This document shows, piece after piece, positions 1 to 64,000 of a stretch of DNA of 64,000 bases. The stretch comes from Escherichia phage AV108. Under the pieces are notes generated by a model. That model saw only the letters and a list, made by a program, of their open reading frames with translations, was not told the DNA's origin and did no database searches. The DNA lies in the sequence record OR352938.1. One strand, written 5' to 3'. How positions within the stretch are numbered: the first letter of the stretch is position 1; every line of letters begins with the position of its first letter. Made by a program: the position numbers and the translations under genes.

Positions 1-174
1 TTTTTGAAATTAATTCTGCTTTGATTTCGCAGAGAACATCTAAAGATTTCTCGTCACCCGCTTTTGCTGCTTCTGCTTGCATTTTTGAAATGGCTTCAAT
101 GTCAGTGCAATTATAAGCCGCTTGAACTTTAGCTATTGCGATGATTGCCGATTCGATGGTTAAGTGTTTCATGT
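1..174 (-). CDS. hypothetical protein, partial (3' end runs off the window start)
   Basis: ATG at 172-174 preceded by GGAG RBS and promoter at 205-234; frame open to position 1. Confidence 0.4.
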
Positions 175-204
175 TTGATTCTCCTTTCGTTTCGGTATGT
201 GTGC

Positions 205-234
205 ATTATAGGGGATCACCGATCCCCCTGTCAA
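205..234 (-). promoter_or_regulatory. sigma70-type early promoter (TTGACA-N18-TATAAT on minus strand)
   Basis: + strand attata at 205-210 and tgtcaa at 229-234; spacer is the palindrome GGGGGATCGGTGATCCCC with two GATC sites. Confidence 0.6.
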
Positions 235-241
235 CAATTTT

Positions 242-760
242 TTAGTTATTTTTTAATTGCTCATCTTGCAATAGGGCAATCACATGCTGGCGATGTTCTT
301 CCGATTGAGGCACACCGAAAAAGTTTGTTTTGTAGAAATACTCTAATCGGTCTTCTCGTGTGCTCTCTTCCATCATGATCGCGGGTAGTCCGAGATTTCG
401 GAAACGTCGCTTTTCTGCTGGCGTAAAATCACTGTAATACAACATAGAATCATCATTACAAGCAATGCTAAACTCATCCTTCATAAAGGAGAATATTGCG
501 TTTAAACGCTGTTTACCGTCCACGATTTCGATCTCATAGCGAGAGCCATCATCAATCTTAGCCATTGCGATAGCACCAACCGGAAAATCATTAATCAGGT
601 TTTCGATAAACATACGTTTGTTTTCGGTGTCCCATACTAAAGGACGCTGATAATCTGGGTTCATGTTGATATAGCCATCTTCTAACCATGCATCATAAAC
701 AGAGATGACAAAGTTTTTAGTATTGGTATAGTAACGGCGTTTAGGCGTTAAACGGTTCAT
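242..760 (-). CDS. DUF262/ParB-like nuclease-domain protein
   Basis: DGxQR-type motif (IVDGKQRLNAI); ORF track 242..796, likely start is the ATG at 758-760 (MNRLTPK) with AGGAGA RBS, abutting the upstream gene stop. Confidence 0.5.
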   Translation of the reverse strand: MNRLTPKRRYYTNTKNFVISVYDAWLEDGYINMNPDYQRPLVWDTENKRMFIENLINDFPVGAIAMAKIDDGSRYEIEIVDGKQRLNAIFSFMKDEFSIACNDDSMLYYSDFTPAEKRRFRNLGLPAIMMEESTREDRLEYFYKTNFFGVPQSEEHRQHVIALLQDEQLKNN

Positions 761-761
761 G

Positions 762-1094
762 TTATAGTCTCCTGAATGGATCATCACGTAAATCAATATC
801 TTTTAAGAACTCAACCCATGAATGCCGGATATTGTTCTTAATTCTCCAGATAAGCGCAGGGATTGAACGCTCTCCCATCTGGAAGTATGGATCATATGAT
901 CCGTATGCCCAATATGCTACTACAATTCCACAATCAGCGCAATAGTATTCTATTTCACTTGCTGGCGACCAAAGTCCATCAATATGATCGGTGATCTTGC
1001 TTTCGATGTTATGGCTATGACAATCAGGGCAACGGATGCAATGACCTTGTTTATCGTAATTTGACGTTAGCGAATACTTAAACAATCTCATCAT
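762..1094 (-). CDS. Cys/His-rich zinc-ribbon protein
   Basis: CxxC...CxxC pattern (CIRCPDC ... CADCG); start overlaps upstream stop (ATGA); function unknown. Confidence 0.5.
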   Translation of the reverse strand: MMRLFKYSLTSNYDKQGHCIRCPDCHSHNIESKITDHIDGLWSPASEIEYYCADCGIVVAYWAYGSYDPYFQMGERSIPALIWRIKNNIRHSWVEFLKDIDLRDDPFRRL

Positions 1095-1807
1095 AGATCC
1101 TTATTGGCTTCAAATACTGCCTTTGCGAATCCTCGCGGGGTAAGTGACCTTATAGTCTTTGTTTTCGTTCCTTTCCCGCCTAGCTTAGAATGCTGTTTAC
1201 TGTACCCTTTATTAATCTGCAACGGTTTCTTTTCTGGCATTATAAAGCCTTGTCCGGTCCATAAGCAAGTCTTTTTCGGGTACATATCACGGGCGGCGAT
1301 ATACTCAGGAAAAGTAGGATGTTTATCATCTTCCGGCAAATAACCGCCATATTCCCACGGATGGAACATGTAATCAGGCTTACGCCACATACTAGAGATA
1401 ACGCTTACAGGATTCTCTATCATGTAGGGAACTCCTAGCCATTCACCCAAATAAGCGGTTATTTTAGCTGCCCTTACATCATGAACTTGAATCAATGGTC
1501 CTTGTTCTAGTTTCTTTCGTTCAAAGTGCGCAGCGCCACTAACAGCTAAATTGGTGCACGGTGGGAATGCAAAGATAATATCCGGTTTCCCCCATTCAAG
1601 GTCCATTGCTCTTTCCAGCCAATTCAAATCAATCCATGTGTTTACATAGGTAATGTTTGGATGTTCAAATCTGGTATTATACTTTTTGTATGTACCGTGG
1701 TCGGCGTCATCCGCATTAAAGCAGACTACCTTATGACCTGCTTTAGCCCATTCTAGCCCCATTATCCCCGATCCGTCAAAGTTGCAGAATATTAATTTTT
1801 GTTTCAT
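1091..1807 (-). CDS. compact C5-cytosine methyltransferase-like protein
   Basis: motif I-like FDGSGIMG, motif IV-like FPPC, motif VI-like IENP, motif IX-like RSLTPR; only 238 aa with no obvious target-recognition domain. Confidence 0.5.
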   Translation of the reverse strand: MKQKLIFCNFDGSGIMGLEWAKAGHKVVCFNADDADHGTYKKYNTRFEHPNITYVNTWIDLNWLERAMDLEWGKPDIIFAFPPCTNLAVSGAAHFERKKLEQGPLIQVHDVRAAKITAYLGEWLGVPYMIENPVSVISSMWRKPDYMFHPWEYGGYLPEDDKHPTFPEYIAARDMYPKKTCLWTGQGFIMPEKKPLQINKGYSKQHSKLGGKGTKTKTIRSLTPRGFAKAVFEANKDL

Positions 1808-2049
1808 ATACGACCCTTTAACCCAGCACAGATTTTAGTCGGTTCTTTACCGTGCCACATTAAGTAAAGTCCGTTAATGCGACCTTGTTTTGTGTGTGAT
1901 TCTTTTCTGATCTTCTTATAGTGTCGTGCTTCCTCAACTGATTGTTTAGAATACCAATCATAAAGGAAGAGGCACAAAGGCCAACCATTAGCGGCCTTAA
2001 TGCAGTTATTAAGAAATTCCTTATTGCGTTTAATTAATTTTCTTTTCAC
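1804..2049 (-). CDS. hypothetical protein
   Basis: 81-aa ORF, start and stop coupled to neighbours by ATGA overlaps in the same operon. Confidence 0.45.
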   Translation of the reverse strand: MKRKLIKRNKEFLNNCIKAANGWPLCLFLYDWYSKQSVEEARHYKKIRKESHTKQGRINGLYLMWHGKEPTKICAGLKGRI

Positions 2050-2297
2050 GCTGCCCCCATTGGTTTGATAGTAACAGAATCTAAAAGACCTTTGTTAGCC
2101 AGTTCTCGGCAAGTTTTCAGATCCGCAACTTCCCAGCCAGCCGCAATCAGGTTATCAATCAGGCTGTTAGCAACTTCTTCGCTCATGAAAGAGCACTGTT
2201 TGCCGATGGTGTAGCGCACACGCTGTAATTTCAGTTTACGGAAGCCTTTAACGTTCAGGTCTTTAGCGATTTTCTTTGCGGTTTCGATGTTAACCAT
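2046..2297 (-). CDS. hypothetical protein
   Basis: 83-aa ORF; AGGAGAATCAAACA-ATG leader; promoter at 2338-2366. Confidence 0.5.
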   Translation of the reverse strand: MVNIETAKKIAKDLNVKGFRKLKLQRVRYTIGKQCSFMSEEVANSLIDNLIAAGWEVADLKTCRELANKGLLDSVTIKPMGAA

Positions 2298-2337
2298 TGT
2301 TTGATTCTCCTAAGTGGTATCTCGTCTTGATGGTTGT

Positions 2338-2366
2338 ATTGTAGGGGAGTTATCCTCCCCTGTCAA
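2338..2366 (-). promoter_or_regulatory. sigma70-type early promoter
   Basis: tgtcaa at 2361-2366 (TTGACA), TACAAT-like -10, 17-nt palindromic spacer GGGGAGGATAACTCCCC. Confidence 0.5.
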
Positions 2367-2380
2367 CACTTTTTATAAAA

Positions 2381-2548
2381 TTATTTGTTAATTTCTGGTG
2401 CGTTGCTAGGATAGTAACCTTCTTTAACTCCGAGGTATTTCGCAACCATCCCTACAATCTTCTGTGCTACTACAATGTCAAATTTAAGATAATCTTCGCC
2501 GTGGGTTTCAATGATATATGCTTCACATGCTGCTTTAGTCTCGAACAT
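2381..2548 (-). CDS. small protein (55 aa), copy 1 of a duplicated gene
   Basis: ATG at 2546-2548 with GGAGAATCAAA leader, TAA at 2381-2383; translates MFETKAACEAYIIETHGEDYLKFDIVVAQKIVGMVAKYLGVKEGYYPSNAPEINK; below the ORF-track size cutoff. Confidence 0.5.
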   Translation of the reverse strand: MFETKAACEAYIIETHGEDYLKFDIVVAQKIVGMVAKYLGVKEGYYPSNAPEINK

Positions 2549-2581
2549 TTTGATTCTCCTATTTAGTTTCGTTATGTGTGC

Positions 2582-2610
2582 ATTATAGGGGATCTCCCGA
2601 TCCCCGTCAA
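2582..2610 (-). promoter_or_regulatory. sigma70-type early promoter
   Basis: attata 2582-2587 and cgtcaa 2605-2610; spacer palindrome GGGGATCGGGAGATCCCC. Confidence 0.55.
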
Positions 2611-2624
2611 CAACTTTTTTAAAA

Positions 2625-2906
2625 TTATTCGTGATTAGTTTCGATGTTGTGTATTTTGCACCAGTTCAGCCAATCGCCAAGATCCTGATAGTTGATGCTT
2701 TTATCTGCTGCCATCGTTTTTGTCTTGATACCCATATGTGCGTTATGGGTAAGCATTTTTACAGTGAACTCAATTTTATCGCCTTTAGCTTTAACATCAA
2801 CCAGTTTGGTCCACTGGCTACCAGCGCCTCGAATGTTCATACCAACGATGTTTCCGATGTATGCTTCTTTGTTTTTCAGGATTTCGGTTGCTTTGATGAA
2901 TTTCAT
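2625..2906 (-). CDS. hypothetical protein
   Basis: 93-aa ORF with GGAGAATC RBS; own promoter at 2940-2968. Confidence 0.55.
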   Translation of the reverse strand: MKFIKATEILKNKEAYIGNIVGMNIRGAGSQWTKLVDVKAKGDKIEFTVKMLTHNAHMGIKTKTMAADKSINYQDLGDWLNWCKIHNIETNHE

Positions 2907-2939
2907 TTTTGATTCTCCAGTTCGTTTCGGTATGGGTGT

Positions 2940-2968
2940 ATTATGCTATGTTCTTACTTTGGTGTCAA
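2940..2968 (-). promoter_or_regulatory. sigma70-type early promoter
   Basis: tgtcaa 2963-2968, CATAAT-like -10 at 2940-2945. Confidence 0.5.
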
Positions 2969-2976
2969 CAACTTTT

Positions 2977-3246
2977 TTAGATATTTTCAGAAATAAATTT
3001 TAAAACTTGACGTAAATGTTTCTCATCTTTGATAGTCGCCGGAAGTTCTTCTTTTACTTCCTGTGCAAGATAGATATTTCCGTTCCAAGTGAAAGATCCG
3101 TCTTCGTTTACGCGATAGCTGAACATCCACTCGCAATCATTTTCGATTTCATATACACACAGAAGGGTGTAATCGTTAAAGCTATTGATTTCAAGGTCGA
3201 AGCCGTGACGTTTTGCAAAGTTGGTAGTGGTTTTAGTCAGCGCCAT
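2977..3246 (-). CDS. hypothetical protein
   Basis: 89-aa ORF, AGGAGAATCAAACA-ATG leader, promoter at 3287-3315. Confidence 0.55.
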   Translation of the reverse strand: MALTKTTTNFAKRHGFDLEINSFNDYTLLCVYEIENDCEWMFSYRVNEDGSFTWNGNIYLAQEVKEELPATIKDEKHLRQVLKFISENI

Positions 3247-3286
3247 TGTTTGATTCTCCTAAGTGGTATCTCGTTTCGATGGGTGT

Positions 3287-3315
3287 ATTATGCTATAGGC
3301 GTGATCTGGTGTCAA
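3287..3315 (-). promoter_or_regulatory. sigma70-type early promoter
   Basis: tgtcaa 3310-3315, CATAAT-like -10 3287-3292, 17-nt spacer. Confidence 0.5.
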
Positions 3316-3340
3316 CAACTTTTTTAATTTTTTGGAAATA

Positions 3341-3366
3341 AAAAAGCCGACACTAAGGTCGGCTAA
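3341..3366 (-). terminator. rho-independent terminator
   Basis: hairpin AGCCGAC-N6-GTCGGCT followed by a U-run on the minus-strand transcript, just downstream of the 3372..3680 stop. Confidence 0.6.
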
Positions 3367-3371
3367 TAAAA

Positions 3372-3680
3372 TCATTTAGACAAATAATCATTCAGTGCAA
3401 TCCGGTCGGCGTATGCTGGTGTTACGTCAATCGCAATCACTTTAACGCGTGCTTTCTTGCGACCTGGGTTTTCTCGTAACCAGTGCTCATGACCGTGAAC
3501 ATTTTTATACTTTGATGCTTCTTCAAATGTACGGATCGGACCTGGATAATCTGCGTAAAGGATCTCTAGGTCTTCGGTGATGTAAAAATATACATCATAA
3601 TTACTGTTCTCTAGTTTAAGCAGAGACTTTCTGAACATTGGGAGATTTTCGCGGGTAAATTCAAAGATATTATCTTTCAT
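3372..3680 (-). CDS. small protein, HxHxW/V-x-A-I-D-V paralog family member A
   Basis: 102 aa; GAGGA RBS; motifs HGHEHW and VIAIDV shared with five other ORFs in 4103-6778. Confidence 0.55.
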   Translation of the reverse strand: MKDNIFEFTRENLPMFRKSLLKLENSNYDVYFYITEDLEILYADYPGPIRTFEEASKYKNVHGHEHWLRENPGRKKARVKVIAIDVTPAYADRIALNDYLSK

Positions 3681-3733
3681 AGTATTATCCTCAATAGTTT
3701 GATGAAAAGGGGTGGGGCTTAACGCCCCGTATA

Positions 3734-4021
3734 TTAAAACAGTCCTTCCTGTACACCGTAGTAGAGTTCATCGCTGATAATTTCATTAATGCGACGGTGT
3801 GCATATTCCTGATTTGCGAAGTTATCAGCAAGTTCTACTTTAGTTTCGCCGTCATGAGTCCATTTAGTGATAACTTTACCATCTGCAAATTTGAAGTTGA
3901 ACTCTTTAGCTACTGCATCACGTACCAGACGTGCGAACTTGTTGTTACGGATTGCATTATCGGTTTCGTGTGCAGCGTGAGCGAATTTATTAACTTTCAG
4001 AGTGATAGTAATGTATGCCAT
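3734..4021 (-). CDS. hypothetical protein
   Basis: 95-aa ORF with GGAGAATCAAC leader; promoter at 4068-4096. Confidence 0.55.
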   Translation of the reverse strand: MAYITITLKVNKFAHAAHETDNAIRNNKFARLVRDAVAKEFNFKFADGKVITKWTHDGETKVELADNFANQEYAHRRINEIISDELYYGVQEGLF

Positions 4022-4067
4022 AAGTTGATTCTCCTAGTTAGAAAGTGTATCTCGTTTCGATGGGTGT

Positions 4068-4096
4068 ATTATGCTATACACCCGATCTTATGTCAA
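4068..4096 (-). promoter_or_regulatory. sigma70-type early promoter
   Basis: tgtcaa 4091-4096, CATAAT-like -10 4068-4073, 17-nt spacer. Confidence 0.5.
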
Positions 4097-4102
4097 CACT
4101 TT

Positions 4103-4381
4103 TTATAAAATAATTTTTTGATATTTTTCTATGATGTTTGTGTAGGTCACGTCAACCGCTAGCACCGTTGCTTCGAATCCACCGTTTAACCAATGGCTAT
4201 GATCATGATCGTGAAAGAAACCTAGACCAGTACGAAGACCTTCTTTATATTCGGAGCGTACATTTAGATCATCATCGATAAACAGATAAAACCATGAATT
4301 TTTACTAGGATTGATGATACAACCTTTCAGATTAGGGAGAATATCACGACTAAGAATAAACTTATCACCTACTTTGAGCAT
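4103..4381 (-). CDS. small protein, paralog family member B
   Basis: ORF track 4103..4471; likely start ATG 4379-4381 (MLKVGDK) with GAGGAA RBS; motifs HDHDHSHW and VLAVDV. Confidence 0.5.
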   Translation of the reverse strand: MLKVGDKFILSRDILPNLKGCIINPSKNSWFYLFIDDDLNVRSEYKEGLRTGLGFFHDHDHSHWLNGGFEATVLAVDVTYTNIIEKYQKIIL

Positions 4382-4404
4382 AATATTTTCCTCACTTATA
4401 AAGT

Positions 4405-4704
4405 TTAACTGTTGTTTTTCTCGTAATGCTGAATGCGTGCTTGATCTGCTTCCGCTGGTGATAGATTCCATGCAACCACTACAACTTCTGACGCATCGTC
4501 ATCCGTTTTTGATACCCAATGATTGTGATTCATACAGTTATTTGCTATCGAGTGAGCAAATGATTTCATCACTGGAGACGTATAATCATAGTAACGGATT
4601 TTCAGATTTTCATCAACGTACAAATAGATCGTATAAGGTTTATATTCAGTAACCAGTAACAGACAGTTACGCAATTCTGGGAAAATCTTTTTAGTTAATT
4701 TCAT
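4405..4704 (-). CDS. small protein, divergent paralog family member E
   Basis: ORF track 4405..4785; likely start ATG 4702-4704 (MKLTKK) with GAGGA RBS; motif NHNHW and VVVVAW. Confidence 0.45.
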   Translation of the reverse strand: MKLTKKIFPELRNCLLLVTEYKPYTIYLYVDENLKIRYYDYTSPVMKSFAHSIANNCMNHNHWVSKTDDDASEVVVVAWNLSPAEADQARIQHYEKNNS

Positions 4705-4705
4705 T

Positions 4706-4945
4706 TTATAATCCTCGGTCGCGGCTATAGTACACGGTACGCCATACAATTTCATGTTTCGTGTCGCTCCAGCACACGATCTCATTTACTCTTAAATCTT
4801 TGTTATCAACAAAAGATGAACATTGTGACGCTTCTTTCATCATTTTATCTGCTGTTTTCTCATCAAATACAGCACAGATTTCTTTATACACTCGATAATC
4901 TTTGAATTGACTCTGGATACCCATAATTAACACCATTCCAACCAA
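4706..4945 (-). CDS. small protein, member of a second tandem paralog pair
   Basis: SQFKDYRVYKEICAVFDEKTADKMMKEASQC resembles the neighbouring 4884..5147 product; exact start uncertain. Confidence 0.4.
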   Translation of the reverse strand: MVGMVLIMGIQSQFKDYRVYKEICAVFDEKTADKMMKEASQCSSFVDNKDLRVNEIVCWSDTKHEIVWRTVYYSRDRGL

Positions 4946-5147
4946 TTGTTTTTGAGAAAACGTTTATCCACTGTTGAGTGTAGCATGTTTCTTTCCATGA
5001 TACAATACGAGTAGAATAATGGTTTTTGTTTCCAGAAAAGGACGGGCATTTTGATGCATCTTCCATCATCTTTTCGGCGAACTCTGGTGCGTATACTCGC
5101 AGGATCTGTTGATATGCTTTGTATTCTTTAAATTTGCTCATAATCAT
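4884..5147 (-). CDS. small protein, member of a second tandem paralog pair
   Basis: SKFKEYKAYQQILRVYAPEFAEKMMEDASKC resembles the 4706..4945 product. Confidence 0.45.
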   Translation of the reverse strand: MIMSKFKEYKAYQQILRVYAPEFAEKMMEDASKCPSFSGNKNHYSTRIVSWKETCYTQQWINVFSKTIGWNGVNYGYPESIQRLSSV

Positions 5148-5406
5148 TCACTACCTTATCAGCTTCTTTTGTTGTTTTTACATCAACTGCGATAACTCGT
5201 AAAGGTTCGTCATGGTTCCACCAGTGGTCATGAATATCAGCTTGTGATTTATCACCAAAGGAATCACGAATATCATTTTTACATTTATAGCTAATGTGAC
5301 CTTCATAGTCAACATAAAGGTAATTATCGAAAATCGGCGTTTTTAAGATCATACCGAAAAATCTTTCTTTGTGTGTCTTATCCAGCGTTGCAGTAATTCG
5401 CATCAT
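5128..5406 (-). CDS. small protein, paralog family member C
   Basis: AAGAGGAA RBS; motifs HDHWW and VIAVDV. Confidence 0.5.
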   Translation of the reverse strand: MMRITATLDKTHKERFFGMILKTPIFDNYLYVDYEGHISYKCKNDIRDSFGDKSQADIHDHWWNHDEPLRVIAVDVKTTKEADKVVNDYEQI

Positions 5407-5418
5407 AATATATTCCTC

Positions 5419-5598
5419 TTAGAAAGGGATGGTCATTTCTTGAGCTTGTACATTCTCGTTAGGATTAAACTTCATCCAACCGATATTGTCTACCAGCATA
5501 TGCACATTTTTATCATATCCTACGTGGGTAGTCAATACTGTATGTGCTTTACCTTCAATGATGAGTTCCATGTACTTCTGAACTTCGATAGCTTTCAT
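5419..5598 (-). CDS. small protein (59 aa), below the ORF-track cutoff
   Basis: ATG 5596-5598 with GGAGAATCAAA leader, TAA 5419-5421; MKAIEVQKYMELIIEGKAHTVL...; promoter 5631-5659. Confidence 0.4.
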   Translation of the reverse strand: MKAIEVQKYMELIIEGKAHTVLTTHVGYDKNVHMLVDNIGWMKFNPNENVQAQEMTIPF

Positions 5599-5630
5599 TT
5601 TGATTCTCCGTTTGTTGTCTTGATGGGAGT

Positions 5631-5659
5631 ATCTTACTACTCCCTTTAATCATTGTCAA
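5631..5659 (-). promoter_or_regulatory. sigma70-type early promoter (variant spacer)
   Basis: tgtcaa 5654-5659, TAAGAT-like -10 inside palindrome GGGAGTAGTAAGATACTCCC. Confidence 0.45.
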
Positions 5660-5662
5660 CTA

Positions 5663-5830
5663 TTATTTGTTAATTTCTGGTGCGTTGCTCGGATAGTAAC
5701 CTTCTTTAACACCAAGATATTTTGCAACCATTCCGGTGATCTTCTGTGCTACTACGATATCGAATTTCAGGTAGTCTTCACCGTGGTTTGCTACAATGTA
5801 CGCTTCGCATTCTGCTTTAGTCTGGAACAT
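5663..5830 (-). CDS. small protein (55 aa), copy 2 of a duplicated gene
   Basis: MFQTKAECEAYIVANHGEDYLKFDIVVAQKITGMVAKYLGVKEGYYPSNAPEINK; about 80 percent nt identity to 2381..2548 including leader; ORF track lists 5663..5896. Confidence 0.5.
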   Translation of the reverse strand: MFQTKAECEAYIVANHGEDYLKFDIVVAQKITGMVAKYLGVKEGYYPSNAPEINK

Positions 5831-5864
5831 TTTTGATTCTCCTATATCTCGTTGGTATGTGTGC

Positions 5865-5893
5865 ATTATAGGGGATCGGTGATCCCCTGTCAA
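5865..5893 (-). promoter_or_regulatory. sigma70-type early promoter
   Basis: attata 5865-5870, tgtcaa 5888-5893, spacer palindrome GGGGATCACCGATCCCC. Confidence 0.6.
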
Positions 5894-5898
5894 CAACT

Positions 5899-6192
5899 TT
5901 ATAATGCTTTATATGCGTATTTCATAAATTTGTCTGCCACTTCATTGGCATGTTCAGATTCTACGCCTGATTCGAGAACAATAGCTAGGTCGGTTTCGTC
6001 ATTCCCGCCGTACCAATGATTTGATGTTCGATTTTTTTCAATTGGAAATTGGTCACTTTTATCTGTGCGACAAAATACATCTAAATGCTCGTCGATGTAA
6101 AAGATCCAATCTTCATAAAGAATAACGGTATTAGCAAGATTTTTATTGCCTTCAACGAAAGGTTCGGCTACAAACAAATTAGTATGTTCCAT
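5899..6192 (-). CDS. small protein, divergent paralog family member F
   Basis: ORF track 5899..6249; likely start ATG 6190-6192 (MEHTNLF) with GAGGAA RBS; motif SNHW and AIVLESG. Confidence 0.45.
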   Translation of the reverse strand: MEHTNLFVAEPFVEGNKNLANTVILYEDWIFYIDEHLDVFCRTDKSDQFPIEKNRTSNHWYGGNDETDLAIVLESGVESEHANEVADKFMKYAYKAL

Positions 6193-6208
6193 AGTATTTT
6201 CCTCAAAA

Positions 6209-6400
6209 TTATACAGCTTCGTAAACTTCCCAATGTCCAACACCAGCACGCTTAACGAAAAGGTTTTCTTTGATGTTATTCATAAACGTCTGGATGGATT
6301 TAATGCGATTTGAAGGTTTCCAGTCTTCGTTGGCATTGCGTCGATACATCATAACATTACCAGTTCGCTTATATTCAGCAACCATTTTAAGACCACACAT
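6209..6400 (-). CDS. hypothetical protein
   Basis: 63-aa ORF with GAGGA RBS at the correct spacing. Confidence 0.45.
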   Translation of the reverse strand: MCGLKMVAEYKRTGNVMMYRRNANEDWKPSNRIKSIQTFMNNIKENLFVKRAGVGHWEVYEAV

Positions 6401-6457
6401 AATATTATCCTCAATTTGTGGGAGAGTATTACCCCTCCCAATGATTGTTATGTTATA

Positions 6458-6778
6458 TCACACAAAATGGCGTGTCAATGCTTCTTTTGCGGTTCCGCTA
6501 AGACTTTCGATCTCTCCTGGCATAACATCAACCGCCAGAACTTCTACAACATCCTCGGACCCTAACCAGTGAGTATGACCTTTGTAGAACTTAATAACCA
6601 GACTACCTTCCTCGTCCCATTTAACGCTATCGCTAGCCCACCACACATCACCGTCGATAAAGTTGATGTAAAGCACACTACGCCACATTGAATTAATTAC
6701 TTTCAATACTGCGCCTTTCATCTCTTCCACGGTATGGTCTTCCATTTTGAAGACCTCACCTACCTGAACTTTTGCCAT
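6458..6778 (-). CDS. small protein, paralog family member D
   Basis: GAGAGGTG RBS; motifs HTHW and VLAVDV. Confidence 0.5.
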   Translation of the reverse strand: MAKVQVGEVFKMEDHTVEEMKGAVLKVINSMWRSVLYINFIDGDVWWASDSVKWDEEGSLVIKFYKGHTHWLGSEDVVEVLAVDVMPGEIESLSGTAKEALTRHFV

Positions 6779-6795
6779 TTAGTCACCTCTCTTTA

Positions 6796-6975
6796 TTACA
6801 TAACAATCACGCCAGCCGTTGAAAGTTGATGTTTCAACTGAGCATTTTCTGCTACCGTCAAATCAATGATTTCTTGTGACGCTGCAATCATATAGCCATT
6901 GGTGATATTGTTTTGCATCAGTTCAATGGTTTCTTCGTTGTAGCGGATTTTAGCGATGATTTCGTTGAAGTTCAT
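6796..6975 (-). CDS. small protein (59 aa), below the ORF-track cutoff
   Basis: ATG 6973-6975 with AGGAGAATCAATT leader, TAA 6796-6798; MNFNEIIAKIRYNEETIELMQ... Confidence 0.4.
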   Translation of the reverse strand: MNFNEIIAKIRYNEETIELMQNNITNGYMIAASQEIIDLTVAENAQLKHQLSTAGVIVM

Positions 6976-7009
6976 AATTGATTCTCCTAGTTCGTTTCGG
7001 TATGTGTGT

Positions 7010-7038
7010 AGTATAGGGGATCACCGATCCCCTGTCAA
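7010..7038 (-). promoter_or_regulatory. sigma70-type early promoter
   Basis: tgtcaa 7033-7038, TATACT-like -10 7010-7015, spacer palindrome GGGGATCGGTGATCCCC. Confidence 0.55.
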
Positions 7039-7050
7039 CAACTTTTTGAA

Positions 7051-7527
7051 TTATTTTTCTTGATGCTCGCGATCGTACTTTTCGAAATAAAATTCTACTG
7101 GCTGGTCGTGGATTGACAGCAAGCCAAAGCGTTTAGCCGCTCGCAATCCCATATTGCGCTGAATGTACTTCTGGAAGTTCTCGCGTATACACTTACGCCA
7201 GGATTCTAAGCCCATGCAGCTTTTATAAAGATTGCATTGCACACATGCCGGATTCATGTTATCAAGTATATCATGCTCCGGTTTATGCATTCCTACAACC
7301 TTATACTTCCACGATCCATCATCATTACGGGCAATTCGTCCATTTTCATCATAGACAACCTTTGAGCGTCGTAATACTGGTTTGATATGGTCTGCGTGCC
7401 AGCGATCCCCTAGTTCCTCGCCACAATAGGCACAACGTCCACCGTATTTCATTTTCAGGATCTGACGTTGCTCTTTCTTTGACAATTTTTTAGGTTTAGG
7501 GGCTTTCGCCCCTTCATTATCACACAT
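7051..7527 (-). CDS. HNH endonuclease-domain protein
   Basis: CxxC ... HADHIKP ... CVQCN zinc-finger HNH pattern; starts immediately after the ligase stop. Confidence 0.6.
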   Translation of the reverse strand: MCDNEGAKAPKPKKLSKKEQRQILKMKYGGRCAYCGEELGDRWHADHIKPVLRRSKVVYDENGRIARNDDGSWKYKVVGMHKPEHDILDNMNPACVQCNLYKSCMGLESWRKCIRENFQKYIQRNMGLRAAKRFGLLSIHDQPVEFYFEKYDREHQEK

Positions 7528-9016
7528 CGAATACCTCTTTTACTGTATTTGCAGCGGTCTTGTCGTAGCGAATACGTTTGATGATCGGGAGAAATAAAGA
7601 GAACTCCGGTTCATCTTCTTTACGTGATTTGCTGCGAATGTACCCGTTGCATGTCATCTCGATGACTTTTCCAATCAGGTTATGACGGTCAGCCCATAAC
7701 ATTTCTCGGTCAAGTTCATTTCGACGATCGAACGGAATTACACGTTCGATACCATCATCACCTTTTTCGGTTGTAGTGTCGGTTAATCCCGATCCGGTGT
7801 TAGTCATCATTCGTCCACACGCACTACGGACAGTAAAACCGCCTACCTTATTGGGGTCTTTACTATGCGGATATACATCAACAATTTCCGCGTCGAAGTC
7901 AATCACTTCTTTAAATTTAACCTGATCTTTACTACGGCGATCTTCAAATACACCATGTAAATTTTTAAGGATAATACCTTCTAAGCCCATGTTGACATAA
8001 CGATGATATACTTCGCGAGCTTCATCGATATTGTTAACTACAGTGTTTTCGATGATCTGAACACGAGGATCGTTAAGTTCTTCAACAATCTGTTTTAGTT
8101 CTTCAAATCGATCTTTATATTGCTTCGTTGCTTTCTCGTTTCCGTAGTACACATCACGGTCGATAACATCCCAGACAGTGTAAACAATACATTGGGCTTC
8201 TTCTTTTGGAATAGTTCCTTTCAGTGATTTGTTGAGGATACCATTTCCGGTCTGACGGTCTGCAACAACGGATTCTTTCACTGCTTCCGCTACTGGCGTT
8301 AATGGCATTTCCTCTTCTTCAAATATCCATGACAGAGTACCATCATAAACGCTCTCAACGAAGTTCTGCGCTGGTGTTTGCGAAAGGGTAGGCATATATA
8401 CCAATTCACCATCTAGAACAATTCCACGGCCTCGTAGACGCTCTAAAACCGCAAACAAATCATCAAGTCCTTGATAGGTATTACCTGAGCGGGTATAGAT
8501 TGCTAATGTTTCCCCGTCAATATCAGCCATACCACGAGCGCCATCGCTTTTAAGTTGTGCATACGCCGGATACTTGATATTAGCAATAGTCTTATCAGAA
8601 CATGACGATGCAAGGTGACACGGTTGCTGGGGGATCAGTTTCTTCCATACCTTGTTTGCAGTGGTAGCGGAACAACCACATTCCAGATCACGATTCAGGA
8701 CCATCATTGCAACTTTAGCATCATCTTCTGACAAGCAAGTCAGAGTATCGGTAACTAGCTGTAATGCTGCGTTACCAGTTACTTGACGCGTGGCAAGTTT
8801 ATTTTTAAAGACCTGTAATGCACCGGATAAAGACAATACAGACGAATAGCGAGATGGTTTATCGTATTTCTTTACGCCAAACGTAACCTGTTTGCAATAT
8901 GCCAGATAAAAGCATTCTTTCAGTGTTTCATTGCTTGCAGATTCTTTCAGGATCTTTTCTTTCAGCGATGTTTTGTCGGTCGCTGCAAGCTGGTTAATGA
9001 TATTAAGAATTGACAT
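7520..9016 (-). CDS. 30: ATP-dependent DNA ligase
   Basis: collinear with the T4 ligase sequence as recalled (KADGAR active-site region, EGIILKN, C-terminal TVKEVF); ATG at 9014-9016 with GAGGTG RBS, ORF track extends to a GTG at 9022. Confidence 0.9.
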   Translation of the reverse strand: MSILNIINQLAATDKTSLKEKILKESASNETLKECFYLAYCKQVTFGVKKYDKPSRYSSVLSLSGALQVFKNKLATRQVTGNAALQLVTDTLTCLSEDDAKVAMMVLNRDLECGCSATTANKVWKKLIPQQPCHLASSCSDKTIANIKYPAYAQLKSDGARGMADIDGETLAIYTRSGNTYQGLDDLFAVLERLRGRGIVLDGELVYMPTLSQTPAQNFVESVYDGTLSWIFEEEEMPLTPVAEAVKESVVADRQTGNGILNKSLKGTIPKEEAQCIVYTVWDVIDRDVYYGNEKATKQYKDRFEELKQIVEELNDPRVQIIENTVVNNIDEAREVYHRYVNMGLEGIILKNLHGVFEDRRSKDQVKFKEVIDFDAEIVDVYPHSKDPNKVGGFTVRSACGRMMTNTGSGLTDTTTEKGDDGIERVIPFDRRNELDREMLWADRHNLIGKVIEMTCNGYIRSKSRKEDEPEFSLFLPIIKRIRYDKTAANTVKEVFDV

Positions 9017-9482
9017 TTTCACCTCGTTTTGTTAAACGTTCACGAATATCATTGAGGATACTACAAAATTCCGATTCAGTCAATATAGTCTTTAACGGAT
9101 CAGTTCCACCTATGCTATGACGCAATTTCTTATTTCCGGTAGCGAGTAATGCTTTACAAAATTCTGGGTTATTCCGTGCCATCGTAACAAATGCCAGATG
9201 TACCAGTCTGTAATAATGCTCACTCATTCGATGAATAGGGCGACCCTGAAAATATAACATGTGATTCTCAATCTTTTCAGTTCTTCCGGTTCTTTTTGCT
9301 TTGCCACCGTGCATCAAAAAGATTTCTCTTTGTCTCTGAGGGTTCTTAAATCTTAGCCCCTGTAAAAATCCTTCTGTGCTGTTAATATCGCAACCAAATA
9401 GACGGAATGGTCTTTTATTGAAATTACTCAATTCACCCGATGGATAAGGTCCACCCGCATAGATATCAATTTCAGAAGTCAT
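9003..9482 (-). CDS. NADAR (YbiA/DUF1768-like) domain protein
   Basis: by-eye similarity to E. coli YbiA: SNFxxxPF, T.E...Q..KF, LLATG, GG.D...ILT...N.LG segments. Confidence 0.55.
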   Translation of the reverse strand: MTSEIDIYAGGPYPSGELSNFNKRPFRLFGCDINSTEGFLQGLRFKNPQRQREIFLMHGGKAKRTGRTEKIENHMLYFQGRPIHRMSEHYYRLVHLAFVTMARNNPEFCKALLATGNKKLRHSIGGTDPLKTILTESEFCSILNDIRERLTKRGENVNS

Positions 9483-9636
9483 TGAAACTAATCTCGCTAA
9501 TCAGAGAGAACGGATCATAATCGTCATTAGGAATATCGATAGTAATCGAATGAGGGTTTACCCATACACCAAACTGGTCTTCTTCGGTTAATACTTCGGT
9601 ATGGATTTCGTGGATGTTTACATTCATAGTTTTCAT
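9472..9636 (-). CDS. small protein (54 aa), below the ORF-track cutoff
   Basis: ATG 9634-9636 with AAGGAAA RBS; stop overlaps the NADAR start by 11 nt. Confidence 0.35.
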   Translation of the reverse strand: MKTMNVNIHEIHTEVLTEEDQFGVWVNPHSITIDIPNDDYDPFSLISEISFNDF

Positions 9637-9719
9637 AATAAAATTTCCTTAATAATCAATAACTTACAAAATCATATAGTCAAAATATAGGCGGGATTAT
9701 TTCCCGCCGTTTAAAATCA

Positions 9720-10043
9720 TTAACCGTAAACTACCACAATATTCTGTTTGTGTGTTACAGTCCATTTCAGGTCGATCTCTTCTTCCTTCTTAACGCCGTT
9801 AATAACGTCTGGATGAGGAACTTTATTCATCTTGCCATGTGGCAGTAGAACAGTTTTACCCAGCAATTCTTTATCTACAGTCTCGCCAATATCAATAATC
9901 TTACCTACCAGCGGAATCTCACCCATAGTGCGCTTTTGCTCAATAATGATCCCCATAGAGCTTTTTACTTCGGTCCCTGCGCTTTCTGCTTTCGCTTCGA
10001 TAATTACATAATCACCAAGTGCTTTAGGAGTTTTAACGGTCAT
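9720..10043 (-). CDS. 31: GroES-like co-chaperonin
   Basis: 107 aa, GDYVII ... VPHP pattern resembling T4 gp31; position between cd and 30 as in T4; followed by hairpin 9691-9710. Confidence 0.65.
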   Translation of the reverse strand: MTVKTPKALGDYVIIEAKAESAGTEVKSSMGIIIEQKRTMGEIPLVGKIIDIGETVDKELLGKTVLLPHGKMNKVPHPDVINGVKKEEEIDLKWTVTHKQNIVVVYG

Positions 10044-10084
10044 AATTTTATTACCTCTTCAAATCAATACAGTTTAACGATGAA

Positions 10085-10405
10085 TTATTTATAAATTTCG
10101 ACGATCTGCGCTGGAGTCAGCCCGTCCACATTAATCAGACTATCAAGCCCAAAACTACGGAAACCTTCAACTGCAATTTCATATACTGGCAAAGATGTTT
10201 CTGATTCTTTACGCGGTTTTTCAACATTCGGAACTAACCACTTTTCGTATGTTTCGAAAGGCATCAGTGCCGGATCTCGCGTGGCGATCATCTCGCGGAC
10301 AGTACCATCTTTCTTAGTAAACTGCAAAGAGTGAGTACCAACCGAAAACATTTTCTTTAGTGCTTCACGAAGTGCGATATTATCAATTTGTTCGGTCATT
10401 ATCAA
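10085..10405 (-). CDS. hypothetical protein
   Basis: 106-aa ORF between cd and 31. Confidence 0.45.
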   Translation of the reverse strand: MIMTEQIDNIALREALKKMFSVGTHSLQFTKKDGTVREMIATRDPALMPFETYEKWLVPNVEKPRKESETSLPVYEIAVEGFRSFGLDSLINVDGLTPAQIVEIYK

Positions 10406-10898
10406 TACCCTTCAAATCTGTCAATAATGCTTTTGGAATACGCGTGATCGTAATATCTGCATTATTCAGAATATCAGCCCAATCACGCCCACCATTTCGA
10501 TCATATGTGTCGCAATAGTATAGATATTTAATTCCACTGTTTGCAATTGCTTTAGCGCAATCTGGACACGGTGAAGCAGTACACCACATACTAGCGCCTT
10601 CAATCGATACACCGCTACGGGCAGCAAACAAAATAGCATTTAATTCAGCGTGGATCTCGTTTTTCTGTGACCATGCACTATGCTCTGGTCGTTTTTCTGG
10701 GATCATTTTGCCGTCATCATCCAGCCAACCGTTTTTATGTGCATGACAGCTACAATTTACTTGCCCTGCTGGAGTTCCGTTAAATCCAGTAGAAATGATT
10801 CGCCCGTCTTTTTCGATCAGTGCGCCTACCTTCCACGAAACACATTTAGAGTTCTTTGCGATCAGATAGGCGATCTGCATGTAAGTTTGTGACAACAT
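10383..10898 (-). CDS. cd: dCMP deaminase
   Basis: HAELNAI and SPCPDCAKAI zinc-binding deaminase motifs; collinear with T4 Cd as recalled. Confidence 0.85.
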   Translation of the reverse strand: MLSQTYMQIAYLIAKNSKCVSWKVGALIEKDGRIISTGFNGTPAGQVNCSCHAHKNGWLDDDGKMIPEKRPEHSAWSQKNEIHAELNAILFAARSGVSIEGASMWCTASPCPDCAKAIANSGIKYLYYCDTYDRNGGRDWADILNNADITITRIPKALLTDLKGIDNDRTN

Positions 10899-10919
10899 AA
10901 TATAATCCTCACATATTAA

Positions 10920-11123
10920 TTAACCGTATACGCGAAAGTATTCTACTGATCCGTCGCTATACTGTTTTACATTGAATGTATTCACACCATGATTATTTCT
11001 CATGATGACATATACACTGCGACGTTCATCGCTAAACGGCATAACTGGCGCTGGTTCAATATCAACACTAAAACCACGTTTAGCAAGTGCTTCGCCTAAT
11101 TGCTTGAGTTTATCGGTAAACAT
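10920..11123 (-). CDS. hypothetical protein
   Basis: 67-aa ORF between pseT and cd. Confidence 0.4.
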   Translation of the reverse strand: MFTDKLKQLGEALAKRGFSVDIEPAPVMPFSDERRSVYVIMRNNHGVNTFNVKQYSDGSVEYFRVYG

Positions 11124-12001
11124 TAAAATTCTCCGTAGTTAACCTGAAAACATTCTACACCAATTGAGCGGTACATGTCAACCACTTGATCACGGTCATC
11201 TACCGCCAAAACAACATGATAACGCGGTGCAATTTCAGAGAAGAAGATCTCTTTCTTCACTTCATGATCAGGACGACGATCATTAGTTTCACGTTGAAAG
11301 TGATCACTAGGTTCAATACCCTGTTCACGCAACCATTGCAGAGTATCTTCTTCGCAAACATCTTCGCGTCCTGAGCATGTAATGATACGATAACCATTAT
11401 CACGATACAGTTTAAGCATTTCGATCACTTGCGGACGCGGTTTATCTTCTTTGACCTTTGTCCAGTCAAACGGATGACGACCGCCCTTATCCGCTAATGT
11501 TCCATCAATATCAAAGATCACTGCCTTCGGCAGCATGGTATTCGGTTTGTATACTTCTTGACCCATATATTCCTGCATCAGATAAAATTGGTTGCGCAAA
11601 TGAGAAAGTGGGATTGCTTTCTCTCCGCGATAGAAATTACGTTTCTTTAGTGTCTCAAATGATTCATTGAACACTTGTTCAGTATACACCGCGTTAAATT
11701 CTTTTGCAAGTTCTTTGTAGAATACACGATGTTTTTCTTTCAGGTTAGTATCAGAGATAATGATACTAAATCCGCGTGATAGAGTCTCACGAGCAATCAT
11801 TCTCTGAATAGACTCTACCAGCTTTTCTTTTTCCTTAGTATACTTGTATTTCAAATGTGAGTCAACACCAAACAACATAAGACGAAGATCATCACGATTC
11901 ACATTACGATAATTACTAAACCGTTTACATGTTTCCATAGCCCATGTAGTTTTACCAGACCCAGAACAACCAACGGTTAAAATCACTTCACATTTCGGCA
12001 T
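11123..12001 (-). CDS. pseT: polynucleotide 5'-kinase/3'-phosphatase
   Basis: Walker A GCSGSGKTTWA, DxDGT phosphatase motif (VIFDIDGTLA), C-terminal GVECFQV; start taken at ATG 11999-12001 (MPKCEVIL) by alignment to T4 Pnk; ORF track 11123..12022. Confidence 0.9.
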   Translation of the reverse strand: MPKCEVILTVGCSGSGKTTWAMETCKRFSNYRNVNRDDLRLMLFGVDSHLKYKYTKEKEKLVESIQRMIARETLSRGFSIIISDTNLKEKHRVFYKELAKEFNAVYTEQVFNESFETLKKRNFYRGEKAIPLSHLRNQFYLMQEYMGQEVYKPNTMLPKAVIFDIDGTLADKGGRHPFDWTKVKEDKPRPQVIEMLKLYRDNGYRIITCSGREDVCEEDTLQWLREQGIEPSDHFQRETNDRRPDHEVKKEIFFSEIAPRYHVVLAVDDRDQVVDMYRSIGVECFQVNYGEF

Positions 12002-12333
12002 TATTTCTCCTTCGGTTTGCACCGTTCCTCATTAATTTCTTTTCGATAATAACACATGATCAACTTACTTTCAAGTGTATATCTCTTAATATCCGCAAGC
12101 CAGACTCTGAATTTTTGGGAGTCCTCCCACGACATAGAAACTCTAGGTTTACCGTCTATTGTATCCACTTTCAGGTCAATGTCAACTTTTTCTATTGGTG
12201 CTGGTAGTGGAGGATGTAATTTCGGTTCCTGTGAATAATGGTCCATTGTACACGAAGAAAGCGCAAATACAATAGGCACAGCGAAGACGTGGATTATGGC
12301 GGTCTGGAAATTCTTATGTGCTTTCTTAAACAT
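12001..12333 (-). CDS. o-spanin-like outer-membrane lipoprotein
   Basis: from ATG 12331-12333: MFKKAHK n-region, hydrophobic core, lipobox LSSC; lies next to pseT where T4 has its spanin pair; the ORF track extends upstream to 12453. Confidence 0.5.
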   Translation of the reverse strand: MFKKAHKNFQTAIIHVFAVPIVFALSSCTMDHYSQEPKLHPPLPAPIEKVDIDLKVDTIDGKPRVSMSWEDSQKFRVWLADIKRYTLESKLIMCYYRKEINEERCKPKEK

Positions 12334-12449
12334 CCAGTGTATCACGAAAATTGAAAACACCATCAGGATAATAATGCTTGCACCTATCCACAGATAATCA
12401 ACCAGATTAAAATTGCTTATCTGCTCTTGTGTAGGCAATATTTCTATGC

Positions 12450-12773
12450 TCATTTAGTAGCCTCCTTTAATTCTTCGGTAAACTCCTTAAATGAGTCATT
12501 AAGCTGTTTCTCTACCAACTTGGGTTTTTGTGCTACTACATAGCCTCGTGTAGCGTCTTTCATTGCTTTGTTTTGTTCTTCCGCAAACTTAGTTCTTATT
12601 CCATACATCTCCTTTTGTAGTGAGTCTACGACCTTCATCTTTTCATCGGTCTTTTTCTTATACTCTGTAAATTCCTGATTCAGTCGATCTACCTCCTTTT
12701 TATTTTCCCACCACATATTACCACCTACCCCTAGCAACACAGAGATGATAACAATGTATATCAGCTTTGACAT
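12450..12773 (-). CDS. i-spanin-like protein
   Basis: from ATG 12771-12773: N-terminal TM LIYIVIISVLLGVGG then charged coiled-coil-like sequence; ORF track 12450..12824. Confidence 0.5.
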   Translation of the reverse strand: MSKLIYIVIISVLLGVGGNMWWENKKEVDRLNQEFTEYKKKTDEKMKVVDSLQKEMYGIRTKFAEEQNKAMKDATRGYVVAQKPKLVEKQLNDSFKEFTEELKEATK

Positions 12774-12817
12774 ATTACCCCCAACGACAAAAGGCGGGGA
12801 ACTAGCCCCGCTTATTA

Positions 12818-13987
12818 TTACCAATCAATCTTATCAGCCGGAATAAGTTTCTTATAATTCCGTAGATAGTAAGTTTTCATTGAATCCAGAATACGGTCAT
12901 AATCAAGACCATCAAATGCAATCATCAGACACATGAAAATATATGCTTGTGCATCACCATGTTTACGTGATTCGATAGTCGCATTGGATGCATATGTCTT
13001 TCTGTCTTCTCCCGCGTGTGCGTTATAAAATTCTGTTGCTGTCGTGAAGGCATTGCGAAGAATAGACCTGAATGCTTCCTCGAATAGCTCGATTCGTTCC
13101 AGTGCTTCCGGTTCGCCTTCATATGCAGCACGCAAATCATCGGTTTCGCTTTCTACGACATAGTAGATCAGGTTATTAGGAAACATCGATGTGTTTTTAA
13201 TGTTATGCACACCAATATACCATTCACTCTTCACTTTGAACATTTGACCGTCTTTAGTGCGTGCAACAATTCCTTCGATACCTTCTGCGGTCCGAACTTC
13301 ATCAAGAATATTGCTAAAACGCGCTGAATCAACCTGTAACGCATTTACCAGATGAGAACGTAGGATTGCGTCAGCAAATAGCATTTGATGCGGTACGTAC
13401 TCTCCTGTGACGTTATGGCGTACATTCAGAAGTGTTAGCGACGGTTCAGAATATTCTACAACAATTCGGTTGCTGGGCGCTGTATATTCAAAGTTGAAAG
13501 TATAATCAGACCCAATATCAGCAATCTTAGCGCGTAGATCCGCATACTTCTCTGAATACAGAAGACCGTTTGCTCTCTCTGCCTGGCTTGAGTACAAGGC
13601 CGCTTTAGACTTCAACTGAACATAGCCGTTATCAATGTAGGTGCTTACTAGACTACCGTCCATTTTGTCCATGACCATTTCCACATCTTCCGGCTTAAAG
13701 CGAGCGCGATCATTCTCGCCTAAATTAAAAAACTTCTCCATAGGACGAGATGCAATGCGGACCGGACGACCTTTATCGTCAATTTCAAACATGATCCCGC
13801 GACACTCTAACGCATCTGGTTTATTCCACATTTCCGGTTTGCTCAAGTACAGATAACTAAAAATGCGCATACGGGTTTGCATCGCCGTAATTTCATCTTT
13901 GTAATAGAACGTATCAGATCCGTCACATAGTGCCATCAGATTTTTGAACAATGCTAAAACTTTTTTGTTGTTTTCTTTTGTTGACAT
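12818..13987 (-). CDS. rnlA: RNA ligase 1
   Basis: near-identical blocks to T4 Rnl1 as recalled: PDALECRGIMFE, PVRIASRPMEKFFNL, FNFEYTAPSNRIV. Confidence 0.9.
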   Translation of the reverse strand: MSTKENNKKVLALFKNLMALCDGSDTFYYKDEITAMQTRMRIFSYLYLSKPEMWNKPDALECRGIMFEIDDKGRPVRIASRPMEKFFNLGENDRARFKPEDVEMVMDKMDGSLVSTYIDNGYVQLKSKAALYSSQAERANGLLYSEKYADLRAKIADIGSDYTFNFEYTAPSNRIVVEYSEPSLTLLNVRHNVTGEYVPHQMLFADAILRSHLVNALQVDSARFSNILDEVRTAEGIEGIVARTKDGQMFKVKSEWYIGVHNIKNTSMFPNNLIYYVVESETDDLRAAYEGEPEALERIELFEEAFRSILRNAFTTATEFYNAHAGEDRKTYASNATIESRKHGDAQAYIFMCLMIAFDGLDYDRILDSMKTYYLRNYKKLIPADKIDW

Positions 13988-14384
13988 AATTTGTGTTCCA
14001 TTCTGGTTTAAATTTGGTGATCAAAACAGGTTCTTCGATATCGGCAGTGCTTATAATATCCTTACCCGTTGGATTCTCGATGTACAACTCAAAGCACTGT
14101 CGGTAATAGAATGTTACTGTCTTACCTTCCTCTAGCGCCTTATGAATATTCTTACTCTTGCGAGTATCCGCTGTTGGTGTTTGTCTGTTAATGCTAGTCC
14201 GGTAATAATTGATCCGCTTTCTGAGATTGACAGTCTGACCAATGTATACCAGTTCATCATCAACAACAATAGCGTAAAGAACATTTAAACGGTTCTTCTG
14301 AGGCGGCAGAATCACATCACCATCTTTACACTCTAAACATGAATATTTAACGAATCCATAGTTTTCTATTAGCTCATTAATCAT
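13923..14384 (-). CDS. denA: GIY-YIG nuclease, endonuclease II-like
   Basis: VLYAIVV-N6-VYIGQT followed by RKR; size and position after nrdB fit T4 denA; gene symbol by position. Confidence 0.5.
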   Translation of the reverse strand: MINELIENYGFVKYSCLECKDGDVILPPQKNRLNVLYAIVVDDELVYIGQTVNLRKRINYYRTSINRQTPTADTRKSKNIHKALEEGKTVTFYYRQCFELYIENPTGKDIISTADIEEPVLITKFKPEWNTNYVNKRKQQKSFSIVQKSDGTM

Positions 14385-14434
14385 TATCCTTTCCTCACGT
14401 CACAACAAAGGCGGGATTTCTCCCGCCCACCTTA

Positions 14435-14833
14435 TTAACTTTCCAGAATATCGCGAGCTTCGTTACGCTCCTTGATGATTTTCAGGACAAATTCCAGTTT
14501 TTCTTTGTTCAGCGTTCCATTTTCCATTGCTTCTTTGACGGTAAACACTCCGCCACCTTGCCCGTATACAGTGACAGTGATTTCACCTAACATCGTGGTA
14601 TGAAAACCGCCAATTTTCGGTGATTCGAAAGAAACAATTACCTCGCGAACAGTATTACCGTCGTTGATTTCTGAGAGGGTAATGTCGTTTTTGTAGGCGG
14701 TTGCTTTAACCATACGGATCAGCATAGTCTGATCTGGGGAGATGGTCATTTTGTCCATTGCATGTTGCAATGCAGCGTAACCGAAAACTTTAACGAAGTC
14801 CAGAACATCTTTGCGAGTTTGAAATTTAATCAT
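14435..14833 (-). CDS. hypothetical protein
   Basis: 132-aa ORF; hairpin 14411-14428 downstream. Confidence 0.5.
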   Translation of the reverse strand: MIKFQTRKDVLDFVKVFGYAALQHAMDKMTISPDQTMLIRMVKATAYKNDITLSEINDGNTVREVIVSFESPKIGGFHTTMLGEITVTVYGQGGGVFTVKEAMENGTLNKEKLEFVLKIIKERNEARDILES

Positions 14834-14903
14834 CTTGATACTCCTTAGTTGTTTTGGTATGGGAGTATCTTACTAAGTATCTTACTACTCCCCAACTGCT
14901 TTT

Positions 14904-15053
14904 TTATGCAACCGCAAACATCAACATTTGAACATTCTTGGCTGTCTGGCTTTCAAAGTTCTGACATTCTTTGATAATGTCCTCTACTTTCTCGCCGGAG
15001 ATCTCCGCGTAAGTTTCGATTGCCATTTTCAGTACCGCGTCAAAGTTGTTCAT
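14904..15053 (-). CDS. small protein (49 aa), below the ORF-track cutoff
   Basis: ATG 15051-15053 with GGAGAATCAA leader; promoter 15086-15114. Confidence 0.35.
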   Translation of the reverse strand: MNNFDAVLKMAIETYAEISGEKVEDIIKECQNFESQTAKNVQMLMFAVA

Positions 15054-15085
15054 TTGATTCTCCTTTGTTTCGTTTCGATGGGGGT

Positions 15086-15114
15086 ATATTAATACCCCCG
15101 TTATTCAGTGTCAA
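15086..15114 (-). promoter_or_regulatory. sigma70-type early promoter
   Basis: tgtcaa 15109-15114, TAATAT -10 inside palindrome GGGGGTATTAATATACCCCC. Confidence 0.5.
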
Positions 15115-15121
15115 CTACTTT

Positions 15122-15394
15122 TTACTTGTTGTATTCATTCCACCATTGGGTGAGCTTATCAATTATTTTTGTGTTTCTATCCAACTTATCCCACCGTTTT
15201 CGAGGGTTTATCAACCGTAATAGGTAAGGTGTACTTGTTAAGTGAACTCGGTCAATATAGTGATTGATGTACTGTTTTTCGATTCTAAGTTTCATCTTTT
15301 TACGATGAAAATATGCAATGACTTGTTCTTCTGTTTCCATATGTTCCTCCGTTTCGATGTGTATTATGCTATGGCAAGATCCGATTGTCAACAC
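15122..15394 (-). CDS. hypothetical protein
   Basis: ORF track 90 aa; the promoter at 15363-15391 lies inside the 5' end, so the real start is probably the internal METEEQ. Confidence 0.4.
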   Translation of the reverse strand: MLTIGSCHSIIHIETEEHMETEEQVIAYFHRKKMKLRIEKQYINHYIDRVHLTSTPYLLRLINPRKRWDKLDRNTKIIDKLTQWWNEYNK

Positions 15395-15438
15395 CCAATA
15401 ACAAAAAAGTCGCCACTATGGGCGACTTTGAACAAACA

Positions 15439-15915
15439 TTAATCATGACCGTGATTTGCAATGTCCGCTCGCGTCTTATCTTTGTGATTTCCTACGTCAA
15501 AGACACGATAACCATTTTCACGCAAAACTTTAATCACTTCTGGGTTATCCTCAAAGACTCCGACAACTTCATCTTTATCAAAGGATTTAATTACCTCTAA
15601 TTTGATGTGATAGTCTTTACGGGAATCGGTACGGCCTCTCATAAAGATTTTATCAAAACACACCCCGTTAGAAATTAACCAATCAATTGTTTCCATGTAA
15701 GCATGTGAACTTCGTCCGGTGAGGATGTAAATCAAATGCCCGTTGTCGGAAAGAGCATTAATAACACGAATTACATCGTAAATGGGGGAATCTCCCCCAC
15801 ATGCCTTGTTATATTCGATCCATGACTCGACTTTATCAAGATTTTCGGTTGGCATCTTTGCTAGTCGATGTGTTGGATCTGTGATCGTAAAATCTAAATC
15901 GACAAAATATATCAT
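15439..15915 (-). CDS. HAD-superfamily phosphatase-like protein
   Basis: N-terminal DxDxT motif (VDLDFTIT) and small size. Confidence 0.5.
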   Translation of the reverse strand: MIYFVDLDFTITDPTHRLAKMPTENLDKVESWIEYNKACGGDSPIYDVIRVINALSDNGHLIYILTGRSSHAYMETIDWLISNGVCFDKIFMRGRTDSRKDYHIKLEVIKSFDKDEVVGVFEDNPEVIKVLRENGYRVFDVGNHKDKTRADIANHGHD

Positions 15916-17078
15916 AGATATTTCCCGAATCGGTTGTAGTCGTCATCTGTTAAATCGGTATTAACCTGAGATACCAGATACATAATCTCTACTTCCTGCG
16001 CTGCATTCTGTACTTCGTCAGAGTTCAACCATTTACGCATCCACGGTAACGGATGACGACGAACACTAAACGGGCTTTTCAGTCCGGCAGCACGCATACG
16101 GGAATCTGCCAGGTATTCTACATAGGTTTTCAGAATTTCCGGTGACAGGTTAGGAATTGCCCCCATTGCGAATAGGTGGTCTACCCATTCTTTTTCTTGC
16201 TCGACAACATCCAGAAAGATTTTCGTTGCTTCGCCTTCAAGTTCTTCCGCAATCTGTTTCCACTCATCACCATCAACCCCCGTTTGCCATTGACGAATAA
16301 TGTATTGTGTGCCTTTTAAGTGAAGTTGTTCATCACGCGCAATAAATTTCATGATCTTCGCGTTACCTTCCAGTAAACCACGTTCGGCAAAGCTGAAAGT
16401 ACATGCAAAGGACACATAAAAACGAATTGCTTCCAGTGCATTGACGCAGTGTGCACACAGATAAATCGAAGCCATCAGATCTCGTTTTGTATCTTCAAAA
16501 AATCTTCTTGCATCATCTAATGCTGTCTGGTCGTCTCGTTCTTCCCAATAGCGGAGATCTTCTTTTGCATTCTCATACTTACGAATCCAATAAAGAACAT
16601 CATCATAATATTTCCCGATAGATTCCGCTCGCTTCATGATAGCAGGGTTATCGATGATCTGGTCGAACTCACTAGCCGGATCAATGAAACAGTTACGCAT
16701 AATGTGTGTATAGCTTCGGCTATGAATCGTTTCGCTGAATGTCCATGTTTGCAACCATGTATCGAGAGTTGGATCAGATACAATTGGACCAAATGCTGCG
16801 GACGGTGCGCGACCTTGAATAGAATCAAGTAATGTCTGATACTTCAAGTTTTCAGTAAAGAAACGCTTTTCAACGTCACCCATATTAAGATATTGAATAC
16901 GGTCGGTTGCAAGTGAAATTTCTTCGGGGCGCCAAAAAAATGACAGAGATTTTTCAATTAGTTCTTCAAATACTTGATGACGCTGAATGTCATAACGAGC
17001 GATACCTAAACCGCTACCCAGAAACATCGGTTCATTCATAATATCAACGTGTTCACGATTAAATACCGTATTTCCCAT
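15912..17078 (-). CDS. nrdB: ribonucleotide reductase small subunit
   Basis: collinear with T4 NrdB as recalled (VDIMNEPMF, ARYDIQRH, FFWRPEE); uninterrupted ORF, so no intron. Confidence 0.9.
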   Translation of the reverse strand: MGNTVFNREHVDIMNEPMFLGSGLGIARYDIQRHQVFEELIEKSLSFFWRPEEISLATDRIQYLNMGDVEKRFFTENLKYQTLLDSIQGRAPSAAFGPIVSDPTLDTWLQTWTFSETIHSRSYTHIMRNCFIDPASEFDQIIDNPAIMKRAESIGKYYDDVLYWIRKYENAKEDLRYWEERDDQTALDDARRFFEDTKRDLMASIYLCAHCVNALEAIRFYVSFACTFSFAERGLLEGNAKIMKFIARDEQLHLKGTQYIIRQWQTGVDGDEWKQIAEELEGEATKIFLDVVEQEKEWVDHLFAMGAIPNLSPEILKTYVEYLADSRMRAAGLKSPFSVRRHPLPWMRKWLNSDEVQNAAQEVEIMYLVSQVNTDLTDDDYNRFGKYL

Positions 17079-17753
17079 TCACATATTCCTCATTTTACAG
17101 TTATCAAAGTGCCATCGTAGAGCATTGCCTTTATTGGTAATTTTACCGCAATGCGGACAAGGATCTGCCACTGTTGCTTCCTTTGTCCTTTGTGCAATCA
17201 GCTTTATCATTTCCTCGCTATGTGGTATTCCTTTAGTTGGCGATGGTTTCCCAAACATAGGATTTTTACTTCCCATTCTAGCTTTTGAAATGTTTAACGC
17301 GTGCTCCTTTGTTTTTGGCTTACGCATTTTAGCTTTTGTCTCTTCTGATTTCAACACACCTTTCGAAGATTCGCTAATCTTTCTTCGCGTTTCTTCTTTC
17401 ATCGGCTTGCCCTTTCTTTGTTCAGAGATAAGTACCCTAGCTTGTTCATATACCCTAGACGAAACAATATAATCTCTTTTATTGGTCTTCGCATTTTTTG
17501 CTAAACACATCATACCAAATGCTTGTGCCATAGGTCCACCATGAATTTTTGCTAGCAGATGATGAATCACGAAATGTTCTTTTGCTGTCAAATCAATCAG
17601 GTTATCAACTTCATCACCGCCACCCATAGATCTCGGTAAAATATGATGTGTTTCCTTATATCCTTCAACGGTTCCTCTTATCTTTGCTTTTTCTATGATT
17701 GCGTCATGTAATTTTTGTAAGTTCATGAATAAATCCTCGTTTCTGTATACCAT
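17079..17753 (-). CDS. mobE: HNH homing endonuclease (MobE-like by position)
   Basis: HNH core THHILPRSMGGGDEVDNLIDLTAKEH; C-terminal basic repeats and CPHCG zinc knuckle; inserted between nrdA and nrdB exactly where T4 carries mobE. Confidence 0.6.
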   Translation of the reverse strand: MVYRNEDLFMNLQKLHDAIIEKAKIRGTVEGYKETHHILPRSMGGGDEVDNLIDLTAKEHFVIHHLLAKIHGGPMAQAFGMMCLAKNAKTNKRDYIVSSRVYEQARVLISEQRKGKPMKEETRRKISESSKGVLKSEETKAKMRKPKTKEHALNISKARMGSKNPMFGKPSPTKGIPHSEEMIKLIAQRTKEATVADPCPHCGKITNKGNALRWHFDNCKMRNM

Positions 17754-17823
17754 TATTTATCAGGTATCCAGAAGAAGGATTAATTCACCTCACCATTATC
17801 CTACAACCTCAAAACATTTATCA

Positions 17824-18027
17824 TCAGGAAGAATCGCCCATTCTACAACCGTATTCATCCTCGACGTAGTAGCAAGTCCCATCATGTCGAGCATCATATT
17901 CATCACCAACAACAAAGCTATCAGCTAGCTCAAAATCTACAGCAACACATTTTAATTTGGTCATAATAAAATCCTCACTTGTTTTTGATGGTTGTATTAT
18001 AGCGGGGATTTCTCCCCGCGTCAACAC
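17824..18027 (-). CDS. hypothetical small protein
   Basis: promoter 17996-18024 lies within the listed 5' end, so the likely start is the internal MTKLK. Confidence 0.35.
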   Translation of the reverse strand: MLTRGEIPAIIQPSKTSEDFIMTKLKCVAVDFELADSFVVGDEYDARHDGTCYYVEDEYGCRMGDSS

Positions 18028-18032
18028 TTATT

Positions 18033-20276
18033 TTACAGCTTGCAAGATGAGCACTCGCTAGCGTCTTCCGTACCATCAGCACCGTCGCGAACGTTCGCAT
18101 AATACAGGGTTTTCAGACCGTAATATTGAGCAAACAACATATCATCTAACACATCAGCAATATCGACTTTACCAGTCTTATAAGTGCTTGGATCGTATGA
18201 TGTATTGGAACTAATCGCCTGATCCACAAACTTCTGCATGATCGCTGCCAGTGTCAGATAAGGCTTGTTACCTTTCTTGATCAGTGTCCAAAGCAGGTCA
18301 ATAACATCAGCATTATTCTCTACGTTCGGAATAACCTGATTAAATTGCCCTTCTTTCGATCCTTTAACCGATACAATACCGCGAGGCGGTTCAATACCGT
18401 TTGTGCTGTTAGATACCTGAGAAGACGACTCACAAGGCATCAGAGCCGAAAGCGTACTGTTACGAATGCCATATTTTTTCAGGTCTTCGCGCAGTTCTTC
18501 CCAATCCATCTCATATACCGGATCAACCAGTTCATCTACTGTCTTTTTGTACCAGTCGATAGGCAGTTCACCGCGTCCATAACGTGTTTCGTGCATCAGT
18601 TCGCAAGCACCCTTCTCTTTAGCCAGTTGCACACTAGCCTTAATCAGAGCATATTGCAAGCGTTCAAACGTTTTATGCGTAAACTCGTTAGCGTCTTCAT
18701 ATGTGAAGAAATTATCCGCGAGATACGATGCAAAGTTAGTCACCCCAACACCCAGAGAGCGACGTTTTTTGGATGTCAGAGCTTGCTCTACAGGATAATC
18801 CTGGTAATCTAACAGGTTGTCAAGTGCACGCACCATAACCATAGCAATGCGTTCTACTTCTTCCATATTTTCGATATCAAAGTTTCCTAAAACATATGCT
18901 GCCAAAGTACATAGGCTGATCTCTGAATCATCACGACCCATCGGTTTTGTAGGCAGAGCAATTTCACAACACAGGTTGGATTGTTTAATCGGTGCTACAT
19001 TACGAATAAACGCCCCGTGATTGTTCATGTTGTCTGTGAACGTTGGGTAGATTCGACCAGTGTTAAAACGTTCAATTGCCACCGCTAAAAACAGGTCTTC
19101 GGCTTTAACACGAGTTTTACGAACACTCGGATCTTTTTCCAGTTTTTCGTAAAGCTGGCGGAAACCTTCCTCATCTCGGAAGTATAGATCCCACAACAAG
19201 CCACCTGCAACATCTGGACTAAACAGAGTAATGTAATCCCGTTTAAGGAATCGCTCTACCATCAGGTTATTAATCTGTACGCCGTAATCAAGATGACGAA
19301 TGCGGTTATCTTCCACCCCCTTATTGTTCTTTAACACAATCAGACTTTCAAACTCTAAATGCCACATTGGGTAATAGAGAGTCGCCGCCCCGCCACGAAT
19401 ACCGCCTTGTGAGCATGACTTAACGGCAGTCTGAAAATGTTTCCAGAATGGGATAACGCCAGTATGACGAACTTCACCATGCCCGATCTTAGATCCTTCC
19501 GCGCGAATCATGCCAGCGTTGATACCGATACCAGCACGCTTGCTAATATACTTGATGATTGCATTTGCTGTTTCGTTGATGCCCTGCAATGAGTCATCAC
19601 TTTCAATCACCACACACGAACTAAATTGGCGTGTTGGGGTACGCACACCTGCCATAATCGGAGTAGGCAGAGAGATTTGCTTATTCGCAACAGCATTATA
19701 AAAATCAATCACATGTTCAAGTCTATTTTCGGTCTCTTCTTGATGCAAGCACATACCGATCAGCATATACGCAAATTGCGGTGTTTCGATGATTTTCTTA
19801 GTGCTGCGATCCTGAACAAGATATTTCTCTTTTAACTGCATCGCACCAGCATAGGTCATTTTAAAATCAAGTTTATGGTCGATGAATTTCTCCAGATATT
19901 CCACTTCTTCACGGGAATACTTTTGCAGAATTTCGCGATCATATTTTCCGATTGCAATATTACGCTCAATATGGCTATAAAAATCAATAGGTTGGAATTG
20001 ACCGTATACTGATTTACGAAGCGCGAACATTGCAAGGTTACTTGCTACATATTGATAATCGGGTGTTTCTACCGTGATGTTATCTGCGGCGACCTTAATC
20101 AATACTTTCTGGATATCATTGGTAGACATACCTTCTGTCAGAAGTGGTTCAACCATATCAAACAATTCATATGGATCAACGTTATGACCTTCGGCTGCCG
20201 CTTCCAGAATTTTCATTACTTTTTCTTTTTCAAACGGAACAGTCAGACCGGAAGACTTAACAACATTTTTAATCAT
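18033..20276 (-). CDS. nrdA: ribonucleotide reductase large subunit
   Basis: 747 aa, long identical blocks to T4 NrdA as recalled (GVIPFWKHFQTAVKSCSQGGIRGGAAT, NSTLSALMPCESSSQVSNSTNG). Confidence 0.92.
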   Translation of the reverse strand: MIKNVVKSSGLTVPFEKEKVMKILEAAAEGHNVDPYELFDMVEPLLTEGMSTNDIQKVLIKVAADNITVETPDYQYVASNLAMFALRKSVYGQFQPIDFYSHIERNIAIGKYDREILQKYSREEVEYLEKFIDHKLDFKMTYAGAMQLKEKYLVQDRSTKKIIETPQFAYMLIGMCLHQEETENRLEHVIDFYNAVANKQISLPTPIMAGVRTPTRQFSSCVVIESDDSLQGINETANAIIKYISKRAGIGINAGMIRAEGSKIGHGEVRHTGVIPFWKHFQTAVKSCSQGGIRGGAATLYYPMWHLEFESLIVLKNNKGVEDNRIRHLDYGVQINNLMVERFLKRDYITLFSPDVAGGLLWDLYFRDEEGFRQLYEKLEKDPSVRKTRVKAEDLFLAVAIERFNTGRIYPTFTDNMNNHGAFIRNVAPIKQSNLCCEIALPTKPMGRDDSEISLCTLAAYVLGNFDIENMEEVERIAMVMVRALDNLLDYQDYPVEQALTSKKRRSLGVGVTNFASYLADNFFTYEDANEFTHKTFERLQYALIKASVQLAKEKGACELMHETRYGRGELPIDWYKKTVDELVDPVYEMDWEELREDLKKYGIRNSTLSALMPCESSSQVSNSTNGIEPPRGIVSVKGSKEGQFNQVIPNVENNADVIDLLWTLIKKGNKPYLTLAAIMQKFVDQAISSNTSYDPSTYKTGKVDIADVLDDMLFAQYYGLKTLYYANVRDGADGTEDASECSSCKL

Positions 20277-20344
20277 ATTACCTCACTTCATATTTTAGCA
20301 GGAACAAGTTTATCCTCCATATTGGGGGCTTTCGCCCCCTTTGT

Positions 20345-21577
20345 TTATACTGCCATTTGAGCGGTGATCGCTGGATGGCTTTGATAGTTGTGAATTTTAA
20401 AGTCTTTCGGAGTCTTTGTCAATACCTCATCTAAAGATTTAAATTCCGGCAACTCAATTGTTGGTTTATCAAACGGAACACGGCTTAACTGTTCCATAAC
20501 TTGATCAAAGTGGTTTTTGTAAATGTGAGTATCTCCACCAGAGAAAATCAGTTCTCCTACCTCAAGATCACACATTTTCGCTATGATGTGAGTTAACAGC
20601 GCATAGCTGGCAACATTAAAGGGCAAGCCCAAAAAGCTGTCTACGCTTCGCTGAAACCACATACAAGACAGTTTACCTTCATTGACGTAGAATTGCACGA
20701 AAGGATGACATACACCCAATACAGCATTATGTGTTCCTTGTACGTTCCATGAGTCAATAATGATCCGGCGATCCGTTGGATTGTTTTTAATTTGTTCAAT
20801 CACGTTTTGTAACTGGTCTTCCCAAATCTTCGGGCGATAGACATATTCTTCATCGTCTTTAGTGCTCGATGTGTCTACGTCCATACTAGCAAAGATCGTG
20901 GTATCTGGTGCTAAAATATCCCCACCCAGATAATCACTATCAAGTAGATAACCGAAATAACCATCATCTACCCATTCCTGGAATCCCCACAAGCAATATG
21001 CATCATTAACAAAATTAGATTGAGTCTTCCAGTGATCTGCTACTAAGAATTGATTATATTCAGAATCAAACTCTTCATAACGCATACCACGCCAGATAGC
21101 ACATAAACGGTCTTCTGTGTCGTTGGTTGGCGTAAAGTCTTCTACCCACGGGTGCTTAAATGTATGTGCATATTTGCTCTTAACGCGCTTAATTTTGATT
21201 TCACCGTGTGGATGAATCGGTTTGCGTCGCCATGCCATACCATACATATTGCCGACATTATAACCATTGAATCGCAAAGGATTCTTTTCTTTCATATCAA
21301 GACAGTTGCCGCGCCAAATGTCGAAGGCTTCTTCGTCAAACTTACCGCGTGTAATTTCCTGTAAGCGACGGCGGTCAAGTGATCCCTCCATAAACCATAG
21401 CAATTCGCCAATTACAGAGGCTGTAGCCATCTTTTTAGTGGTCAGTAATGGGAAACCCTTGCTTAAATCAATTCGCATCTCTGCGCCGAATTTAGAGAGC
21501 GTACCTACCCCCGTGCGGTCTTCACGAGGCCAGCCATTATCAAGAACATCACGCAACAGTTTCAAATATTCTTTCAT
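20345..21577 (-). CDS. td: thymidylate synthase with a large internal insertion
   Basis: TS motifs DRTGVGT, RRIIIDSWNV, CHPFVQFYV, GLPFNVASYALL, GGDTHIYKNH; about 115 extra residues between YGMAWR and EDQLQNV; continuous frame. Confidence 0.88.
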   Translation of the reverse strand: MKEYLKLLRDVLDNGWPREDRTGVGTLSKFGAEMRIDLSKGFPLLTTKKMATASVIGELLWFMEGSLDRRRLQEITRGKFDEEAFDIWRGNCLDMKEKNPLRFNGYNVGNMYGMAWRRKPIHPHGEIKIKRVKSKYAHTFKHPWVEDFTPTNDTEDRLCAIWRGMRYEEFDSEYNQFLVADHWKTQSNFVNDAYCLWGFQEWVDDGYFGYLLDSDYLGGDILAPDTTIFASMDVDTSSTKDDEEYVYRPKIWEDQLQNVIEQIKNNPTDRRIIIDSWNVQGTHNAVLGVCHPFVQFYVNEGKLSCMWFQRSVDSFLGLPFNVASYALLTHIIAKMCDLEVGELIFSGGDTHIYKNHFDQVMEQLSRVPFDKPTIELPEFKSLDEVLTKTPKDFKIHNYQSHPAITAQMAV

Positions 21578-21839
21578 CCCACATCCCCTTTTTCTTTGCT
21601 TTCTTACGCAGTTTTGCTACTGTCTCGCTAATGTTAATAAAAATATCGTCTGGACCGAATACAGTAACAGGTCTTGATATATCGCTATTTTCTTGTACAG
21701 GAAACCATGACGCTTTCGATTCATCATAGAGATATTGCAACCCGTAAAGATCTTCTGCTACTGCGTAGTTTTCATTGGTTGCCGACCATAATCGAATAAT
21801 ACTGATTTTCATTATTGTTCCCGTCCGCAGTGTAAACAC
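21549..21839 (-). CDS. hypothetical protein
   Basis: 96-aa ORF between frd and td, 3' end overlaps the td start. Confidence 0.4.
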   Translation of the reverse strand: MFTLRTGTIMKISIIRLWSATNENYAVAEDLYGLQYLYDESKASWFPVQENSDISRPVTVFGPDDIFINISETVAKLRKKAKKKGMWDERIFETVA

Positions 21840-21905
21840 CGACTACCAGCAAACATCAAAGATTCACCACAATGTTTGCACTCATAATCTGTCAGAATTT
21901 TCATG

Positions 21906-22487
21906 TTACGCCTTCTTACGTTCTAAAATTTGTTCGCTGATCAGGTAATCATCAAGGAAGTAATTATGTTCTTCTTTTGTTGTAAAATCAAAATATAATT
22001 CCTGAATCATTTCCTTAGAGATGCCAACATCATATTCAAACGGATCATTAATTCCTGATCGTTGAACATACGTTAACACAATACGGTCCGCAAAGTCAAC
22101 TGCTTTTTCAATCAGGGAAGGTCCGCCAATAACGCTTACCAAACCTTGCAATTTCTCTATGACTTCTAATAATTCCTTCAATCCACCATCATTAGTAATC
22201 GCGGTATACACATCTGGTTGGTCGCCGTTTTTTGCTTTCGGTGCTGGCTTACTGGTATCGGTGCTAACAACCACATTCACACGACCTTCCAGTGCTTTAG
22301 GGAGACTTTCAAAGGTATTACGTCCCATTACAACCGCCGCAAGATCAACATCTCCCATAGTGCGCATTTTAAAGTTTTCCATGTCCTTTTTGATTGGACG
22401 TCCCCACGGTAAACCGCCTTTAAAACCAAAAGCCCAATTTTCATCTGACATTTTAGTGTCACCAATCGCAAATACACATTGAATCAT
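21906..22487 (-). CDS. frd: dihydrofolate reductase
   Basis: DHFR N-terminal pattern (FGxxGGLPWG) and frd-td-nrdA order as in T4. Confidence 0.85.
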   Translation of the reverse strand: MIQCVFAIGDTKMSDENWAFGFKGGLPWGRPIKKDMENFKMRTMGDVDLAAVVMGRNTFESLPKALEGRVNVVVSTDTSKPAPKAKNGDQPDVYTAITNDGGLKELLEVIEKLQGLVSVIGGPSLIEKAVDFADRIVLTYVQRSGINDPFEYDVGISKEMIQELYFDFTTKEEHNYFLDDYLISEQILERKKA

Positions 22488-22502
22488 AATATAAATCTCC
22501 CA

Positions 22503-22832
22503 TCAAATCAGTTTGAAATAGTTTTCGTTTACATTTTCTTCTGTGATTGCTGTCTTAAATTCTTGACCGTTATCCTGTGTGATGAAATAACGGTCAGAAT
22601 AATCACGAAAACGTTTTAAGTGAGATACCCCAACATTAACACCATTTTCCCAGAAACGAAAGGTAATCATTTTTGGTTCATATCGATAGTCGCTGGTTAA
22701 CACAGTACCATCCCCGCGACGGGCTTCATAAACCGTAATACATTCACGATTAGCGGCTTTAAGGCATTCTTCAATAGTGCCGCACGAGATAATACTTACT
22801 TTTTCATCTACGATTTGTTCTACAGTCCACAT
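22503..22832 (-). CDS. hypothetical protein
   Basis: ORF track 22503..22865; the promoter 22864-22891 overlaps that start, likely start ATG 22830-22832 with GAGAGG RBS. Confidence 0.45.
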   Translation of the reverse strand: MWTVEQIVDEKVSIISCGTIEECLKAANRECITVYEARRGDGTVLTSDYRYEPKMITFRFWENGVNVGVSHLKRFRDYSDRYFITQDNGQEFKTAITEENVNENYFKLI

Positions 22833-22863
22833 AATATAATCCTCTCTTTGTTTCGATATGTGC

Positions 22864-22891
22864 ATTATACACTATTGCGTTACGCTGTCAA
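22864..22891 (-). promoter_or_regulatory. sigma70-type early promoter
   Basis: tgtcaa 22886-22891 and attata 22864-22869. Confidence 0.45.
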
Positions 22892-24058
22892 CTCTTTTTC
22901 AAAAGATTTTACGATATACATGATGGTGCTCAATTCGGACGGCGCTACTGTCTCTGTGTAGCCATCCGGCATATCTTCTTTCGAGATATAGGAAGTTTTA
23001 CCTTTCATTACTTCCTTGATTTTGTTCTCTAATTCTAAGATCTTTTGACCGTCTTGTAAAGTCAATTCATAAAAGATCTCATGATCGAACTTTGAAACAC
23101 GAGATTGGTTTCTCATGCGCTCATGTGTTTCTTTGTTTGTTATTCCAAATTTCACGCCAACAAAGGAATCATTGTTGGTTAATTTCTGTATATAAAGAGT
23201 TCCTGTCTTTAATGCCTGATAACCATGCTTAGAACACAACGGGCAGCGTGTTCCGCGATTAACAAAATTATCAATAGTTACATCCCATTCATGGTTACGT
23301 TCGCATGTCAGAAGTATTCTTGTTAATGCACCTTTCCACTTTCCTGAAATCCCAATAAATTTTAGTCTGTTGGTTTCGCATATTTTTTCAATTTGTTTTA
23401 ATCGGTCACTTTTTGTTATTGGTGCTGTTCCGCTACATTTGCGACACCGACGACCTAGTTTGAACTTATCATAACTTTGTTCGTAAATGTGATTATTAGG
23501 ACACTCAAATTTAAGTTTAGTTTTTGTTCCTCTCCATTCCCCAATTATACCCAAAAATTTATAATCTCCTTTATTTTCATTTATATAAGATAAGGAATCT
23601 TCTTTATCATGCATCTTGCCCCCGTTACATAAAGGACATCTTGTTTTTTGATGAATGAAATCTGTATATGTTGGTTGGTATGTGTGTCCGTTTGTACAGT
23701 TCATAATGAGTCTTGTTCTGCTATTTTTATACTCCCCACCAACAAAACCAACAAATACATCGTTTGTTTCTTGTTTTATTCTTTCTATCACATTGTTTGG
23801 GTTTAATCTTTGAGAATCAACCACACATTTCTTACACGAAACGTTTTTCCTGATATTTGCTAGAGTTGATGTGTATTCATGCTTGTTATTACATAATATA
23901 AGAGCTTTTGTTTTGAGACCAGACCATTCTCCAACAAACCCCATGAAAGAATAACCAACTTCCAAACATGAATTTTTTACAACATTTTCCCAATAGAAGG
24001 GAGTTTTCGTGTTTCCTTTTATTTCTATACTAATCTCATGTGCTTGACGTACTAACAT
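22880..24058 (-). CDS. four-repeat Cys/His module protein with a GIY-YIG-like C-terminal segment
   Basis: four tandem modules of about 65 aa of form F-x-G-(F/I)-x-G-(E/K)-(W/Y)-x(4)-(T/R)-x(4)-C-x(2,3)-H-x(14,15)-C-x(2)-C; C-terminal LYIQKL-N9-VGVKFGIT; start taken at ATG 24056-24058 with GGAGGA RBS; ORF track to 24103. Confidence 0.5.
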   Translation of the reverse strand: MLVRQAHEISIEIKGNTKTPFYWENVVKNSCLEVGYSFMGFVGEWSGLKTKALILCNNKHEYTSTLANIRKNVSCKKCVVDSQRLNPNNVIERIKQETNDVFVGFVGGEYKNSRTRLIMNCTNGHTYQPTYTDFIHQKTRCPLCNGGKMHDKEDSLSYINENKGDYKFLGIIGEWRGTKTKLKFECPNNHIYEQSYDKFKLGRRCRKCSGTAPITKSDRLKQIEKICETNRLKFIGISGKWKGALTRILLTCERNHEWDVTIDNFVNRGTRCPLCSKHGYQALKTGTLYIQKLTNNDSFVGVKFGITNKETHERMRNQSRVSKFDHEIFYELTLQDGQKILELENKIKEVMKGKTSYISKEDMPDGYTETVAPSELSTIMYIVKSFEKELTA

Positions 24059-24088
24059 ATTTTTATCCTCCGTTGTTTCGATGATTGT

Positions 24089-24116
24089 ATTATACATTAC
24101 CACATCAGCATGTCAA
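24089..24116 (-). promoter_or_regulatory. sigma70-type early promoter
   Basis: tgtcaa 24111-24116, attata 24089-24094. Confidence 0.45.
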
Positions 24117-24142
24117 TACATTTTCATAAAATTTTAGGCAAT

Positions 24143-24168
24143 AAAAAAAGCCTTCCCGAAGGAAGGCT
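24143..24168 (-). terminator. rho-independent terminator after gene 32
   Basis: hairpin AGCCTTCC-cgaa-GGAAGGCT followed by a U-run on the minus-strand transcript. Confidence 0.65.
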
Positions 24169-24178
24169 TTAAAATTCA

Positions 24179-25147
24179 TTACATCCCTAACAGAGCGTCA
24201 AGATCATCCAGATCAGAAGCGGAGGAAGTACCGCCACCCAGGTCCAGAGATGCCATCAGGTCATCAGCGGAAGAATCTAACGCCGTGCTAGCTGCGTTAA
24301 TACCAACTACAGTGCTAGCTGCGGTAGTACCAGCGTCGAATGCATTCATCTGTGCGTCAAAATCATCAAGCTGGCTGTTAATCGCTGCCGCAGCACTGGA
24401 AGCCGCAGCACCAGCTACCATAGAAACGCCCATAGTTTTCTTAAATTTGGTTTCCAGTTCATCGAACGGTTTAAACTGGCTAGGCGCTACAATCTCACTC
24501 AGATCAACCATGTTTTCCATCAGATATTTCTGATATGCTTCGTCTTCAATTTTCGGAAGCTGTGATTGCTGCATGAAACGAGAATCATCATAGTTCTGGT
24601 GTTTATCAACCTTCTTAGCTTTCAGGAGGAAGTTAGCACCGGAGAACACACAAGTTACATCTACCGGAACTTCGCCCATGTCGGTATTCACGTTCACCAT
24701 TGCAACGATCTTATCATAAATTTTCTGACCGAAGCGGAATTTGAATACCTTACCTTCATTTTCTGGTGCTTGAGGATCTTTCAGTACCAGAATGTTTGCG
24801 TAGTAAGACGCTTTACGCTTAATCAGTTGCCATTCGGTTTTATCGGTATTGTATAGGTCTTTTTCGTTAATATATTTGCACACAGGGCAAGAATCAAAAT
24901 CACCGTGGGTGCTGGAGCAGTTTTCCCAATACCATTTACCATTAACTTTGAAGGAATGGTTTACCAGTTTCACAATCGGCAGACCGTCTTCTGTCTTAGA
25001 CGGCAGGAAGCGAATCAGGGCTTCACCGTTACCTGCTGCATCAGTCTTAATCTTCCACTCTTTCGGATCTTCTTTGGAGAAACCGTTGCCACCTTTCAGT
25101 GCGGCCAGTTGAGCTTGTAGTTTGGAAGAATCTTGGCGTTTAAACAT
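24179..25147 (-). CDS. 32: single-stranded DNA-binding protein
   Basis: collinear with T4 gp32 as recalled ([40 protein letters not shown]); Ala/Ser/Asp-rich acidic tail; start at MFKRQ (25145-25147). Confidence 0.92.
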
Positions 25148-25207
25148 ATTCACTATTCCTTCTTTTGATTGATTTACTAGACTATTATACAGATTTAAGT
25201 TTACTTG

Positions 25208-25888
25208 TCAACTATTTGTTTCTGCTTTTAATTGAGATATTTCTTTACACTCTTTAACTACTTTAACAAATAATGCTCTTGCTTTTGCGGCGTCAATAAC
25301 AAGTAGTTTCTTGTACGCCTTCATTTTAACACTATAAGTTTGCCAAATCAAGTCTTTGGCTACCTTGTCGTGTTCGTCGATTATATTTAGAAAGCTATCT
25401 AACAACATAAACGACTCAAACGATATAATCCGATTTTGCAGTAGTTTAAAGATACCGCTAGTTTCGGTTGCGGGATTATATGTAATTAGCTCTTTAAGAG
25501 TAACCCCGCGTTTCTCTGAGAAGTATACAAGACTTTTAATGTCATCGTCAAATCGTGTTGCCGCATCAGTGATTTTACCGATGTACTCCATGTAAAACCC
25601 GTATGCGTCAACATCGGTGATTTCACCTACCCATGCATCGGTATTAGCTACCAGATTGCTTAAGAATAGGAAGTATAATTCTCTTAGATTGTACTTTTCC
25701 GCTAATTTTGCGAAATAATACTTATCTCTGCGTTTATTGAATGCGGCATCAGACAACCGCATCCTCCAATTGTATTTTACGCAATCATAACGCCCGTTCA
25801 TATGAGCTTTCATCATGCAATATAACATATACACAGATTTAGCATTAATTCGCATATCTGGATCTGGAGGAAGACGGTTTCTGATCAT
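25208..25888 (-). CDS. 59: helicase loader
   Basis: collinear with T4 gp59 as recalled (KSVYMLYCMMKAHMNGRYD, KYNWRMRLSDAAFNKRRDKYYF, IISFESFMLLDSFLNIIDEHD). Confidence 0.9.
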   Translation of the reverse strand: MIRNRLPPDPDMRINAKSVYMLYCMMKAHMNGRYDCVKYNWRMRLSDAAFNKRRDKYYFAKLAEKYNLRELYFLFLSNLVANTDAWVGEITDVDAYGFYMEYIGKITDAATRFDDDIKSLVYFSEKRGVTLKELITYNPATETSGIFKLLQNRIISFESFMLLDSFLNIIDEHDKVAKDLIWQTYSVKMKAYKKLLVIDAAKARALFVKVVKECKEISQLKAETNS

Positions 25889-25897
25889 ACATACCCC

Positions 25898-26167
25898 TTA
25901 AATATCGAGAGTGTTGGTCGGTTCGTCGATCACTCCCTTCCTGAGCGTTCTATTTACTATACATTCTTGTGTGATCTTGTCAATGATGGACACCGGAATA
26001 TATTTCTGATAGTGACCATATTCTATAGAGTTTTCCTCTACAAACTGAGTTGTCGCTTCAAGATAAGTCAATCCCTCTTCAACAACCAGTTTTTCGATTG
26101 CAAGACCGTTTGCTGTTTTATTCGCGGCTTTTACCGCATGTTCATTAAGCATTGAACACCCGATCAT
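25898..26167 (-). CDS. 33: late-transcription co-activator gp33-like protein
   Basis: LTYLEATTQFVEENSI ... YIPVSIIDKI resembles recalled T4 gp33; position between 59 and rnh; real start may lie upstream of the listed ATG. Confidence 0.5.
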   Translation of the reverse strand: MIGCSMLNEHAVKAANKTANGLAIEKLVVEEGLTYLEATTQFVEENSIEYGHYQKYIPVSIIDKITQECIVNRTLRKGVIDEPTNTLDI

Positions 26168-26420
26168 AGAGTTCTACTGCTTCATCGCGTTCTGCTTCGA
26201 AGGTTTCGCGCTGTTGCTGGTGATACAGTTTAAACAGAATGCCCCACATTTTACCATCTACGCCTAATTCTTCTTTAGCACGCTGTTTGATCTCTTTGAT
26301 CTTATCGCCGTATGCTTCTTGAATGGTTTTCTGATCGCTGGCTTCTTTAATCAGTTGTGCCAGGGTATTTCCGTGTACATTTTCATCGAATACTACTTTT
26401 TCTTTTTTCTGTTCAGTCAT
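26145..26420 (-). CDS. hypothetical protein (DsbA-like by position and size only)
   Basis: 91 aa, lysine/glutamate rich, sits where T4 has dsbA. Confidence 0.35.
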   Translation of the reverse strand: MTEQKKEKVVFDENVHGNTLAQLIKEASDQKTIQEAYGDKIKEIKQRAKEELGVDGKMWGILFKLYHQQQRETFEAERDEAVELYDRVFNA

Positions 26421-26425
26421 AATAT

Positions 26426-27025
26426 TTAACCCTCTTTCGTCATTAATTGAAAACCACGTTCAGCTTTTGAAATTTCGCTAGGACTTAAATCGTCACCAAC
26501 ATATTCTAGCATCATTTCTCGGATAATGTCAAGTGCTTTTTCATCACCTGATTTTAACTCGAACTCAAGTTCATAATGAGCAGTGTTTCCCAATCCTTCG
26601 CCTACTTTGCCATAATAGAAAGTGTCTTTGCACATTTCCACTATACCACAACCCATATCTAGAGTCAATGACTTGCGATATGTCATTACTTGCATTATTG
26701 CAGTGATATAGTCGGAGTTTACCCCTAGACTATCAATAAAATGGACGAACTCATCCCAATTTGAAAATGTCATTTCCTCGCGGTTGAATAGTCCAGATTC
26801 ATTATCACCCATTTTGACCATGATCTCTGATTTTCTACAGTCAAGTCGTGCATAAATTCCTTTTTGACGTAGCGCATGATCTTCGGTATCATAATAAAAT
26901 TCGTGTTTTAATATGTTATCTCGGTCTAAGAGATTGTACCCGTCATACATTGCCACCCACAAATCACAGATGGTTTCGACGCCAATTTGTGAGTGTGCAT
27001 AGTATTTTAATTCAAGTTCTTTCAT
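26426..27025 (-). CDS. CYTH-like (triphosphate tunnel metalloenzyme) domain protein
   Basis: N-terminal ExExK (MKELELKYY), later R-rich segment and ELEFELK acidic pair; length about 200 aa. Confidence 0.4.
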   Translation of the reverse strand: MKELELKYYAHSQIGVETICDLWVAMYDGYNLLDRDNILKHEFYYDTEDHALRQKGIYARLDCRKSEIMVKMGDNESGLFNREEMTFSNWDEFVHFIDSLGVNSDYITAIMQVMTYRKSLTLDMGCGIVEMCKDTFYYGKVGEGLGNTAHYELEFELKSGDEKALDIIREMMLEYVGDDLSPSEISKAERGFQLMTKEG

Positions 27026-27035
27026 GTGTCAACCC

Positions 27036-27983
27036 TTAGAACTCACCAATTTTCTGTAACATTTTAACTAACGCATTTGTTACAAAATAGTTATAAATTT
27101 TACCGCGTGGTGCTGGTTTAGATTTTTCCCATGCTAACAAAATTTCATATTCGATGTTATCAGGAATAAATTCAAAATCAATAAGTTCGCGGTTTTCGTC
27201 AAAGCGTCGTGCTTCTTCCTCTGTCATCAAAGACTTTGGATCTTCGGCATCGAAAATTTGCTCTAACCATTTGGTTGCAATTGGTTTAGCTCGTTCTCCT
27301 TCCAGTCGTGAGATAATGAAATCACTACGGCACTTGATAGAAGCTACACCGTCTTTTGCGTCACCCTTAACACATTTTACCATAAGGTCTTTGTAAGGGC
27401 TACCATATTTGCATTTCTTCCACGCTTTCTGTACTGGCGACCACTGTTTCACGTTTTTGTATTTGTGCAACTGTGTGTAGTCACCATCGCCGGAGTTGAT
27501 TAGCACCTGGCGACCTTCTACAGAAAACTTTTTAGTTAATACAGCGATTATATCATCCGCTTCAACTTTGTCAACCTTAATAACGTGATAAGGCATGTTC
27601 TCTTTAAACTCTTCGGTGATCTTATTGATCGCAGCAAAGATCATCTCCCAATCACGCGGATCTGCGTCTCGTTTTTCTTTACGGTTGCGTTTATAGTAAG
27701 GTGCGATATCACGTCGCCAGTAACCTTTGCTTGAATCAAAGGCAAGTACCGTAATTGGGTATTGCTCTTTGAATTTTGTCATATTATAACGCATGGTGTC
27801 AAGGATAAGATGACGGATCATACCTTCATTAATAGGATCTTCCGGTTTAAAGGTATGTGAGATAGTAGCAATCATAAGCTGCGACATATCAATCAAATGC
27901 ACACCTTCCGGCAGTTTATCTTCTGGATCATCGAAGAAATCATTAAGTGTAGCGGTCGTTTTTGTAAATGGGTTATACGTCAT
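27036..27983 (-). CDS. rnh: RNase H / flap endonuclease
   Basis: collinear with T4 RNase H as recalled (GYWRRD, YYKRNR, VEADDIIAVL, DGDYTQLHKYKNVKQWSP, PRGKIYNYF). Confidence 0.85.
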   Translation of the reverse strand: MTYNPFTKTTATLNDFFDDPEDKLPEGVHLIDMSQLMIATISHTFKPEDPINEGMIRHLILDTMRYNMTKFKEQYPITVLAFDSSKGYWRRDIAPYYKRNRKEKRDADPRDWEMIFAAINKITEEFKENMPYHVIKVDKVEADDIIAVLTKKFSVEGRQVLINSGDGDYTQLHKYKNVKQWSPVQKAWKKCKYGSPYKDLMVKCVKGDAKDGVASIKCRSDFIISRLEGERAKPIATKWLEQIFDAEDPKSLMTEEEARRFDENRELIDFEFIPDNIEYEILLAWEKSKPAPRGKIYNYFVTNALVKMLQKIGEF

Positions 27984-27985
27984 AA

Positions 27986-28171
27986 TTAAGTTCTCTCCAC
28001 TCTCACAACAACATATTCGCCAAACGAGTTAGATACTTCACGGTCATACCCGTACTTCTCCATAACTCGCAGAATTGCATTGTTTAATTCGGCGCGGAAA
28101 TAATTGTAATCCTTATCAGGGATTCTGTCAACTACCCATTTTGCACCTTCTGACAAATCAACTTTAACCAT
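27986..28171 (-). CDS. hypothetical protein
   Basis: 61-aa ORF upstream of rnh. Confidence 0.4.
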   Translation of the reverse strand: MVKVDLSEGAKWVVDRIPDKDYNYFRAELNNAILRVMEKYGYDREVSNSFGEYVVVRVERT

Positions 28172-28209
28172 AATATATCATCCTCTTTTGTTTCTATCAA
28201 GCCTTATTT

Positions 28210-28217
28210 TATAAATA
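28210..28217 (+). promoter_or_regulatory. T4-type late promoter (TATAAATA)
   Basis: exact TATAAATA 29 nt upstream of the gene 34 start, followed by AAGGAG RBS. Confidence 0.6.
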
Positions 28218-28245
28218 TGAACATACTATAAAAGGAGACCCAATA

Positions 28246-31200
28246 ATGGCAGATTTTTCTCAACATTTCAAGGCCACATTTGGCTTTGACGCTGGTAATG
28301 AAAAGGTCGTCAATGTAGCATACGCAGATAAAAACACATCAACGGATGCGGTCAACGTTGAATTTTTCAATTACCATAATGGCATTACTCAGTATGACAC
28401 AACTCGCGGTTATGATCAATACGGAACTACAATCTATCAAAACCGTCCGTATTATGCAAAAGAAGATATCACAAAGCCAGCAGGTGATTTTGACCCGACT
28501 AAATGGCAAGCACTGCGCACGGACCCACGTTGGGATTATATTGCAGCAACTTCCGGTGATACTCCTTTACAGTCTGGTGATTATATCGCAGCAGATGGTC
28601 AATTTGCAAACTTGACTTTCTCTATGCCAACTAAACCAGCAGAGGGAGACACTATAACAGTAAAAGATATCGGTGGCAAGTGTGGTGTTAACGAATTATC
28701 GTTCTTGAGTACAGGACATGAGTTTTACCATAACGGTAATGTGTACAACCGAAAATGGTATTGCACTACCCCGTATGCAATGAACTATTTCATCTTTGTT
28801 CGTAATCGTTGGCATGTTTATCAGACAGGAACAGAGCCACGCGGTGTGTACGCACAGCCAGCGATTGATGCTATTCAAATGCAGAATGGTGATCAGGTAT
28901 TTCGTCGTAGTTCGTTGGGTAATATTACCTTAGTGCTTCCTAAGTTTGCCAACAATGGCGACATGATCCAGACTACAGACCTTGACGGATTAACCGCAAC
29001 CAACCACGTTACGGTTAAAGTTCATGAGCACGCAGAAGAACAATCAATTGGCACGTCCGGTCTAAAAGAGATTATCGGTAAGCGTAGCGGTCATGGTGTA
29101 TTCATCTTTGACAAGACGGAAAACTTATGGCGTTTGTGGGATGGTGATCAGTCTGTTCGTCTTAAACCGATCATCGATGACACTCGCTTGCAACCTAATA
29201 GCTATGTTGCTGTATTTGGTGATCGTGATGTTACTCTGACGCTGCCGACCAATGTCGAGCCGGGTGATCGTATTCAAGTTTCTATGCAGTATATGAACGG
29301 AAACCAGAATTGCCGTATTATCGCCGCCACAGAGGATACAAAAATCCTTATGCAGAAAAACATGGTTCAGTTTCCTAAGCGTAGCGAGTACCCATTCAAT
29401 GGGACCGATACATGGACGGGAGTATCTGAATTGTCTTTCAACGCTGCAAATGATTATGTACCTTATCTGGAGTTCTCTTATTCAGAAGGTGATGATGGTA
29501 AGAAATACTGGTTGGTGGCACATGCTCACCCGATTGTAGAACGAGTAGATCCGACTCGTAAAGATCGTGTTGGTGTAATTGCACTGGCTACCCAAACTGA
29601 AACGAATAAAAACCATGAAGAGAATCCTAGCGACGAAGTTGCAGTAACACCAAAAATGCTGGCTAATAAAACCGCCAACGAAACTCGACGCGGTATTGCT
29701 CGCATTGCGACTCAAGCGGAAACGCATCAAGATACTGGTTCCAACTTCCTGGATGATGTTATCGTTACGCCTAAAAAGTTAAATGACTGTGTTGCTACCG
29801 AAGCCCGTCGTGGTGTGATGGAAATTGCAACCCAGCACGAAACCAATGAAGGTTTAGACGATACCCGCGCTATTACTCCTAAGAAATTAGAAGAACGTCG
29901 CGCTTCCGAAGATCTCGCTGGTATTGCTGAAATTGTTCAGGCTGGCGGCAGTGCTGCCGCTCGACGTGGCGAAGCTGGTACAGGGATCTATAACATCAAT
30001 GACCATGCTAAAATTGTTACGCCAAAAAACATCAACGAAGTCAAGGCGACCGAAACTTCCCGTGGTGTTGGCTATCTGGCAACTGACGCGGAAGTGCAAG
30101 GGGCTACAGAATCAACCCCGCAAGATGCTTTACTCATCACGACTCGCACGCTAACGAAACGTACTGCTACCGAATCGCGCACTGGTATCGCTGAAATTGC
30201 AACTCAGGAAGAAACAAACTTAGGTCAAAGTGATAACCATATCATCACGCCTAAAAAGTTGCATACTCGCCGCGCAACGGAAACTTTACACGGTTTAGCA
30301 GAAATTGCAACTCAGCCGGAATTTGACGCAGGTCGTGACGATGATCGCATTTCTACCCCATTGAAGATTAAAACCTTCTTTGAGAATGCACAGCGTTTGA
30401 AAGTAGATCCGACTCAGGGGCTTAACCTTACTGGTGATTTGTGGCAAGGTATCATGATCAGCGGTCTGGATGCAACCGAAGATACAAAAGGTGTCGCTAA
30501 AGTTGCGACTACTCAGCTTACTGACGCTGGTCAAGATGATACTACAATCATCACGCCTAAAAAGCTGCAAGGCAAAAAGGCCACCGAAGGTAAAGAAGGT
30601 ATTATCCGAGTTGGTACTCAAGCCGAAACCGTGGCTGGTATTATGGACAATGTAGCAATTTCTCCGAAGAACTTCAAATATGTTGTTCAGACAGAGGATA
30701 CATGGAAAGCAACCGAAGCGCGTCGTGGATTCTTGAAAGTTGCTACTCAGGAAAACTGTTTTGTTGGTGATAATCTGCAAGGTTCTACTCAAGAACTAGG
30801 AAACTACCAGCATGACGGAATTGCTGTTACCCCTAAAGGATTAAACTACGCACTTGCTAATTTCTTACCTAAGATGGCAACCGCTCAGAATAGTTTGAAA
30901 TTGGGTAACGTAGAGGCCTCTAAATGGGCGCGTAGAGACATTGATCAGACCATAGAGAGCAATTACACGTTTAATAAAAACGTTAACGTGAAGGGCGATT
31001 TAGAGTGCTTAAAATCAGGTTCCTTTGAAACTCTGTCTGTGACTAAGAACTCGACCGATGTTCCGAGTAATGGTCATCTGGTGTTGGGTGAGCGTGGAGT
31101 TGACGGTCACACCGGAATTACTCTGCATGGCACAACCGCATCGGAAGGCATGAAAAACTCTTGGTCTATTATCGTTGGTGGTACTGGAACAGCGCAAGTT

Positions 31201-31986
31201 GTTGATAGTGATGCTATCGCTTTCGGTAAAATCAATGATGGTGGAGTCGTTGAGCATTACGCCTTTGCTATGAAACACAATGGCGACGCGACAGCATATA
31301 GAGACTTTATTGCAGGTCGTAACCTGTATGCGAAACAAGGCGGTTTATACATTGTTGACCAGTCTAATCCGGCAATGACTCGTTCCTCAGATGGTATGCT
31401 GAATATCGGTCACGGTGGAAGTGTTAACATCAAGGCAGGTCATCAAACGTTAACTACAGAGATCGCCGGACAGAAATATCAGATCGTACACGCAGGAAAC
31501 GCCGACGAAGTTCTTAACCGTCAGTTTGTTAAGAATGCTGGCGATACAATGGTCGGTAAGCTGACTATGGATAATGCGCCTATTGTTTCTGTTAAGCATG
31601 AAGCTAGCGCGGCAACCGCTCCGGCAATCGGTAACATCGGTTTCTGGAATATGCGAGTTACTACCCAGAACATCAAAGAAACTTATCCAGAGAAGAAAAA
31701 CGGTACTCTGATGCAATGGGGTACTGACGCGGACGGGCTTACCCAGCTTTGGTCCCCTGATGGTACTCATAAACATTATATCCGTTCCGGTACTGGTGGT
31801 CAATGGACCGCATGGGGTGAAATTTACACCAAACAGAATAAGCCTACCGCTCAGGAAATCGGGGCAGTAGTTGCAGAAGGTGGTTTAATGAACTCTATGA
31901 CGGTTCGTGATTGGATCAAAGTTGGTAATGTTAAAATCATCGCCAATAATCTGACTCGTACCGTAGACTTTATCTGGGAAGACTAA
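28246..31986 (+). CDS. 34: long tail fiber proximal subunit
   Basis: 1246 aa; collinear with T4 gp34 as recalled, including the repeated ATQxETNxG ... ITPKKL modules and C-terminal RDWIKVGNVKI. Confidence 0.92.
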   Translation: MADFSQHFKATFGFDAGNEKVVNVAYADKNTSTDAVNVEFFNYHNGITQYDTTRGYDQYGTTIYQNRPYYAKEDITKPAGDFDPTKWQALRTDPRWDYIAATSGDTPLQSGDYIAADGQFANLTFSMPTKPAEGDTITVKDIGGKCGVNELSFLSTGHEFYHNGNVYNRKWYCTTPYAMNYFIFVRNRWHVYQTGTEPRGVYAQPAIDAIQMQNGDQVFRRSSLGNITLVLPKFANNGDMIQTTDLDGLTATNHVTVKVHEHAEEQSIGTSGLKEIIGKRSGHGVFIFDKTENLWRLWDGDQSVRLKPIIDDTRLQPNSYVAVFGDRDVTLTLPTNVEPGDRIQVSMQYMNGNQNCRIIAATEDTKILMQKNMVQFPKRSEYPFNGTDTWTGVSELSFNAANDYVPYLEFSYSEGDDGKKYWLVAHAHPIVERVDPTRKDRVGVIALATQTETNKNHEENPSDEVAVTPKMLANKTANETRRGIARIATQAETHQDTGSNFLDDVIVTPKKLNDCVATEARRGVMEIATQHETNEGLDDTRAITPKKLEERRASEDLAGIAEIVQAGGSAAARRGEAGTGIYNINDHAKIVTPKNINEVKATETSRGVGYLATDAEVQGATESTPQDALLITTRTLTKRTATESRTGIAEIATQEETNLGQSDNHIITPKKLHTRRATETLHGLAEIATQPEFDAGRDDDRISTPLKIKTFFENAQRLKVDPTQGLNLTGDLWQGIMISGLDATEDTKGVAKVATTQLTDAGQDDTTIITPKKLQGKKATEGKEGIIRVGTQAETVAGIMDNVAISPKNFKYVVQTEDTWKATEARRGFLKVATQENCFVGDNLQGSTQELGNYQHDGIAVTPKGLNYALANFLPKMATAQNSLKLGNVEASKWARRDIDQTIESNYTFNKNVNVKGDLECLKSGSFETLSVTKNSTDVPSNGHLVLGERGVDGHTGITLHGTTASEGMKNSWSIIVGGTGTAQVVDSDAIAFGKINDGGVVEHYAFAMKHNGDATAYRDFIAGRNLYAKQGGLYIVDQSNPAMTRSSDGMLNIGHGGSVNIKAGHQTLTTEIAGQKYQIVHAGNADEVLNRQFVKNAGDTMVGKLTMDNAPIVSVKHEASAATAPAIGNIGFWNMRVTTQNIKETYPEKKNGTLMQWGTDADGLTQLWSPDGTHKHYIRSGTGGQWTAWGEIYTKQNKPTAQEIGAVVAEGGLMNSMTVRDWIKVGNVKIIANNLTRTVDFIWED

Positions 31987-31991
31987 TTAAA

Positions 31992-32007
31992 GGGGGCGAA
32001 AGCCCCC
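31992..32007 (+). other. intercistronic GNRA-tetraloop hairpin GGGGGCGAAAGCCCCC
   Basis: perfect 6-bp stem with GAAA loop between genes 34 and 35; the same 16-mer recurs in mRNA sense at 20324-20339 and in part at 7499-7512. Confidence 0.5.
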
Positions 32008-32019
32008 TATGGGGTTATT

Positions 32020-33159
32020 ATGACACAAGATATAGAATTACGCAATACTGGAATTAGGTTTGCGCATTTCGACGAAGACTCTGCGACATTTACCAGCATT
32101 TCAGAAAATAACTCTGTGATGTATAAGCTGGAAGTGCGCGGATCTAATGCGGATTCTACCAAACCAGCAAGGATTAGATTTAATGGAGTGGAGATCGTTG
32201 GCACTGGCTATGAAAATGGCCTAAATTTTAAAGTTCTTACTCCAACTGGACAACTACACGAAGAAAAGGTATTCTATGGTCGCGGTGCTGTTTTGGCAAT
32301 GCGTGATTATCTTTCTTTGCTGAAAGGTGACTATATCATTGCGATGGCAACGCATGGAGAATTGTTTGCAGATCCGATCAGTGATGGTGTATTCTCTAAG
32401 CTGGGATCTGTATCATTCCCGAATCACATTTTGCTACAGCAAATGCCTCGTGTATCATATGCAGCAATTTATTCTACTAAAATGGGTAAAATTGTGTGCG
32501 AAGGGATGCAAGCAACTCACGGGGAAGGACAAGATTCATCTATACAAATTGAGAAAGTCTATGATACTATAGATGATCTTGCTATAACAGGAACACCACA
32601 ACGATTTTTAGATTATCCGGTTGAGTATGTTAGCGAAGATGCCGAACATTTCGAGCTAATACAATGGCCTCATGATGAGACCAGCGCCCCACTTGAGGAT
32701 TTTAACATAAAGGCAGGTGACAAACTATCAATATCCTTTGAATTGTTCCGTGATAGTGCCGCAGCCGCAGCCAACGTAACAGCGCGTTTCTATCACAACT
32801 ACTTCACCGATGGACAATATCAAACTGGTGTTCGATACAATGCCAGCAAAAAAGACCAATGGGAAAAGTTTGAAGCCGTCTATACCGTACCGGAAGGAGT
32901 TGATAGTGTAGTAACTGGTTGTATCAGATATCCAACCAACTCCAATGAAGGTATTGTTAAAATTAGAAACATACTAATAACGCCGATCAGTGGAGTCGTC
33001 AAAACTACTGGTCCTACTTCATTTGGTGTTAATGGTGTTAGAACAACTCATATTCAGGATAACGGTGATTTTACTAACCCTGTAATGAGTCTTCTTAAAC
33101 TACCCAGAGATAATAAACACATCACATCCAACAACTTTAAAGAGTTCGATGTTGATTAA
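32020..33159 (+). CDS. 35: long tail fiber hinge protein
   Basis: 379 aa, by size and position between 34 and 36. Confidence 0.7.
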   Translation: MTQDIELRNTGIRFAHFDEDSATFTSISENNSVMYKLEVRGSNADSTKPARIRFNGVEIVGTGYENGLNFKVLTPTGQLHEEKVFYGRGAVLAMRDYLSLLKGDYIIAMATHGELFADPISDGVFSKLGSVSFPNHILLQQMPRVSYAAIYSTKMGKIVCEGMQATHGEGQDSSIQIEKVYDTIDDLAITGTPQRFLDYPVEYVSEDAEHFELIQWPHDETSAPLEDFNIKAGDKLSISFELFRDSAAAAANVTARFYHNYFTDGQYQTGVRYNASKKDQWEKFEAVYTVPEGVDSVVTGCIRYPTNSNEGIVKIRNILITPISGVVKTTGPTSFGVNGVRTTHIQDNGDFTNPVMSLLKLPRDNKHITSNNFKEFDVD

Positions 33160-33169
33160 CATTTTTAAC

Positions 33170-33200
33170 AAGCCGATCCATGTGGTCGGCTTTATTTTTA
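33170..33200 (+). terminator. rho-independent terminator after gene 35
   Basis: hairpin AGCCGA-N9-TCGGCT followed by TTTATTTTT. Confidence 0.55.
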
Positions 33201-33320
33201 TACAGTTGGTTAAATTGTAACCAAAACGAAGAAAGATCTTTAGAATAATAGAAAATTTGTTTCGGTTAAAAAGTAGTCAGTGCCTACGGCACGTCGCGAA
33301 GCGATATTTTGTTAACATTC

Positions 33321-33328
33321 TATAAATA
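33321..33328 (+). promoter_or_regulatory. T4-type late promoter (TATAAATA)
   Basis: exact TATAAATA 33 nt upstream of the gene 36 start. Confidence 0.6.
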
Positions 33329-33361
33329 CTCGGAACTATAACTAATTTTTGAGGTTACTTT

Positions 33362-34852
33362 ATGGCAGATTTGAAATATGGATCTACTGTAGGTGGATCT
33401 CCCATTTGGACGCAAGGAAACTTGACGATCCAGCCAGCGGGGGATCAGCTTTTCTACAAAGGTCATAAAATCTATACCGCTTTTGATAGACCTTCGGCTA
33501 CCGATTTTGATGCTGTTAGTGCATCCGAAGGTGGCACATTTCAAAAGCAAGTTCATTTCGAGGAAGGTTTAAGCGTAGGTAGCGCATCGGCTGGAGAAAC
33601 CAAAAAGAATGGTATCTTTAAAGGTCAGAGCGACGCTGCTAATTTTGACGGCGTAAGCTGGGGTTTGCATTCATGGAAGTCAATCGGCTTTGTTAATGCC
33701 CGTGATGGCGTTATTATGGCGTATATTGACACCACAACGGGCGAATTTAAGTCTAAAGGGACTATCGAAGGGACAACCATTAAAGACACAGGTCAACGTG
33801 TCTATAGCCCTGTTAATAAACCAACGAATAATGATTTGGATTTAGTTTCCCGTCGCGGTGATACTCTCTCAGGAACGTATAATTTAAACACTGTCACTGT
33901 TAAACTATCGGTTGATTCGAAATTAATTGCAAGGGAACGTGATTTAATTAATTTTGATGCGACTAAGATCTATTATGGTAACGTTCTTGATACGTTGGTC
34001 TTCCGAAGTAAAGATGAGCCTACCATTTTTGTTAATGGCAGAGAAGGTCGTTTTTATCACACCAACAATAAACCAACTAAAGACGATGTTGGACTAGGCA
34101 ATGTCACCAATGATGCACAGGTTAAACGTGCTGGTGATATTATGGAAGGTAACTTGCAAGCGCCTAGAATGTTGGCGACAAACGATCCCGCTGGTCCTAA
34201 TGAATTGGTTCGTTTGAGCTACTTTGAGAAAAAATCAATGGTGGCAAATCCAACCATCATTGGAAATGTTGATTGGAACACTCTTATTAATCGCGGTATC
34301 TATCGTGTGGAAAATGCTGGGTCTGGTACTAATAAACCGTCTGATAGCTATTATAACGGCGTTTTGATGGTATATCGCCCAGAAGATGCGGTCGGTACTC
34401 GTCGAATTGTTCAGGTGTATTATCCTGAATCTATTGACCATCCTATGTGCTGGCGTTCGTGTTCTAATGAATCCTGGACTGCATGGAACTATGTAGATCA
34501 CCGTAAATTAGCCGATATTCGCTATGTTAACGTAACTGGCGATACCATGACAGGACCGTTAACTGTTCCGGCTGCAAATGGCGTTAGAACAGCTAAAACT
34601 AACTATAACGGGGATAACTGTTATGCGGCGTTAAGCGGTGCTGATGGTACTGCTATGATTCACCGCATTAGTGATATTAAAGGGACCGAAAAGCTGGGGA
34701 TCACCCACGACTCAAAGGTCGTGTTTTTCCGTTCTAGAAACAATACTCAAACCGTGGACCGCTATCAGCTTTATCATGAAGGTAATAAACCTACTCCGGC
34801 TGATGTTGGAGCGGTTCCACTTAATGCGGTGATTGATTTTGGTACTTTCTAA
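33362..34852 (+). CDS. 36: long tail fiber distal subunit (small), enlarged
   Basis: N-terminus MADLKYGSTVGGSPIWTQGN matches T4 gp36 as recalled; 496 aa against 221 aa in T4. Confidence 0.8.
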   Translation: MADLKYGSTVGGSPIWTQGNLTIQPAGDQLFYKGHKIYTAFDRPSATDFDAVSASEGGTFQKQVHFEEGLSVGSASAGETKKNGIFKGQSDAANFDGVSWGLHSWKSIGFVNARDGVIMAYIDTTTGEFKSKGTIEGTTIKDTGQRVYSPVNKPTNNDLDLVSRRGDTLSGTYNLNTVTVKLSVDSKLIARERDLINFDATKIYYGNVLDTLVFRSKDEPTIFVNGREGRFYHTNNKPTKDDVGLGNVTNDAQVKRAGDIMEGNLQAPRMLATNDPAGPNELVRLSYFEKKSMVANPTIIGNVDWNTLINRGIYRVENAGSGTNKPSDSYYNGVLMVYRPEDAVGTRRIVQVYYPESIDHPMCWRSCSNESWTAWNYVDHRKLADIRYVNVTGDTMTGPLTVPAANGVRTAKTNYNGDNCYAALSGADGTAMIHRISDIKGTEKLGITHDSKVVFFRSRNNTQTVDRYQLYHEGNKPTPADVGAVPLNAVIDFGTF

Positions 34853-34862
34853 TTTTAGCGGG

Positions 34863-34882
34863 GATTATCTCCCCGCTTTTCT
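34863..34882 (+). other. stem-loop between genes 36 and 37
   Basis: AGCGGGGA-ttat-CTCCCCGCT then U-run; gene 37 has no TATAAATA of its own. Confidence 0.45.
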
Positions 34883-34922
34883 AAATAATATTATTCTAAT
34901 AACCGTTTAAGGATTTTATAAA

Positions 34923-37844
34923 ATGGCAGATTTAAGCAGAATCCAATTTAAACGCACTAGCACTAAAGGTCGTAAACCGGATGCTAGTACGATGAATCCG
35001 GGGGAATTGGCAATCAACCTTGCGGATCAATATCTTCTTACTAAAAATGATTCCGGTGATATTATCAATTTAAGTTGTCCTCCGGTGTATGACCGCGATG
35101 TTACAATGGCGGGTAAGGTTAAAGGTAATAATTATATCTTAAGTAAAACCGCTAACTATCTGGAAGATCAGACAGCGAGAGATCTTAACTACTTTGGCGC
35201 TTTCCGTACCAATGGTCTTGATGGTCTTCTCGAACTCACGCTAAACGTTCCTCACTCTTACGGCGTCCAACATGGTCGAGGATTTACTTTCCAATATGGG
35301 CACACTGGATCGCGTGTAGAAACTTATGGATACAATAAAGAAGGTCAAAAAGCATTTAGCTATAAAATGTATCACGAAGGTGATAAACCTACTCCCTCAG
35401 AATTGAACGTTTATAGCAAACAAGAAATTGACAGAATGTTTATTAAAAACGTTAAAATGTCTGTTCCTTCCGGTGACGCAACTCGTGGTTACTTTAAGAT
35501 CGCGACCGCAATGATTCCTCAGAATAATGGTCGAATGGCATTTTTACGGATTTACGGCGGAAACGGATATAATGTTAACTCCTACGATCAGGTGGAGTTC
35601 CTTGAAATTGTGATTCGTGGTGGTAATAATAACCCTAAAGGTGTTAGTATTGCTGCATATCGTCGTAATTCTTTGAACGTCCATGAAGTATTTGCAATTA
35701 ATACTTCCGGTGATAACTATGACATTTATGTTAACTATGGTCGTTACACCGATAACGTTATTGTAGAGTTTGGAAAAACTGTTGATGTTGCATTGACTGT
35801 TCACGATGTTCCTGAATTTTCGGCGACTAAACCCGCAACCGGAACTAAATTTGATGCTCGTGTTATTACGATGTTCAACACCGAAAACAAAGCCGGAACG
35901 TTGATGTTTGATAATAACGGTCAAGGAACATATGATATTATCAGCTTGAATAACTCGACTGATATCAATAAAAAATATCTTCGTAAGTTTCGTAGCAAAT
36001 CCACAGAAACAATATGGCATGAGGTTGTCGAGGGTAGCGTATATCGTTTAGCTACTGGCGTTACTGATCAGTCAGACCAACTAAAAATTGATTTTAATGG
36101 GGTTACTGTAAATCGTCTTTTCGTTAAGGGAAATAATGCTATCAGAATGGAGCGTAGAGACGGACAAAGTAATTACCTAGAATTTTATGATTATCGTTCC
36201 GGTGCTAACCGCCGTCAAGGTTATCTAGGGTATGGTGACGGTACTACTAACACCGTACAGTTAGTAAATGAATTAACGGAAGGTAATAACTCATTAAGAC
36301 TGGATGATACTGGTCAGGTTACGTTGTCTGTAGGCAAAACAAAAATTGTATATACCAACGGACAATATTATTCCGCTAACTCTGATGCATATCGTATGAT
36401 CTATGGCAATTACGGTGCATTCTGGCGCAATGACGGGACTAAAGTTTATCTTCTTTCCACCGAAGAAAATGACCATTTTGGTGGATGGAACGGCAACCGA
36501 CCATTCATTTACGATTTGACGACTGGTAAAGTTACTTTAGGTGGTGACGGTAACGAAGGTGCATTAGTTCTTGAAAGAGATAGCCGTGCTGCTAGATTTG
36601 CTGGCGACATTTACGTTGGCAAAGGGATGTTAACATTTGATGCCGGACGATTAAATTCTCGTGATTACTTCCGGTTTAACCATTGGGGCGATAGCAATAA
36701 CGCTCGTGATAACATCTTACAGCTTGACGATAGCAAAGGCGCACACTTCACCACTGAACGTACTTTAGCAACTGGTGCAATTAAAACTAAATTCTTCGGT
36801 GATTTGGAATCTGCTGGTCAAATTAAATGGGGTAAAGGGACCGCCACATCTACGTTTACTCTACGTGTATGGGGTAACGATAGTCGTAAACAAATATTTG
36901 AATGCGGCGATGAAAGCGGGTGGCATTGGTATACCCAACGAGCGGGGGGTCCTGGTACAAATGATATTATATTCAATGTTAACGGGAAATTTCAATCTCA
37001 GGGTTTTGAGACTTCCGGTAATATTAAGATAACTGGTCCAGACCTTGAGTTTCGTCGCACTGGTAATAAGCATATCTGGTTTAGAGATCCAAACGGCTTA
37101 GAGTTAGGCGTGATGTACTGCGATGATGCTGGTGCTATTCGCTTCCGTGGTCAGAAACAAGCCCAGTCGTGGAAATTTGCAGATAAAATGATCCAGTTGG
37201 AATCTGGTACTGTATCCGGTGGCGGTAATGGCCTGATTCGTGGTGAAGTTGCTGGCGGTAGTTGGGCTAGCTGGCGTGACCGTGCTGCTGGCCTTATGGT
37301 TGGGTGTCCTCAATCAACCAATTCCGCTCATAACATCTGGAAAGCTACTCATTGGGGTAAATATCACATCGCAGCAATGGGTGTACACGTTCCTAGCGGT
37401 ACTATCGGTAATGCTATAGCTCGCCTAAACGTTCATGACGCCAACTTTGACTTTAGCGCCTCCGGTGACATGTCGGCAGGGCGTAACGGTTCGTTTAACG
37501 ATGTGTACATTCGTTCTGATGCTCGCCTGAAAATCAATAAGGAAGAGTATAAAGAGAATGCCACCGATAAAGTTAATCGCTTGACGGTATACACCTATGA
37601 CAAGGTTAAATCTTTAACCGACCGTACTGTCATTGCTCATGAAGTTGGTATTATTGCTCAGGATCTTGAAAAAGAATTGCCGGAAGCCGTAACAACTTCT
37701 AAGATCGGAGATCCAGATAATCCAGAAGAGATCTTAACAATTTCTAACTCTGCTGTCAACGCTCTTTTAATTAAGGCGTTTCAGGAAATGAGCGAAGAAT
37801 TGAAAGCCGTTAAAGCTGAACTAGCGGAACTTAAAAAGAATTAA
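34923..37844 (+). CDS. 37: long tail fiber distal subunit (large), with a C-terminal chaperone-like domain
   Basis: N-terminus MADLSRIQFKRTSTKGRKP matches T4 gp37 as recalled; C-terminal 130 aa carry an SDARLK motif and coiled-coil tail like peptidase S74 intramolecular chaperones. Confidence 0.85.
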   Translation: MADLSRIQFKRTSTKGRKPDASTMNPGELAINLADQYLLTKNDSGDIINLSCPPVYDRDVTMAGKVKGNNYILSKTANYLEDQTARDLNYFGAFRTNGLDGLLELTLNVPHSYGVQHGRGFTFQYGHTGSRVETYGYNKEGQKAFSYKMYHEGDKPTPSELNVYSKQEIDRMFIKNVKMSVPSGDATRGYFKIATAMIPQNNGRMAFLRIYGGNGYNVNSYDQVEFLEIVIRGGNNNPKGVSIAAYRRNSLNVHEVFAINTSGDNYDIYVNYGRYTDNVIVEFGKTVDVALTVHDVPEFSATKPATGTKFDARVITMFNTENKAGTLMFDNNGQGTYDIISLNNSTDINKKYLRKFRSKSTETIWHEVVEGSVYRLATGVTDQSDQLKIDFNGVTVNRLFVKGNNAIRMERRDGQSNYLEFYDYRSGANRRQGYLGYGDGTTNTVQLVNELTEGNNSLRLDDTGQVTLSVGKTKIVYTNGQYYSANSDAYRMIYGNYGAFWRNDGTKVYLLSTEENDHFGGWNGNRPFIYDLTTGKVTLGGDGNEGALVLERDSRAARFAGDIYVGKGMLTFDAGRLNSRDYFRFNHWGDSNNARDNILQLDDSKGAHFTTERTLATGAIKTKFFGDLESAGQIKWGKGTATSTFTLRVWGNDSRKQIFECGDESGWHWYTQRAGGPGTNDIIFNVNGKFQSQGFETSGNIKITGPDLEFRRTGNKHIWFRDPNGLELGVMYCDDAGAIRFRGQKQAQSWKFADKMIQLESGTVSGGGNGLIRGEVAGGSWASWRDRAAGLMVGCPQSTNSAHNIWKATHWGKYHIAAMGVHVPSGTIGNAIARLNVHDANFDFSASGDMSAGRNGSFNDVYIRSDARLKINKEEYKENATDKVNRLTVYTYDKVKSLTDRTVIAHEVGIIAQDLEKELPEAVTTSKIGDPDNPEEILTISNSAVNALLIKAFQEMSEELKAVKAELAELKKN

Positions 37845-37885
37845 GGAAAATCCCAGGGAAGGGAAACTACTAAGGAGAAACGGCT

Positions 37886-38125
37886 ATGGTCTATAATATC
37901 GTCATTGGTGCTTTGTCTAGTTTCGGAATGAAACTATTATCAAAGTTAATTAGTGAAAAGATGCTCACTAAAATTTTCTTCTATTGCGCTCGTCGTCTTG
38001 CGGCCTATACCAATACGCCAATTGATGATCGTTTCGTGGAAGAACTTTATAAGGAGTTTAATAAAGATCAGTCAGAAGATAGTAACGAGCAAGATAAACC
38101 TAGTGATAGTCAAGTACCTAAATAA
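37886..38125 (+). CDS. hypothetical small protein at the gene 38 position
   Basis: 79 aa, AAGGAG RBS, hydrophobic N-terminus; no resemblance to T4 gp38 seen. Confidence 0.4.
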   Translation: MVYNIVIGALSSFGMKLLSKLISEKMLTKIFFYCARRLAAYTNTPIDDRFVEELYKEFNKDQSEDSNEQDKPSDSQVPK

Positions 38126-38158
38126 GAGTACACTGTCATAGTTATCTTAGGGCATTAT

Positions 38159-38815
38159 ATGCAAGTTTCTGAAAAAGGGAAAGACTTTGCTATCTCAAAT
38201 GTCCTGCGCGCTATTTTCACAACTAAAAGCACGGAGTTGCTCGTACTTCGTGTTTTTGCTGCCGTCGTGTTGTCCATATTGGCATTTGTCGTTTATAGTA
38301 AAAACGAGTTATTTGCGCTTTATAAAGAGACTCGTTATGAGACTTATGCTCACATTCTCCAGGTAGAGAAAGACCGCAATTTTGATAATGCAGCACAGGA
38401 GCAGTTACAGATAGTTCATGTGTCGGCTGATGCCGATTTTTCTGCTGTTTTTAGTTTTCGTCCGAAAAACCTAAACTATTTTGTTGATTTGGTGGCATAT
38501 GAAGGAAAGCTACCGCATACAATCGATGAAAAAAATTTAGGCGGATTCCCTATCAATAAAACGAGTGAAGAATATCGTAGGCATCTTTTAGGTAAATCAT
38601 ATTTTACCGATAAAGATTTCCAGTATATTCCATCAAGAGAAAAGAAATTAGAGAATATCGATATAGGTTTCATGTATTCTTGTCCTATATTCAATCTCGA
38701 TAATGTCTATTCTGGTAGTATCGCCATTTCATGGAAGAATAAACCGGATATTGACATTGAGAATTTAGATACTCTTTGCAATCAATCTGCCAGAATCCTC
38801 GGAAGGATTAGATAA
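38159..38815 (+). CDS. t: holin
   Basis: 218 aa, collinear with T4 holin T as recalled (EQLQIVHVSADADFSAVFSFRPKNLNYFVDLVAYEGKLP, MYSCPIFNLDNVY, ARILGR). Confidence 0.88.
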   Translation: MQVSEKGKDFAISNVLRAIFTTKSTELLVLRVFAAVVLSILAFVVYSKNELFALYKETRYETYAHILQVEKDRNFDNAAQEQLQIVHVSADADFSAVFSFRPKNLNYFVDLVAYEGKLPHTIDEKNLGGFPINKTSEEYRRHLLGKSYFTDKDFQYIPSREKKLENIDIGFMYSCPIFNLDNVYSGSIAISWKNKPDIDIENLDTLCNQSARILGRIR

Positions 38816-38821
38816 CTTAAA

Positions 38822-38852
38822 GGGGAAGCCTTTCGGCCTCCCCTTCTTTTTA
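38822..38852 (+). terminator. terminator between convergent genes
   Basis: GGGGAAGCC-tttc-GGCCTCCCC hairpin with flanking T/A runs between t (+) and the minus-strand ORF ending at 38850. Confidence 0.55.
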
Positions 38853-39098
38853 TTGGCGCATAGACGCGCCTGAATCGCATTTTGACGCTGTATGATGAAA
38901 ACAGGTAGCGTACCAGTCATCGGCTTGTTTGTCTTCGTCAGAAAACGCGTAATTGCGTTGTATGCCGTTTTCTACTTTGACCAGTGCAATAGCTGTTTCT
39001 GGAAGATCAATCAATCGGACAAAATCGCCATCTTCCCATTCTACACGAGCAATATCATAACCCATCTCAAAATAAACAATCGCTTGCTCTAATCTCAT
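38850..39098 (-). CDS. hypothetical protein
   Basis: 82-aa ORF, last gene of the minus-strand early block. Confidence 0.4.
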   Translation of the reverse strand: MRLEQAIVYFEMGYDIARVEWEDGDFVRLIDLPETAIALVKVENGIQRNYAFSDEDKQADDWYATCFHHTASKCDSGASMRQ

Positions 39099-39445
39099 TC
39101 TGGAAACTTCCCGTAAACATTCTCTGCCAACTTACGTGCATCGCTAATAATATCTTTCATGTGATGGTCGTATTGCTTTGCCATAATAAGAATACAATCA
39201 ATGAAGAATGAATAACGTCTAGAATTTACTAAAAAGTTTTTACCTAGTGAATCAAACGGATCTGGATCATCAAGTTCGATAGATTCTCTAACTTTAGACA
39301 ATTCTTTCATTACAAGGTTTACATCGTTTATAATATCTTTTGATTTATATGCGCCTTTCTTTAACAATATGGCGGTCAATTCTGACGCAGTTTCTTGAAA
39401 TTCTTTCTGATAAGCTGAGTTTACATCATCATCGATATTAAACAT
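39095..39445 (-). CDS. hypothetical protein, tandem paralog 1
   Basis: starts MFNIDDD and ends ENVYGKFPE, like the neighbouring 39455..39787 product. Confidence 0.5.
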   Translation of the reverse strand: MFNIDDDVNSAYQKEFQETASELTAILLKKGAYKSKDIINDVNLVMKELSKVRESIELDDPDPFDSLGKNFLVNSRRYSFFIDCILIMAKQYDHHMKDIISDARKLAENVYGKFPE

Positions 39446-39454
39446 AATCGCCTC

Positions 39455-39787
39455 TCAAATATTGCCGTAAATGTTTTCAGTCATGGTTCTTGCTTCTTCC
39501 AGCATTTTGGTCATGCTCATGGTGTAGTTGTTATCTCGTACAGACTTAATAACGACAAGCAAGGAATCTAGGAAAACTTTATATACTCTCCATTTTACGC
39601 TATTGTTGAATAGTTTTATATCTTCTACTTTATCGATCAGATAACCTAAAACAGATAGCGCCTCGTTCACTTCTTCCGTTACTTTACTGCCACTAAACCA
39701 GATGGGGTAAAGCTGGATTGACAGCGACCGTGCTGCCTCTTTCAGTTCGGTCGCCTTCCATGATTCATATTGATCAAAGTTAAACAT
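39455..39787 (-). CDS. hypothetical protein, tandem paralog 2
   Basis: starts MFNFDQ and ends ENIYGNI; similar length to paralog 1. Confidence 0.5.
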   Translation of the reverse strand: MFNFDQYESWKATELKEAARSLSIQLYPIWFSGSKVTEEVNEALSVLGYLIDKVEDIKLFNNSVKWRVYKVFLDSLLVVIKSVRDNNYTMSMTKMLEEARTMTENIYGNI

Positions 39788-39799
39788 TATAGAATACCA

Positions 39800-40132
39800 T
39801 TACAGATGAAAACCTGTTACGATCACCGCATCGATCATACCGCTAGGAATAAACGGTTCGCCCTCTTTTATTTCAACTTTGAATTGATGCCATTTCGCTA
39901 ATACTTCTTCCGGTACACCCAGCGATTTGGCGTCTGCTTTAGTTTCATCCATAATCCAACTAGGCTGCATGAGAGCATAGTTTACATAGTCCATTTCTGG
40001 GGTCATGTCATCAATGTTAATATATTTGCAGTTGACGCGTTTCAGAATTTCAAATTCTTTATTGTCAACCTGTACCATGTATAATTCAGTAGTTTCTGGA
40101 ATCAGTTCCCACACAATCAGTACATTTTTCAT
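39800..40132 (-). CDS. hypothetical protein
   Basis: 110-aa ORF. Confidence 0.45.
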   Translation of the reverse strand: MKNVLIVWELIPETTELYMVQVDNKEFEILKRVNCKYINIDDMTPEMDYVNYALMQPSWIMDETKADAKSLGVPEEVLAKWHQFKVEIKEGEPFIPSGMIDAVIVTGFHL

Positions 40133-40140
40133 AGTTCACC

Positions 40141-40509
40141 TCACTTAACAAAGATTTTCTTTAATGCTTTCAGGATCGTTGCTTCCGGCGCTTCTTCCGG
40201 TGGAGGAAGCAATTCTACCACTTCCTCTTCCAACTCGATATAGTCTACCAGATATTCTACATAGAATGCAAGTGCTTCCATGAAATTAGATGCTACATCC
40301 GATTCACCACAAGCGCCTACATGCATTGTATAAACATCACTGCGATCAAGTTTGTGGATGCTTCCCAGATAGTTTCGGTTATACCAAACTTCCCACACTT
40401 TCAGCTTTCCGGTTTTAGTCGCTGTTTTATAATCGGTTTCGTAATGATGCAATTGACGTTGCAGATCATTGATAATAACACATTTTTCGTAATTGTTTTG
40501 AATTTCCAT
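40141..40509 (-). CDS. hypothetical protein
   Basis: 122-aa ORF with acidic Pro/Glu-rich C-terminus. Confidence 0.45.
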   Translation of the reverse strand: MEIQNNYEKCVIINDLQRQLHHYETDYKTATKTGKLKVWEVWYNRNYLGSIHKLDRSDVYTMHVGACGESDVASNFMEALAFYVEYLVDYIELEEEVVELLPPPEEAPEATILKALKKIFVK

Positions 40510-40519
40510 GATGTAATCC

Positions 40520-40711
40520 TCACTTATCGTTAAGAAGTTCTAAAACCTTCTGTCGTACTTTATCAATATTAGTTGATTCAAAAACTGTACGGTATCCCCA
40601 GCTTTGACCGTATGAGCGCGAGCAATCCCCATATCCCCATTGTTCAACCTGATAATATTCAAGGAATGGATGTTGTCGAACTATGATACCATCGCGATTA
40701 AAAATTACCAT
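40520..40711 (-). CDS. hypothetical protein
   Basis: 63-aa ORF. Confidence 0.35.
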   Translation of the reverse strand: MVIFNRDGIIVRQHPFLEYYQVEQWGYGDCSRSYGQSWGYRTVFESTNIDKVRQKVLELLNDK

Positions 40712-40734
40712 GATATAATCCTCACGTCAACAAC

Positions 40735-41016
40735 TTATTTTCTGTTGTACTTCTGCCACTTTCTGTAATACTGCTTGTAAAATTGTTTAATGTTTGGTGG
40801 TTCGTCACTATACATGTTATCAACCATCATGTCAATAAGACCTTCCGGTGTTTGATAGTTACCCGCTCGAATGAGTTCCTTAATCAAAAGATCTTGTGCC
40901 GCTTTATACTTGACAATAACAACTGTCTTTTCTGCCTTTCCAATTCCGATCCGGTCGTTAGCTCTCATAGCATCCCACCAATCTTTTTTAAACTTCATGT
41001 TGTTAAATTTCATCAT
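40735..41016 (-). CDS. hypothetical protein
   Basis: 93-aa ORF abutting the stop of the upstream gene. Confidence 0.45.
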   Translation of the reverse strand: MMKFNNMKFKKDWWDAMRANDRIGIGKAEKTVVIVKYKAAQDLLIKELIRAGNYQTPEGLIDMMVDNMYSDEPPNIKQFYKQYYRKWQKYNRK

Positions 41017-41816
41017 TAACCCTTCTTATATTCGCAAACATATTGAGTACCATAATCATAGCTAATGCGACCTTTCTCGATGACTTCAAAGCGGATTTCA
41101 TCGTTTTCCCCTACCCACATTTTGTACTCGTTGAAGTATCCTGCTACATCCGGTTTGCTCATACCAACAACCATATTTTTATATTGTTTGCTGCGTGTCA
41201 GATTTGATTTAAACACTTCGCGCTCATCAACATATACGAAAGAAGACAATTCACCTTCGGTCATGGTCATTTTCAGCTTGCCGCCCTTATTGCCATAAGT
41301 AGAGTTGCCATACAATGGATCTTTGCGGCTGTCTGTTTCAATACCATCAATGATTTTCCATGTAAATTTTGCAATGCACTGATAAGTGATAGATCCAGAG
41401 ATTTTCTCTTCTTTCTTCTGTTCTTCCACCACTTTTTCTTCCTGTTTCGGTTGTTCTTCTTCAACCTTCGCAGAAGTCTCTGAATCGCTTTCTGACGCGG
41501 TTTCTTCTTTAGGTAATACATTCATCAAGTTTTGGATTTGAGCGTTGTATACAGCCTCCAGTGGCTGAATCTGCCCGATATTGATCATTGTGTCACGAAC
41601 AGTTTTATTCCAGTTTCGTTGCTCTTGTTTCAGAGACGGATCAATCTTAACAGCCTTAACATACACCTCATGAAGTTTAGAGTCCAGTGCGGAGATAGAC
41701 TCATTAGCACAAATAAACTTCTCTGATTTGGTAGTAGCTTTAGCGCAATCAAAGGACGCAGCGTTAGCACCGAAAGCAGTAGCAGAAAGAACGATAGCAG
41801 CGATAATGTTTTTCAT
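41016..41816 (-). CDS. secreted DUF1311 (LprI-like N-terminal domain) protein
   Basis: signal peptide MKNIIAAIVLSATAFGANA; FDCAKATTKSEKFICANESISALDSKLHEVY and EQRNWNKTVRD fit the DUF1311 signature; acidic linker; promoter 41850-41878. Confidence 0.55.
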   Translation of the reverse strand: MKNIIAAIVLSATAFGANAASFDCAKATTKSEKFICANESISALDSKLHEVYVKAVKIDPSLKQEQRNWNKTVRDTMINIGQIQPLEAVYNAQIQNLMNVLPKEETASESDSETSAKVEEEQPKQEEKVVEEQKKEEKISGSITYQCIAKFTWKIIDGIETDSRKDPLYGNSTYGNKGGKLKMTMTEGELSSFVYVDEREVFKSNLTRSKQYKNMVVGMSKPDVAGYFNEYKMWVGENDEIRFEVIEKGRISYDYGTQYVCEYKKG

Positions 41817-41849
41817 AATATATTCCTCAATGTTTTTCTTGATGGGAGT

Positions 41850-41878
41850 ATCTTACTACTCCCTTAATCCGGTGTCAA
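41850..41878 (-). promoter_or_regulatory. sigma70-type early promoter (variant spacer)
   Basis: tgtcaa 41873-41878; -10 inside palindrome GGGAGTAGTAAGATACTCCC. Confidence 0.45.
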
Positions 41879-41885
41879 CTACTTT

Positions 41886-42098
41886 TTAATTTTTACCCGC
41901 TCGTGCATTAATACGCATTTTCTGCATAGCCATGATCTGGTTTACTGCTTCTTCTTTACGTTCTTGCGTGATAACGTGACCAGATTCAGCAAACTCTCCC
42001 GCAACTTCTTCTACGATCTCGCGAACTTGAGAACGTCCAAAGATGCGGTTTCCTTCGTAGCTCATAAATTCAGTCACTACTTGCTCAATAGATTTCAT
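41886..42098 (-). CDS. hypothetical protein
   Basis: ORF track 41886..42143; likely start ATG 42096-42098 (MKSIEQ) with AAGGAGAATCAC leader; promoter 42127-42155. Confidence 0.45.
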   Translation of the reverse strand: MKSIEQVVTEFMSYEGNRIFGRSQVREIVEEVAGEFAESGHVITQERKEEAVNQIMAMQKMRINARAGKN

Positions 42099-42126
42099 GT
42101 GATTCTCCTTTAGTTTGGTATGGGAG

Positions 42127-42155
42127 TATAATACTACTCCCATTTCTTTACGTCA
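42127..42155 (-). promoter_or_regulatory. sigma70-type early promoter
   Basis: cgtcaa 42150-42155, TATTAT -10 inside palindrome GGGAGTAGTATTATACTCCC. Confidence 0.45.
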
Positions 42156-42159
42156 ACAA

Positions 42160-42390
42160 CTATTTTAAATTATTTTCGACCTTCATCCATTCCGCGTATT
42201 CTTGCGCGGCTACTTTCGGATTTAGTCCGTCTTCGTACATTGCTTCAAGTAATTCTTCGTCGGTGGGCTTATATCCTAGATAAGCCTCCACCTGATTTTT
42301 CCAAATTTTATACCAGTTCATATTATCACCAATCAAGAGCGCGTGTCTCTGCGTCTTCCCATGCTTGATCCATAACAGCCTTGAAAACAT
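42160..42390 (-). CDS. hypothetical protein
   Basis: 76-aa ORF; real start may be the internal MNWYK at 42321. Confidence 0.35.
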   Translation of the reverse strand: MFSRLLWIKHGKTQRHALLIGDNMNWYKIWKNQVEAYLGYKPTDEELLEAMYEDGLNPKVAAQEYAEWMKVENNLK

Positions 42391-42598
42391 ATTCTAGAGT
42401 ATCATCTTTAGAGAATCCGAAGACCTTAGACGGGATATCTTCAATTGCTACTCCCGCAACTTCTGCATTACGCGCTTGGCAATAATGCAACTCTAAGTTA
42501 TCGAGATAGCGACCGCCTAATTTATCCATATCATCCCAGCATTTCCAGTAACCTACTTGATCTGCAATTGCTAACACTTTGCTGTTTTTGTTGCTCAT
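42326..42598 (-). CDS. hypothetical protein
   Basis: ORF track 42326..42661; likely start ATG 42596-42598 (MSNKNSK) with AAGGAGAATCAAAG leader; promoter 42630-42658. Confidence 0.45.
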   Translation of the reverse strand: MSNKNSKVLAIADQVGYWKCWDDMDKLGGRYLDNLELHYCQARNAEVAGVAIEDIPSKVFGFSKDDTLEYVFKAVMDQAWEDAETRALDW

Positions 42599-42672
42599 CT
42601 TTGATTCTCCTTTTGTTTGGTATGGGTGTATTATGCAATGCTGGATTTGTGAAGTCAACAACTTTTTAAAAT

Positions 42673-42698
42673 AAAAAAGCCGACCACAAGGATCGGCT
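42673..42698 (-). terminator. rho-independent terminator
   Basis: AGCCGATCC-N5-GGTCGGCT hairpin then U-run on the minus transcript, downstream of the 42709..43101 stop. Confidence 0.55.
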
Positions 42699-42708
42699 TA
42701 ATAATCAG

Positions 42709-43101
42709 TTACTTACTAAATTTCTTTTTGGCTTCGTCTACTGCATGAGATGCCAGTACCGCAGCCGCATGTGCACTTTTATCTGTGTTACATAGAACAC
42801 CCAGATAAACATCACGCCAAAGTTTAATCATCTCGTAGATCATATCAATATCATTTTCTTGTTTGTTGGTGATGCTATTCGTCGTTATCTGGTAAGGTAA
42901 CGGCTTAATCTGTACTGGTTCCGCCATCGGGCTAAACGGTTTCTGATCAGTCATCGGATTAATTGGTGGCGATGTTTTCCATACGTCATTATTCCACGGT
43001 TTAATCGTTGTATCGTAAAGTTTATAAGGATTTTTGTCCGGGTCAACCATCCATGCATGATGAGTACCCAAACCATTTGAAGTGATGCGTCGTTCAGTCA
43101 T
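42709..43101 (-). CDS. hypothetical protein
   Basis: 130-aa ORF. Confidence 0.5.
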   Translation of the reverse strand: MTERRITSNGLGTHHAWMVDPDKNPYKLYDTTIKPWNNDVWKTSPPINPMTDQKPFSPMAEPVQIKPLPYQITTNSITNKQENDIDMIYEMIKLWRDVYLGVLCNTDKSAHAAAVLASHAVDEAKKKFSK

Positions 43102-43104
43102 AAT

Positions 43105-43308
43105 TTATTTCCTCTCTGAAAATTCTTTCATCAAGCTGTCGATCTTTGCTCTGTGTTCTGGTGTGTTTGTTATCTCTGCTAACTTATTCAGAGATTCAAT
43201 AGTGATCCGGTTGGCTTCTTCCATAGTCTCAACGACCATTGGCACAATCTTTTTATTGTTGTACACAAATGCAATATAACCGCCTTCTGGATATTCTTTC
43301 ATAATCAA
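43105..43308 (-). CDS. hypothetical protein
   Basis: 67-aa ORF directly downstream of gene 52. Confidence 0.4.
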   Translation of the reverse strand: MIMKEYPEGGYIAFVYNNKKIVPMVVETMEEANRITIESLNKLAEITNTPEHRAKIDSLMKEFSERK

Positions 43309-44666
43309 CCCTTCTTAAGTTCTTTAAGATCTTTCTTATATTCCTTCATTGCTGTCGTCTTTGTCCAATACTCATATTCACTATGATGTTTATCGGCATC
43401 TTTGACCAGTCGATCATACTCTTCTTGAGTAACGCTATACAATGGCATAGAAACTAGCTTATCGGCGTATGGACGCAGTTTTTCGTGTCCATTGATGGAT
43501 TGCATTACCTCGGCCTTTTTCTTGCCCTGTAGCTCGATTTCGCCCTTAATTACGCGGTCGATAAATTCAGCTTTAGCCATTGCATAATTGTATGCTTCCA
43601 GCGTTTCCGCTTGCATCAATTCAATGCGTTTATCTACATAGCCTAATCGGATTTCGACGAATCGACGGATCAGATCGCTCGCTTTCTCGAATACTTCTAC
43701 TAAACCACGTTCGTTAACTACTACGATATTCTGGGCTACTAACTGCGTTAGTTTAAAATCCTTCATGATTTGCTCATGTCGAGCGGATTCATCTTCGCTT
43801 TTGAAATAATCGCGTTTCAGTGTTACTTCAAATCTGAATCCGTCCTTAGAGCAACGGTCATTATACGATACAATCAGATCTTTTTCTTCCAGTGCATCAA
43901 GTACCGCTACATATTCTTCACGGTCGAACTTATAAGGAACTTCTGATATTGTCAGCTTAGTCTTGCCGTTTAGTTCATATGTACCCTCAAGAATCACACC
44001 ATCGCGATCATCTCGCGGGATAACTTTACCCGTGAATTTCGGGAATTGAACACTAGGTTCTTTATCCAGTTTTCCGGCAAGTGCTAGCTCTGTGCATTCA
44101 ATGAGGCTTTCCAGTGAATGCGGTAAAATGTCAGTTTTATACCCTGTAGCAATACCACTAATACCATTAGCCAATACCATTGGCACAACTGGCAAGTAGA
44201 ACGCTGGCGGGATGTGTTCCAGATCTTCGTGCTTGGGTGCGCAATTCATATCTTTATAGATTTTAAAGAAGTTTTCATGCACGCGAGCAAAGATATAACG
44301 TGCCGCACCTGCTTTCTGGACTAAACGCGATCCGAAGTTACCTTGACCGTCAAGCAGTGGAGTATTATTGCTCCATGTATTCGCCATAAGTGATCCGGCT
44401 TCTACGGCATTAGTTTCCCCGTGGTGATACCCCAACTCAGCGACACCAGATCCAATATCTGCCATCTTACGGAATTTCTTACGGTCGCCTTTACTCTTTT
44501 GCAAAGCACATTCCATAACAAAGCGTTGCACTGGTTTAAGACCATCAACTAATTGAGGAATCCCGCGTTCCTCAGCAGAATAGATCGCATATTCCTTAGC
44601 TTCATTATGTACAATGCTTTCAAAGCTGCGGTAAGTAACTGATTTATTCATCTTCACCTCATACAC
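43305..44666 (-). CDS. 52: topoisomerase II medium subunit (GyrA-like)
   Basis: collinear with T4 gp52 as recalled (DGLKPVQRFV, LLDGQGNFGSR, AARYIFAR, PAFYLPVVP). Confidence 0.9.
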   Translation of the reverse strand: MYEVKMNKSVTYRSFESIVHNEAKEYAIYSAEERGIPQLVDGLKPVQRFVMECALQKSKGDRKKFRKMADIGSGVAELGYHHGETNAVEAGSLMANTWSNNTPLLDGQGNFGSRLVQKAGAARYIFARVHENFFKIYKDMNCAPKHEDLEHIPPAFYLPVVPMVLANGISGIATGYKTDILPHSLESLIECTELALAGKLDKEPSVQFPKFTGKVIPRDDRDGVILEGTYELNGKTKLTISEVPYKFDREEYVAVLDALEEKDLIVSYNDRCSKDGFRFEVTLKRDYFKSEDESARHEQIMKDFKLTQLVAQNIVVVNERGLVEVFEKASDLIRRFVEIRLGYVDKRIELMQAETLEAYNYAMAKAEFIDRVIKGEIELQGKKKAEVMQSINGHEKLRPYADKLVSMPLYSVTQEEYDRLVKDADKHHSEYEYWTKTTAMKEYKKDLKELKKG

Positions 44667-45021
44667 GCTTACAAATCACATTCTTTACTTTATCAGATTT
44701 ATCAGCCCAATCCAATAGCCATTTTAACGGAAGGATTGAAACAATAAACGGGGCAGCAATCAAAGCAAACATGATACACCGGATAATCAGGAAAGTGCAA
44801 GTAACAAAGCTAGCGATACTGATCCCGACAAAACAAAATACCATAGAAAACAGAGTAATGATATAGAAAGGCCAGAATACCCACTCCCGCATCTTAACGC
44901 CTTTGTATTCTCTGAATTGCTTAAAATCTACAAACAACTCTCGGATAGACGCGTACAGGACCGAAAAATCATCTTTCATTGCTCTGAATGAGCAATCTTC
45001 TATTTTAGAATGACCTAGCAT
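44659..45021 (-). CDS. membrane protein
   Basis: two or three hydrophobic helices; exact start uncertain. Confidence 0.4.
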   Translation of the reverse strand: MLGHSKIEDCSFRAMKDDFSVLYASIRELFVDFKQFREYKGVKMREWVFWPFYIITLFSMVFCFVGISIASFVTCTFLIIRCIMFALIAAPFIVSILPLKWLLDWADKSDKVKNVICKRV

Positions 45022-45023
45022 TA

Positions 45024-45317
45024 TTAACCGCCTTTCATCATTGATACTGGAATTGTTTTCTGATTTGTGTATAATTGGCCTACTTCAATTTTTTCTTGAA
45101 TCACCACGACGTTACAATATCCACTATCTTTAAGTTTTCTGATAATGACTCGCTTTTGTTCGTCGGTGATAGGATTGACTGTTCTCACCAATTCACCGCA
45201 AATAATAGCACCATCTTTACAATTACCAGTAACTTTCATGCTACGACCGTGAACAACAACCACATCACCGTAAATCACATTTTCGTCGTCGTATTTGGTA
45301 ATAACCGTGACCGTCAT
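45024..45317 (-). CDS. hypothetical protein
   Basis: 97-aa ORF; hairpin GGCCGC-gcaaa-GCGGCC just upstream at 45330-45350. Confidence 0.45.
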   Translation of the reverse strand: MTVTVITKYDDENVIYGDVVVVHGRSMKVTGNCKDGAIICGELVRTVNPITDEQKRVIIRKLKDSGYCNVVVIQEKIEVGQLYTNQKTIPVSMMKGG

Positions 45318-45362
45318 AATGTATTCCCTCTAAGAAAGGCCGCGCAAAGCGGCCTATGTTTA

Positions 45363-45695
45363 TTATTGTTCTACAGTATAACCGTTGTTTTCAAGCCATG
45401 CAATAACAATCTTTTCGCCAATTTCATCGAGCATTTCATCAGAGCCATATTCTTTGATGAAAATCGATGGATCGTTATTGCTTACTACGTGCTGGATCAC
45501 AACATGTTCAGGAATTGCGTCTAGCAGTTCGCTATGATCATACTCATTAACGATATCTTCAACACTAACATTATTAACCAAATCAACATCATCCATAGTC
45601 ACAGTAACGCGACCGGACGGACGCAATGAATATTGGCTACTTTCAACTTCAACATGTGCACTTTCGCAAGTAACTTTCATATCAACCATAATCAA
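45363..45695 (-). CDS. strongly acidic small protein (DNA-mimic candidate)
   Basis: 110 aa with about 23 Asp/Glu against about 5 Lys/Arg. Confidence 0.45.
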   Translation of the reverse strand: MIMVDMKVTCESAHVEVESSQYSLRPSGRVTVTMDDVDLVNNVSVEDIVNEYDHSELLDAIPEHVVIQHVVSNNDPSIFIKEYGSDEMLDEIGEKIVIAWLENNGYTVEQ

Positions 45696-45703
45696 TTCCT
45701 CTG

Positions 45704-46705
45704 TTAGTAATGGCTAAAACCTTCGGTCACATCTTCAACCACATAGTAACGATGACAGCGCATTTTGGCATTTGCATAATCTTTCGGGATACTTACAACG
45801 TGACGCGGATCAACTTTGCATTTAATGATTCGGCCTCGTCCACCGCCATAGTGAGGAATATAGTGTTTCGCTGCAACGTGGAGGCCATTAGAGCAAGTGC
45901 GATCATCATCTGGGTCCACGTCTTTACGCTTCATTTTAACCGTGCGCCCTGGGCTATTATCAAACGTATGCGTAAAGAAATCTTTATAATCAACATCAAC
46001 ACGTTTCCATGCATAGAAACAACCATCTTCCCCGATCTCAATGTCGTTGTGCTCTAAGAAGTCAAACAGACGATCTACGGCCTTACGGCTAGGGTTTTTC
46101 TTGCACTTCTCAAAGAAGTTCAGATAGTGCGTATATGGCTTATTCTCTTTAATCGACTCCACAACTCGACGAGTCAGATTATTATCAAGAACAATATTAT
46201 GATAATACACAATACCATTTTCGATACGGAAAGCGCCGTGATAATATACTTCAACCGCTTTCTTAATGTCAATCAGCGTAATTGCTTTAATAAAATCATT
46301 CTGCTTAACTGCTTCCAGTGCTTCATTAAAGTTAACATGCGACGGATCAGCAGTATAAACAATGTCACCACATGTAATAGTAATAAACTTAGTTGAGGCT
46401 ATTGCTACGATTTTTGAGGAAGTAGTCACGGGCTTTTTTGCGCGTTCACCGCCTTTTCCTTTACTGGTTTTACGGCGTGCTTTACGTTTTTCTAGTGCCT
46501 TGCGGCCTTCCGCTACTGCGTCTTTCTGGATCAATAATACACGGGAGGCAGTGCGACGAGATACACCAAATGCTGCCGCAAGTGCTTCGCGGGTAGTAAA
46601 CTTACCTTCGCCCCACTGTTTAGCCAGTTTGATTTGTTTCGCAGAATCCAGGCATTGAACGTTACGGTCAGAGACGGTGATTTTTGCTTTAGTCATAGTA
46701 TTCAT
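45704..46705 (-). CDS. rIIB: rIIB membrane-associated protein
   Basis: C-terminal blocks match T4 rIIB as recalled (SRKAVDRLFDFL, NDIEIGEDGCFYAWK, FDNSPGRTVKM, VVSIPKDYANAKMR, YVVEDVTE). Confidence 0.88.
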   Translation of the reverse strand: MNTMTKAKITVSDRNVQCLDSAKQIKLAKQWGEGKFTTREALAAAFGVSRRTASRVLLIQKDAVAEGRKALEKRKARRKTSKGKGGERAKKPVTTSSKIVAIASTKFITITCGDIVYTADPSHVNFNEALEAVKQNDFIKAITLIDIKKAVEVYYHGAFRIENGIVYYHNIVLDNNLTRRVVESIKENKPYTHYLNFFEKCKKNPSRKAVDRLFDFLEHNDIEIGEDGCFYAWKRVDVDYKDFFTHTFDNSPGRTVKMKRKDVDPDDDRTCSNGLHVAAKHYIPHYGGGRGRIIKCKVDPRHVVSIPKDYANAKMRCHRYYVVEDVTEGFSHY

Positions 46706-46758
46706 TCCTCTATTAGTTGGGCGACTATCGCCGCCCGATTCACATCATTATACCAGAA

Positions 46759-46890
46759 TTATTTTGCTTCGACAACCTTTCGGATTGTGCGGTCTGATAC
46801 ATTATAGATTCGTGCCAGTTCGCCTTTAGTCAAGCCGCGAGCGTATTGTTTACGGATGGTTTCTTTCTGGATAGCGGTCAGTTTAGTCAT
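46759..46890 (-). CDS. small helix-turn-helix protein (43 aa) between rIIA and rIIB
   Basis: ATG 46888-46890 with AAGAGGTG RBS; MTKLTAIQKETIRKQYARGLTKGELARIYNVSDRTIRKVVEAK; below the ORF-track cutoff. Confidence 0.45.
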   Translation of the reverse strand: MTKLTAIQKETIRKQYARGLTKGELARIYNVSDRTIRKVVEAK

Positions 46891-46901
46891 AATATCACCT
46901 C

Positions 46902-49010
46902 TTAAAATTTAACATTCTTAACCAGTTTCATAAAGTCTTGTGCGCGTTTGTCGTTATGCAGAATACGATACCAGTTATCTACAATATCATACAGTAACGG
47001 GCTATTATCTTTAAACTTCGCACAAACTGCTTTAATTCGTTCGTTTGCTGCCGTGAATTTTTCATCACAGATCTTTTTAGTTTCTTCGTCCATAATCCAA
47101 CGAGTATGAAGGAGTAACTTGGAAACCTCTTTATTATAATGACGACCGTACAGTCTGTCAATAAATTCTGGAACACAGCGTTCTAGTTCATCGTCATGAA
47201 ACAACATAGTGATCACACCCAGATATTCGCCATACCCCAGATGATTGGTCTTAACCTTCTTAGCCAGACCAGCCAGCTTACCGCGAACAAATTCTAGCGC
47301 ACATTCCAATTGTTCGTCAACGAGATATTTTTGTGTCTCGTTACGAGTAATAATATACTTTGTTACCCCGAAGTAGTCAAGCGCCGTGTGTAATGTATTT
47401 TCACTATAGATCGATTTACGACTACGGCTTTCGAATGCATCACCTACGCGGAACATGTGCAAGCCTGATAACTCGCGAATCTCTGCCGCTTTCATGTGAT
47501 GGCTGGTTTTATGCCAACTGTCACCAATCTTTTCCATAATATACACGTTAGGCAGCTTAGGAGTCGCTTCACGTTGTGTACGCTCGGTCTTCTCCGGTTT
47601 AACTGCTTTAGCACGCAGATCATCGGCCTCTGATACTTTAATAACGGTCATTTCAGAATCATCATAATACTGTTTGATGTACTCGAAAGTCTCCATATGT
47701 TTTTCGTTGTTCTGACGGAACACCAGTACCTTTTTATTGATGCCGTATTCCTGGACCATGCCGTTAAGAGTCAGTGCACGCAGTTTCGGTTTATCGGTAT
47801 CATCAATAAGACACGTAATATCTTCTTTATGCATCCATACAAAATGCGTAATATTGTATTGACTGCTAACGAAAGCAGGTCGCAATTTGCTGATTGTGTG
47901 TCGATGATGATACAGAGTATACACCTGACCTTCTACGTCATTAGGCGAATCTTTACCCGCATTCACAAACTTATTATAGATTGCTACCGGATCATCCCAC
48001 TGTCCGATCTTACCCATCTTGCTAATAATATTGCGTTGCGTCGATGAATACTCGCTCATAAATTGCGCAAGTTTACGCTCTGTTTTAATGTTGGCGATCT
48101 TCTCTTTAACCTTTTCCAACATCATTTCATTGATTTCTGCAATGCGTTTTTCGATGTTCGCTTTAGTCTCAATTGACAAGTGAACTTCTTCACGCGATGG
48201 CATCAGGTCCAGATCACCCAACTCAAAATTAATGTAAATGGTCTGGTGCTGGCGGTTTACAGCTTCTAACCATGTTCCGCGAACATATTCATACGGGATC
48301 GGATACTGGATCTTACCCATGATTGCATATACGACATAGGAATCGTTGTCACGCCCATTACACACATAATAATTATCAAAGCTAGGGAAATAATTAATTT
48401 CGATTGCATTGATATTTGGTTTGTGTTCCCCAAAGTGACGCAGTACAAATTGCGCTTCTCTATGCCATGTCTGAATATCTTTTTCTTTCACTGGAATAGT
48501 GATTTTCAGACCATTGTCTTCATAGGTCGGTTCGTCAAAAATCTGCACCATTTTCGGCATAGAGTTTTGCACAAATGCCGTAAAGCCATAAGCGCGACCA
48601 TTGTAATAGTTTACGATTGTAAAGGTGTCGGTATAGCTATAAGCAGACTTCGCACCCAAACCAAAAGACCCGATATAGTCATTAGTCTGGTCTTTTGTTG
48701 ATTCAAAGTAAACCGTAAACAGTTGTTCTAATTCTTTCTTAGACGGAATACCAGTACCATAATCACGCACAGAAAAATACGGTTCGATTGCAGTCGGTAA
48801 ATGAATATCAAACGGACGATCTAAGGTTCCGGCTTCTTTGTGAGTGTCGGTAGCATTGCACGAATACTCACGGACGCAAGCACGTTCACAATATTGATAA
48901 GTGTTCTTAGAAAGCACCATAAAAGCCTTGCTACTTGCTTTCAGTGAAAAATCAACCGCACCGCTCAAGTCACTGCCAAATACTTCTTCATTATCAATAT
49001 GCATTTTCAT
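46902..49010 (-). CDS. rIIA: rIIA protein
   Basis: collinear with T4 rIIA as recalled (EPYFSVRDYGTGIPS, FTVYFESTKDQTNDYIGSFGLG, YGFTAF); 702 aa. Confidence 0.88.
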   Translation of the reverse strand: MKMHIDNEEVFGSDLSGAVDFSLKASSKAFMVLSKNTYQYCERACVREYSCNATDTHKEAGTLDRPFDIHLPTAIEPYFSVRDYGTGIPSKKELEQLFTVYFESTKDQTNDYIGSFGLGAKSAYSYTDTFTIVNYYNGRAYGFTAFVQNSMPKMVQIFDEPTYEDNGLKITIPVKEKDIQTWHREAQFVLRHFGEHKPNINAIEINYFPSFDNYYVCNGRDNDSYVVYAIMGKIQYPIPYEYVRGTWLEAVNRQHQTIYINFELGDLDLMPSREEVHLSIETKANIEKRIAEINEMMLEKVKEKIANIKTERKLAQFMSEYSSTQRNIISKMGKIGQWDDPVAIYNKFVNAGKDSPNDVEGQVYTLYHHRHTISKLRPAFVSSQYNITHFVWMHKEDITCLIDDTDKPKLRALTLNGMVQEYGINKKVLVFRQNNEKHMETFEYIKQYYDDSEMTVIKVSEADDLRAKAVKPEKTERTQREATPKLPNVYIMEKIGDSWHKTSHHMKAAEIRELSGLHMFRVGDAFESRSRKSIYSENTLHTALDYFGVTKYIITRNETQKYLVDEQLECALEFVRGKLAGLAKKVKTNHLGYGEYLGVITMLFHDDELERCVPEFIDRLYGRHYNKEVSKLLLHTRWIMDEETKKICDEKFTAANERIKAVCAKFKDNSPLLYDIVDNWYRILHNDKRAQDFMKLVKNVKF

Positions 49011-49024
49011 AATATAATCCTCAC

Positions 49025-49282
49025 TTAATTAAAATCTTCTTTGTCCATCTCTGCGTAGATTGCATCCCACGCCCATAAATCAATAAACGCATTATATGTC
49101 ACGGTGCAATCGTTGTCAATCACTTCTTTCGCATATTTCTTGATGTTTTCGTAGGAAACTTGCGGATCAATTTTGTGTTTACGAAGGTGTGTATATTCAT
49201 ACCTCAAACATTTCATAAACAGGTCCATCGATTTCTTTTCTCGATGAGACTTGGCGATCAGAAAATCAAAACTTCGACTCAT
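49025..49282 (-). CDS. hypothetical protein
   Basis: 85-aa ORF with AAGGAG RBS. Confidence 0.5.
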   Translation of the reverse strand: MSRSFDFLIAKSHREKKSMDLFMKCLRYEYTHLRKHKIDPQVSYENIKKYAKEVIDNDCTVTYNAFIDLWAWDAIYAEMDKEDFN

Positions 49283-49292
49283 TTTCTACTCC

Positions 49293-49487
49293 TTATACAT
49301 TTTCAATCACCCATTGCAGATGGGCTTCTGCGTCAACCAGTTCAGCTCGGCTTTTCTCTAAGCACTTGCTGTATTCTTTACGTTCCCAATCAGCAATTTC
49401 GTTTTTCAGGACTTCTTCATAGTAAGCAATTACGCCTTTCAGGTCTGAAACTTTACGGCTTGCCAGTTCGATGTAATGGTTACGCAT
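49293..49487 (-). CDS. hypothetical protein
   Basis: 64-aa ORF with AGGAGAATCAAA leader; promoter 49704-49732. Confidence 0.45.
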   Translation of the reverse strand: MRNHYIELASRKVSDLKGVIAYYEEVLKNEIADWERKEYSKCLEKSRAELVDAEAHLQWVIENV

Positions 49488-49703
49488 TTTGATTCTCCTT
49501 TGTTACTAGATAACGAATTTGGTCTTGCATTGCGATCAGTTCCCAGCGTGCTACTTTCATCATAGAAACTGACTCTTTGAACATAATATTAGCTTTTTCC
49601 TTTTCCCCTGTCAAGTAGATTTCTGCAATTTTTCACAAAATTTTTGAGTTTCTTCATTCTTAAACGGTTTCATATAAGTCAACCTTTTGTTTTCGATGGG
49701 GAT

Positions 49704-49732
49704 ATTATGATATATCCCCGATCCAGTGTCAA
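49704..49732 (-). promoter_or_regulatory. sigma70-type early promoter
   Basis: tgtcaa 49727-49732, CATAAT -10, palindromic spacer GGGGATAT...ATATCCCC. Confidence 0.5.
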
Positions 49733-49740
49733 CGGATTTT

Positions 49741-50040
49741 TTAATCTTTTTTCAGTGCATCCATTACTCGCTCTGCGATCAGTTCTCTTAAGCACTGATA
49801 ACCATGATATTTGATGGCAATGTCACGCAGATCATTAACCAGTTCCCGTACTTCATGGTCTTTCAGATCGTCTCTGTATTTCGATTTAATCGTATCTTTA
49901 GGTGGATTGCGGATAACCTGAAAACCTTGTTCTGCAATCACTGCGGCTTCGCGCTGGCGTTCATGTTGTACTGTATTTTTGATCAGGTCTGCTTCCATGA
50001 ACTTTGTCATACTCATCATCATGTTATTCTTTTTGCTCAT
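49741..50040 (-). CDS. hypothetical protein
   Basis: ORF track 49741..50121 overlaps the gene 39 stop; likely start ATG 50038-50040 (MSKKNN) with GAGGA RBS. Confidence 0.45.
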   Translation of the reverse strand: MSKKNNMMMSMTKFMEADLIKNTVQHERQREAAVIAEQGFQVIRNPPKDTIKSKYRDDLKDHEVRELVNDLRDIAIKYHGYQCLRELIAERVMDALKKD

Positions 50041-50105
50041 TATTAAATCCTCATAAAAGAAAAGGGAGACTCCCATTATAGAGAATCTCCCTTGTATGTC
50101 AAGTG

Positions 50106-51929
50106 TTATGATTGCATCCAAATTTTGCGTTGATCTGCATCTTCACTATAGAGCAAATCGAATAGCTCTTTATAGTTTTCCGGTAACGTGATGATCTCCA
50201 TTACAGGATCGTTGATCACGCGATGATAATCGGATTCTGTGAGCGATGCCAACCCTTTGATATATCGAATGTTATAACCTTTGATATTATCTCGGTCGTT
50301 CTCGAAATCTTCTAGGTCATAATACCATCGAACATCATCACCTTTCTTTGGTTCCGCAATGATAATAGGTGTTTTGATAAACCTGATTCGTCCATCTTCG
50401 AACAATTCAGGCCAACGTGCAAAGAAAGAGATCAGACTAGGTTTAATAGACCCGATCCCGTCAGTATCAGCGTCTGTCATAATCGCAATATTTTTGTATT
50501 GCATAACTTCCAATGCATCAACACCAAATTGCAAGCCAGTGATCGCCATGATGTTAAAAATTTCGGCGTTCTTAACGATCTTTGCCTCCGGTTGTTCCCA
50601 CGTTGTAAGAGTTTTGCCTCGCAACGGGAAACCGCCATGTAAATCTTGATCACGTACAGAGATCAGATAGTTGATTGCGGAATCACCTTCTGTCAAAAAC
50701 AGGGTAGTTTCTGCGTCAGTTCCAATAAGGTTAGCTTTAACGTGTTTTGCTACCTTAGCCCGTTTCGCTGCCTTCGCTGCCTTAGTCGCTGCCGCTTTAT
50801 CTGCTGCCTCTTTGCGTGCCAGGACTACAGCAATAATAGGCATAATAATGTTTTCTTTCTTCGCAATGACTTTAGCCAGCTTTTTAAAATCAAGATCAAT
50901 ATGACGCTTGATATCACCAGTTGGATTAGTCAAGCGTTCTTTTGTCTGTGAATCAAAACGGAGGTTAGGCAATTCACGAACAATCAAAATACAGGTCAAT
51001 CCAGACTTAACCGCAGCTTTAGTAACATCAACCTTATATTCTTTCTTGATTCGTTTTACAATCTCTTCACAAAGATCATCTGTCACGTAGTCTACGTGTG
51101 TTCCCCCGTTTTTGGTAAACAGACCATTAGCAAAGGATACTGATTTAAAACCTTCTCCCTCGACCGCCGGAACTAGAGCAAGTGAAAAGTTTTTATCTTC
51201 AATGACAAACGGATCATCATTGTATAGTTTAGCATAATCCTTGAACTTACTAACAATACGTTTACCATTAAACTTAAACGTGATCTTAGGAAAGATTACG
51301 CTCAATGATTGCAGACGATCATGAACAATATCTAAAACAGAGTTGTCCATCATATAACCTTCGAAGTGGTCGAAGTCTGGGCAAAATGTAACCTTTGTTC
51401 CCTTCAATTTTGATGGTTTTGACGACCATGTGATATTTTCAGCGCCGTTTGTGCACTGTACGGTCATTTCTGTTTCGCCGTCACATGTTACACCAGTAAA
51501 CCAATCGCTAAAGAAATTTGACAACGACGACCCCACACCGTTCATCCCTTGCGTTAATCGATTGGTATCATCAAAGTTAGACCCTGCTTTTGTTCGTGTC
51601 CATGCGGCTACAGGTTGCGGAATCTGCGTACCCTCTGGGGTAGTAACCATATGTTGAGGAATACCGCGACCATTGTCTGTTACCGTAACAATATTGTTTT
51701 GGATATCGACGCTAATCACATTGGCAAATTCAAAGTTAGTGCGGATCGCCTCGTCTACAGAGTTGTCGATGATCTCATCAATGATTTTAACCAGTCCAGG
51801 AACATATGAAATTTTTGTCCACTTACCGAACAGGAAACGTTGATGTTCTTCGTAAGTTGTTGATCCTATGTACATTCCTGCACGCTTAAGGACATGTTCA
51901 CGATCAGATAAAATGCGAAACTCACTCAT
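50106..51929 (-). CDS. 39: topoisomerase II large subunit (GyrB-like ATPase), fused 39+60 form
   Basis: N-terminus MSEFRILSDREHVLKRAGMYIGS matches T4 gp39 as recalled; 607 aa single frame covers what T4 splits into genes 39 and 60. Confidence 0.9.
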   Translation of the reverse strand: MSEFRILSDREHVLKRAGMYIGSTTYEEHQRFLFGKWTKISYVPGLVKIIDEIIDNSVDEAIRTNFEFANVISVDIQNNIVTVTDNGRGIPQHMVTTPEGTQIPQPVAAWTRTKAGSNFDDTNRLTQGMNGVGSSLSNFFSDWFTGVTCDGETEMTVQCTNGAENITWSSKPSKLKGTKVTFCPDFDHFEGYMMDNSVLDIVHDRLQSLSVIFPKITFKFNGKRIVSKFKDYAKLYNDDPFVIEDKNFSLALVPAVEGEGFKSVSFANGLFTKNGGTHVDYVTDDLCEEIVKRIKKEYKVDVTKAAVKSGLTCILIVRELPNLRFDSQTKERLTNPTGDIKRHIDLDFKKLAKVIAKKENIIMPIIAVVLARKEAADKAAATKAAKAAKRAKVAKHVKANLIGTDAETTLFLTEGDSAINYLISVRDQDLHGGFPLRGKTLTTWEQPEAKIVKNAEIFNIMAITGLQFGVDALEVMQYKNIAIMTDADTDGIGSIKPSLISFFARWPELFEDGRIRFIKTPIIIAEPKKGDDVRWYYDLEDFENDRDNIKGYNIRYIKGLASLTESDYHRVINDPVMEIITLPENYKELFDLLYSEDADQRKIWMQS

Positions 51930-52028
51930 TATTAAACCTCTTCATAACATAACCATAACTTACTGCAACCGCCACAAAGACGGCTGCAACAATCATATTA
52001 AAAATTGAGTGATTGTCAAGTATATGAC

Positions 52029-52202
52029 TCATGACACGCGCACATTTTTATCATAGTACCCGCCATTAATCCCGCGCGGGGCAGTTAATCCCTGTTTGCA
52101 TTCTTTACCACATTCAGGGCATTCTGCCTTTTCACGTTCGGAAATTTTGCGGATTTTCTGAAATTGACCGTGTTCTTCACAAGAATAATCATATAATGGC
52201 AT
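52029..52202 (-). CDS. FmdB-type zinc-ribbon protein
   Basis: MPLYDYSCEEHGQF ... CPECG; likely start ATG 52200-52202 with AAGGGGA RBS; ORF track 52029..52283. Confidence 0.5.
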   Translation of the reverse strand: MPLYDYSCEEHGQFQKIRKISEREKAECPECGKECKQGLTAPRGINGGYYDKNVRVS

Positions 52203-52203
52203 A

Positions 52204-52872
52204 TTATCCCCTTTGTTTCTTAACTGAATTTGGATCTGGATTTTCGGGCAAGTCTTCCAGACCCATAGCATAACGTTGTGCATAGATTAGCATAAGAATA
52301 TCGCGAGCGCAATCATGAATTGCATCATGCGCGATAAACCCGTCTAGCGTACCCATTGGTAACGGGCATTCACACATACCACGATGCATCAATGTACGCT
52401 CAATGGCGGTGCGAACGTCTCGGATGTTCCAGAATCGCACAGGTTCAAGATTGAACGTCTCACGGGTATTGTGTGCACGGCGGATCATATCAACTAGTAA
52501 CGGAATATCAAACGCATTACCGCGTGACCACATTACTGATTTAACCGGATCTACCCCTACGGCTTCACAGAATGCGTTAAAACGCGCTAAACCTTCTTTA
52601 GTTGATACTTCCGTACCATTTGTGATTAATTGCTTTCTCATGCCTTCTGAGGCGGTATTCTTCCACCATTCAACCACACCATGATCAAAGATCCTTACAC
52701 CTTTCTGGGAAGGAATATCAAATTTTACCAGAAAGGAATTGTCAACCAGTTCTTTAAATGTAGGTGGATTGTGCGGATCTTCTTTAAATCCGATTGCCGC
52801 CATATTGATCACCGCCCCATCAGGCGGATAACCTAAACTTTCAAAGTCAATCATTAAATCCACTGGAAGCAT
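52204..52872 (-). CDS. dexA: exonuclease A (DEDD 3'-5' exonuclease)
   Basis: collinear with T4 DexA as recalled (IDFESLG, VEWWKN, FDIPLLVDMIRR, GTLDGFIAHDAIHDCARDILMLIYAQRYAMGLED). Confidence 0.88.
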   Translation of the reverse strand: MLPVDLMIDFESLGYPPDGAVINMAAIGFKEDPHNPPTFKELVDNSFLVKFDIPSQKGVRIFDHGVVEWWKNTASEGMRKQLITNGTEVSTKEGLARFNAFCEAVGVDPVKSVMWSRGNAFDIPLLVDMIRRAHNTRETFNLEPVRFWNIRDVRTAIERTLMHRGMCECPLPMGTLDGFIAHDAIHDCARDILMLIYAQRYAMGLEDLPENPDPNSVKKQRG

Positions 52873-52873
52873 T

Positions 52874-53125
52874 TTAAATATCCTCCGCGATGTGTCGGAA
52901 CAACTCCAGGTCGTTTTTATCTAACACTAGATTGCATTTGGTTGACCGATAATTGCAAACATTAATCAGTAAACTTTCCATCGCCTGTACCGACTGTACT
53001 TTATGTCGAAAAGACATTACATGTTGTGCATAATCAGCGTGAATTTTATCACGATGGAATGTTACGATGGCATCTAAACATAACAGTTTATCAAGTTCAT
53101 CAATAATCATCATATCAGGAACCAC
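52874..53125 (-). CDS. hypothetical protein
   Basis: 83-aa ORF abutting dexA. Confidence 0.4.
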   Translation of the reverse strand: MVPDMMIIDELDKLLCLDAIVTFHRDKIHADYAQHVMSFRHKVQSVQAMESLLINVCNYRSTKCNLVLDKNDLELFRHIAEDI

Positions 53126-53282
53126 GCTTAGTGAAGTGATCTATCATGGAATTAATACAATCGGCCTCGCTGATTCCAGATATACCCCATCCGTAGTTAC
53201 CCCACCTGAAATGCATGTATACACATTCGCCATGATACGATACTTTCACTTCGTCAAATTCTGGGATACTTCGCATAATCAT
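53115..53282 (-). CDS. hypothetical small protein
   Basis: ATG 53280-53282 with GAGGAA RBS; the ORF-track entry 53115..53297 uses an upstream TTG. Confidence 0.4.
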   Translation of the reverse strand: MIMRSIPEFDEVKVSYHGECVYMHFRWGNYGWGISGISEADCINSMIDHFTKRGS

Positions 53283-53293
53283 AATAATATTCC

Positions 53294-53375
53294 TCAAATA
53301 TAGTCTACACGATACCGTGCACGGGTAACACCCACATATAATAACTGCATTGCCAATTCAAAGTCAACATTATCT
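53294..53375 (-). other. dda: dda C-terminal segment (helicase motif VI) in the -1 frame
   Basis: frame starting at the G of the dda stop reads DNVDFELAMQLLYVGVTRARYRVDYI then stop. Confidence 0.6.
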
Positions 53376-54675
53376 AAGGGGTATACAGGAACACGCGGTC
53401 TACGCTGATTCCTTGTGACTTATGAATAGTGCAAGCTGGTAATGCTTTTACATTCAAGAACATACGCTTCATCGTCCAGAAAGAATCCCAATCCGGTTTA
53501 AAATTCGGATTCTCTTTCTTCATTTCGCGATATTGTCCGGCGACCGTATTCAGATAGATAGAGAAAATGTTCTTCTGACGTTGTTCTGTCAGAATGTTGA
53601 TTTCTACTAAATCTGGTTTATCTGTAGTGATTCCGACTGCATCTAAACCGACTTTCTGATTTAGGATTTCTTTGTCTTCGTCATCATCGACGCTTTCCAC
53701 TTTCAGAGTATAGCCTAAAACTGGTTGCGGATCTACCCCCGTGCAACGTAATGTAAATTCGCGCGGTATAACCTCTTTAACTCGGATCATCTCACCATTG
53801 TTAAAAATAACATTGGGGATCTTCTTCCCGCGTTCATCTCGCAGATATTCGATCAATGGTTCCTGAGTAACCAGAATTTCATCTACAATCACTGGTTCAT
53901 CGGTGTTATAAACGCGCTTACGTACAATTTCATTGAGTTTTTCGACGCTCTTGTTAGTGTAGGCCAGAATACGGTTTTCTAGAAGGTCTTCCGGCGTTTT
54001 AACGGTTTCGAAATAATGCTTCATAAACTCCGGCAGAGTTGAGCTATGGAATACACCCTCGTTACCGCACTGCTTTTCGAATACCCATTTACCATTACGG
54101 ACAGCGGTCGCCACATCAATTATTGGCGCATTAGATCGTTTAATCTCTGTAAGTTCTACATTCTGAAACCTTTCATCGGTGAAGAAAGGAGAGATCGACG
54201 TTGCGCCGCTCGGATCAACTGGTCGTAACTGGTACAGATCACCCACGGCAATAATAACAATTCGACCGTTGATACTCTTCATGAGAATATCAAATAGTTT
54301 CTTATCGACCATACTCGCTTCATCAACAATGATGATCTGAACATCATCTAGCTTAGGAGTATCTTTTTGCTCAAATACTTGAGTATCTTCATAGTTGGTC
54401 GGGTTTAGTCGCAGTAGTGCATGTAAAGTAAATGCTTGACGACCTACCGCTTTACTCAAAACTTTTTTAGCCTGGTGGGTAGGCGTTGCCAAAACCACAC
54501 CAGTTACACCACGGCGGACCATTTCCTGAACAATGAATTTCATCATTGCGGTTTTACCAGTACCCGCCGCACCACGGACAGTTGTATGCTTCTTTTGTTC
54601 AATGCGTTTCATTAGAACATCAAAAGCATGTTTTTGCCCGTCTGTTAACATATCGAAAGTTAATACTCTGCTCAT
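53374..54675 (-). CDS. dda: Dda SF1B DNA helicase, main frame ending before motif VI
   Basis: collinear with T4 Dda as recalled (GAAGTGKT, ATPTHQAKK, IIVDEASM, ELTEIKRSNAPIIDVATAVRNGKW, TIHKSQG); main frame stops after VDRVFLYTP. Confidence 0.85.
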   Translation of the reverse strand: MSRVLTFDMLTDGQKHAFDVLMKRIEQKKHTTVRGAAGTGKTAMMKFIVQEMVRRGVTGVVLATPTHQAKKVLSKAVGRQAFTLHALLRLNPTNYEDTQVFEQKDTPKLDDVQIIIVDEASMVDKKLFDILMKSINGRIVIIAVGDLYQLRPVDPSGATSISPFFTDERFQNVELTEIKRSNAPIIDVATAVRNGKWVFEKQCGNEGVFHSSTLPEFMKHYFETVKTPEDLLENRILAYTNKSVEKLNEIVRKRVYNTDEPVIVDEILVTQEPLIEYLRDERGKKIPNVIFNNGEMIRVKEVIPREFTLRCTGVDPQPVLGYTLKVESVDDDEDKEILNQKVGLDAVGITTDKPDLVEINILTEQRQKNIFSIYLNTVAGQYREMKKENPNFKPDWDSFWTMKRMFLNVKALPACTIHKSQGISVDRVFLYTP

Positions 54676-54989
54676 TATCCTAAAATCCTCACCTTGCGAA
54701 CACAGATAGTATTGAGTTCTCGCCGTACCCGTTCTTTTTCATATTCAGGAATTTTATATTCGATACCATCCCGAACAATTTCAGAAGACCGGATTATGCC
54801 AAATTTTCGTTTAGGTACAACCTTGTATTTCGGTTCACCCGCCAATAGACTCTCACAATAATCTATCTGATCACACATTGACGCTAACGCAGCATCATGT
54901 GTTTCGCAAGTTAGGACGCGACCTTTCGCGTCCACTGAGTATTGAAAGAATCCGTCTTTATCACGATAACATACAGCAAATACATGCAT
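54675..54989 (-). CDS. hypothetical protein
   Basis: 104-aa ORF coupled to dda. Confidence 0.45.
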   Translation of the reverse strand: MHVFAVCYRDKDGFFQYSVDAKGRVLTCETHDAALASMCDQIDYCESLLAGEPKYKVVPKRKFGIIRSSEIVRDGIEYKIPEYEKERVRRELNTICVRKVRILG

Positions 54990-55744
54990 TATAAACCTAC
55001 CTTCGCTTTCATCAATTCAATCCACGACGCATCAATCGGAAGCCCGTATTTCACGCGTTCTTTTTGTGCTGGCGTTAAGTTCTCATACTTAGAAAGAGAT
55101 TCAATCAAAACGCTGGTATATTTTAGCACGATTTCGGTATTGTTTGCAATAGCCTTAAGTTTTTCTTCTTTCTTGTTGATTTCGCTAAGGGCTTGCTTGA
55201 GATCTGCAATTTTCTGATAACGTTCTTCCATACGGAAGAGAGTATTTTTAATCGCTCGCTCGGCTGCCTCTGCTTTCTCCGGTTCGTTGTGTTTTTTATG
55301 GCGCTCGATTGCTAATTTCTTTTCTTCGATTGCCATTTCCTGATTTTTGATGCGATTCTCGTTAAGTTCGATCCACTCGATGTACTTCGCACGTAGGGCA
55401 ATTTCATCATCAGAAAGTTTACCTTTAGTTCCCAGTTCCTGGATCTCTTTAAGAGATTCGATAGTGTGATTGCCACGGAAAGAATTATATTTCAGTTTAA
55501 CCGGAATTACATTGCCATCAACATATCCCAGATTGCAATCAATGCGCTCTAAGGAGAGTCCGTCATCACCTTCACCAAACGCTTCACCTGAATATGCGCA
55601 ATGAGTCTGACGGTAAATGTTACGCACAGTGACTAAGCTCATAGAGAAGTCTTTGTTGCGACGTGAAGCGCCAGCCATGATAGAGTTCAGACGGAAAACA
55701 ACCAGCGCCAATTCTTCGTTAGATTTAAAAGCAAACAGTTTCAT
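54989..55744 (-). CDS. hypothetical protein with Cys-containing N-terminal domain and coiled-coil C-terminus
   Basis: 251 aa; HCAYSGE ... ERIDCNLGY ... KYNSFRGN loosely HNH-like but lacks the catalytic His; size and position after dda would also fit T4 srd, unverified. Confidence 0.45.
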   Translation of the reverse strand: MKLFAFKSNEELALVVFRLNSIMAGASRRNKDFSMSLVTVRNIYRQTHCAYSGEAFGEGDDGLSLERIDCNLGYVDGNVIPVKLKYNSFRGNHTIESLKEIQELGTKGKLSDDEIALRAKYIEWIELNENRIKNQEMAIEEKKLAIERHKKHNEPEKAEAAERAIKNTLFRMEERYQKIADLKQALSEINKKEEKLKAIANNTEIVLKYTSVLIESLSKYENLTPAQKERVKYGLPIDASWIELMKAKVGL

Positions 55745-55773
55745 AATTGATTCTCCTTAGTTGGTATGTGTGT

Positions 55774-55802
55774 ATTATTGTCTATCTGGTTTGTGCTGTC
55801 AA
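55774..55802 (-). promoter_or_regulatory. sigma70-type early promoter
   Basis: tgtcaa 55797-55802, AT-rich -10. Confidence 0.4.
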
Positions 55803-55805
55803 CAC

Positions 55806-56309
55806 TTAAATTAAAGAAAATTTGTAAATCTCTATCAGATCGCCGTTACACGCGTAAACTTCCTCGATCTCATCAAGGATCATGGTCGTCCCTGTCTTGT
55901 ATATGCACTCGCGCTCATCTGCCAACATAGCATACAAAGACAGTCGAGTAGTCGGATTGTCATACTCTTTAGACACCACTCGGTCAATAGCATGTTCGTA
56001 ATAATTCATGCAAGGCTTGGTAGGTTTTATTGCAATAATCTTTCCTGTTGCATAAACATCGGTTGCAAAGTCCTCTGCTGTTGATTGCAGTGGCGTAAAG
56101 CTCATAGGACGCTCTACAACGAAAGAATCACCTACAATTAAGGTATCCAGCTTACGACCTTCTCTTTTGCTCACACCGCGATACAAGGCTTCATGATGCA
56201 CTAACCGTTCAGTCTTTTCGATCAATCCATTAAGGATCGACATATCGATATTTTCTTTAGAGTTCATCACTTCATCAATGATGTTAAGTTCTTCTGGTGT
56301 AAATTGCAT
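55806..56309 (-). CDS. ADP-ribosyltransferase-like protein (ModA/ModB-like R-S-ExE pattern)
   Basis: YRG ... STAED ... DERE spacing fits arginine-specific ADP-ribosyltransferases; position between dda and 56 as for T4 modA/modB. Confidence 0.4.
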   Translation of the reverse strand: MQFTPEELNIIDEVMNSKENIDMSILNGLIEKTERLVHHEALYRGVSKREGRKLDTLIVGDSFVVERPMSFTPLQSTAEDFATDVYATGKIIAIKPTKPCMNYYEHAIDRVVSKEYDNPTTRLSLYAMLADERECIYKTGTTMILDEIEEVYACNGDLIEIYKFSLI

Positions 56310-56316
56310 AATAAAA

Positions 56317-56342
56317 AAGCCTCCAATCTTTCGACAGGAGGC
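56317..56342 (-). promoter_or_regulatory. 5' leader hairpin enclosing the RBS of the ADP-ribosyltransferase-like gene
   Basis: GCCUCC-N12-GGAGGC in mRNA sense; the GGAGG RBS is the 3' arm, followed by UUUUUUAUU-AUG. Confidence 0.4.
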
Positions 56343-56371
56343 ATAATAAAACCATTATAGAGTAGTGTCAA
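56343..56371 (-). promoter_or_regulatory. sigma70-type early promoter
   Basis: tgtcaa 56366-56371, TATTAT -10 at 56343-56348. Confidence 0.45.
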
Positions 56372-56378
56372 CTAATTT

Positions 56379-56897
56379 TTAGTAGCCGCGTTCTTGACGG
56401 GCGAAGTTTTCAGCATTTTTCAGATAGTACAGCTTGAAGATATCCTTAGCGGTTAAACCTAAGCCCAGCATTTTAATCAGCACAAAATGCCAGATATCGA
56501 TCAATTCCATCACAATTTCGGTTTTATCGTCATCTGACAGATCAGCAAATTTACGCGCTCGTGCTTCGCCGTGGTTCTTCTTCCACACTTTAGTAATTGC
56601 GCTTGCATCTTTGCCATTTGACATGCCACCCAGGGCAACATAAAGTTCTCGTGTCTCGTCGTCGATTGCGTCATCCCACAACTTCATCCAGTCAAGGATC
56701 TCCCCGCAAGTTTCCAGCTTATCAGGATGCATTACCCACTCAAATTTATCAGCTAGTGCGACCTGTAATCCTTTTTGCATATCTAACATTACTTGCAGCG
56801 GATCTTTACCGCTAGTGATTGCCTCGGAATACGCAATACCAGCTTTAGACATAGTTTCATCATTAACAAGACCAGCACAAGAATTAAATTCACTCAT
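56379..56897 (-). CDS. 56: dCTP pyrophosphatase-like all-alpha NTP pyrophosphohydrolase
   Basis: MazG-like ELIDIWHFVL helix, about 172 aa from ATG 56895-56897 with GAGAGG RBS; position next to 61 as T4 gene 56; ORF track to 56960. Confidence 0.6.
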   Translation of the reverse strand: MSEFNSCAGLVNDETMSKAGIAYSEAITSGKDPLQVMLDMQKGLQVALADKFEWVMHPDKLETCGEILDWMKLWDDAIDDETRELYVALGGMSNGKDASAITKVWKKNHGEARARKFADLSDDDKTEIVMELIDIWHFVLIKMLGLGLTAKDIFKLYYLKNAENFARQERGY

Positions 56898-56907
56898 AAT
56901 AAACCTC

Positions 56908-57471
56908 TCAAATAACATTAAACACTGCAAATTCACCGTGATACTTATACGCATAGTCATTATATACTATTGCGGCGTCTATTTCTAGGTCAAATTGTCC
57001 TATATAGACTTTATTTCCTTCATTGTCCCTTATCTGGGCGACCCATTTACCCGAACGACTATTATAATGCACTCCTTTAAAATTGCTAGTTTTAGTTTGG
57101 TTGTTTCTTCTCATATTTTGGGTATTCTGTTTTTGTGTCGCCTCTCTTAAGTTTGGAGGATCGTTGTTCTCTGGATTCCCGTCAATATGGTCAATGACAG
57201 GTGGGCAATACCCATGCTCTAAGAAGAATACTATTCTATGCACAAGCTCAAAATATTGTTTTCCTTCAAAAGAAAATGAGACTTTTAGGTGTCCGGCTGT
57301 GACTTTAGATACCTTTACTATATCACCAACCTTATAAAACTGGCCTTCTTTCGTCGTTCGGCTTGCTTTGCTGTTTGTTTTATGAATCAATATACCCCTT
57401 TCGTGTCTATATCTTCGACGTATTTCATCCTTTAATTCATCGCTCCATTCTTTGGCTTTCCTTACCCTCAC
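56908..57471 (-). CDS. HNH endonuclease with AP2 DNA-binding domain
   Basis: HNH core VHRIVFFLEHGYCPPVIDHIDGNPENN ... NLREATQKQN; AP2-like FKGVHYNSRSGKWVAQI ... YIGQFD ... AAIVYNDYA. Confidence 0.65.
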   Translation of the reverse strand: MRVRKAKEWSDELKDEIRRRYRHERGILIHKTNSKASRTTKEGQFYKVGDIVKVSKVTAGHLKVSFSFEGKQYFELVHRIVFFLEHGYCPPVIDHIDGNPENNDPPNLREATQKQNTQNMRRNNQTKTSNFKGVHYNSRSGKWVAQIRDNEGNKVYIGQFDLEIDAAIVYNDYAYKYHGEFAVFNVI

Positions 57472-57488
57472 AATACAACCCTCATTAA

Positions 57489-58517
57489 TTAAAATTTACA
57501 ATATTTCATAAACCGCATTTTAGCCATCAGACCTTGTACGGTGTTCTCTTTGATATATTCCATGATCTGGTCGCGTGTAGCGCCCTCGTCCTGAATCATG
57601 GCGTTAACGTCTTTAGAATGCCACGGGCAACGATCCCACAATACAATCTTTTCCCCTGCATTGATAAACTTTTCCAGTCGGTGCATTGTATCGGCAGACC
57701 GTGGTTCCGCATCAAGTACAAACACTCGCTGGTCTGGGAAAGGGATTTCATCTAATCCCAAAGTACCGCCAGTAATTGCACACCCGTTATCAATAAACAA
57801 TGAATCGATCGGACCTTCTAAGAAATACACTGGTTTACTCGGATCGGCGCGTTCAAGACCATAGACCTTACTCGCTAACTCGTGAGTTTTAATCGTCATA
57901 TATTTGGTCTTTCCGTAATCCTTTCTCAATGCTCGCCCCTGAATGGATTCTATCTTGTTCTCGCGGTTAAAGATAGGAATCACTAAACGCGGTTCAGGTT
58001 GTGGATTCTTGAAAGTATCCGCCTTAATGTGATTTGCTACCTTTTGCCATTCTCTCGTGAAATACAGAAGATCCCATTTATCGTGAGGAATACAGCGATC
58101 ACTGACATACTTTATTATAGGATGATTAGCCGGAAGAGTATCTAATCTCTCGCAGAAAGGCAATGTTTGCACTTTCTTAATCTCCGGCTTTTCTACCTTT
58201 TTCAGTGGCTTGAACGTGGTGTTCTTGTGGTCGCCTTGTTCCTTCCGTCGTTCCATAAGCCATTCCCTGAATAGGTCCGGCTTATACTGTTTGAGAAATT
58301 CACCTAACGGCTGATTGTAGTTACAGTTGAAACAGCCGCAACGCAAACTATCCTTATAGGTATAGATACGGAATCGCGCCATTGTGCTATTCTTTTTGGA
58401 ATCTCCGCAGATCGGACAACTTGCTACTAACGTAAATGAGTTAGTATGTAACCGCTTGAAATTTCGTTCGCCGTATATGGCTTTTTCCGCTATTTCATAA
58501 TCTGCGTAGTAAATCAT
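57489..58517 (-). CDS. 61: DNA primase
   Basis: 342 aa as T4 gp61; zinc ribbon CPICGDS ... CGCFNCNY and TOPRIM-like region. Confidence 0.85.
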   Translation of the reverse strand: MIYYADYEIAEKAIYGERNFKRLHTNSFTLVASCPICGDSKKNSTMARFRIYTYKDSLRCGCFNCNYNQPLGEFLKQYKPDLFREWLMERRKEQGDHKNTTFKPLKKVEKPEIKKVQTLPFCERLDTLPANHPIIKYVSDRCIPHDKWDLLYFTREWQKVANHIKADTFKNPQPEPRLVIPIFNRENKIESIQGRALRKDYGKTKYMTIKTHELASKVYGLERADPSKPVYFLEGPIDSLFIDNGCAITGGTLGLDEIPFPDQRVFVLDAEPRSADTMHRLEKFINAGEKIVLWDRCPWHSKDVNAMIQDEGATRDQIMEYIKENTVQGLMAKMRFMKYCKF

Positions 58518-58526
58518 AATAACCTC

Positions 58527-58730
58527 TTATAGCTCAAATTTCATGAAAGTTCCTACACTTTCATTTTCATTCTCTCCGTTTTCATCTAAGCCAAATTTGT
58601 AGACACTACCATCTGGCGATGTGTAAGAGAATACACGAAAACGGCCTACCGGATCAAGTTCCATGAACTCATATTCTTTTCCGGCTTCAAAAAGTGCATA
58701 TGTGCTTTTAAGACATTTCATCGTAATCAT
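58527..58730 (-). CDS. hypothetical protein
   Basis: 67-aa ORF. Confidence 0.4.
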   Translation of the reverse strand: MITMKCLKSTYALFEAGKEYEFMELDPVGRFRVFSYTSPDGSVYKFGLDENGENENESVGTFMKFEL

Positions 58731-59050
58731 TTAAGTGCCACCGACAACAGAATGAGAACTACACCAACATACATTGTGATCTCGGATAACTTTTCTGTTT
58801 TTGTTTTGTGTCCAGATAATCCGAAAACAACAACACCGATAATAGCGGACAGCAAGCCAACGATAAACATGATGATACTAAGCACCGTCTTTCTCCTTTT
58901 TGCGTTTTTCTTTACCCGCTACACTAGGTCCACGATTGGTAATAGATCCGTTCGTTTCACCTGCTGCGATTTTCTCAGGATTGCCGCCAGCATCGCCAGC
59001 GGTCATATCTTCTTTGAGTTTATTTTCTTCAACAAACTGTTTAAATCCAA

Positions 59051-59428
59051 TCATAGAATAATCTCTTTCAGTAAGTCAACAATCTGGTCTTTCGTCAGTT
59101 TATCCTGATTCTCTACAATCTTGATAACACAAGCATTAACATCTTTTCGAGTCACGCGGGAGATCGTTTTAATACGATGAAACGGTTCGTAGAAATATAC
59201 TGCTTCATTATAGAGAGCGGATACTTTACGACGCATTTGATCTTTATCTGACAAGAAAACAAGTGCTGTTTTATGACCTTCTACACCCGCCACGTTATAT
59301 AGTTCAGCAACACCCCAGCGACCTTCCGGTTCAATCATTCCGGCGTGTTTACCGTCGATAAAAATAAGAATATCTCCGTTGAATGCGGTTTTGAATGCTA
59401 CATCTTCCGGCGTAATCATATTTTTCAT
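59051..59428 (-). CDS. hypothetical protein
   Basis: 125-aa ORF between 41 and 61. Confidence 0.45.
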   Translation of the reverse strand: MKNMITPEDVAFKTAFNGDILIFIDGKHAGMIEPEGRWGVAELYNVAGVEGHKTALVFLSDKDQMRRKVSALYNEAVYFYEPFHRIKTISRVTRKDVNACVIKIVENQDKLTKDQIVDLLKEIIL

Positions 59429-59458
59429 AATATAGTCTCCTTAGAGTTTCATTATAGA

Positions 59459-60094
59459 TCAAGCGAATGTAGAAAGCAAATGTTTTGTTTCTTTCAGTTG
59501 TCGTTCAAGATCTTTGCGTTTCTCTTTAAGTTGCATTTTAGCATTATTTCGCTGTTTTTCAACATCTTTATCAATGCTCTTATTCCAGTTATCAATATCA
59601 GAATAAGTTGGCATACCCAATTCTAGACCTAATGCGGTTGGATACAGGGTAACAGTCCATAAACCGCTAATCTTCTTAAATAGGTCTGGGTGTAGTGTAC
59701 TATCTACATCTTCCGGTGTCAACTCTTTTTCTTCTTTCAGTGGTGGGATCTCGTCATATGGTTCCAGTGCATTTACTTTAATATCAGATACCTCATCAAA
59801 GAATCCGCGTACATCCGCAGGAAATACACAAGCAATTTCCCAACCGTGATCACGCAGAGAAGTAATATTTTTCACTCCCCCACCATGTGTGATGATTGAT
59901 GTGACATTGCCATCAAGGTCCACCGAATTTACGAGAAATGGCTTATCGTCTGTCAGATCATTATAAAACTGTGCTTCGGCTGTAGTCATCTCCAGAAACA
60001 GATCTCGGATCGGACGACCATCAGGTGCGTTACCTTCCTTGAGAGTATAAAAGCGACTTACGATCCATTTTGGCGGTAAAGCATTAGCGATCAT
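59459..60094 (-). CDS. hypothetical protein
   Basis: 211-aa ORF with an ITHGGGV motif and a Lys/Glu-rich C-terminal tail. Confidence 0.45.
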   Translation of the reverse strand: MIANALPPKWIVSRFYTLKEGNAPDGRPIRDLFLEMTTAEAQFYNDLTDDKPFLVNSVDLDGNVTSIITHGGGVKNITSLRDHGWEIACVFPADVRGFFDEVSDIKVNALEPYDEIPPLKEEKELTPEDVDSTLHPDLFKKISGLWTVTLYPTALGLELGMPTYSDIDNWNKSIDKDVEKQRNNAKMQLKEKRKDLERQLKETKHLLSTFA

Positions 60095-60144
60095 GTTATA
60101 TCTCCTATCAAATCATTCACCAGCGCCCCGCAGGGCGCATTTTA

Positions 60145-61557
60145 TTAGAAAGTCATGTTATTTGCTAGCTCGTCGAGTTTTTCTCGTTTCTCGGCTTGCT
60201 GTGCGCTTTGTGGTTTAACTTGTGCATTCTCCTGATCTGCGATCTGGTTTGGTACTTCATACCAACGCTGATTGCCTTTCTTCACACCAACGTTAAACCG
60301 TGAATAATAGTTCTTGTCACCGTAACGAGACTTGATCTGCTTCATGAGTTGGACGCCCATTTTAGCCAGGTCTTCGGTTTCGATAACACCCAACATAAAG
60401 TCGGCAGTAGCCGGAAGACCTGCTGATTCAGCGGTATCACTCATGTTAAGGTCGGAAGCATCCCAACCCGCGCGGGTAGTCTGTGCCGCAGTCCAACCAA
60501 CAACATCCCACTTAACAAAAAATCCTCGCAGTTCTTCCGCAATCGCCTTAACTAGTGTGTAACTATTTTCAGAGTATACACGCAAGCGAGACGATGCGCA
60601 AATCCCCAGATAGTCAACAATCACAACATCAGGTTTAAACTGTTTCTTGAGTCGCAATTCATTCATTAACGCCTCAAAGTGATTGGAGTTCGCGCCACCA
60701 GTCGGATACTGCTTGATCATCAATTTTCCAACCGGACGATCTCCGATCTTCTTATTCTTAACACGCTTCATGCGTGCGGAATATTCCGCAAAAGAAACAT
60801 TACCATTATCCAATTCATCTAATGTAATGTCAAGCAAGTTTGCGTCGATACGTTTTGCTACTACATGCTCCGCCATCTCCATTGAGATATACAATACATC
60901 ATAACCACATTCCATATAATCCGCAGCAAGAGAACACAAGCCAAGCGATTTACCAACGTTTACACCAGCAAGCAACACATTTAGCGTTTTTCTTTCCGCC
61001 CCTCCTTTCGTGATTTTATTCAACATCGGCAGCTTAAACGGGATCTTATTCGCCTTAGTCTGATATAGCAAGAATCGTTTTTCAAAGTCATTAAACCAGT
61101 CATGACCTACATCAGAATCAAACGTAATGGATAGTGCTTCCTGCATGATCTCAGGAATAGCACCCTCACTCGGCAATTTCTTATTCTGTTTCTCTTTTGG
61201 TAGTTGTGCGTTCGCCTGAATCTCTAGCGCCCGTGACATTGCATTATACATAGCGCGGTCACGAATAAATTTTTCGGTTTCCTTCATTAACCAATCAAGG
61301 TCTTCCGGTGTATTCTCCAGCGAATCGAGAAGAGTTTTCGCCCCTTCATATGTTGTCTGATTTCCTCTCTCCTTGTCTAAAGCAATCTGTAATGCAGTTG
61401 GCGTAGGAATATTGGAATATTCGTCTACGTGCTTTTTAATCAGCTTATAAATCAGTTTTTCTTCGTCTTCGGTGAAGTAGTCCGCTTTAAGGTGAGGCCA
61501 TACATTCGTAAAGAATGCGCCATTGTAAATCAACTGTGAAAAGATAGTTTTAATCAT
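60145..61557 (-). CDS. 41: replicative DNA helicase (DnaB-like)
   Basis: long identical blocks to T4 gp41 as recalled (VPFKL, LNKITKGGAE, LNVLLAGVNVGKSLGLCSLAADY, VLYISMEMAE, ESAGLPATADFML, SRYGDKN). Confidence 0.92.
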   Translation of the reverse strand: MIKTIFSQLIYNGAFFTNVWPHLKADYFTEDEEKLIYKLIKKHVDEYSNIPTPTALQIALDKERGNQTTYEGAKTLLDSLENTPEDLDWLMKETEKFIRDRAMYNAMSRALEIQANAQLPKEKQNKKLPSEGAIPEIMQEALSITFDSDVGHDWFNDFEKRFLLYQTKANKIPFKLPMLNKITKGGAERKTLNVLLAGVNVGKSLGLCSLAADYMECGYDVLYISMEMAEHVVAKRIDANLLDITLDELDNGNVSFAEYSARMKRVKNKKIGDRPVGKLMIKQYPTGGANSNHFEALMNELRLKKQFKPDVVIVDYLGICASSRLRVYSENSYTLVKAIAEELRGFFVKWDVVGWTAAQTTRAGWDASDLNMSDTAESAGLPATADFMLGVIETEDLAKMGVQLMKQIKSRYGDKNYYSRFNVGVKKGNQRWYEVPNQIADQENAQVKPQSAQQAEKREKLDELANNMTF

Positions 61558-61871
61558 ACATAGCCCCCAACTACACGCATAACAAAGGTCTTGAGTTTAT
61601 ACCAGAAAGTTTCTTTTTTCAACTTTTCTTCTGCTTCTTTGATCTGCGCGGTTAACGCCTTAATGACGTGTGGATATACCACATCACGATCTGACGGCGT
61701 GGAGTAGTCGACCACAATACCTTTAGTGTCTGGATCGTATTCAACATTATGAATATAGACAATATGATGCTCTCCCTCTTCATCAACAATTATCAATTCC
61801 TGAATAACTGTCTTCATTGCTTCTTGAATCAAGCTGTGTGCTTCTTCTAAACTTGTTGGTTTCTTATCCAT
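61554..61871 (-). CDS. hypothetical protein at the gene 40 position
   Basis: 105-aa ORF between uvsX and 41; assignment by position only. Confidence 0.4.
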   Translation of the reverse strand: MDKKPTSLEEAHSLIQEAMKTVIQELIIVDEEGEHHIVYIHNVEYDPDTKGIVVDYSTPSDRDVVYPHVIKALTAQIKEAEEKLKKETFWYKLKTFVMRVVGGYV

Positions 61872-61926
61872 AATATAATCCTCTCTAGATATGAAAAAGG
61901 GGCACGTAGCCCCTTTACTACCATTG

Positions 61927-62997
61927 TTATGCTAACATATCTTCGATTTCTTTGTCAACTGCTTCGTCGCTGATCACTTGCCCCAGCTTATAATGATCGT
62001 TGATTGCTTCGTTAAACTTATCGTTTGTCAGAAGTGGTTTCCAGAACTCAATGCTATTGGTTTCTTTAGCACGGAACTTGCGTTCTTCGGTTTCCATCTC
62101 TCCGGTCTCGGTATTCAGGATTGAACGAGAATACCAGCCGTTTGACGGTTTCACTACCCAGCCTAACTCTACAGCCAACTCCAGCAAACCGGAATAAGGA
62201 TCGATGCCACCGCTAAATGTTACGCTAATCGGGAACTTAGATTTTTCTTTAACGGTTCGTGATTTTTCCGCATTCAGGATAAAATCATAACCAGTAATTT
62301 CGGTTCCTTCTTTCTGCTGACGACGACCAATAATGAAAACTTCATTGGCTGAATACATCGCGCCAGTACCGCCGGACATAACGGTCTTACTAAACATTTC
62401 TTGCGTTTCGTAAGTGTGGTTAATAGCGATGCACGGGATATCATTCATAGTCAGATACGGCGTAACCATACGGAACAAGCCTTTAAGTGCTTTCGCTCGC
62501 GTCATATCCTGTGCGGATTTCTCATTAATCGCGTCTTCAACTTCTTTTTTACTTGCTAAGTTACCGATTGAGTCAATAAAGATGATCACTTTATCTTCAC
62601 GGGTAATTTGCTCAAGCTGGTTCATGATTTCAAATTTAAGTTCTTCGATGTTCTTGATTGGAACATGCACCACGCGATCAGGATCTACACCCATAGATTC
62701 CAGATATGCGGAAGTAATGCCAAACTCAGAATCAAAGAACAAGCACGCCGCATCAGGATTCTGTTTCATGTATGAACTAACACAAGTTAATCCCATGTTT
62801 GATTTAAAGTGCTTAGATGGACCAGCAAAGAAAATCAGACCAGATTGAAAGCCTTTTTTAAGATCACCTGAAAACGCAATATTCAGCATCGGGATCTTAG
62901 TGCGAGTATTTGTTTTTTCGTTAAAGAAGCTGGATTTAGACAGTACCGCAGTAGTTTTCAGGGTAGAGTTCTTTTTCAGTTTTTCCAGTACAGACAT
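61927..62997 (-). CDS. uvsX: UvsX recombinase (RecA-like)
   Basis: collinear with T4 UvsX as recalled (RTKIPMLNIAFSG, GPSKHFKSN, CIAINHTYETQEMFSKTVM, KSRTVKEKSKF). Confidence 0.9.
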   Translation of the reverse strand: MSVLEKLKKNSTLKTTAVLSKSSFFNEKTNTRTKIPMLNIAFSGDLKKGFQSGLIFFAGPSKHFKSNMGLTCVSSYMKQNPDAACLFFDSEFGITSAYLESMGVDPDRVVHVPIKNIEELKFEIMNQLEQITREDKVIIFIDSIGNLASKKEVEDAINEKSAQDMTRAKALKGLFRMVTPYLTMNDIPCIAINHTYETQEMFSKTVMSGGTGAMYSANEVFIIGRRQQKEGTEITGYDFILNAEKSRTVKEKSKFPISVTFSGGIDPYSGLLELAVELGWVVKPSNGWYSRSILNTETGEMETEERKFRAKETNSIEFWKPLLTNDKFNEAINDHYKLGQVISDEAVDKEIEDMLA

Positions 62998-63008
62998 TAT
63001 TAATACCT

Positions 63009-63236
63009 CTATTCAGTTAATCCGTAATACTTTAATTGCTTCATTGTTATTCGATCTTTGTAGTGCTCTTGAATTAACTTTTTCATCGCATCAACATCGA
63101 TCGTCACAAATACTTCGTTGCTGTGATTTCCGTGAACTTTCTTGAAATGCTCTATGCCTTCCTCACGTTCACGTTTAATCTTTTCAATGTCTCTCATAGT
63201 ATATTTCTCACGTTGGCGGGTATCGTCACCCAACAC
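63009..63236 (-). CDS. hypothetical protein
   Basis: 75-aa ORF, the only gene between 43 and uvsX; hairpin GGCGGGT-N13-ACCCGCC at 63215-63241. Confidence 0.4.
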   Translation of the reverse strand: MLGDDTRQREKYTMRDIEKIKREREEGIEHFKKVHGNHSNEVFVTIDVDAMKKLIQEHYKDRITMKQLKYYGLTE

Positions 63237-63258
63237 CCGCCATTATACACACTTTATC

Positions 63259-64000
63259 TTAAATGTCAAACAGGTCAGTCAGAGAAGCAACTTTTTCATA
63301 TTGCAGCTTTGCAGCCGTGGTAATGTTCTCCAGTGGTTTGACGAAAGTCTTATTAAACAACAAAGGCCAGTCTAACCACTTTAACACCTCTGATTCAATT
63401 TCTGGTGGAATACGAGTACCAGACAACCAACCAAAACAGATTTCTCCAAACGGATTTCGATCTTTAAGCGGTACAATCATAACCTTCTCGCCTTCACGAA
63501 TCGGATCTAGTCCGAATTTTCGAGCATTACGATTATAACACAATACACTCTTAACCGCATACGGACAACCCTTAATCGGATACCCGTTTGAATCGCTGTA
63601 TTTCTGTAGGTTGTTTGCAGATGATACCGCAGCAACCTCAAGATAGTCAAGTTTTCTAAACTCTTGCTCAAAAATACCGTAGTATTCCTGCAATGACTCT
63701 TCCCCTTCCTGCAACATACGGCGAATACATTCTTTCAGTGATTTCTGACATGCTTTAGGGGTAGAGCTACGTTGCGTTTCCAATCCCATGATTTTTAGCT
63801 TAGGTTCAGCAAAGCGCGTTCCTTCCATATCCCAAACATTAAGAGCATAGCGTTTTTTACCCGTCCAGAATCCACCGATACCCGCAGATTTCAACGGAGG
63901 ACCAGCAATTGCCTCACGGTCCATAAACATCAAGTGCTCGTAGTTGTTCATGTACTCGCATAACTCGCGATATCCCTTGTCGATAATAGGTTCCATTCGA
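63259..64000 (-). CDS. 43: DNA polymerase, C-terminal part (5' end outside the window)
   Basis: matches the recalled T4 gp43 C-terminus (GIGGFWTGKKRYALNVWDMEGTR, AEPKLKIMGLETQ, NPFGE) ending in a clamp-binding-type tail KVASLTDLFDI. Confidence 0.85.
   Translation of the reverse strand, partial: RMEPIIDKGYRELCEYMNNYEHLMFMDREAIAGPPLKSAGIGGFWTGKKRYALNVWDMEGTRFAEPKLKIMGLETQRSSTPKACQKSLKECIRRMLQEGEESLQEYYGIFEQEFRKLDYLEVAAVSSANNLQKYSDSNGYPIKGCPYAVKSVLCYNRNARKFGLDPIREGEKVMIVPLKDRNPFGEICFGWLSGTRIPPEIESEVLKWLDWPLLFNKTFVKPLENITTAAKLQYEKVASLTDLFDI

Follow-up and report, generated by a model that had tools for sequence, protein, structure and literature searches.

The long-tail-fibre gene block of Escherichia phage AV108: an RB49-like arrangement with a peptidase S74 end on gp37

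Judged by its sequence, the long-tail-fibre region of Escherichia phage AV108 is the ordinary, previously described gene block of an RB49-like Krischvirus coliphage, and its large distal subunit gp37 ends in a peptidase S74 intramolecular chaperone. The arrangement is already known, and AV108 adds one more variant of a fibre that has been sequenced and studied experimentally in its relatives. We consider it highly likely that this fibre works as those of T2, T6 and S16 do, in that gp37 would trimerise, cleave off its chaperone and be capped by a separate gp38 adhesin, while the 79-residue product of the small gene behind g37 (here orf79) would serve as a lysis accessory. The analysis covered a stretch of 64,000 nucleotides from record OR352938.1 (the window). 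This stretch holds no g38, which we attribute to the limit of the window and not to this type of genome.

Layout and transcription of the block

The genes of the block, with the two preceding fibre genes given for context only, are as follows.

28246..31986, + strand: g34, proximal long-tail-fibre subunit, 1246 aa (ORF, syntenic with RB49 gene 34; context only)
32020..33159, + strand: g35, proximal hinge connector, 379 aa (PHROG 1154, E=4.8e-126; context only)
33362..34852, + strand: g36, distal hinge connector or short distal fibre subunit, 496 aa, 54.5 kDa (ORF, PHROG)
34923..37844, + strand: g37, precursor of the large distal fibre subunit, 973 aa, 108.3 kDa (ORF; PHROG 1699, E=1e-188)
37886..38125, + strand: orf79 (RB49ORF251w, Dc5), 79 aa, 9.1 kDa (PHROG 402, E=5.5e-20)
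38159..38815, + strand: t, T-type holin, 218 aa, the right boundary of the block (Pfam Phage_holin_T, E=4.5e-61)

Megablast of the whole region of interest (positions 33362-38125) placed FL37 nearest, at 95.1% identity, and RB49 at 91.6%; AV108 is a distinct isolate, with FL37 as its best match at 95%. RB49 and other Krischvirus phages share the order 34-35-36-37, RB49ORF251w/Dc5, t at 88-95% nucleotide identity, together with the S74 end of gp37 and the small ORF before t, and by megablast Krischvirus genomes are collinear with both ends of the window. In RB49 gene 36, ORF251w and t encode 496, 79 and 218 aa, the same lengths as in AV108. The one diverged segment lies in gp37, which has 979 aa in RB49 against 973 here; the RB49 match comes in two pieces that together span 95% of the query.

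Candidate transcription signals are found before g34, after g35 and before g36, and a ribosome-binding site before orf79.

28210..28217, + strand: T4-type late-promoter consensus TATAAATA, 29 nt upstream of g34 (consensus match)
33170..33192, + strand: terminator-like hairpin and T-run directly after g35, with a 9-bp stem of which 5 pairs are GC (consensus match only)
33321..33328, + strand: T4-type late-promoter consensus TATAAATA, 34 nt upstream of g36 (consensus match)
37872..37877, + strand: Shine-Dalgarno AAGGAG, 8 nt upstream of the orf79 ATG (sequence; conserved in FL15 and RB49)

The late-promoter consensus occurs three times in the 64 kb, a count not above chance, and two of the three matches stand just upstream of g34 and g36; the meaning of these matches rests on their positions and not on their number. 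A scan from g36 to t for strong terminator-like sites found none, and only weak ones within coding sequence. Read in this way, g36, g37, orf79 and t probably form one late transcription unit starting at the promoter at 33321..33328. T4 likewise has an operon before t and late promoters before g34 and g36, and it shares with AV108 the homologous N-termini of gp36 and gp37 and the shaft domains.

gp37 ends in a peptidase S74 chaperone

The N-terminus of gp37 is 46% identical to that of T4 gp37. Further along, the shaft carries a trimerisation domain that also matches the T4 gp34 structures 4uxe and 5nxf (E about 1e-14, phmmer against the PDB). Full-length gp37 returned gp34-type shaft domains only in this search, and it took a PDB search restricted to the C-terminal 283 aa to bring up S16 gp37 (6f45_A, E=8e-5); that alignment lies mostly in the chaperone part, the mature tip just upstream of the cleavage site being weakly similar.

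36291..36512, + strand: gp37 residues 457-530, Gp34_trimer-type shaft trimerisation domain (Pfam PF21446, E=4.3e-29)
37512..37517, + strand: predicted autocleavage site Arg864 / Ser865, codons cgt tct (position from sequence)
37515..37841, + strand: gp37 residues 865-973, peptidase S74 intramolecular chaperone, 109 aa, 12.2 kDa (Pfam PF13884, motif, predicted fold)
37746..37838, + strand: gp37 residues 942-972, terminal helix with heptad pattern, the predicted coiled-coil tail of the chaperone (AF2, heptads)

The identity of the C-terminal domain is confirmed by profile, motif and model, and its autoproteolytic release is predicted. Peptidase_S74 (PF13884) aligns with residues 865-924 over profile positions 1-58 of 58 (E=1.4e-11) at 45 bits, where the curated cut-off is 22 bits. 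The motif S865-D-A-R-L-K870 (SDARLK, from nucleotide 37515) sets Ser and Lys five residues apart, and, following the literature, we take Ser865 and Lys870 to be the catalytic dyad. S865, D866 and K870 are invariant in an alignment of 32 homologous sequences reaching down to 27% identity.

The AF2 model of the gp37 tip has a mean pLDDT of 73, with the chaperone part at about 80-94, and shows the predicted chaperone fold, in which a long helix at the C-terminus comes after a beta-rich core. Foldseek matched this model to MyRF ICA 7dc3 (probability 1.00, TMt 0.68), GA-1 3gud (probability 1.00, TMt 0.57) and K1F 3gw6 (probability up to 0.96). The terminal 31 residues are modelled as a single helix (H252-282 of the modelled fragment, pLDDT about 90) whose hydrophobic heptad a/d positions read N,F,L,L and L,M,V,L. 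In profile, Ser/Lys spacing, predicted fold and terminal helix gp37 resembles the S74 chaperones of K1F endosialidase (3GW6), the GA-1 neck appendage (3GUD), T5 pb1 and MyRF ICA (7DC3). The initial annotation had read this end as SDARLK plus a coiled-coil tail of the S74 kind, and the profile score, the motif at residue 865 with its invariant residues, the modelled helix and the fold matches all bear that reading out.

Work on K1F endosialidase is reportedly a precedent for a cut N-terminal to the motif serine. By analogy with K1F and T5 pb1, the cleavage point in gp37 is predicted to lie there too; for T5 pb1, PMC4690869 describes release of the C-terminal 133 of 1396 residues. In the accessible literature we found no demonstrated gp37 cleavage for any Krischvirus, and PMC9569957 asserts cleavage by citation. 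It could be argued that the domain is a degenerate remnant, a folding aid without cleavage whose coiled-coil tail stays on the virion, and the Pfam match does span just the 58-residue core. We hold this to be very improbable, because the Ser, Asp and Lys of S-D-x-R-x-K do not vary among the 32 homologues, AF2 gives all 109 residues of the domain the chaperone fold at high confidence, and a chaperone that was retained would block the tip where gp38 docks in S16 (6f45).

The gp38 adhesin of relatives lies far from g37

Neither type of gp38 is found in the window. A tblastn search with the RB49 gp38 adhesin against all 64 kb gave no match, and with T4 gp38 the best E was 1.2. Among relatives the adhesin was found in every case checked (RB49, FL37 and FL15), and megablast located its gene in 83 phage records. 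RB49 g38 is RB49p079 (45367-46143, 258 aa; Pfam GP38 E=7e-72 plus Gp38_N), and that of FL37 lies at 81526-82311; both proteins match the Pfam families GP38 and Gp38_N, at E about 1e-70, and the FL37 adhesin matches S16 gp38 (6f45_D) at E=8.6e-49, Krischvirus gp38 aligning with S16 gp38 over its full length. In RB49, FL37 and ~20 records with comparable coordinates g38 and g37 are about 55 kb apart, and a distant g38 in this genus is stated in PMC3157838 and in bioRxiv 10.64898/2026.04.02.716166; in FL15 g38 adjoins g37.

The expected locus, between homologues of RB49p078 and RB49p080, lies ~29 kb beyond the right end of the window, and stopping that far short would explain why the window holds no g38. 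In Cognac the counterpart of the right end of the window is 13115-17114 and g38 is at 46522-47280 (megablast). Extrapolating from these relatives, we infer that AV108 also carries gp38 at that locus.

An S74 domain is the normal partner of gp38 adhesins and not an alternative to gp38, since T2 gp37 has an S74 domain (1243-1300) with g38 directly downstream. The T2, T6 and S16 tips all have a gp37 S74 chaperone with the same S-D-x-R-x-K motif as AV108. The C-terminus of AV108 gp37 is 33% identical to that of T2 gp37 over 230 aa (E=3e-20), and the motif '...GNG.FNDVYIRSD.RLK' is common to AV108 gp37 and the gp37s of Tequatrovirus, so that by sequence the end of gp37, together with the stretch leading up to the cleavage site, appears homologous to gp38-capped gp37s.

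A fibre with no gp38 at all, in which the mature gp37 C-terminus would itself be the receptor-binding tip as in the L-shaped fibre of T5 or endosialidase tailspikes, would agree with the absence of both gp38 types from the 64 kb, and many S74 fibres of other phages do bind receptors directly (T5 pb1, PMC4690869). The window stops before the distant g38 locus, however, and every Krischvirus relative examined has gp38, either about 55 kb off or, in FL15, next to g37. The residues around the cleavage site are conserved with the gp38-capped gp37s of the T2 type, and in RB49 receptor specificity and host-range mutations map to gp38 (E230K and Y231S; PMC9569957). We regard a gp38-free tip as very improbable.

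The initial annotation had concluded that the phage lacks a gp38 homologue and that the tip probably folds autonomously. The relatives do not support the first conclusion, as a gp38-like partner encoded elsewhere is what this genus has, and the association of S74 with gp38 in T2, together with the RB49 mutations, speaks against the second. It had also called the tip unlike that of T4. This stands insofar as the window has no T4-type gp38 and gp37 no Collar or needle; it does not extend to an autonomous, gp38-free tip. T4 gp37 has Collar and Phage_fiber domains (PF07484, PF03335) and no S74, whereas AV108 gp37 matches neither of these and has S74, and the needle/collar tip of the T4 distal fibre is folded by the gp38 and gp57A chaperones. 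It is T4 that is the exception among T-even-like phages (PMC3157838).

An enlarged gp36

At 496 aa against 221 in T4, lengths that the initial annotation gave correctly, gp36 is typical of its genus and consists of a T4-like N-terminus and about 275 extra residues. It matches PHROG 16472 over residues 1-496 and PHROG 1425 at E=3.5e-54, and its homologues fall into 12 database clusters of 492-508 aa with 50-95% identity. The N-terminal homology to T4, with the precomputed PF03903 of close homologues, places gp36 in the T4 gp36 family on sequence grounds, although its own score with Pfam Phage_T4_gp36 (PF03903) is 21.2 bits, under the cut-off of 26.

33362..33874, + strand: gp36 residues 1-171, homologous to T4 gp36 1-184 (BLASTP 37% identity, E=4e-29)
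34253..34501, + strand: gp36 residues about 298-380, predicted compact beta-rich inserted module, absent from T4 gp36 (AF2 model)

AF2 modelled gp36 poorly overall, at a mean pLDDT of 49, with confidence confined to residues about 298-380 (pLDDT 70-83); this module is conserved within the genus. On the poor model Foldseek gave weak matches to the T4 gp34 C-terminus and to the R1-pyocin fibre 6cl5, the latter with a probability of 0.97 but a TM of 0.14-0.19. Neither the gp36 sequence by itself nor a profile built from 10 sequences found a meaningful match in the PDB, and hhalign of the insert against 'pyocin knob' regions of E. coli prophages gave 31% probability. With that value, and a Foldseek TM below 0.2 that is no more than suggestive, we do not take a pyocin knob as the proven identity of the insert. 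NCBIfam produced no match on gp36, gp37 or orf79; the same library also fails to match a protein carrying the NCBI name 'pyocin knob domain-containing', so that its silence has no bearing on the knob reading.

The module, just distal to the knee, could be a functional binding site and not a spacer; we think this unlikely. Its role might then be that of a lectin-like O-antigen site, or of a whisker or capsid contact that controls fibre deployment. If true, such a module might partly account for the use of several unrelated O antigens by RB49-like phages, a result that PMC9569957 calls counter-intuitive for a small gp38.

orf79 most likely belongs to lysis

Only orf79 lies between g37 and the holin gene t on the ORF map. 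The initial annotation was right that a sole 79-aa ORF unrelated to gp38 follows g37, a pairwise comparison with T4 gp38 giving one 19-aa patch only, and mistaken in placing it at the gene 38 position: the order in FL15 is g37-g38-orf79-t, so the slot of gp38 is not one that orf79 occupies.

By sequence, orf79 appears to be a member of the PM2 gp-l family (PHROG 402 / PF26925). PF26925, 'Phage_PM2_Gpl', is precomputed on all close homologues (59-95% identity), while Pfam on orf79 itself gave noise only, with a library copy that lacks PF26925; a literature search on PF26925 found nothing. A representative-library search, of shallow reach with so short a query, gave 20 clusters of homologues at E<=0.001. 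PM2 P18 is putatively the ORF l product. The family occurs in the RB49 and Felix O1 groups, and it is in RB49 and Felix O1 that P18 homologues are reported as lysis genes (PMC1950889).

Gene order points the same way. The gene is directly upstream of a holin gene here, in FL15, L014, L017 and the Mooglevirus Mordin, and its family adjoins a holin or lysozyme gene in four lineages. In 7-11-like phages, though, its neighbours are head and tail genes and not genes for lysis. From this synteny and PMC1950889, orf79 is most likely a gene of the lysis cassette and not of the fibre, and it probably corresponds to the RB49 lysis gene reported as P18-like. RB49 also encodes the T4-type spanins pseT.2/pseT.3; we therefore rejected orf79 as the sole disruptor of the outer membrane, and any role in outer-membrane lysis would be auxiliary. 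The most hydrophobic 19-residue window of the protein averages only 1.45 (Kyte-Doolittle).

Its position right behind g37 and its strong Shine-Dalgarno sequence might instead suggest a fibre component, be it a small adhesin of a new type or a dedicated factor for assembly that took the place of gp38 at its locus. In Ounavirinae, members of the family do come after large tail-fibre genes, a Vibrio phage has one close to an S74 fibre gene, and Trojet et al. left open a possible adhesin or chaperone role for small ORFs after g37 in other T4-like phages. We nevertheless find a fibre role highly doubtful. The gene coexists with an adjacent gp38 in FL15 and in the metagenomic locus L017 (g38-orf79-t), and in L014 it follows an unlike 524-aa Gp10_C protein yet still precedes the holin gene. 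Its 95-100% conservation among Krischvirus records with variable fibre genes is unlike that of an adhesin, and its family is that of PM2 gp-l, with the PM2 P18 homologues of RB49 and Felix O1 reported as lysis genes.

Discussion

The fibre that we propose for AV108 would be assembled and matured as in T2, T6 and S16. The C-terminal S74 chaperones (865-973) would align three gp37 chains in register, and once the trimer has folded the Ser865/Lys870 dyad would cut each chain at Arg864 / Ser865, freeing a 12-kDa fragment and leaving a mature gp37 of 96 kDa. A gp38 adhesin with a glycine-rich polyglycine-sandwich would then cap the exposed blunt tip of gp37, and its hypervariable loops would bind the receptor, which in RB49 is OmpA or certain O antigens. 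By analogy with S16, release of the chaperone would thus uncover a docking site for a separate monomeric adhesin and not, as in the S74 proteins of K1F, GA-1, T5 or MyRF, the very domain that binds the receptor or acts as an enzyme. T2 has g38 adjoining g37, and the Krischvirus arrangement differs from it in gene order, not in protein machinery.

On the proximal side gp36 would link gp37 to the gp35 hinge. In this model its T4-like N-terminal 170 residues are followed by the about 275 extra ones, probably shaft repeats and one compact beta module. Mature gp37 would have 864 residues against about 1242 in T2, while gp36 has 496 against 219, and the longer gp36 may partly compensate for the shorter mature gp37: the combined chain length of gp36 and mature gp37 is 1360 here, 1247 in T4 and 1461 in T2. 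The product of orf79, grouped with the downstream holin gene, would act outside the fibre as an accessory lysis protein like PM2 P18/gp-l.

The region is otherwise textbook T-even-like biology. It does hold a lesson for annotation, in that an S74 domain on gp37 without a neighbouring g38 does not imply a fibre that lacks an adhesin. In Krischvirus the determinant of host range lies about 55 kb from g37, and finding it needs a genome-wide search.

Distal tail fiber genes and their relatives

The long tail fiber genes occupy 28.2-38.8 kb of the window on the plus strand, and the coordinates and lengths given initially (33362-38125; 496 aa for gene 36 and 79 aa for the small ORF, orf79) proved exact.

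Genes of the tail fiber block
28246-31986, plus strand, g34, 1246 aa
32020-33159, plus strand, g35, 379 aa
33362-34852, plus strand, g36, 496 aa
34923-37844, plus strand, g37, 973 aa
37886-38125, plus strand, orf79, 79 aa
38159-38815, plus strand, holin gene t (Pfam Phage_holin_T, E=4.5e-61)

Only three copies of TATAAATA, the T4-type late-promoter octamer, are present in the window; one precedes g34 by 29 nt and another precedes g36 by 34 nt. The latter, together with a terminator-like hairpin directly after g35, suggests that g36-g37-orf79-t form one late transcription unit. Within the block, gp35 residues 66-133 (32215-32418) gave a weak Pfam ILEI match (E=6e-4; 20.6 bits, under the cut-off of 27). 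Residues 174-327 of gp37 (35442-35903) matched PHROGs 3299, 21552 and 6722 (function unknown; E=1e-22 to 1e-37), which are not fiber-shaft families, and could form a globular domain of their own close to where gp37 joins gp36.

By megablast, 33362-38125 matched 86 phage records, the best being FL37 (95.1% identity, 100% coverage), W115 (93.5%) and RB49 (91.6%), all Krischvirus, and RB49 is annotated with the identical gene set (34, 35, 36, 37, RB49ORF251w/Dc5, t). At each end the window is collinear with genomes of Krischvirus, and its right end corresponds to Cognac 13115-17114 (gene 41, uvsX and the polymerase gene). The window is a mosaic: positions 1-4000 share 99.1% identity with FL15, Delraymugoa and Aragogtheria, but the closest relative of the distal fiber genes is FL37.

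The enlarged gp36

T4 gp36 has only 221 aa. Residues 1-171 of AV108 gp36 align with T4 gp36 1-184 (37% identity, E=4e-29) and residues 251-294 with the C-terminal 45 residues of the T4 protein; the remainder has no T4 gp36 counterpart and carries repeats of the fiber motif Y-H-x-x-N-K-P-T. It also includes a compact beta module (residues ~298-380), the one part of gp36 modeled with confidence (pLDDT 70-83 vs a mean of 49). This module may resemble pyocin-type knob domains, for which hhalign gave a probability of only 31% and Foldseek matches of low TM. The 492-508-aa form is common to 12 database clusters, its ends being most conserved. Combined chain lengths of gp36 and mature gp37 are 1360 in AV108, 1247 in T4 and 1461 in T2, so that a long gp36 accompanies a short gp37, and we infer that the one compensates for the other. 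In a metagenomic relative (L014, 1722-3296) a 501-aa gp36 is followed by a 524-aa Gp10_C-domain protein, no gp37, and then orf79 and holin; this would be another distal fiber design built on the same long gp36.

The 79-aa ORF

A strong Shine-Dalgarno sequence (AAGGAG, 37872-37877) precedes orf79, and across most Krischvirus records conservation of the ORF is 95-100%. We rejected it as a stand-in for gp38: an adjacent gp38 and orf79 occur together in FL15, and metagenomic loci show the orders Gp38-orf-holin (L017) and gp36-Gp10_C protein-orf-holin (L014). It matches PHROG 402 (E=5.5e-20), and homologues are annotated with Pfam PF26925, 'Phage_PM2_Gpl'. The family is found in Krischvirus, Ounavirinae, 7-11-like Grimontviridae, Lahexavirus and Vibrio phages, with invariant F13, E24, FF31-32, T42-x-T44 and DD47-48; a library protein of 196 aa (P0184) holds six repeats of its T-x-T-P-x-D-D segment. 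Relatives sit after the large tail-fiber gene in Ounavirinae, before a small ORF annotated as holin in Mordin; after the lysozyme gene in Vibrio phages; and amid head and tail genes in 7-11-like phages.

Homologues of PM2 lysis protein P18 are reported in RB49 and Felix O1 (Krupovic and Bamford, PMC1950889), and P18 contributes to outer-membrane disintegration (PMC6356626). On this basis, and taking PM2 ORF l as P18, we read orf79 with moderate confidence as a putative lysis-cassette gene. However, RB49 also encodes the spanins pseT.2/pseT.3, and the N-terminal helix of orf79 is only weakly hydrophobic. These T4-type spanins are annotated at RB49 128606-129321, and their AV108 equivalents should lie at about 11.8-12.5 kb of the window, minus strand.

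The C-terminal chaperone of gp37

The initial annotation proposed an S74-like C-terminus for gp37, and this was borne out. Peptidase_S74 matches residues 865-924 over all 58 profile positions (E=1.4e-11; 45 bits vs a Pfam cut-off of 22). SDARLK starts at residue 865 (nt 37515), giving a C-terminal domain of 109 residues (12.2 kDa), and Ser865, Asp866 and Lys870 are invariant among 32 aligned homologues with identity down to 27%. The last 283 aa match the S16 gp37 crystal fragment 6f45_A (E=8e-5). Their AF2 model (mean pLDDT 73, about 80-94 in the chaperone part) ends in a 31-residue helix with hydrophobic heptad positions, and Foldseek against PDB found the MyRF ICA domain 7dc3 (TMt 0.68) and GA-1 chaperone 3gud (TMt 0.57), both at probability 1.00, and also K1F chaperone 3gw6. 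The assignment of an S74 domain to gp37 holds, and cleavage is predicted.

The tip likewise differs from T4, as had been claimed: T4 gp37 has Collar and fiber-repeat tip domains without S74. In contrast, S74 spans residues 1243-1300 of the 1341-aa T2 gp37, whose gene is immediately followed by g38, and the C-terminus of T2 gp37 aligns with that of AV108 gp37 (E=3e-20). A 303-aa protein from a 25.7-kb E. coli contig (P0163) starts gp38-like (Gp38_N and the first glycine-rich motifs) and ends as a gp37-like tip with S74 chaperone, being either a recombinant or a chimera from gene call or assembly.

Location of gene 38

In the 64-kb window, tblastn gave no match to the RB49 gp38 adhesin and a best E of only 1.2 for the T4 gp38 chaperone. 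RB49 carries g38 at 45367-46143, encoding a glycine-rich protein of 258 aa (Pfam GP38, E=7e-72, and Gp38_N) homologous to the T2, T6 and Ox2 adhesins. In FL37, the closest relative, positions 81526-82311 encode a 261-aa 'adhesin protein' that aligns end to end with S16 gp38 (6f45_D; E=8.6e-49). From megablast coordinates, g37 and g38 are about 54-56 kb apart in RB49, Phi1, ELT3, TB34, PTE-Eco09, pEJ01, SSG23, PHB13, GoldenSnicker, 011D4, Sf20, kaaroe and others. A g38 remote from g37 agrees with Trojet et al. (PMC3157838), and a 2026 preprint places Krischvirus gp38 ~55 kb downstream of gp37 (bioRxiv 10.64898/2026.04.02.716166). By extrapolation the AV108 locus would fall ~29 kb past position 64000, and gp38 is probably missing from the window because the window ends short of it.

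FL15, kin of the window's left end, differs in its g37 3' end and adjacent g38. Its order (L012, PP400778.1) is g36 (496 aa), g37 (919 aa), gp38 adhesin (260 aa), orf79 and holin, and its distant locus (L013) is empty, a 62-nt gap at the place of RB49's g38. Krischvirus has two mutually exclusive g38 positions. At FL15 12660-14010 the 3' end of the 919-aa g37 is Tequatrovirus-like (...KYFKF), followed by g38, and comparison with window 37700-38200 showed a remnant of an RB49-type g37 end (AAAAAGAATTAA) between g38 and orf79. It looks as if a foreign g37-3'/g38 cassette replaced the g37 3' end in FL15 and the distant g38 was then lost.

Thus, of the initial interpretation, the S74 domain and the tip unlike T4 stand, but the absence of gp38 is not supported, given the distant g38 of RB49, FL37 and other Krischvirus, that of AV108 itself being extrapolated. 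Also wrong was the specificity determinant: RB49 host-range mutants map to gp38 E230K/Y231S (Efimov et al. 2022, PMC9569957). The same study reports that RB49 gp37 has a self-cleaving chaperone and that gp38 is attached once the chaperone is removed. This fiber arrangement has been reported more than once in RB49 and in its genus, and an S74 domain normally accompanies gp38 adhesins rather than replacing them.

Follow-up and report, generated by a model that had tools for sequence, protein, structure and literature searches.

The locus and its early promoter

The window, i.e., the whole analyzed stretch of DNA (64,000 nucleotides of Escherichia phage AV108, sequence record OR352938.1), represents a segment of a Krischvirus genome similar to those of RB49, Phi1, and GEC-3S. 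The region 40000-43000 showed 97% identity to MIZ6, Phi1, and GEC-3S, and matches to it were detected in 58 records of RB49-like phages (Krischvirus). This region contains a minus-strand ORF that encodes, from the ATG to the stop codon, a protein of 266 aa with an N-terminal DUF1311 domain; a match to PHROG 14799 spans the full length of the protein (E 6e-157). The gene is located within a run of approximately 15 small minus-strand ORFs between genes t and 52, in the same order as in RB49 and GEC-3S. Its neighbors in the phage are small early ORFs, and all adjoining early genes are read from the same strand. The features of the locus are as follows:

38159..38815, plus strand: holin gene t, one flank of the run of small ORFs, about 2.2 kb from the DUF1311 gene
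40735..41016, minus strand: downstream ORF of 93 aa, PHROG 15915, function not assigned, given as context only
41016..41816, minus strand: DUF1311 gene, 266 aa, with exactly the ends given in the sequence-only reading
41825..41828, minus strand: GAGG ribosome-binding site read from the sequence, 9-12 nt before the ATG
41844..41863, no strand assigned: inverted repeat GGGAGTA-N6-TACTCCC, which overlaps the -10 hexamer and supplies the stem-loop of a PeSL cassette
41850..41878, minus strand: sigma-70-type early promoter, TTGACA, 17-nt spacer, TAAGAT, 10 of 12 consensus matches
43305..44666: topoisomerase gene 52, the other flank of the run of small ORFs

The assignment of the gene to an early block, made initially from the letters of the DNA, was borne out by the TTGACA-17-TAAGAT promoter (41878..41850 on the coding strand). 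In the GEC-3S annotation, a promoter with -35 and -10 signals is marked at the equivalent position, and the promoter is invariant across RB49, JSE, and GEC-3S. The inverted repeat overlapping it occurs in three copies in the window (at 5625, 41844, and 42122), with none expected from 100 shuffles. Cassettes called PeSL (promoter-early stem-loop) are known from RB49 and phi1 and are defined by a strong sigma-70-like early promoter together with a conserved stem-loop (PMC2839356). The overlap of TTGACA-17-TAAGAT with GGGAGTA-N6-TACTCCC identifies the promoter of the DUF1311 gene as part of such a cassette.

A Tad2-like anti-defence gene is present in the same early block, and the block is therefore regarded as a conflict-gene region. 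The start of the 93-aa downstream ORF overlaps the stop codon of the DUF1311 gene, and its product has no signal peptide. This ORF is variable, yet not strictly linked to the allele of the C-terminal barrel described below; it was rejected as a strict partner, since phages of the Makalu type pair an ORF like that of the window (91% nucleotide identity) with a barrel of the RB49 type.

The annotation of the gene as LprI/DUF1311 is not in itself new. A DUF1311 match for RB49ORF260c was tabulated in 2006 with E = 0.2 (PMC1524935), and NCBI and UniProt now list the product as "lysozyme inhibitor LprI family" or "LprI-like N-terminal domain-containing protein". The main new result of this analysis is the constant/variable anatomy of the gene; the predicted barrel fold of its C-terminal domain is also new.

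Domain organization of the encoded protein

The coding sequence can be divided into four parts:

41760..41816, minus strand: Sec signal peptide MKNIIAAIVLSATAFGANA, codons 1-19, predicted cleavage ANA|AS
41514..41759, minus strand: DUF1311/LprI-N helical domain, codons 20-101, the constant module, with Cys24 and Cys36
41391..41513, minus strand: Glu/Lys/Ser-rich low-complexity flexible linker, codons 102-142, holding the recombination junction at ~41416-41446
41019..41390, minus strand: variable module, codons 143-266, predicted to fold as an antiparallel beta-barrel of eight strands, the invariant Cys147 and Cys261 being located in strands 1 and 8, respectively

According to the hydropathy analysis, the sole hydrophobic segment of the protein comprises residues 1-17 and is followed by A-N-A|A-S. 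The signal peptide was called from the -3/-1 rule, hydropathy, and conservation of the junction in homologues; the AxA|ASFDC junction is kept in the homologues from Klebsiella, Aeromonas, and SSU5-like phages. No lipobox was found in the cleavage region FGANA|ASFDC, where the Cys stands at +5 and L-x-x-C is absent. The cleavable signal peptide of the sequence-only reading was thus recovered, with a predicted ANA|AS site, as was its N-terminal DUF1311 domain. The Pfam PF07007 match covers residues 24-76 with 25.5 bits (E 1.8e-5; gathering cut-off 22 bits) and is partial, comprising profile positions 1-71 of 106, or two thirds of the model. A search with a profile of four phage N-domains retrieved 177 proteins at E<=1e-3, most of them with a precomputed PF07007 match; they are mostly single-domain proteins of 100-180 aa, several of which bear the name "lysozyme inhibitor LprI family" or YecT/DUF1311. 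Membership in the DUF1311 family is therefore solid, because the Pfam score exceeds the cut-off and the profile search recovers members of the family.

DUF1311 proteins typically carry two pairs of cysteines. Conserved cysteines characterize all members of the family (PMC7933661). The phage protein contains only the first pair (Cys24 and Cys36), and the usual position of the third Cys, after QRNW..RD, is occupied by Met or Ile. The phage N-module is thus a variant of the DUF1311 domain with one Cys pair in place of two. Owing to the invariance of the alignment in this part, the full-length structure model is poor over the N-domain (pLDDT 35-60), and a PDB profile search with the N-domain gave a marginal match to 6AR7 (E 0.11).

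The linker contains 14 D/E and 7 K/R among the 41 residues 102-142, in agreement with its earlier description as Glu/Lys-rich. It is predicted to be disordered (pLDDT < 50), and the number of repeats in it varies in homologues P0004 and P0017.

The C-terminal domain was confidently predicted to form an eight-stranded beta-barrel (pLDDT 88). All alleles retain Cys147 and Cys261, which the prediction places in strands 1 and 8. As the first reading of the DNA had suggested, the domain belongs to no known family, with no match found in Pfam, NCBIfam, PADLOC, or the PDB sequences. An HMM search with a profile of seven barrel alleles over 1.84 billion representative proteins returned only the barrel's own cluster; two PKD-like repeat proteins matched on 40 residues were regarded as spurious. 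Fold searches were carried out in the PDB and BFVD libraries. Listed for the C-terminal domain were Cap15, designed barrels, a Bacteroides lipid-binding protein, and OmpW; Foldseek returned only barrels of the lipocalin type, all with E > 0.01. Mapping of conservation onto the predicted barrel (0.59 for strands vs. 0.52 for loops) was uninformative.

In the model, a barrel with Cys in strands 1 and 8 would have the topology of MliC, PliC, ACP, and PhiA, in which a disulfide between strands 1 and 8 of an eight-stranded barrel is preserved (PMC5507604; PMC8334348). The combination of DUF1311 with an eight-stranded barrel carrying Cys in its first and last strands therefore suggests an LprI architecture for the whole protein. 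At the sequence level, the barrel is not a member of MliC/PliC. PF09864 (MliC/PliC) gave no match at E<=10 in any of the seven barrel alleles, hhalign of the barrel against E. coli MliC gave a probability of 0.6%, and the barrel profile recovered no MliC/PliC chain from the PDB. The inhibitory motifs SxSGAxY (loop 4) and YxxxTKG (strand 6), as defined previously (PMC5507604), are absent in all aligned alleles. Likewise, no sequence relationship connects the barrel with MliC/PliC, Neisseria ACP, or Brucella PhiA, and unrelated barrels score as well as these. ACP and PhiA share the fold and lack the inhibitory motifs, and PhiA shows no demonstrable lysozyme inhibition in vitro (PMC8334348).

The closest comparison in architecture is the lysozyme inhibitor LprI of M. 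tuberculosis (Rv1541c), which is also exported and has an N-terminal DUF1311 followed by an eight-stranded barrel (PMC7933661). LprI is a lipoprotein, whereas the phage protein lacks a lipobox and carries a site for signal peptidase I (AxA). The phage barrel is longer (~120 aa rather than ~85) and is separated from the N-domain by an acidic linker of 40 residues; in contrast to LprI, it shows no MliC Pfam match, motifs, or profile similarity, and the phage DUF1311 has one Cys pair only.

Constant and exchangeable halves of the gene

A comparison of 17 homologues showed that residues 1 to ~125 are nearly invariant, whereas identity in the C-terminal domain falls to 15-45%. In the DNA of the window, GEC-3S, RB49, and JSE, identity is ~98-100% from the promoter to ~41416, within the linker; downstream of this point, DNA of different barrel classes is unalignable. 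Clustering of 32 sequences at 60% identity gave eight C-terminal classes, so that at least eight exist. The JSE-type and window-type classes share the first ~25 residues and the terminal Cys, with nothing further detectable; hhalign gave a probability of 4%, confined to the first 25 residues.

The two halves also differ in their substitution patterns (Nei-Gojobori). In the N-module, dN is 0-0.03 and dS 0.09-0.25 (dN/dS ~0.05), which shows strong purifying selection. Among barrels of different classes, dN is 0.5-1.5 and dS is saturated; within one class (the window vs. P0002), dN is 0.107 and dS 0.99. Between the window and GEC-3S, the barrel is nearly identical (dS 0.014), whereas the N-module differs (dS 0.18). 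From these comparisons, the barrels are interpreted as old allelic lineages that are kept under purifying selection within each class and swapped as cassettes at the linker. In-situ hypermutation or positive selection was rejected as a source of barrel diversity, since synonymous sites are saturated between classes and dN/dS within a class is ~0.1. The evolutionary pattern fits a recognition module under balancing selection.

The invariant N-module would also fit a conserved host target, and one explanation, which seems unlikely, is that the protein modulates peptidoglycan hydrolases of the host itself, in the manner of ScwA and MltD, stabilizing the envelope or tuning lysis timing or lysis inhibition. 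ScwA of Salmonella is likewise a soluble, disulfide-stabilized periplasmic DUF1311 protein tied to the control of peptidoglycan hydrolases; it controls the levels of MltD and other hydrolases, and its overproduction lyses cells (PMC7933661). Its DUF1311 domain, however, is C-terminal in an all-helical protein of 275 aa that is chromosomal, not polymorphic, and without a barrel. The holin gene t (38159..38815) lies ~2.2 kb from the DUF1311 gene, which would suit an effect on lysis, but this nearness reflects the general gene order of T4-type phages, no link to a holin or antiholin was found, and none of the results bears on lysis timing. Moreover, a conserved host target would leave the extreme and anciently maintained polymorphism of the barrel unexplained.

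Outside Krischvirus, a signal peptide and DUF1311 are combined with other C-terminal domains (PHROG 4675) in the Klebsiella Marfavirus, Aeromonas T4-like phages, and SSU5-like phage-plasmids. No T4-type (Tequatrovirus) records occurred among the DUF1311-homologue matches of the phage search.

A chromosomal copy was found in 26 of 5426 complete E. coli genomes (~0.5%). The DNA of these copies is 94-96% identical to that of the phage gene, but the identity begins 6 nt before the ATG and does not extend past the linker. All three chromosomal loci that were examined have the gene between a prophage-derived region and hicAB, and in the two of them that are annotated, hicB is disrupted by a prophage whose terminase is of the lambda gpA type. 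The neighbors of the prophage copies are a small-terminase-like gene and hicB; in IMG/VR, the gene is found within ~1 kb of the end of prophage-sized contigs of 23-36 kb. It is the last gene of a hicB-integrated prophage, a typical moron position for exclusion and conversion genes. At least three C-terminal classes are represented among the prophage copies; one of them is shared with a Krischvirus-like contig at 72% amino acid identity.

A site at the prophage end suits a gene that benefits the lysogen, and the protein could accordingly be an orphan immunity protein against periplasm-acting toxins (T6SS cell-wall effectors or muramidase-type bacteriocins), carried to keep the host alive, with each combination of barrel and DUF1311 covering another effector. 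For DUF1311 proteins with a signal peptide, immunity to T6SS effectors is the one role in enterobacteria that has experimental support: SED_RS06230 of S. Dublin protects against a periplasmic effector that targets the cell wall (PMC8867033), and Etsi4 of EHEC confers immunity to an effector of the same kind (PMC12981562). In Pantoea, DUF1311 genes are predicted (orphan) immunity genes adjoining lysozyme-like effectors. The signal peptide and DUF1311 are common to all these proteins and the phage protein, and polymorphism and mobility are common among orphan immunity genes. The DUF1311 immunity proteins known so far, however, consist of a single domain (110-180 aa), have no barrel, and are encoded next to their effector, whereas the phage protein has an additional variable barrel and is encoded in phage genomes, and no effector gene adjoins its gene in the phage or the prophages. 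A virulent phage with a short latent period would also gain little from T6SS immunity, and this explanation, too, is considered improbable.

Putative role in the periplasm

The product of the gene would be a soluble periplasmic protein expressed from the first minutes of infection, in which the constant helical DUF1311 module would be joined via the flexible acidic linker to a disulfide-closed eight-stranded barrel. It may act as an immunity-type binder in the periplasm, neutralizing a cell-wall-degrading protein that comes from outside. The likeliest target would be the tail-borne peptidoglycan hydrolase of a superinfecting phage, which would make the protein a factor of envelope protection or superinfection exclusion, and the barrel allele would set which foreign protein is recognized. 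The binding partner, its inhibition, and the division of roles between the two modules are what we infer here; the export signal, the architecture, the early promoter, the selection pattern, the exchange of cassettes, and the sharing with prophages are supported directly by the sequences compared. Among the readings considered, neutralization of incoming cell-wall hydrolases by an exclusion factor is the most probable, although still tentative.

The idea that a DUF1311 protein could inhibit lysozyme and exclude other phages came from the sequence-only reading, and it fared in two ways. The structural description stands, because the signal peptide and the DUF1311 match were both found. The step from the Pfam name to lysozyme inhibition was weak: in LprI, the MliC domain and not DUF1311 was reported to be sufficient for lysozyme resistance, and ScwA of Salmonella shows no lysozyme-resistance phenotype (PMC7933661). 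The idea is nevertheless restored as a reasonable one by the predicted barrel, by the DUF1311 immunity proteins of T6SS, and by the fact that no Spackle was detected in the window or is annotated at its T4 locus. Since an LprI-like architecture, an immunity role of DUF1311 proteins, the lack of a detectable Spackle, the moron position, and an allelic recognition module now speak for it, the hypothesis is better grounded than the Pfam name alone would allow.

The analogy with T4 Spackle (gp61.3) concerns the setting of the protein. Spackle is also an early, Sec-exported, periplasmic phage protein with a disulfide, features that for the DUF1311 protein are predicted from the sequence. It is a helical bundle of 75 aa that binds the gp5 lysozyme allosterically (PMC7677548). 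The DUF1311 protein, in contrast, would consist of a helical domain and a barrel (247 aa in the mature form) and has no relationship to Spackle in sequence or fold; Spackle is conserved, whereas the DUF1311 protein is polymorphic. A tblastn search of the window with Spackle of T4-type phages and of Marfa gave chance matches only, and no Spackle is annotated in the interval between genes 41 and 61 of RB49 (the site of sp in T4), where other ORFs are located. In Klebsiella phage Marfa, Spackle and a homologue of the DUF1311 protein occur together.

Several predictions of the simplest form of the exclusion reading failed, and it appears from the analysis as a whole to be a plausible hypothesis. 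RB49 gp5 carries a Phage_lysozyme domain at about residues 189-320; across all 59 Krischvirus records, its DNA identity is 94-100% regardless of the barrel class. Tuning of the barrel allele to the gp5 lysozyme of kin was therefore rejected, as gp5 is conserved across these records and does not co-vary with the barrel. If the gp5 of kin is the target, the conserved N-module is a better candidate for its recognition than the barrel.

A further explanation is that the barrel is a lipocalin-like binder of something other than a hydrolase, with DUF1311 serving only as a scaffold or for oligomerization. Its ligand would then be the periplasmic face of an outer-membrane receptor (masking, as by Llp of T5), the periplasmic domain of a host defence sensor, or a small molecule. 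The barrel alleles do not co-vary with the receptor-binding tip of gp37: in GEC-3S, MIZ, and E26, which share the barrel of the window, the gp37 tips diverge strongly, and the tips most similar to that of the window are found in RB49 and FL37, which belong to another barrel class. Receptor masking with a barrel allele that tracks the gp37 tip was rejected on these grounds. In addition, known receptor maskers are lipoproteins, whereas this protein is not, and no PADLOC or other defence-related match was obtained. Binding of a non-hydrolase is rather doubtful; it ranks after the neutralization of incoming hydrolases and before T6SS or bacteriocin immunity and the modulation of host autolysins or lysis timing, the last two being placed equal.

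A wider form of the preferred reading, in which the protein neutralizes incoming hydrolases, can also be considered, although it is rather speculative. In this form, virulent T4-like phages and E. coli prophages would have in common a modular allelic system of "periplasmic immunity", with an invariant DUF1311 handle and interchangeable barrel heads, each excluding different phages or neutralizing a different hydrolase. In function, the system would resemble colicin-immunity typing. For the Spackle-less Krischvirus group, it would be the first exclusion factor to be identified, and the same module would have been taken up by lysogens for their defence against phages.

To our knowledge, Imm and Spackle are among the few superinfection-exclusion proteins of T4-like phages whose action is understood. 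The gene described here is a good experimental lead rather than a demonstrated new system: an early periplasmic protein with an LprI-like architecture and allele-specific heads is a candidate exclusion or defence module that can be tested cheaply. If the exclusion reading is wrong, the case warns against inferring a "lysozyme inhibitor" from the family name of PF07007. If it is true, DUF1311 and MliC-like barrels would gain a role in conflicts between phages. RB49-like phages have found use in therapeutic cocktails, and should specificity be determined by the barrel alleles, some so far unexplained incompatibilities between cocktail phages, as well as some of the resistance of lysogens, would be accounted for.

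Neighbouring ORFs in the early block of the DUF1311 gene

The DUF1311 gene, which encodes a signal peptide, a DUF1311/LprI domain, a linker and a C-terminal domain, lies in the early block, a run of small minus-strand ORFs between holin gene t and gene 52. Three other ORFs of this block were analyzed:

38850..39098, minus strand, Tad2-like ORF (82 aa), the last ORF of the block
40141..40509, minus strand, 122-aa ORF
40735..41016, minus strand, 93-aa ORF of PHROG 15915 (unknown function), without a signal peptide

The DUF1311 gene and the 93-aa ORF overlap, the stop codon of the former with the start of the latter. Among Krischviruses, the middle part of this ORF is mosaic too; the ORF's alleles show independent assortment from the barrel alleles of the DUF1311 gene, i.e., the exchangeable versions of its C-terminal domain, predicted to be a beta-barrel. 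As for the 122-aa ORF, its homologue on related contigs has a precomputed match with PF26821 (Phage_T4_Y16F, a T4 protein from the asiA-motA region); the hmmscan search of the window's own protein against Pfam gave nothing at E ≤ 0.01. The 82-aa ORF matched Pfam PF11195 (Tad2-like, Thoeris anti-defence 2 domain) with 27.1 bits at a cut-off of 25, as well as PHROG 1048. According to these matches, the early block contains at least one candidate anti-defence gene.

The gene 61-41 interval and a sister family of DUF1311 proteins

In T4, the interval between the primase and helicase genes contains sp (Spackle, a periplasmic inhibitor of gp5 lysozyme), 61.2, 61.4 and dmd, whereas the window carries unrelated ORFs:

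58517-60145, interval flanked by primase gene 61 and helicase gene 41
58727..58885, 52-aa ORF with two hydrophobic segments, within this interval

The RB49 annotation of the interval lists dc1, dc2 and 61.1, and sp is absent from it. A sister family, PHROG 4675, was found in Klebsiella phage Marfa, Aeromonas phage CC2 and Salmonella phage SSU5. Its proteins share the signal peptide and DUF1311 start with the window protein (36–47% identity); their C-terminal region differs and likewise has two Cys. The Marfa gene is located between primase and dCTPase genes, and a gene annotated as Spackle lies ~2 kb away from it.

Mosaicism at the fibre tip, promoter palindromes and hicAB loci

36300-37844, distal tail-fibre tip, 3' part of gene 37
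5625-5644, 41844-41863 and 42122-42141, palindrome GGGAGTA-N6-TACTCCC

No close match to the tip was found in the phage collection, the best being 88.5% nt (RB49, Phi1). Even MIZ6 and GEC-3S, otherwise near-identical to the window phage, match it poorly, which makes the receptor-binding tip a separate mosaic hotspot.

The palindrome occurs three times in the window, against zero expected from shuffles, and its second and third copies each wrap an early promoter's -10 hexamer. These palindromes fit the PeSL ("promoter-early stem-loop") cassettes of RB49 and phi1, which mediate modular shuffling in these phages (PMC2839356).

In E. coli chromosomes, hicB adjoins the LprI-family gene in all three hicAB-region loci examined (L002, L010 and L011). 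In both annotated loci, L010 and L011, this antitoxin gene is the integration site of a prophage with lambda-type gpA terminase, which truncates it. DNA homology between the chromosomal and virulent-phage genes begins 6 nt upstream of the ATG and ends in the linker. A temperate phage and a virulent T4-like phage have thus exchanged a gene fragment.

Follow-up and report, generated by a model that had tools for sequence, protein, structure and literature searches.

T7 Ocr (gp0.3) inhibits type I restriction and BREX by mimicking DNA; its fold is all-helical, and its elongated dimer imitates bent B-DNA. T4 Arn inhibits McrBC and also binds H-NS, and T7 Gp5.9 is an acidic inhibitor of RecBCD. In lambdoid phages, known anti-restriction and anti-RecBCD genes lie in the accessory region of the pL (leftward early) operon, where lambda carries ral, whose product is not acidic, directly after N. 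Many anti-restriction genes also occur on plasmids. Here, we analyzed the gene for a strongly acidic protein of a Krischvirus (RB49/Phi1-like T4-type coliphage), for which the original prediction had proposed DNA mimicry of the Ocr and Arn kind. The gene, hereafter ORF270c, corresponds to RB49ORF270c and lies in a window of 64,000 nucleotides, i.e., the whole stretch of phage DNA that was analyzed (Escherichia phage AV108, OR352938.1).

ORF270c has some of the traits of the DNA-mimic class, namely, a high content of Asp and Glu, a low pI, few basic residues, and an acidity that is conserved in its relatives. The likeness to T7 Ocr extends to size (117 residues in Ocr, 108 in ORF270c), pI (4.05 and 4.09), the share of Lys and Arg (about 5% in both), cytoplasmic location, and early expression, which for ORF270c we infer. 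However, the charge density of ORF270c is lower (-0.167 versus -0.239 per residue), and whereas Ocr is all-helical, ORF270c is predicted, by a weak model, to start with a beta-hairpin. T4 Arn is likewise an acidic early product of a T4-type phage (92 aa), encoded in the same broad early region, but its gene lies between asiA and motA rather than in the rIIB-52 interval, and it is less acidic (-0.098 per residue); ORF270c thus falls between Arn and Ocr in charge per residue. With lambda Ral and Rac Lar, the likeness is one of position: short relatives of ORF270c sit where those two genes do in the early-left operon (in E. coli, directly after N), but they have no Pfam match to Lar_restr_allev, and some of the same prophages have a separate Lar gene elsewhere.

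Neither the single protein nor the family profile matched an entry of Pfam (E ≤ 1) or NCBIfam, and the 32 family members compared with Pfam gave no match (32/32). Against PDB chains, nothing was significant by sequence or by profile; the best E value, 0.06, was for bacterioferritin, a relation confined to a single pair of helices that show an 'EY..ELL..I...WLE' pattern, which we treat as chance. Membership in the Ocr family was rejected, as hhalign of the family profile with T7 Ocr gave 1.1% probability over 8 columns and there was no PDB or Pfam match, and so was membership in the Arn family (0.2% probability in hhalign; different location). The same holds for ArdA/KlcA, given no Pfam match among the 32 members, no PDB match, and no plasmid-borne member, a plasmid search having found none of the family. 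ORF270c clearly lies, by these comparisons, outside the Ocr, Arn, and ArdA lineages.

Ten small ORFs of the window (eight in 38853-42598, plus 9475-9636 and 5902-6192) were also compared with PHROGs, and none matches one annotated AsiA, Arn, or MotA. Next to the holin gene, two ORFs of 116 and 110 aa (39098..39445 and 39458..39787, minus strand) are taken as tandem paralogs because both match phrog_9457.

Gene, composition, and transcription unit

On the minus strand, the ORF spans 45363..45695 and has 110 codons if TTG is the start. An ATG two codons inside the TTG, at 45689, is the probable start and gives a coding sequence at 45363..45689 (minus strand) of 108 aa plus stop. A Shine-Dalgarno sequence, GAGGA (45697..45701, minus strand), lies 7 nt 5' of this ATG, at a site where an RBS is annotated in Ec_Makalu_003, and the ATG is used by all annotated genomes (RB49, RB49ORF270c, AAQ15474.1; GEC-3S, BN201_0274; 108 aa in both). 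The length of 110 aa first given for the product stands as the number of codons from the TTG, and the likely ATG start shortens the protein to 108 aa. ORF270c is a genuine conserved gene.

The acidic composition was counted correctly in the original prediction: 10 Asp and 13 Glu make 23 acidic residues, against 5 basic ones (3 Lys and 2 Arg), i.e., 21.3% D+E and 4.6% K+R. The calculated pI of 4.09 and net charge of -18 are in keeping with it. Per residue, the net charge of -0.167 lies about 3 standard deviations from the window mean (-0.013, standard deviation 0.048, for 96 long non-overlapping ORFs), and ORF270c ranks second in acidity per residue among these 96. The top value in the window belongs to an ORF of 54 aa (9472..9636, minus strand; net charge -10, pI 4.05) that matches phrog_15277, a cluster with no assigned function, and further fairly acidic ORFs exist in the window. 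ORF270c has neither a signal peptide nor a hydrophobic stretch (GRAVY, -0.22) and, because it is without a hydrophobic segment, its product is taken to be soluble and cytoplasmic.

As had been stated, the gene lies between rIIB and gene 52 (43305..44651). We identified rIIB (45704..46705, minus strand) by its match to phrog_609, 'RIIB lysis inhibitor' (E 2.4e-106), and it is annotated in RB49 and GEC-3S; its product has a pI of 9.5 and a net charge of +20. A gap of 14 nt separates the rIIB stop from ORF270c. On the 5' side of rIIB, a sigma-70-type promoter with an extended -10 element (TTGTCG, 17 nt, TG-n-TATAAT; 46747..46775, minus strand) scored 10/12 plus the TG in a consensus scan and is annotated at the same site in GEC-3S. 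On the 3' side of ORF270c, a terminator scan found a GC-rich hairpin, AGGCCGC-UUUGC-GCGGCCU, followed by UUCUU (45337..45355, minus strand; RNA fold, -13.9 kcal/mol, z -2.4), where a terminator is annotated in GEC-3S and Makalu_003. The first element is likely the early promoter of a rIIB-ORF270c transcript, and the second is likely an intrinsic terminator or attenuator that closes the unit. Based on this layout of promoter, rIIB, ORF270c, and hairpin, we regard ORF270c as co-transcribed with rIIB, and the joint transcription is probably early, a timing drawn from the sigma-70 type of the promoter and from the analogy with T4 rII.

Inside the rIIB coding sequence, a near-consensus sigma-70-like site (TTGACA, 18 nt, TATATT; 11/12; 46243..46272, minus strand) could be the source of a separate ORF270c transcript. 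In the 5' leader of rIIB (46706..46746, minus strand), a GC hairpin (GGGCGGCGATAGTCGCCC) separates the promoter from the RBS. Between rIIA and rIIB, a 43-aa ORF (46759..46890, minus strand; phrog_15481) encodes a bare helix-turn-helix (CENP-B_N, E 7e-06; sigma-70 region 4, E 2e-04) with a weak likeness to the N-terminal helix-turn-helix of RIIB profiles (phrog_609, E 0.009). The 3' end of this small ORF is overlapped by the rIIB promoter, and the ORF is kept in all Krischvirus genomes checked. The rIIB-52 interval of the window holds only three small genes; that of T4 holds denB, ndd, stp, and ac. One of the small ORFs here, ORF268c (44659..45021, minus strand), lies just upstream of gene 52 and encodes a protein of 120 aa with a pI of 9.1, a long hydrophobic core, and the look of a membrane protein. 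In a contig from a second T4-like phage (L012), its homolog is 36% identical and its position is unchanged; ORF268c may correspond in position to T4 ac/52.1.

Relatives and their genomic neighborhoods

ORF270c matches phrog_14049 over its full length (residues 1-108; E 5.9e-66) and phrog_7311 weakly (E 8.7e-07), with further weak links to phrog_11519 and phrog_18028; all four PHROGs are listed as of unknown function. The first two are sequence clusters that come without functional knowledge, and ORF270c is placed among them by the full-length profile and by the signature motif. Single-sequence searches recovered only close Krischvirus copies. The other relatives came from a profile HMM search of 1.84 billion representatives and from two profile searches of a set of 5.8 billion, and the family comprises about 80 to 100 sequence clusters, every member of which is labelled 'hypothetical'. 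In the literature that we searched, no paper was found to mention ORF270c, its accession, or its PHROG identifiers, and the family motif was not found as protein text in the supplements of a phage accessory-gene screen (bioRxiv 10.1101/2023.04.06.535777). The gene itself had already been annotated, as hypothetical; the novelty of the present analysis lies in the recognition of the family and its two forms, of its occurrence in two kinds of phage, and of the hot spot in the hairpin.

The recovered relatives are 69 to 127 aa long and share W98, L87, V106, E49, Y50, and G103. They come in a short, one-unit form of 69 to 80 aa and a long form of 103 to 108 aa; Krischvirus and two large phages from metagenomes carry the long form. 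Both phrog_14049 and phrog_7311 are matched by the short forms of prophages. All intact relatives are acidic (pI 4.05 to 5.0; net charge -4 to -22), despite identities of 26 to 45%, and at least 11 alignment columns (positions 3, 31, 36, 39, 44, 45, 49, 85, 88, 92, and 100 of ORF270c) hold at least 69% Asp or Glu. Acidity is, on this alignment, a conserved trait of the family. The invariant or nearly invariant residues (L87, W98, V106, Y50, I46, and G103) are for the most part hydrophobic or aromatic. The first strand of the hairpin has, in the short forms, an h-K-h-K pattern, i.e., a Lys-x-Lys face, opposite an h-E-h-E pattern in the second strand, and the lysines are lost in Krischvirus; because these Lys and Glu strands are paired, part of the charge may be structural, as cross-strand salt bridges, rather than functional.

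The short forms were found in lambdoid prophages of Enterobacter, Yersinia, E. coli, Citrobacter, Klebsiella, Pantoea, Proteus, Providencia, and Vibrio. Their place is always the pL operon, in a stretch rich in small, variable accessory genes that follows the repressor gene and N and precedes cIII, kil-like genes, Gam, RecT/Erf/Rad52, and the exonuclease; in the E. coli prophages, the family gene comes directly after N. Clustering at 40 prophage loci revealed no constant partner among the neighbors, most of which are small uncharacterized genes. The prophages with short forms often also encode Lar, methyltransferases, or GamL, so the pL position alone does not single out restriction as the target. 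In 5,426 complete E. coli genomes, the acidic gene was absent (0/5426), whereas the neighboring Nmad5 gene was present in 8; the acidic gene, as judged from this distribution, is a cassette that is gained and lost. A tblastn search of cultured phages with a short form returned a single weak match, in phage Pondi.

The Nmad5 gene encodes a 'nucleotide modification' protein and stands right after the family member in two E. coli prophages (L010 and L011, 8278..8946 in each). In two Vibrio prophages, the operon of the family member also encodes a YqaJ-type exonuclease of about 570 aa with a domain that matches T7 Gp5.9 (5515..7254 in L013 and 5568..7256 in L014), an arrangement in which a recombination nuclease would be fused to a DNA-mimic-like module. 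Two metagenomic proteins of 80 aa (P0056 and P0057) are chimeras: their first ~40 residues are the family hairpin, and the rest matches the C terminus of the neighboring coiled-coil gene, which suggests deletion or recombination joints within the pL accessory region.

The rIIB-52 interval of L012 also contains a homolog, 40% identical to ORF270c, in a genome whose rIIB and gp52 are 84 to 87% identical; two other ORFs stand there between rIIB and the homolog. No paralog of ORF270c was found in the window, and a six-frame search of the T4 rIIB-asiA region (157000-168903) with the family HMM gave no match below E 0.6.

Protein architecture and divergence within Krischvirus

ORF270c can be divided into three parts. 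The N-terminal part, codons 1 to 41 (45567..45689, minus strand), is predicted by AlphaFold2 (AF2) to form a beta-hairpin with strands at residues 10 to 17 and 24 to 33. Codons 42 to 72 (45474..45566, minus strand) form a first helical unit, x-I-V-x-E-Y-x-x-x-E-L-L-D-x-I-x-E-x-x-V-I...N-N, and codons 73 to 108 (45366..45473, minus strand) form a second copy, which ends in the family signature W-L-E-x-x-G-Y-T-V and is almost invariant in Krischvirus. The pattern of the unit reads I-V-x-E-Y...L-L-D-x-I-G-E-x-x-V-I-x-W-L-E-x-x-G-Y-T-V. Aligned with itself, ORF270c scored 49, compared with a mean of 21.4 (standard deviation, 4.1) for shuffled sequences, none of which reached that score (0/2000), and the family HMM aligns to two separate stretches of it. 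Since the family alignment, the internal alignment, and the two-stretch HMM match agree, we infer that the long form arose through tandem duplication of the C-terminal helical unit.

The best AF2 model, built from an alignment of 32 sequences, has a beta-hairpin and five short helices. It is still weak (pLDDT 66.5, pTM 0.38; pLDDT 46 with 7 close sequences), and at this low confidence it matched neither known folds nor solved DNA mimics.

Within Krischvirus, ORF270c was found in all 58 matched records (58/58), at 84 to 100% identity by tblastn. The surrounding 2.2 kb is 98 to 98.6% identical in the best 25 of the 58 matching genomes and at least 90% identical in all 58. Between diverged alleles, the dN/dS of ORF270c is 0.12 to 0.19, indicating purifying selection, and its dS is about 0.5, whereas rIIB reaches 0.13 in those pairs of phages. 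The divergence is concentrated in a hot spot at 45561..45660 (minus strand), where the binned nucleotide identity to Makalu_003, SSG23, and Skers falls to 67 to 70%, whereas the flanking 100-nt bins are 90 to 100% identical. This 100-nt bin covers codons 10 to 43, the 5' third of the gene; the C-terminal half of the protein is almost invariant among Krischvirus. According to the alignments and the substitution map, the most variable part is the loop at residues 17 to 26, in which a 3-residue indel separates alleles, and two allele types, of 108 aa and of 105 to 106 aa, occur in the genus. Such a pattern suggests that alleles are exchanged or that evolution is rapid and centered on the hairpin and its loop, and patchy rapid divergence of this kind would be expected for accessory genes engaged in an arms race.

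Candidate functions of the acidic protein

The explanation that we tentatively favor, and that may well be correct, is that ORF270c is a stoichiometric acidic decoy or inhibitor that acts in counter-defense or host takeover. The accessory gene would be expressed early, together with rIIB, from the sigma-70 promoter, and its product, predicted to consist of a short beta-hairpin and two small helical units in tandem, would use its conserved negative surface, soon after infection, to occupy the basic surface with which a protein of the host or of a resident prophage binds nucleic acids. The target would most likely be a defense nuclease or sensor or a nucleoid-associated protein. In this scheme, the early timing, the inhibition through protein-protein contact, and the kind of target are our deductions. 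We favor it because acidity is conserved across the family, the product is small and soluble, the genes lie in early operons of two unrelated types of phage, at hot spots of accessory and counter-defense genes, and their evolution is fast and patchy. Against it, we count that an acidic composition is unspecific, that part of the charge may be structural, as noted above for the short forms, that neither sequence nor fold links the protein to a known inhibitor or DNA mimic, and that the family has no plasmid members.

DNA mimicry directed at a type I restriction enzyme would be one specific version of this decoy idea. DNA mimicry by ORF270c is a plausible hypothesis that its context strengthens: the composition and location on which the original prediction was based were borne out, and the family-wide acidity and the relatives in pL regions now speak for it, whereas the protein is no relative of Ocr or Arn. 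The narrower proposal, that ORF270c is an Ocr- or ArdA-like mimic that blocks type I, or perhaps type III or BREX, restriction, is in our view unlikely. It draws on a charge density between those of Arn and Ocr, on the retention of acidity throughout the family, and on the location of the E. coli prophage homologs at the ral position just after N. In addition, at least some Krischvirus phages have canonical, unmodified cytosine DNA, which would expose them to restriction (PMC13390438). However, there is no homology to Ocr, Arn, or ArdA and, with the weak model, no fold match; the predicted beta-hairpin and short helices are unlike the all-helical Ocr; and the prophages that bear homologs often have Lar, methyltransferases, or GamL as well.

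The early host-takeover neighborhoods in both types of phage, with N and kil-like and cIII-like genes beside the prophage members, would also suit an acidic effector with a target outside defense. AsiA, T7 Gp2, Kil, and PinA would be models for such an effector if it acts on a host factor of transcription, replication, or division or on a protease; H-NS, HU, or another nucleoid protein could likewise be the target. A small, soluble, acidic product agrees with such a role. We nevertheless regard this role as rather improbable, as fast patchy divergence and presence or absence as a cassette fit variable defense targets better, and ORF270c has no similarity to any such effector.

Another reading makes ORF270c (-18) a partner or regulator of the RII proteins that would pair with the basic RIIB (+20) made from the same mRNA. 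The 14-nt gap, the common promoter and terminator, the similar RBS sequences, and the opposite charges are consistent with it, as is the rIIB-ORF270c order, which is kept in all Krischvirus genomes checked. The distribution of the family makes this partnership quite improbable: most members reside in lambdoid prophages, whose inspected neighborhoods (about 8 kb on each side) contain no rII genes, two ORFs part rIIB from the homolog in L012, and in T4 this place is taken by denB.1, which is unrelated, and the rIIB-asiA region lacks family members. Finally, that the composition is incidental, the protein being dispensable and its charge serving no role or the ORF being unexpressed, would fit the presence of other fairly acidic ORFs in the window but is highly improbable in view of the purifying selection, the good RBS, the acidity kept at 26 to 45% identity, and the occurrence in 58/58 Krischvirus records.

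Returning to the acidic decoy or inhibitor that we favor, we also consider a bolder form of it, which is possible but doubtful: the family may represent a structurally novel class of nucleic-acid-mimic counter-defense proteins that is common to virulent T4-type and temperate lambdoid phages. In such a class, the constant helical module, duplicated in Krischvirus, would provide the decoy surface, and the fast-evolving hairpin would tune which defense protein is bound or which sensor is evaded.

Krischvirus phages are candidates for therapy and, with unmodified cytosine DNA in some of them, their escape from restriction and DNA-sensing defenses is a practical question. The family offers a cheap and concrete set of genes for addressing it: it is compact, it spans two very different phage life styles, it sits in known hot spots of counter-defense, and it supplies natural one-unit and two-unit variants together with a naturally hypervariable hairpin. 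Should ORF270c prove inhibitory, the few protein mimics of nucleic acids would gain a new fold, and the protein could be used as a probe or trigger to find the defense systems that it targets.

Follow-up and report, generated by a model that had tools for sequence, protein, structure and literature searches.

The rII locus is among the most famous in genetics, and to our knowledge the biochemical role of its two products, RIIA and RIIB, notably that of the N-terminal segment of RIIB, is still not known. In Escherichia phage AV108, an RB49-like phage (Krischvirus, the RB49-like Straboviridae), a third and very small open reading frame (ORF) stands between the two cistrons. Is it a gene at all, what would its product be, where did it come from, and does it have anything to do with its neighbors? 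These questions are taken up here for a 64-kb segment of the phage genome, called the window, within which coordinates are given. The best explanation overall, to which we assign a probability of roughly 55%, is that the ORF is an early gene for a free-standing helix-turn-helix (HTH) protein of the RIIB type, duplicated and split off, whose product acts with RIIA and RIIB.

A Third Cistron between rIIA and rIIB

The gene order on the minus strand is rIIA, the 43-codon small ORF, and rIIB. The region from 45500 to 49200 is 95.5 to 98.5% identical to 58 phage records, RB49, JSE, GEC-3S, and KFS-EC among them. The features at the center of the locus are the following.

46902..49010, minus strand: rIIA, 702 aa, the upstream neighbor; phrog_612 (E 3e-188), with weak GHKL ATPase matches
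46896..46903, minus strand: Shine-Dalgarno sequence AAGAGGTG, five bases upstream of the small-ORF ATG at 46890 and overlapping the rIIA stop
46759..46890, minus strand: the small gene, a predicted HTH gene of 43 codons (42 sense codons after Met, plus TAA); RB49ORF272c, phrog_15481
45704..46705, minus strand: rIIB, longest ORF 333 aa (46696 being the likely start); phrog_609 (E 2e-106)

A sequence-only reading of this DNA had proposed a 43-codon frame with a strong ribosome-binding site at this place, and both are there: the minus-strand ORF, its stop codon counted, translates exactly to MTKLTAIQKETIRKQYARGLTKGELARIYNVSDRTIRKVVEAK, and the Shine-Dalgarno sequence is found in front of it. By length alone such a frame is not beyond chance: ORFs of 30 aa or more that overlap the 7 kb here number 67. 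What takes the small ORF beyond chance is its HTH profile matches, its full-length match to phrog_15481, its conserved frame, and its ratio of nonsynonymous to synonymous change (dN/dS). The same reading had held the ORF to be unannotated, which proved wrong. It is listed as RB49ORF272c (AAQ15476.1) in RB49 and is annotated in GoldenSnicker, UPWr_E1, and GEC-3S as well, with the product labeled "hypothetical protein" in every annotated record inspected. Residues 1 to 43 match positions 1 to 43 of the 43-position profile phrog_15481 (E 3e-34), for which no function is given; this is the same family at the same position in RB49, with no differences. A literature search with the ORF name RB49ORF272c, the accession AAQ15476, and Krischvirus plus rIIB returned no mention of the small ORF. 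It is therefore already catalogued yet uncharacterized, and the gain in annotation is modest rather than a discovery.

Conservation and Selection

The sequence-only reading had looked to relatives for conservation of the frame, and the frame is kept, both in the Krischvirus records and in four divergent lineages. By tblastn it is intact in 58 of 58 matching Krischvirus records, with identities of at least 99% in 53 and of 95 to 99% in 5. The divergent lineages, which come from metagenomes (L004, L005/L006, L013/L014, and L015), carry a frame of 43 to 45 aa at the same position between rIIA and rIIB. Their small ORFs are 69 to 86% identical to that of the window at the amino acid level, and their RIIB proteins only 54 to 63% identical to the window RIIB. 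Across these comparisons, synonymous sites are near saturation (pS 0.5 to 0.86), nonsynonymous differences are few (pN 0.07 to 0.26), and dN/dS is 0.02 to 0.36. The small ORF is under purifying selection at the amino acid level, and its C-terminal half, TKGELAR[IV]YNVSDRTIR[KR]VVE (the C-terminal 22 residues), is nearly invariant across lineages. The spacing is kept within narrow bounds too, with 4 to 16 nt from the rIIA stop to the small-ORF ATG and 52 to 78 nt from the small ORF to rIIB in the five lineages. The next relative out, the outgroup L016 (P0010, whose RIIB has 42% identity), has neither the small ORF nor the RIIB N-terminal extension.

Wider searches added few relatives. When IMG/VR was scanned with the small-ORF alignment, the matches were two RB49-like contigs and L012; the last of these was set aside as an unrelated HTH protein of a high-GC phage that shares only a generic GLTKGELA match. 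A word-indexed protein search with the 43-aa query gave only 5 candidates. Taken with the selection data, the small ORF is almost certainly a real gene.

A Small, Basic Protein with a Predicted Helix-Turn-Helix Fold

What kind of protein would it encode? The product is small and very basic (4.98 kDa, pI 10.4, net charge +7). The sequence-only reading had seen in it a classic HTH pattern, and two lines of evidence agree: residues 2 to 43 match the Pfam family CENP-B_N (PF04218) with 26.0 bits (gathering score, 21.2), and an AlphaFold2 model built from a 22-sequence alignment is a confident three-helix bundle (pLDDT 86.8; helices 6-18, 22-28, and 33-41). Many other HTH families match below threshold, Sigma70_r4, HTH_28, HTH_7, and Mor among them; sigma-70 region 4 (PF04545), for example, reaches 21.1 bits, under its gathering score of 24.1. 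NCBIfam and PADLOC searches with the small ORF gave generic HTH matches only, all sub-threshold, and neither RIIB nor the small-ORF profile matched a PDB sequence below E 0.2.

Structure comparison places the model among the tri-helical HTH domains of the CENP-B_N, IS21 IstA, and resolvase kind (PF04218 and PF02796). In Foldseek, it superimposes on the DNA-bound HTH of IS21 IstA (8b4h; TMq 0.82, rmsd 1.0 Å) and on that of CENP-B (1hlv; TMq 0.80, rmsd 1.5 Å), both over 39 to 43 residues, and on gamma-delta resolvase (1zr2 and 1gdt; TMq about 0.75, rmsd about 4 Å), with NarL/LuxR domains as a looser match. The Foldseek E-values are weak (0.09 or higher), which is explained by the small size of the domain (43 residues). 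From the profile match and the model, the small ORF very probably adopts an HTH fold. The fold and the family also make it probable, with less assurance, that the protein binds DNA, and it would do so via helix 3 (SDRTIRKVV), in the manner of the homing endonuclease, IstA transposase, and resolvase modules. There is one clear difference from these relatives. In CENP-B, IstA, and the resolvases, the HTH is a domain of a large protein that needs further domains, whereas the small ORF stands alone.

The RIIB N-Terminal Module

One of the closest known systems lies next door. Outside Krischvirus, tblastn with the small ORF finds the first ~40 residues of RIIB in T4-like phages of Klebsiella, Enterobacter, and Serratia, with about 52% identity. 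The alignment runs collinear over the whole small ORF, Met to stop, with a module that sits at the N terminus of RIIB in other T4-like phages. One match in Kpn6N (H55, "hypothetical protein") was considered as a further free ORF and proved to be the N terminus of an unnamed RIIB. The T4-type module (T4 residues ~3-46; PF26926, Phage_T4_rIIB) resembles the small ORF in being a three-helix HTH and in its genomic position, and the two have in common the motif h-L-T/D-x2-Q-K-x3-h-x3-h-x2-G-x-T/S-K-x2-L-A-x2-F/Y-x-V-S-x-R-T-I-x-R/K-V. In phrog_609, which is a fused RIIA-RIIB profile, the module occupies positions 756 to 795 of 1055, between the RIIA and RIIB parts.

A profile was made with 16 modules taken only from the RIIB N termini of other phages, and with no small ORFs in the training set. 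It scores the small ORF of the window at 45.0 bits (iE 3.8e-15) and all small ORFs at 43 to 50 bits, T4 RIIB at 35.4 bits (residues 3-46), and the window RIIB at 27.1 bits; 149 generic HTH proteins all stay at or below 40 bits, under the small ORFs. A six-frame scan of the 64-kb window with this profile gave two matches only, the small ORF and a module in the adjoining RIIB.

46535..46666, minus strand: second HTH module, diverged and still part of RIIB (residues 14-57, numbered on the 333-aa translation); 27.1 bits

The sequence-only reading had suspected an HTH-like segment at the rIIB N terminus, and this is it. The model of the window RIIB (pLDDT 88) has helices at 21-32, 39-45, and 50-59, in the same three-helix topology as the small ORF. 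The module is modeled as a separate unit; between it and the core come a long helix and then a linker, disordered and rich in Lys and Arg (pLDDT below 50 at residues 84-94). A module that folds separately on a disordered linker could plausibly work in detached form. Throughout the Krischvirus-like clade, the fused module is preceded by an extension of 11 to 14 aa (M..ITxSDRNVQ). When the RIIB model was compared with the PDB by Foldseek, the core was unmatched, and only the HTH region had matches, to DeoR and sigma region 4. The core itself (residues ~99-333) is predicted with high confidence and has no meaningful match to a solved structure by sequence or by Foldseek, so that its fold appears to be structurally uncharacterized.

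The small ORF is not covalently joined to RIIB: between them lie a TAA stop, a change of frame, and a 53-nt spacer with a promoter and a hairpin. It is separate in the 58 genomes and in the four metagenomic lineages, and it follows directly after rIIA and precedes the RIIB core in the window, L004, L005, L013, and L015. The small ORF thus differs from the T4-type module in being a polypeptide of 43 aa with its own Shine-Dalgarno sequence and stop, and the locus differs in having, beside this free copy, another that has diverged and remains part of RIIB. The number of copies is not fixed. L004 encodes an RIIB of 459 aa (P0009, L004 4685-6064) with three tandem modules at residues 1-43, 56-98, and 143-183, and it also carries a free-standing 43-aa module upstream. 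The observed arrangements are thus one fused module, three fused plus one free, and one fused plus one free, and module copy number in the rII locus varies between lineages.

Duplication and Fission, or Capture?

Where did the free copy come from? The sequence-only reading offered two origins, a split-off RIIB module or an insertion, of which the first appears largely right once it is amended to a module duplicated and then split. In favor of the first, the small ORF is collinear with the RIIB module and scores 45 bits with the RIIB-module profile against 35 for T4 RIIB itself. A simple split, however, would have left RIIB without its module, and RIIB keeps its own copy at residues 14-57. With two tandem copies at the locus, duplication plus fission is called for, and the three modules plus free copy of L004 show that tandem module duplication has occurred in this clade. 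The insertion has sequence likeness on its side, in that the HTH modules of certain endonucleases are 55 to 62% identical to the small ORFs and the best RIIB modules 43 to 53%; against it, those endonucleases sit in unrelated genomes.

The steps by which duplication plus fission might have proceeded are easily drawn. In an ancestor of the Krischvirus-like phages, the RIIB N-terminal module would have been duplicated in tandem. The upstream copy would then have become a cistron of its own as a stop codon, a promoter, and the rIIB ribosome-binding site evolved in the former linker. The free copy would have kept the canonical sequence and the copy fused to RIIB would have diverged.

The competing origin is the capture of an HTH from a homing endonuclease (of the HNH_3/NUMOD4, GIY-YIG, or T5orf172 kind) that had entered the rIIA-rIIB junction, lost its nuclease, and was domesticated; the likeness to the RIIB module would then reflect no more than shared membership of a broad HTH family. 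Homing endonucleases often sit between conserved genes in T4-like phages, and in Kpn6N an "endonuclease" is encoded two genes downstream of rIIB. The closest single modules, by profile and by pairwise score, are indeed endonuclease associated. An exhaustive profile search of 1.84 billion representatives gave only one close cluster, the 43-aa family itself, followed by generic proteins with 2 to 7 tandem HTH modules and by homing-endonuclease-like proteins (HNH_3/NUMOD4, GIY-YIG, and T5orf172); Pfam confirmed the nuclease domains of P0093, P0111, and P0169. With the small-ORF profile, single domains of two of these reach 48.8 bits (P0093) and 46.8 bits (P0111), and RIIB modules 33.5 bits at most. 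Pairwise identity to the small ORFs is 55% for P0093 and up to 62% for P0111 (P0169, P0177, P0144, and P0163 are further neighbors of this type), and it is only 32 to 37% for RIIB modules of the same clade. The motif K-L-T-x2-Q...Y-N-V-S-x-R-T-I is common to the endonuclease modules and the small ORF. Given that the nearest modules by pairwise score are those of endonucleases, sequence alone does not prove an RIIB origin.

Several observations nevertheless make capture unlikely. The similar endonucleases come from unrelated phage contexts, one beside a primase and a split PolIII-alpha and another in a prophage immunity region, and as the extremes of 1.84 billion proteins they are subject to selection bias. 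Among 50,697 phage records, tblastn found no endonuclease relative, only RIIB N termini and generic HTH proteins. In the endonucleases, the module anchors a nuclease to DNA, whereas the small ORF has no nuclease domain inside it or adjacent to it; no nuclease remnant flanks it, and the short gaps to rIIA and rIIB leave no room for one. Run in reverse, the comparison favors RIIB: besides the scores obtained with the RIIB-module profile, when 38 RIIB modules were each compared with 127 non-RIIB modules, the five closest included a small ORF in 18 cases. The sole other copy of the module in the window, moreover, is that of the adjoining RIIB. On position and architecture, then, duplication plus fission of the RIIB module is favored as the probable origin. 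In our reading, the small ORFs, RIIB modules, and endonuclease modules are all members of one broad HTH family.

The searches also brought up many uncharacterized proteins of 220 to 720 aa (P0075-P0092) that consist of 4 to 7 tandem modules of ~40 aa (KLTxxQxxxIxxxYxxGxSxxxLAxxYxVSxxTI). Some tandem-module proteins (P0085, P0090, and P0093) are fused to GIY-YIG or HNH nuclease domains.

Expression Signals

When would the small gene be expressed? The rIIA stop (TAA, 46904..46902) is 11 nt from the small-ORF ATG, and because the Shine-Dalgarno sequence overlaps this stop, the layout allows translational coupling to rIIA. Elements of the form GAGGTG, GAGGTA, or GGTGA stand 4 to 8 nt upstream of the small-ORF ATG in L004, L005, L013, and L015. 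Three further predicted signals lie in and around the gene.

47133..47161, minus strand: perfect consensus TTGACA-N17-TATAAT in the rIIA 3' end, 243 nt upstream of the small-ORF ATG
46747..46775, minus strand: predicted sigma-70-like promoter TTGTCG-N17-TATAAT with an extended -10 (TGg), pointing at rIIB
46719..46736, minus strand: GC-rich hairpin GGGCGGC-GAUA-GUCGCCC, between the small-ORF stop and the rIIB Shine-Dalgarno sequence, with no U-run after it

The first may serve the small ORF and rIIB as a second promoter, and each of the four divergent loci has a near-consensus counterpart 194 to 374 nt ahead of its small ORF. Another perfect TTGACA-N17-TATAAT is present at 49091-49119 (minus strand), upstream of rIIA and inside the preceding 85-aa ORF. 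Promoter-like sites in the region number 19, compared with 11.1 ± 3.2 in shuffles. The predicted promoter pointing at rIIB overlaps the last codons and the stop of the small ORF; it is annotated as a promoter in GEC-3S and has counterparts in L004, L005, and L015.

The hairpin, too, has counterparts (L004 4634-4653, L005 2722-2745, L013 3464-3481, and L015 1745-1769). In all five lineages, it is a GC-rich stem of 7 to 9 bp without a U-run, kept in position and differing in stem sequence. The -10 hexamer immediately precedes it in the window and in L004, which would place the hairpin at the 5' terminus of rIIB mRNA; in L005 and L015, the -10 hexamer is inside the hairpin loop. An Rfam search with the spacer hairpin found no match. 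It could be an element that stabilizes or processes mRNA. At the start of rIIB itself, a GAGGA (46710-46706) abuts the first ATG at 46705 (MNTMTK...), and a second ATG at 46696 (MTKAK..., 330 aa) has usable spacing. The second is therefore the likely start, and it is the one used in the RB49 and GoldenSnicker records.

RB49-type phages have T4-like early promoters and are without MotA and middle promoters (PMC1524935). With the signals described, the small gene is most likely an early gene, co-expressed with rIIA and rIIB. It would be transcribed together with rIIA and/or from the promoter in the rIIA 3' end and translated from the strong Shine-Dalgarno sequence that overlaps the rIIA stop codon.

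A DNA-Binding Accessory to RIIA and RIIB?

What might a detached RIIB module do? Clues from T4 concern the fused form. In classical T4 genetics (Crick et al. 1961; Champe & Benzer 1962), the first segment of rIIB reportedly tolerates frameshift windows, and the deletion r1589 is said to remove the rIIB start without loss of B function. If the start of rIIB is dispensable, as this work has it, the module would be an accessory to the core RII function, and the fused module is left without a known role. A phage with an r1589-like rIIA-rIIB fusion is Rex sensitive (BASEL paper, PMC8594841). Iyer et al. (2021) take RIIA for a GHKL ATPase counterdefense protein and RIIB for a specific transcription factor (PMC7824862). 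In the window, RIIA residues 75-165 have a weak GHKL ATPase match (HATPase_c_3, E 0.003) and a weak PADLOC match to TmtA (E 4e-5), as would be expected if RIIA is, as published, an ATPase of the GHKL family.

Most likely, the accessory DNA-binding role that the RIIB module plays in cis elsewhere would here be filled in trans by the small protein, working with RIIA and RIIB. That the protein works with RII at all is put forward tentatively, at slightly less than an even chance. With no solved or recognizable structure for RIIB and its core, no interaction surface can be proposed.

The small protein might instead be a stand-alone regulator of transcription that acts on specific phage or host promoters and has nothing to do with RII, its position being a historical accident. 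Such a regulator may control the rIIB promoter that lies over its own 3' end, or may aid the switch from early to later expression in a lineage without MotA. The overlap of that promoter with the end of the small ORF, the lack of MotA and of a middle-promoter consensus in RB49 (PMC1524935), the view of RIIB itself as a specific transcription factor, and the similarity to sigma-70 region 4, Mor, and late-activator families are all in keeping with this. The similarity is sub-threshold, however, and a protein of 43 aa has no dimerization or effector domain. The inverted repeat beside the rIIB promoter was considered as an operator for the small protein and rejected, because its stem sequence changes from lineage to lineage and the recognition helix does not; nor did the variable spacers, compared across lineages, show a conserved DNA motif of the operator kind. 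Strict linkage to rIIA and rIIB in every lineage argues, moreover, for a functional tie, and a regulator unrelated to RII is distinctly unlikely. It is far harder still to believe that the ORF has no protein function, being either a decaying remnant of the RIIB N terminus or a leader or upstream ORF whose translation matters for rIIB. The ORF is very short, it directly precedes rIIB, and no record calls it anything but "hypothetical," as might be expected of such an element. Yet selection acts strongly on its amino acids with synonymous sites saturated and the C-terminal 22 residues nearly invariant, its Shine-Dalgarno sequence is its own and conserved, and its predicted fold is confident; rIIB for its part has its own promoter, hairpin, and Shine-Dalgarno sequence 52 to 78 nt downstream, in a different frame. 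An early HTH protein derived from RIIB and acting with RIIA and RIIB is the reading retained here.

Implications

Apart from the interest of the rII locus, the small ORF is an ordinary small HTH gene. For annotation, "hypothetical protein" could be upgraded to "RIIB-N-terminal-type HTH DNA-binding protein" in some 60 genomes of coliphages that are candidates for therapy. One bolder speculation, decidedly a long shot, is that RIIA/RIIB has in the RIIB-type HTH a DNA-binding subunit that can be detached and whose dosage varies, and that the free copy may have become regulatory in its own right, on phage or host DNA, in the MotA-less Krischvirus-like phages. If so, the three-cistron locus would be a natural separation-of-function allele, and it could reveal what the "dispensable" beginning of rIIB does and whether RII has DNA as its target. 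The module is here a separate gene, under strong selection across the clade and variable in copy number, and it thus offers an experimental handle on this part of the rII system that leaves the RIIB core untouched.
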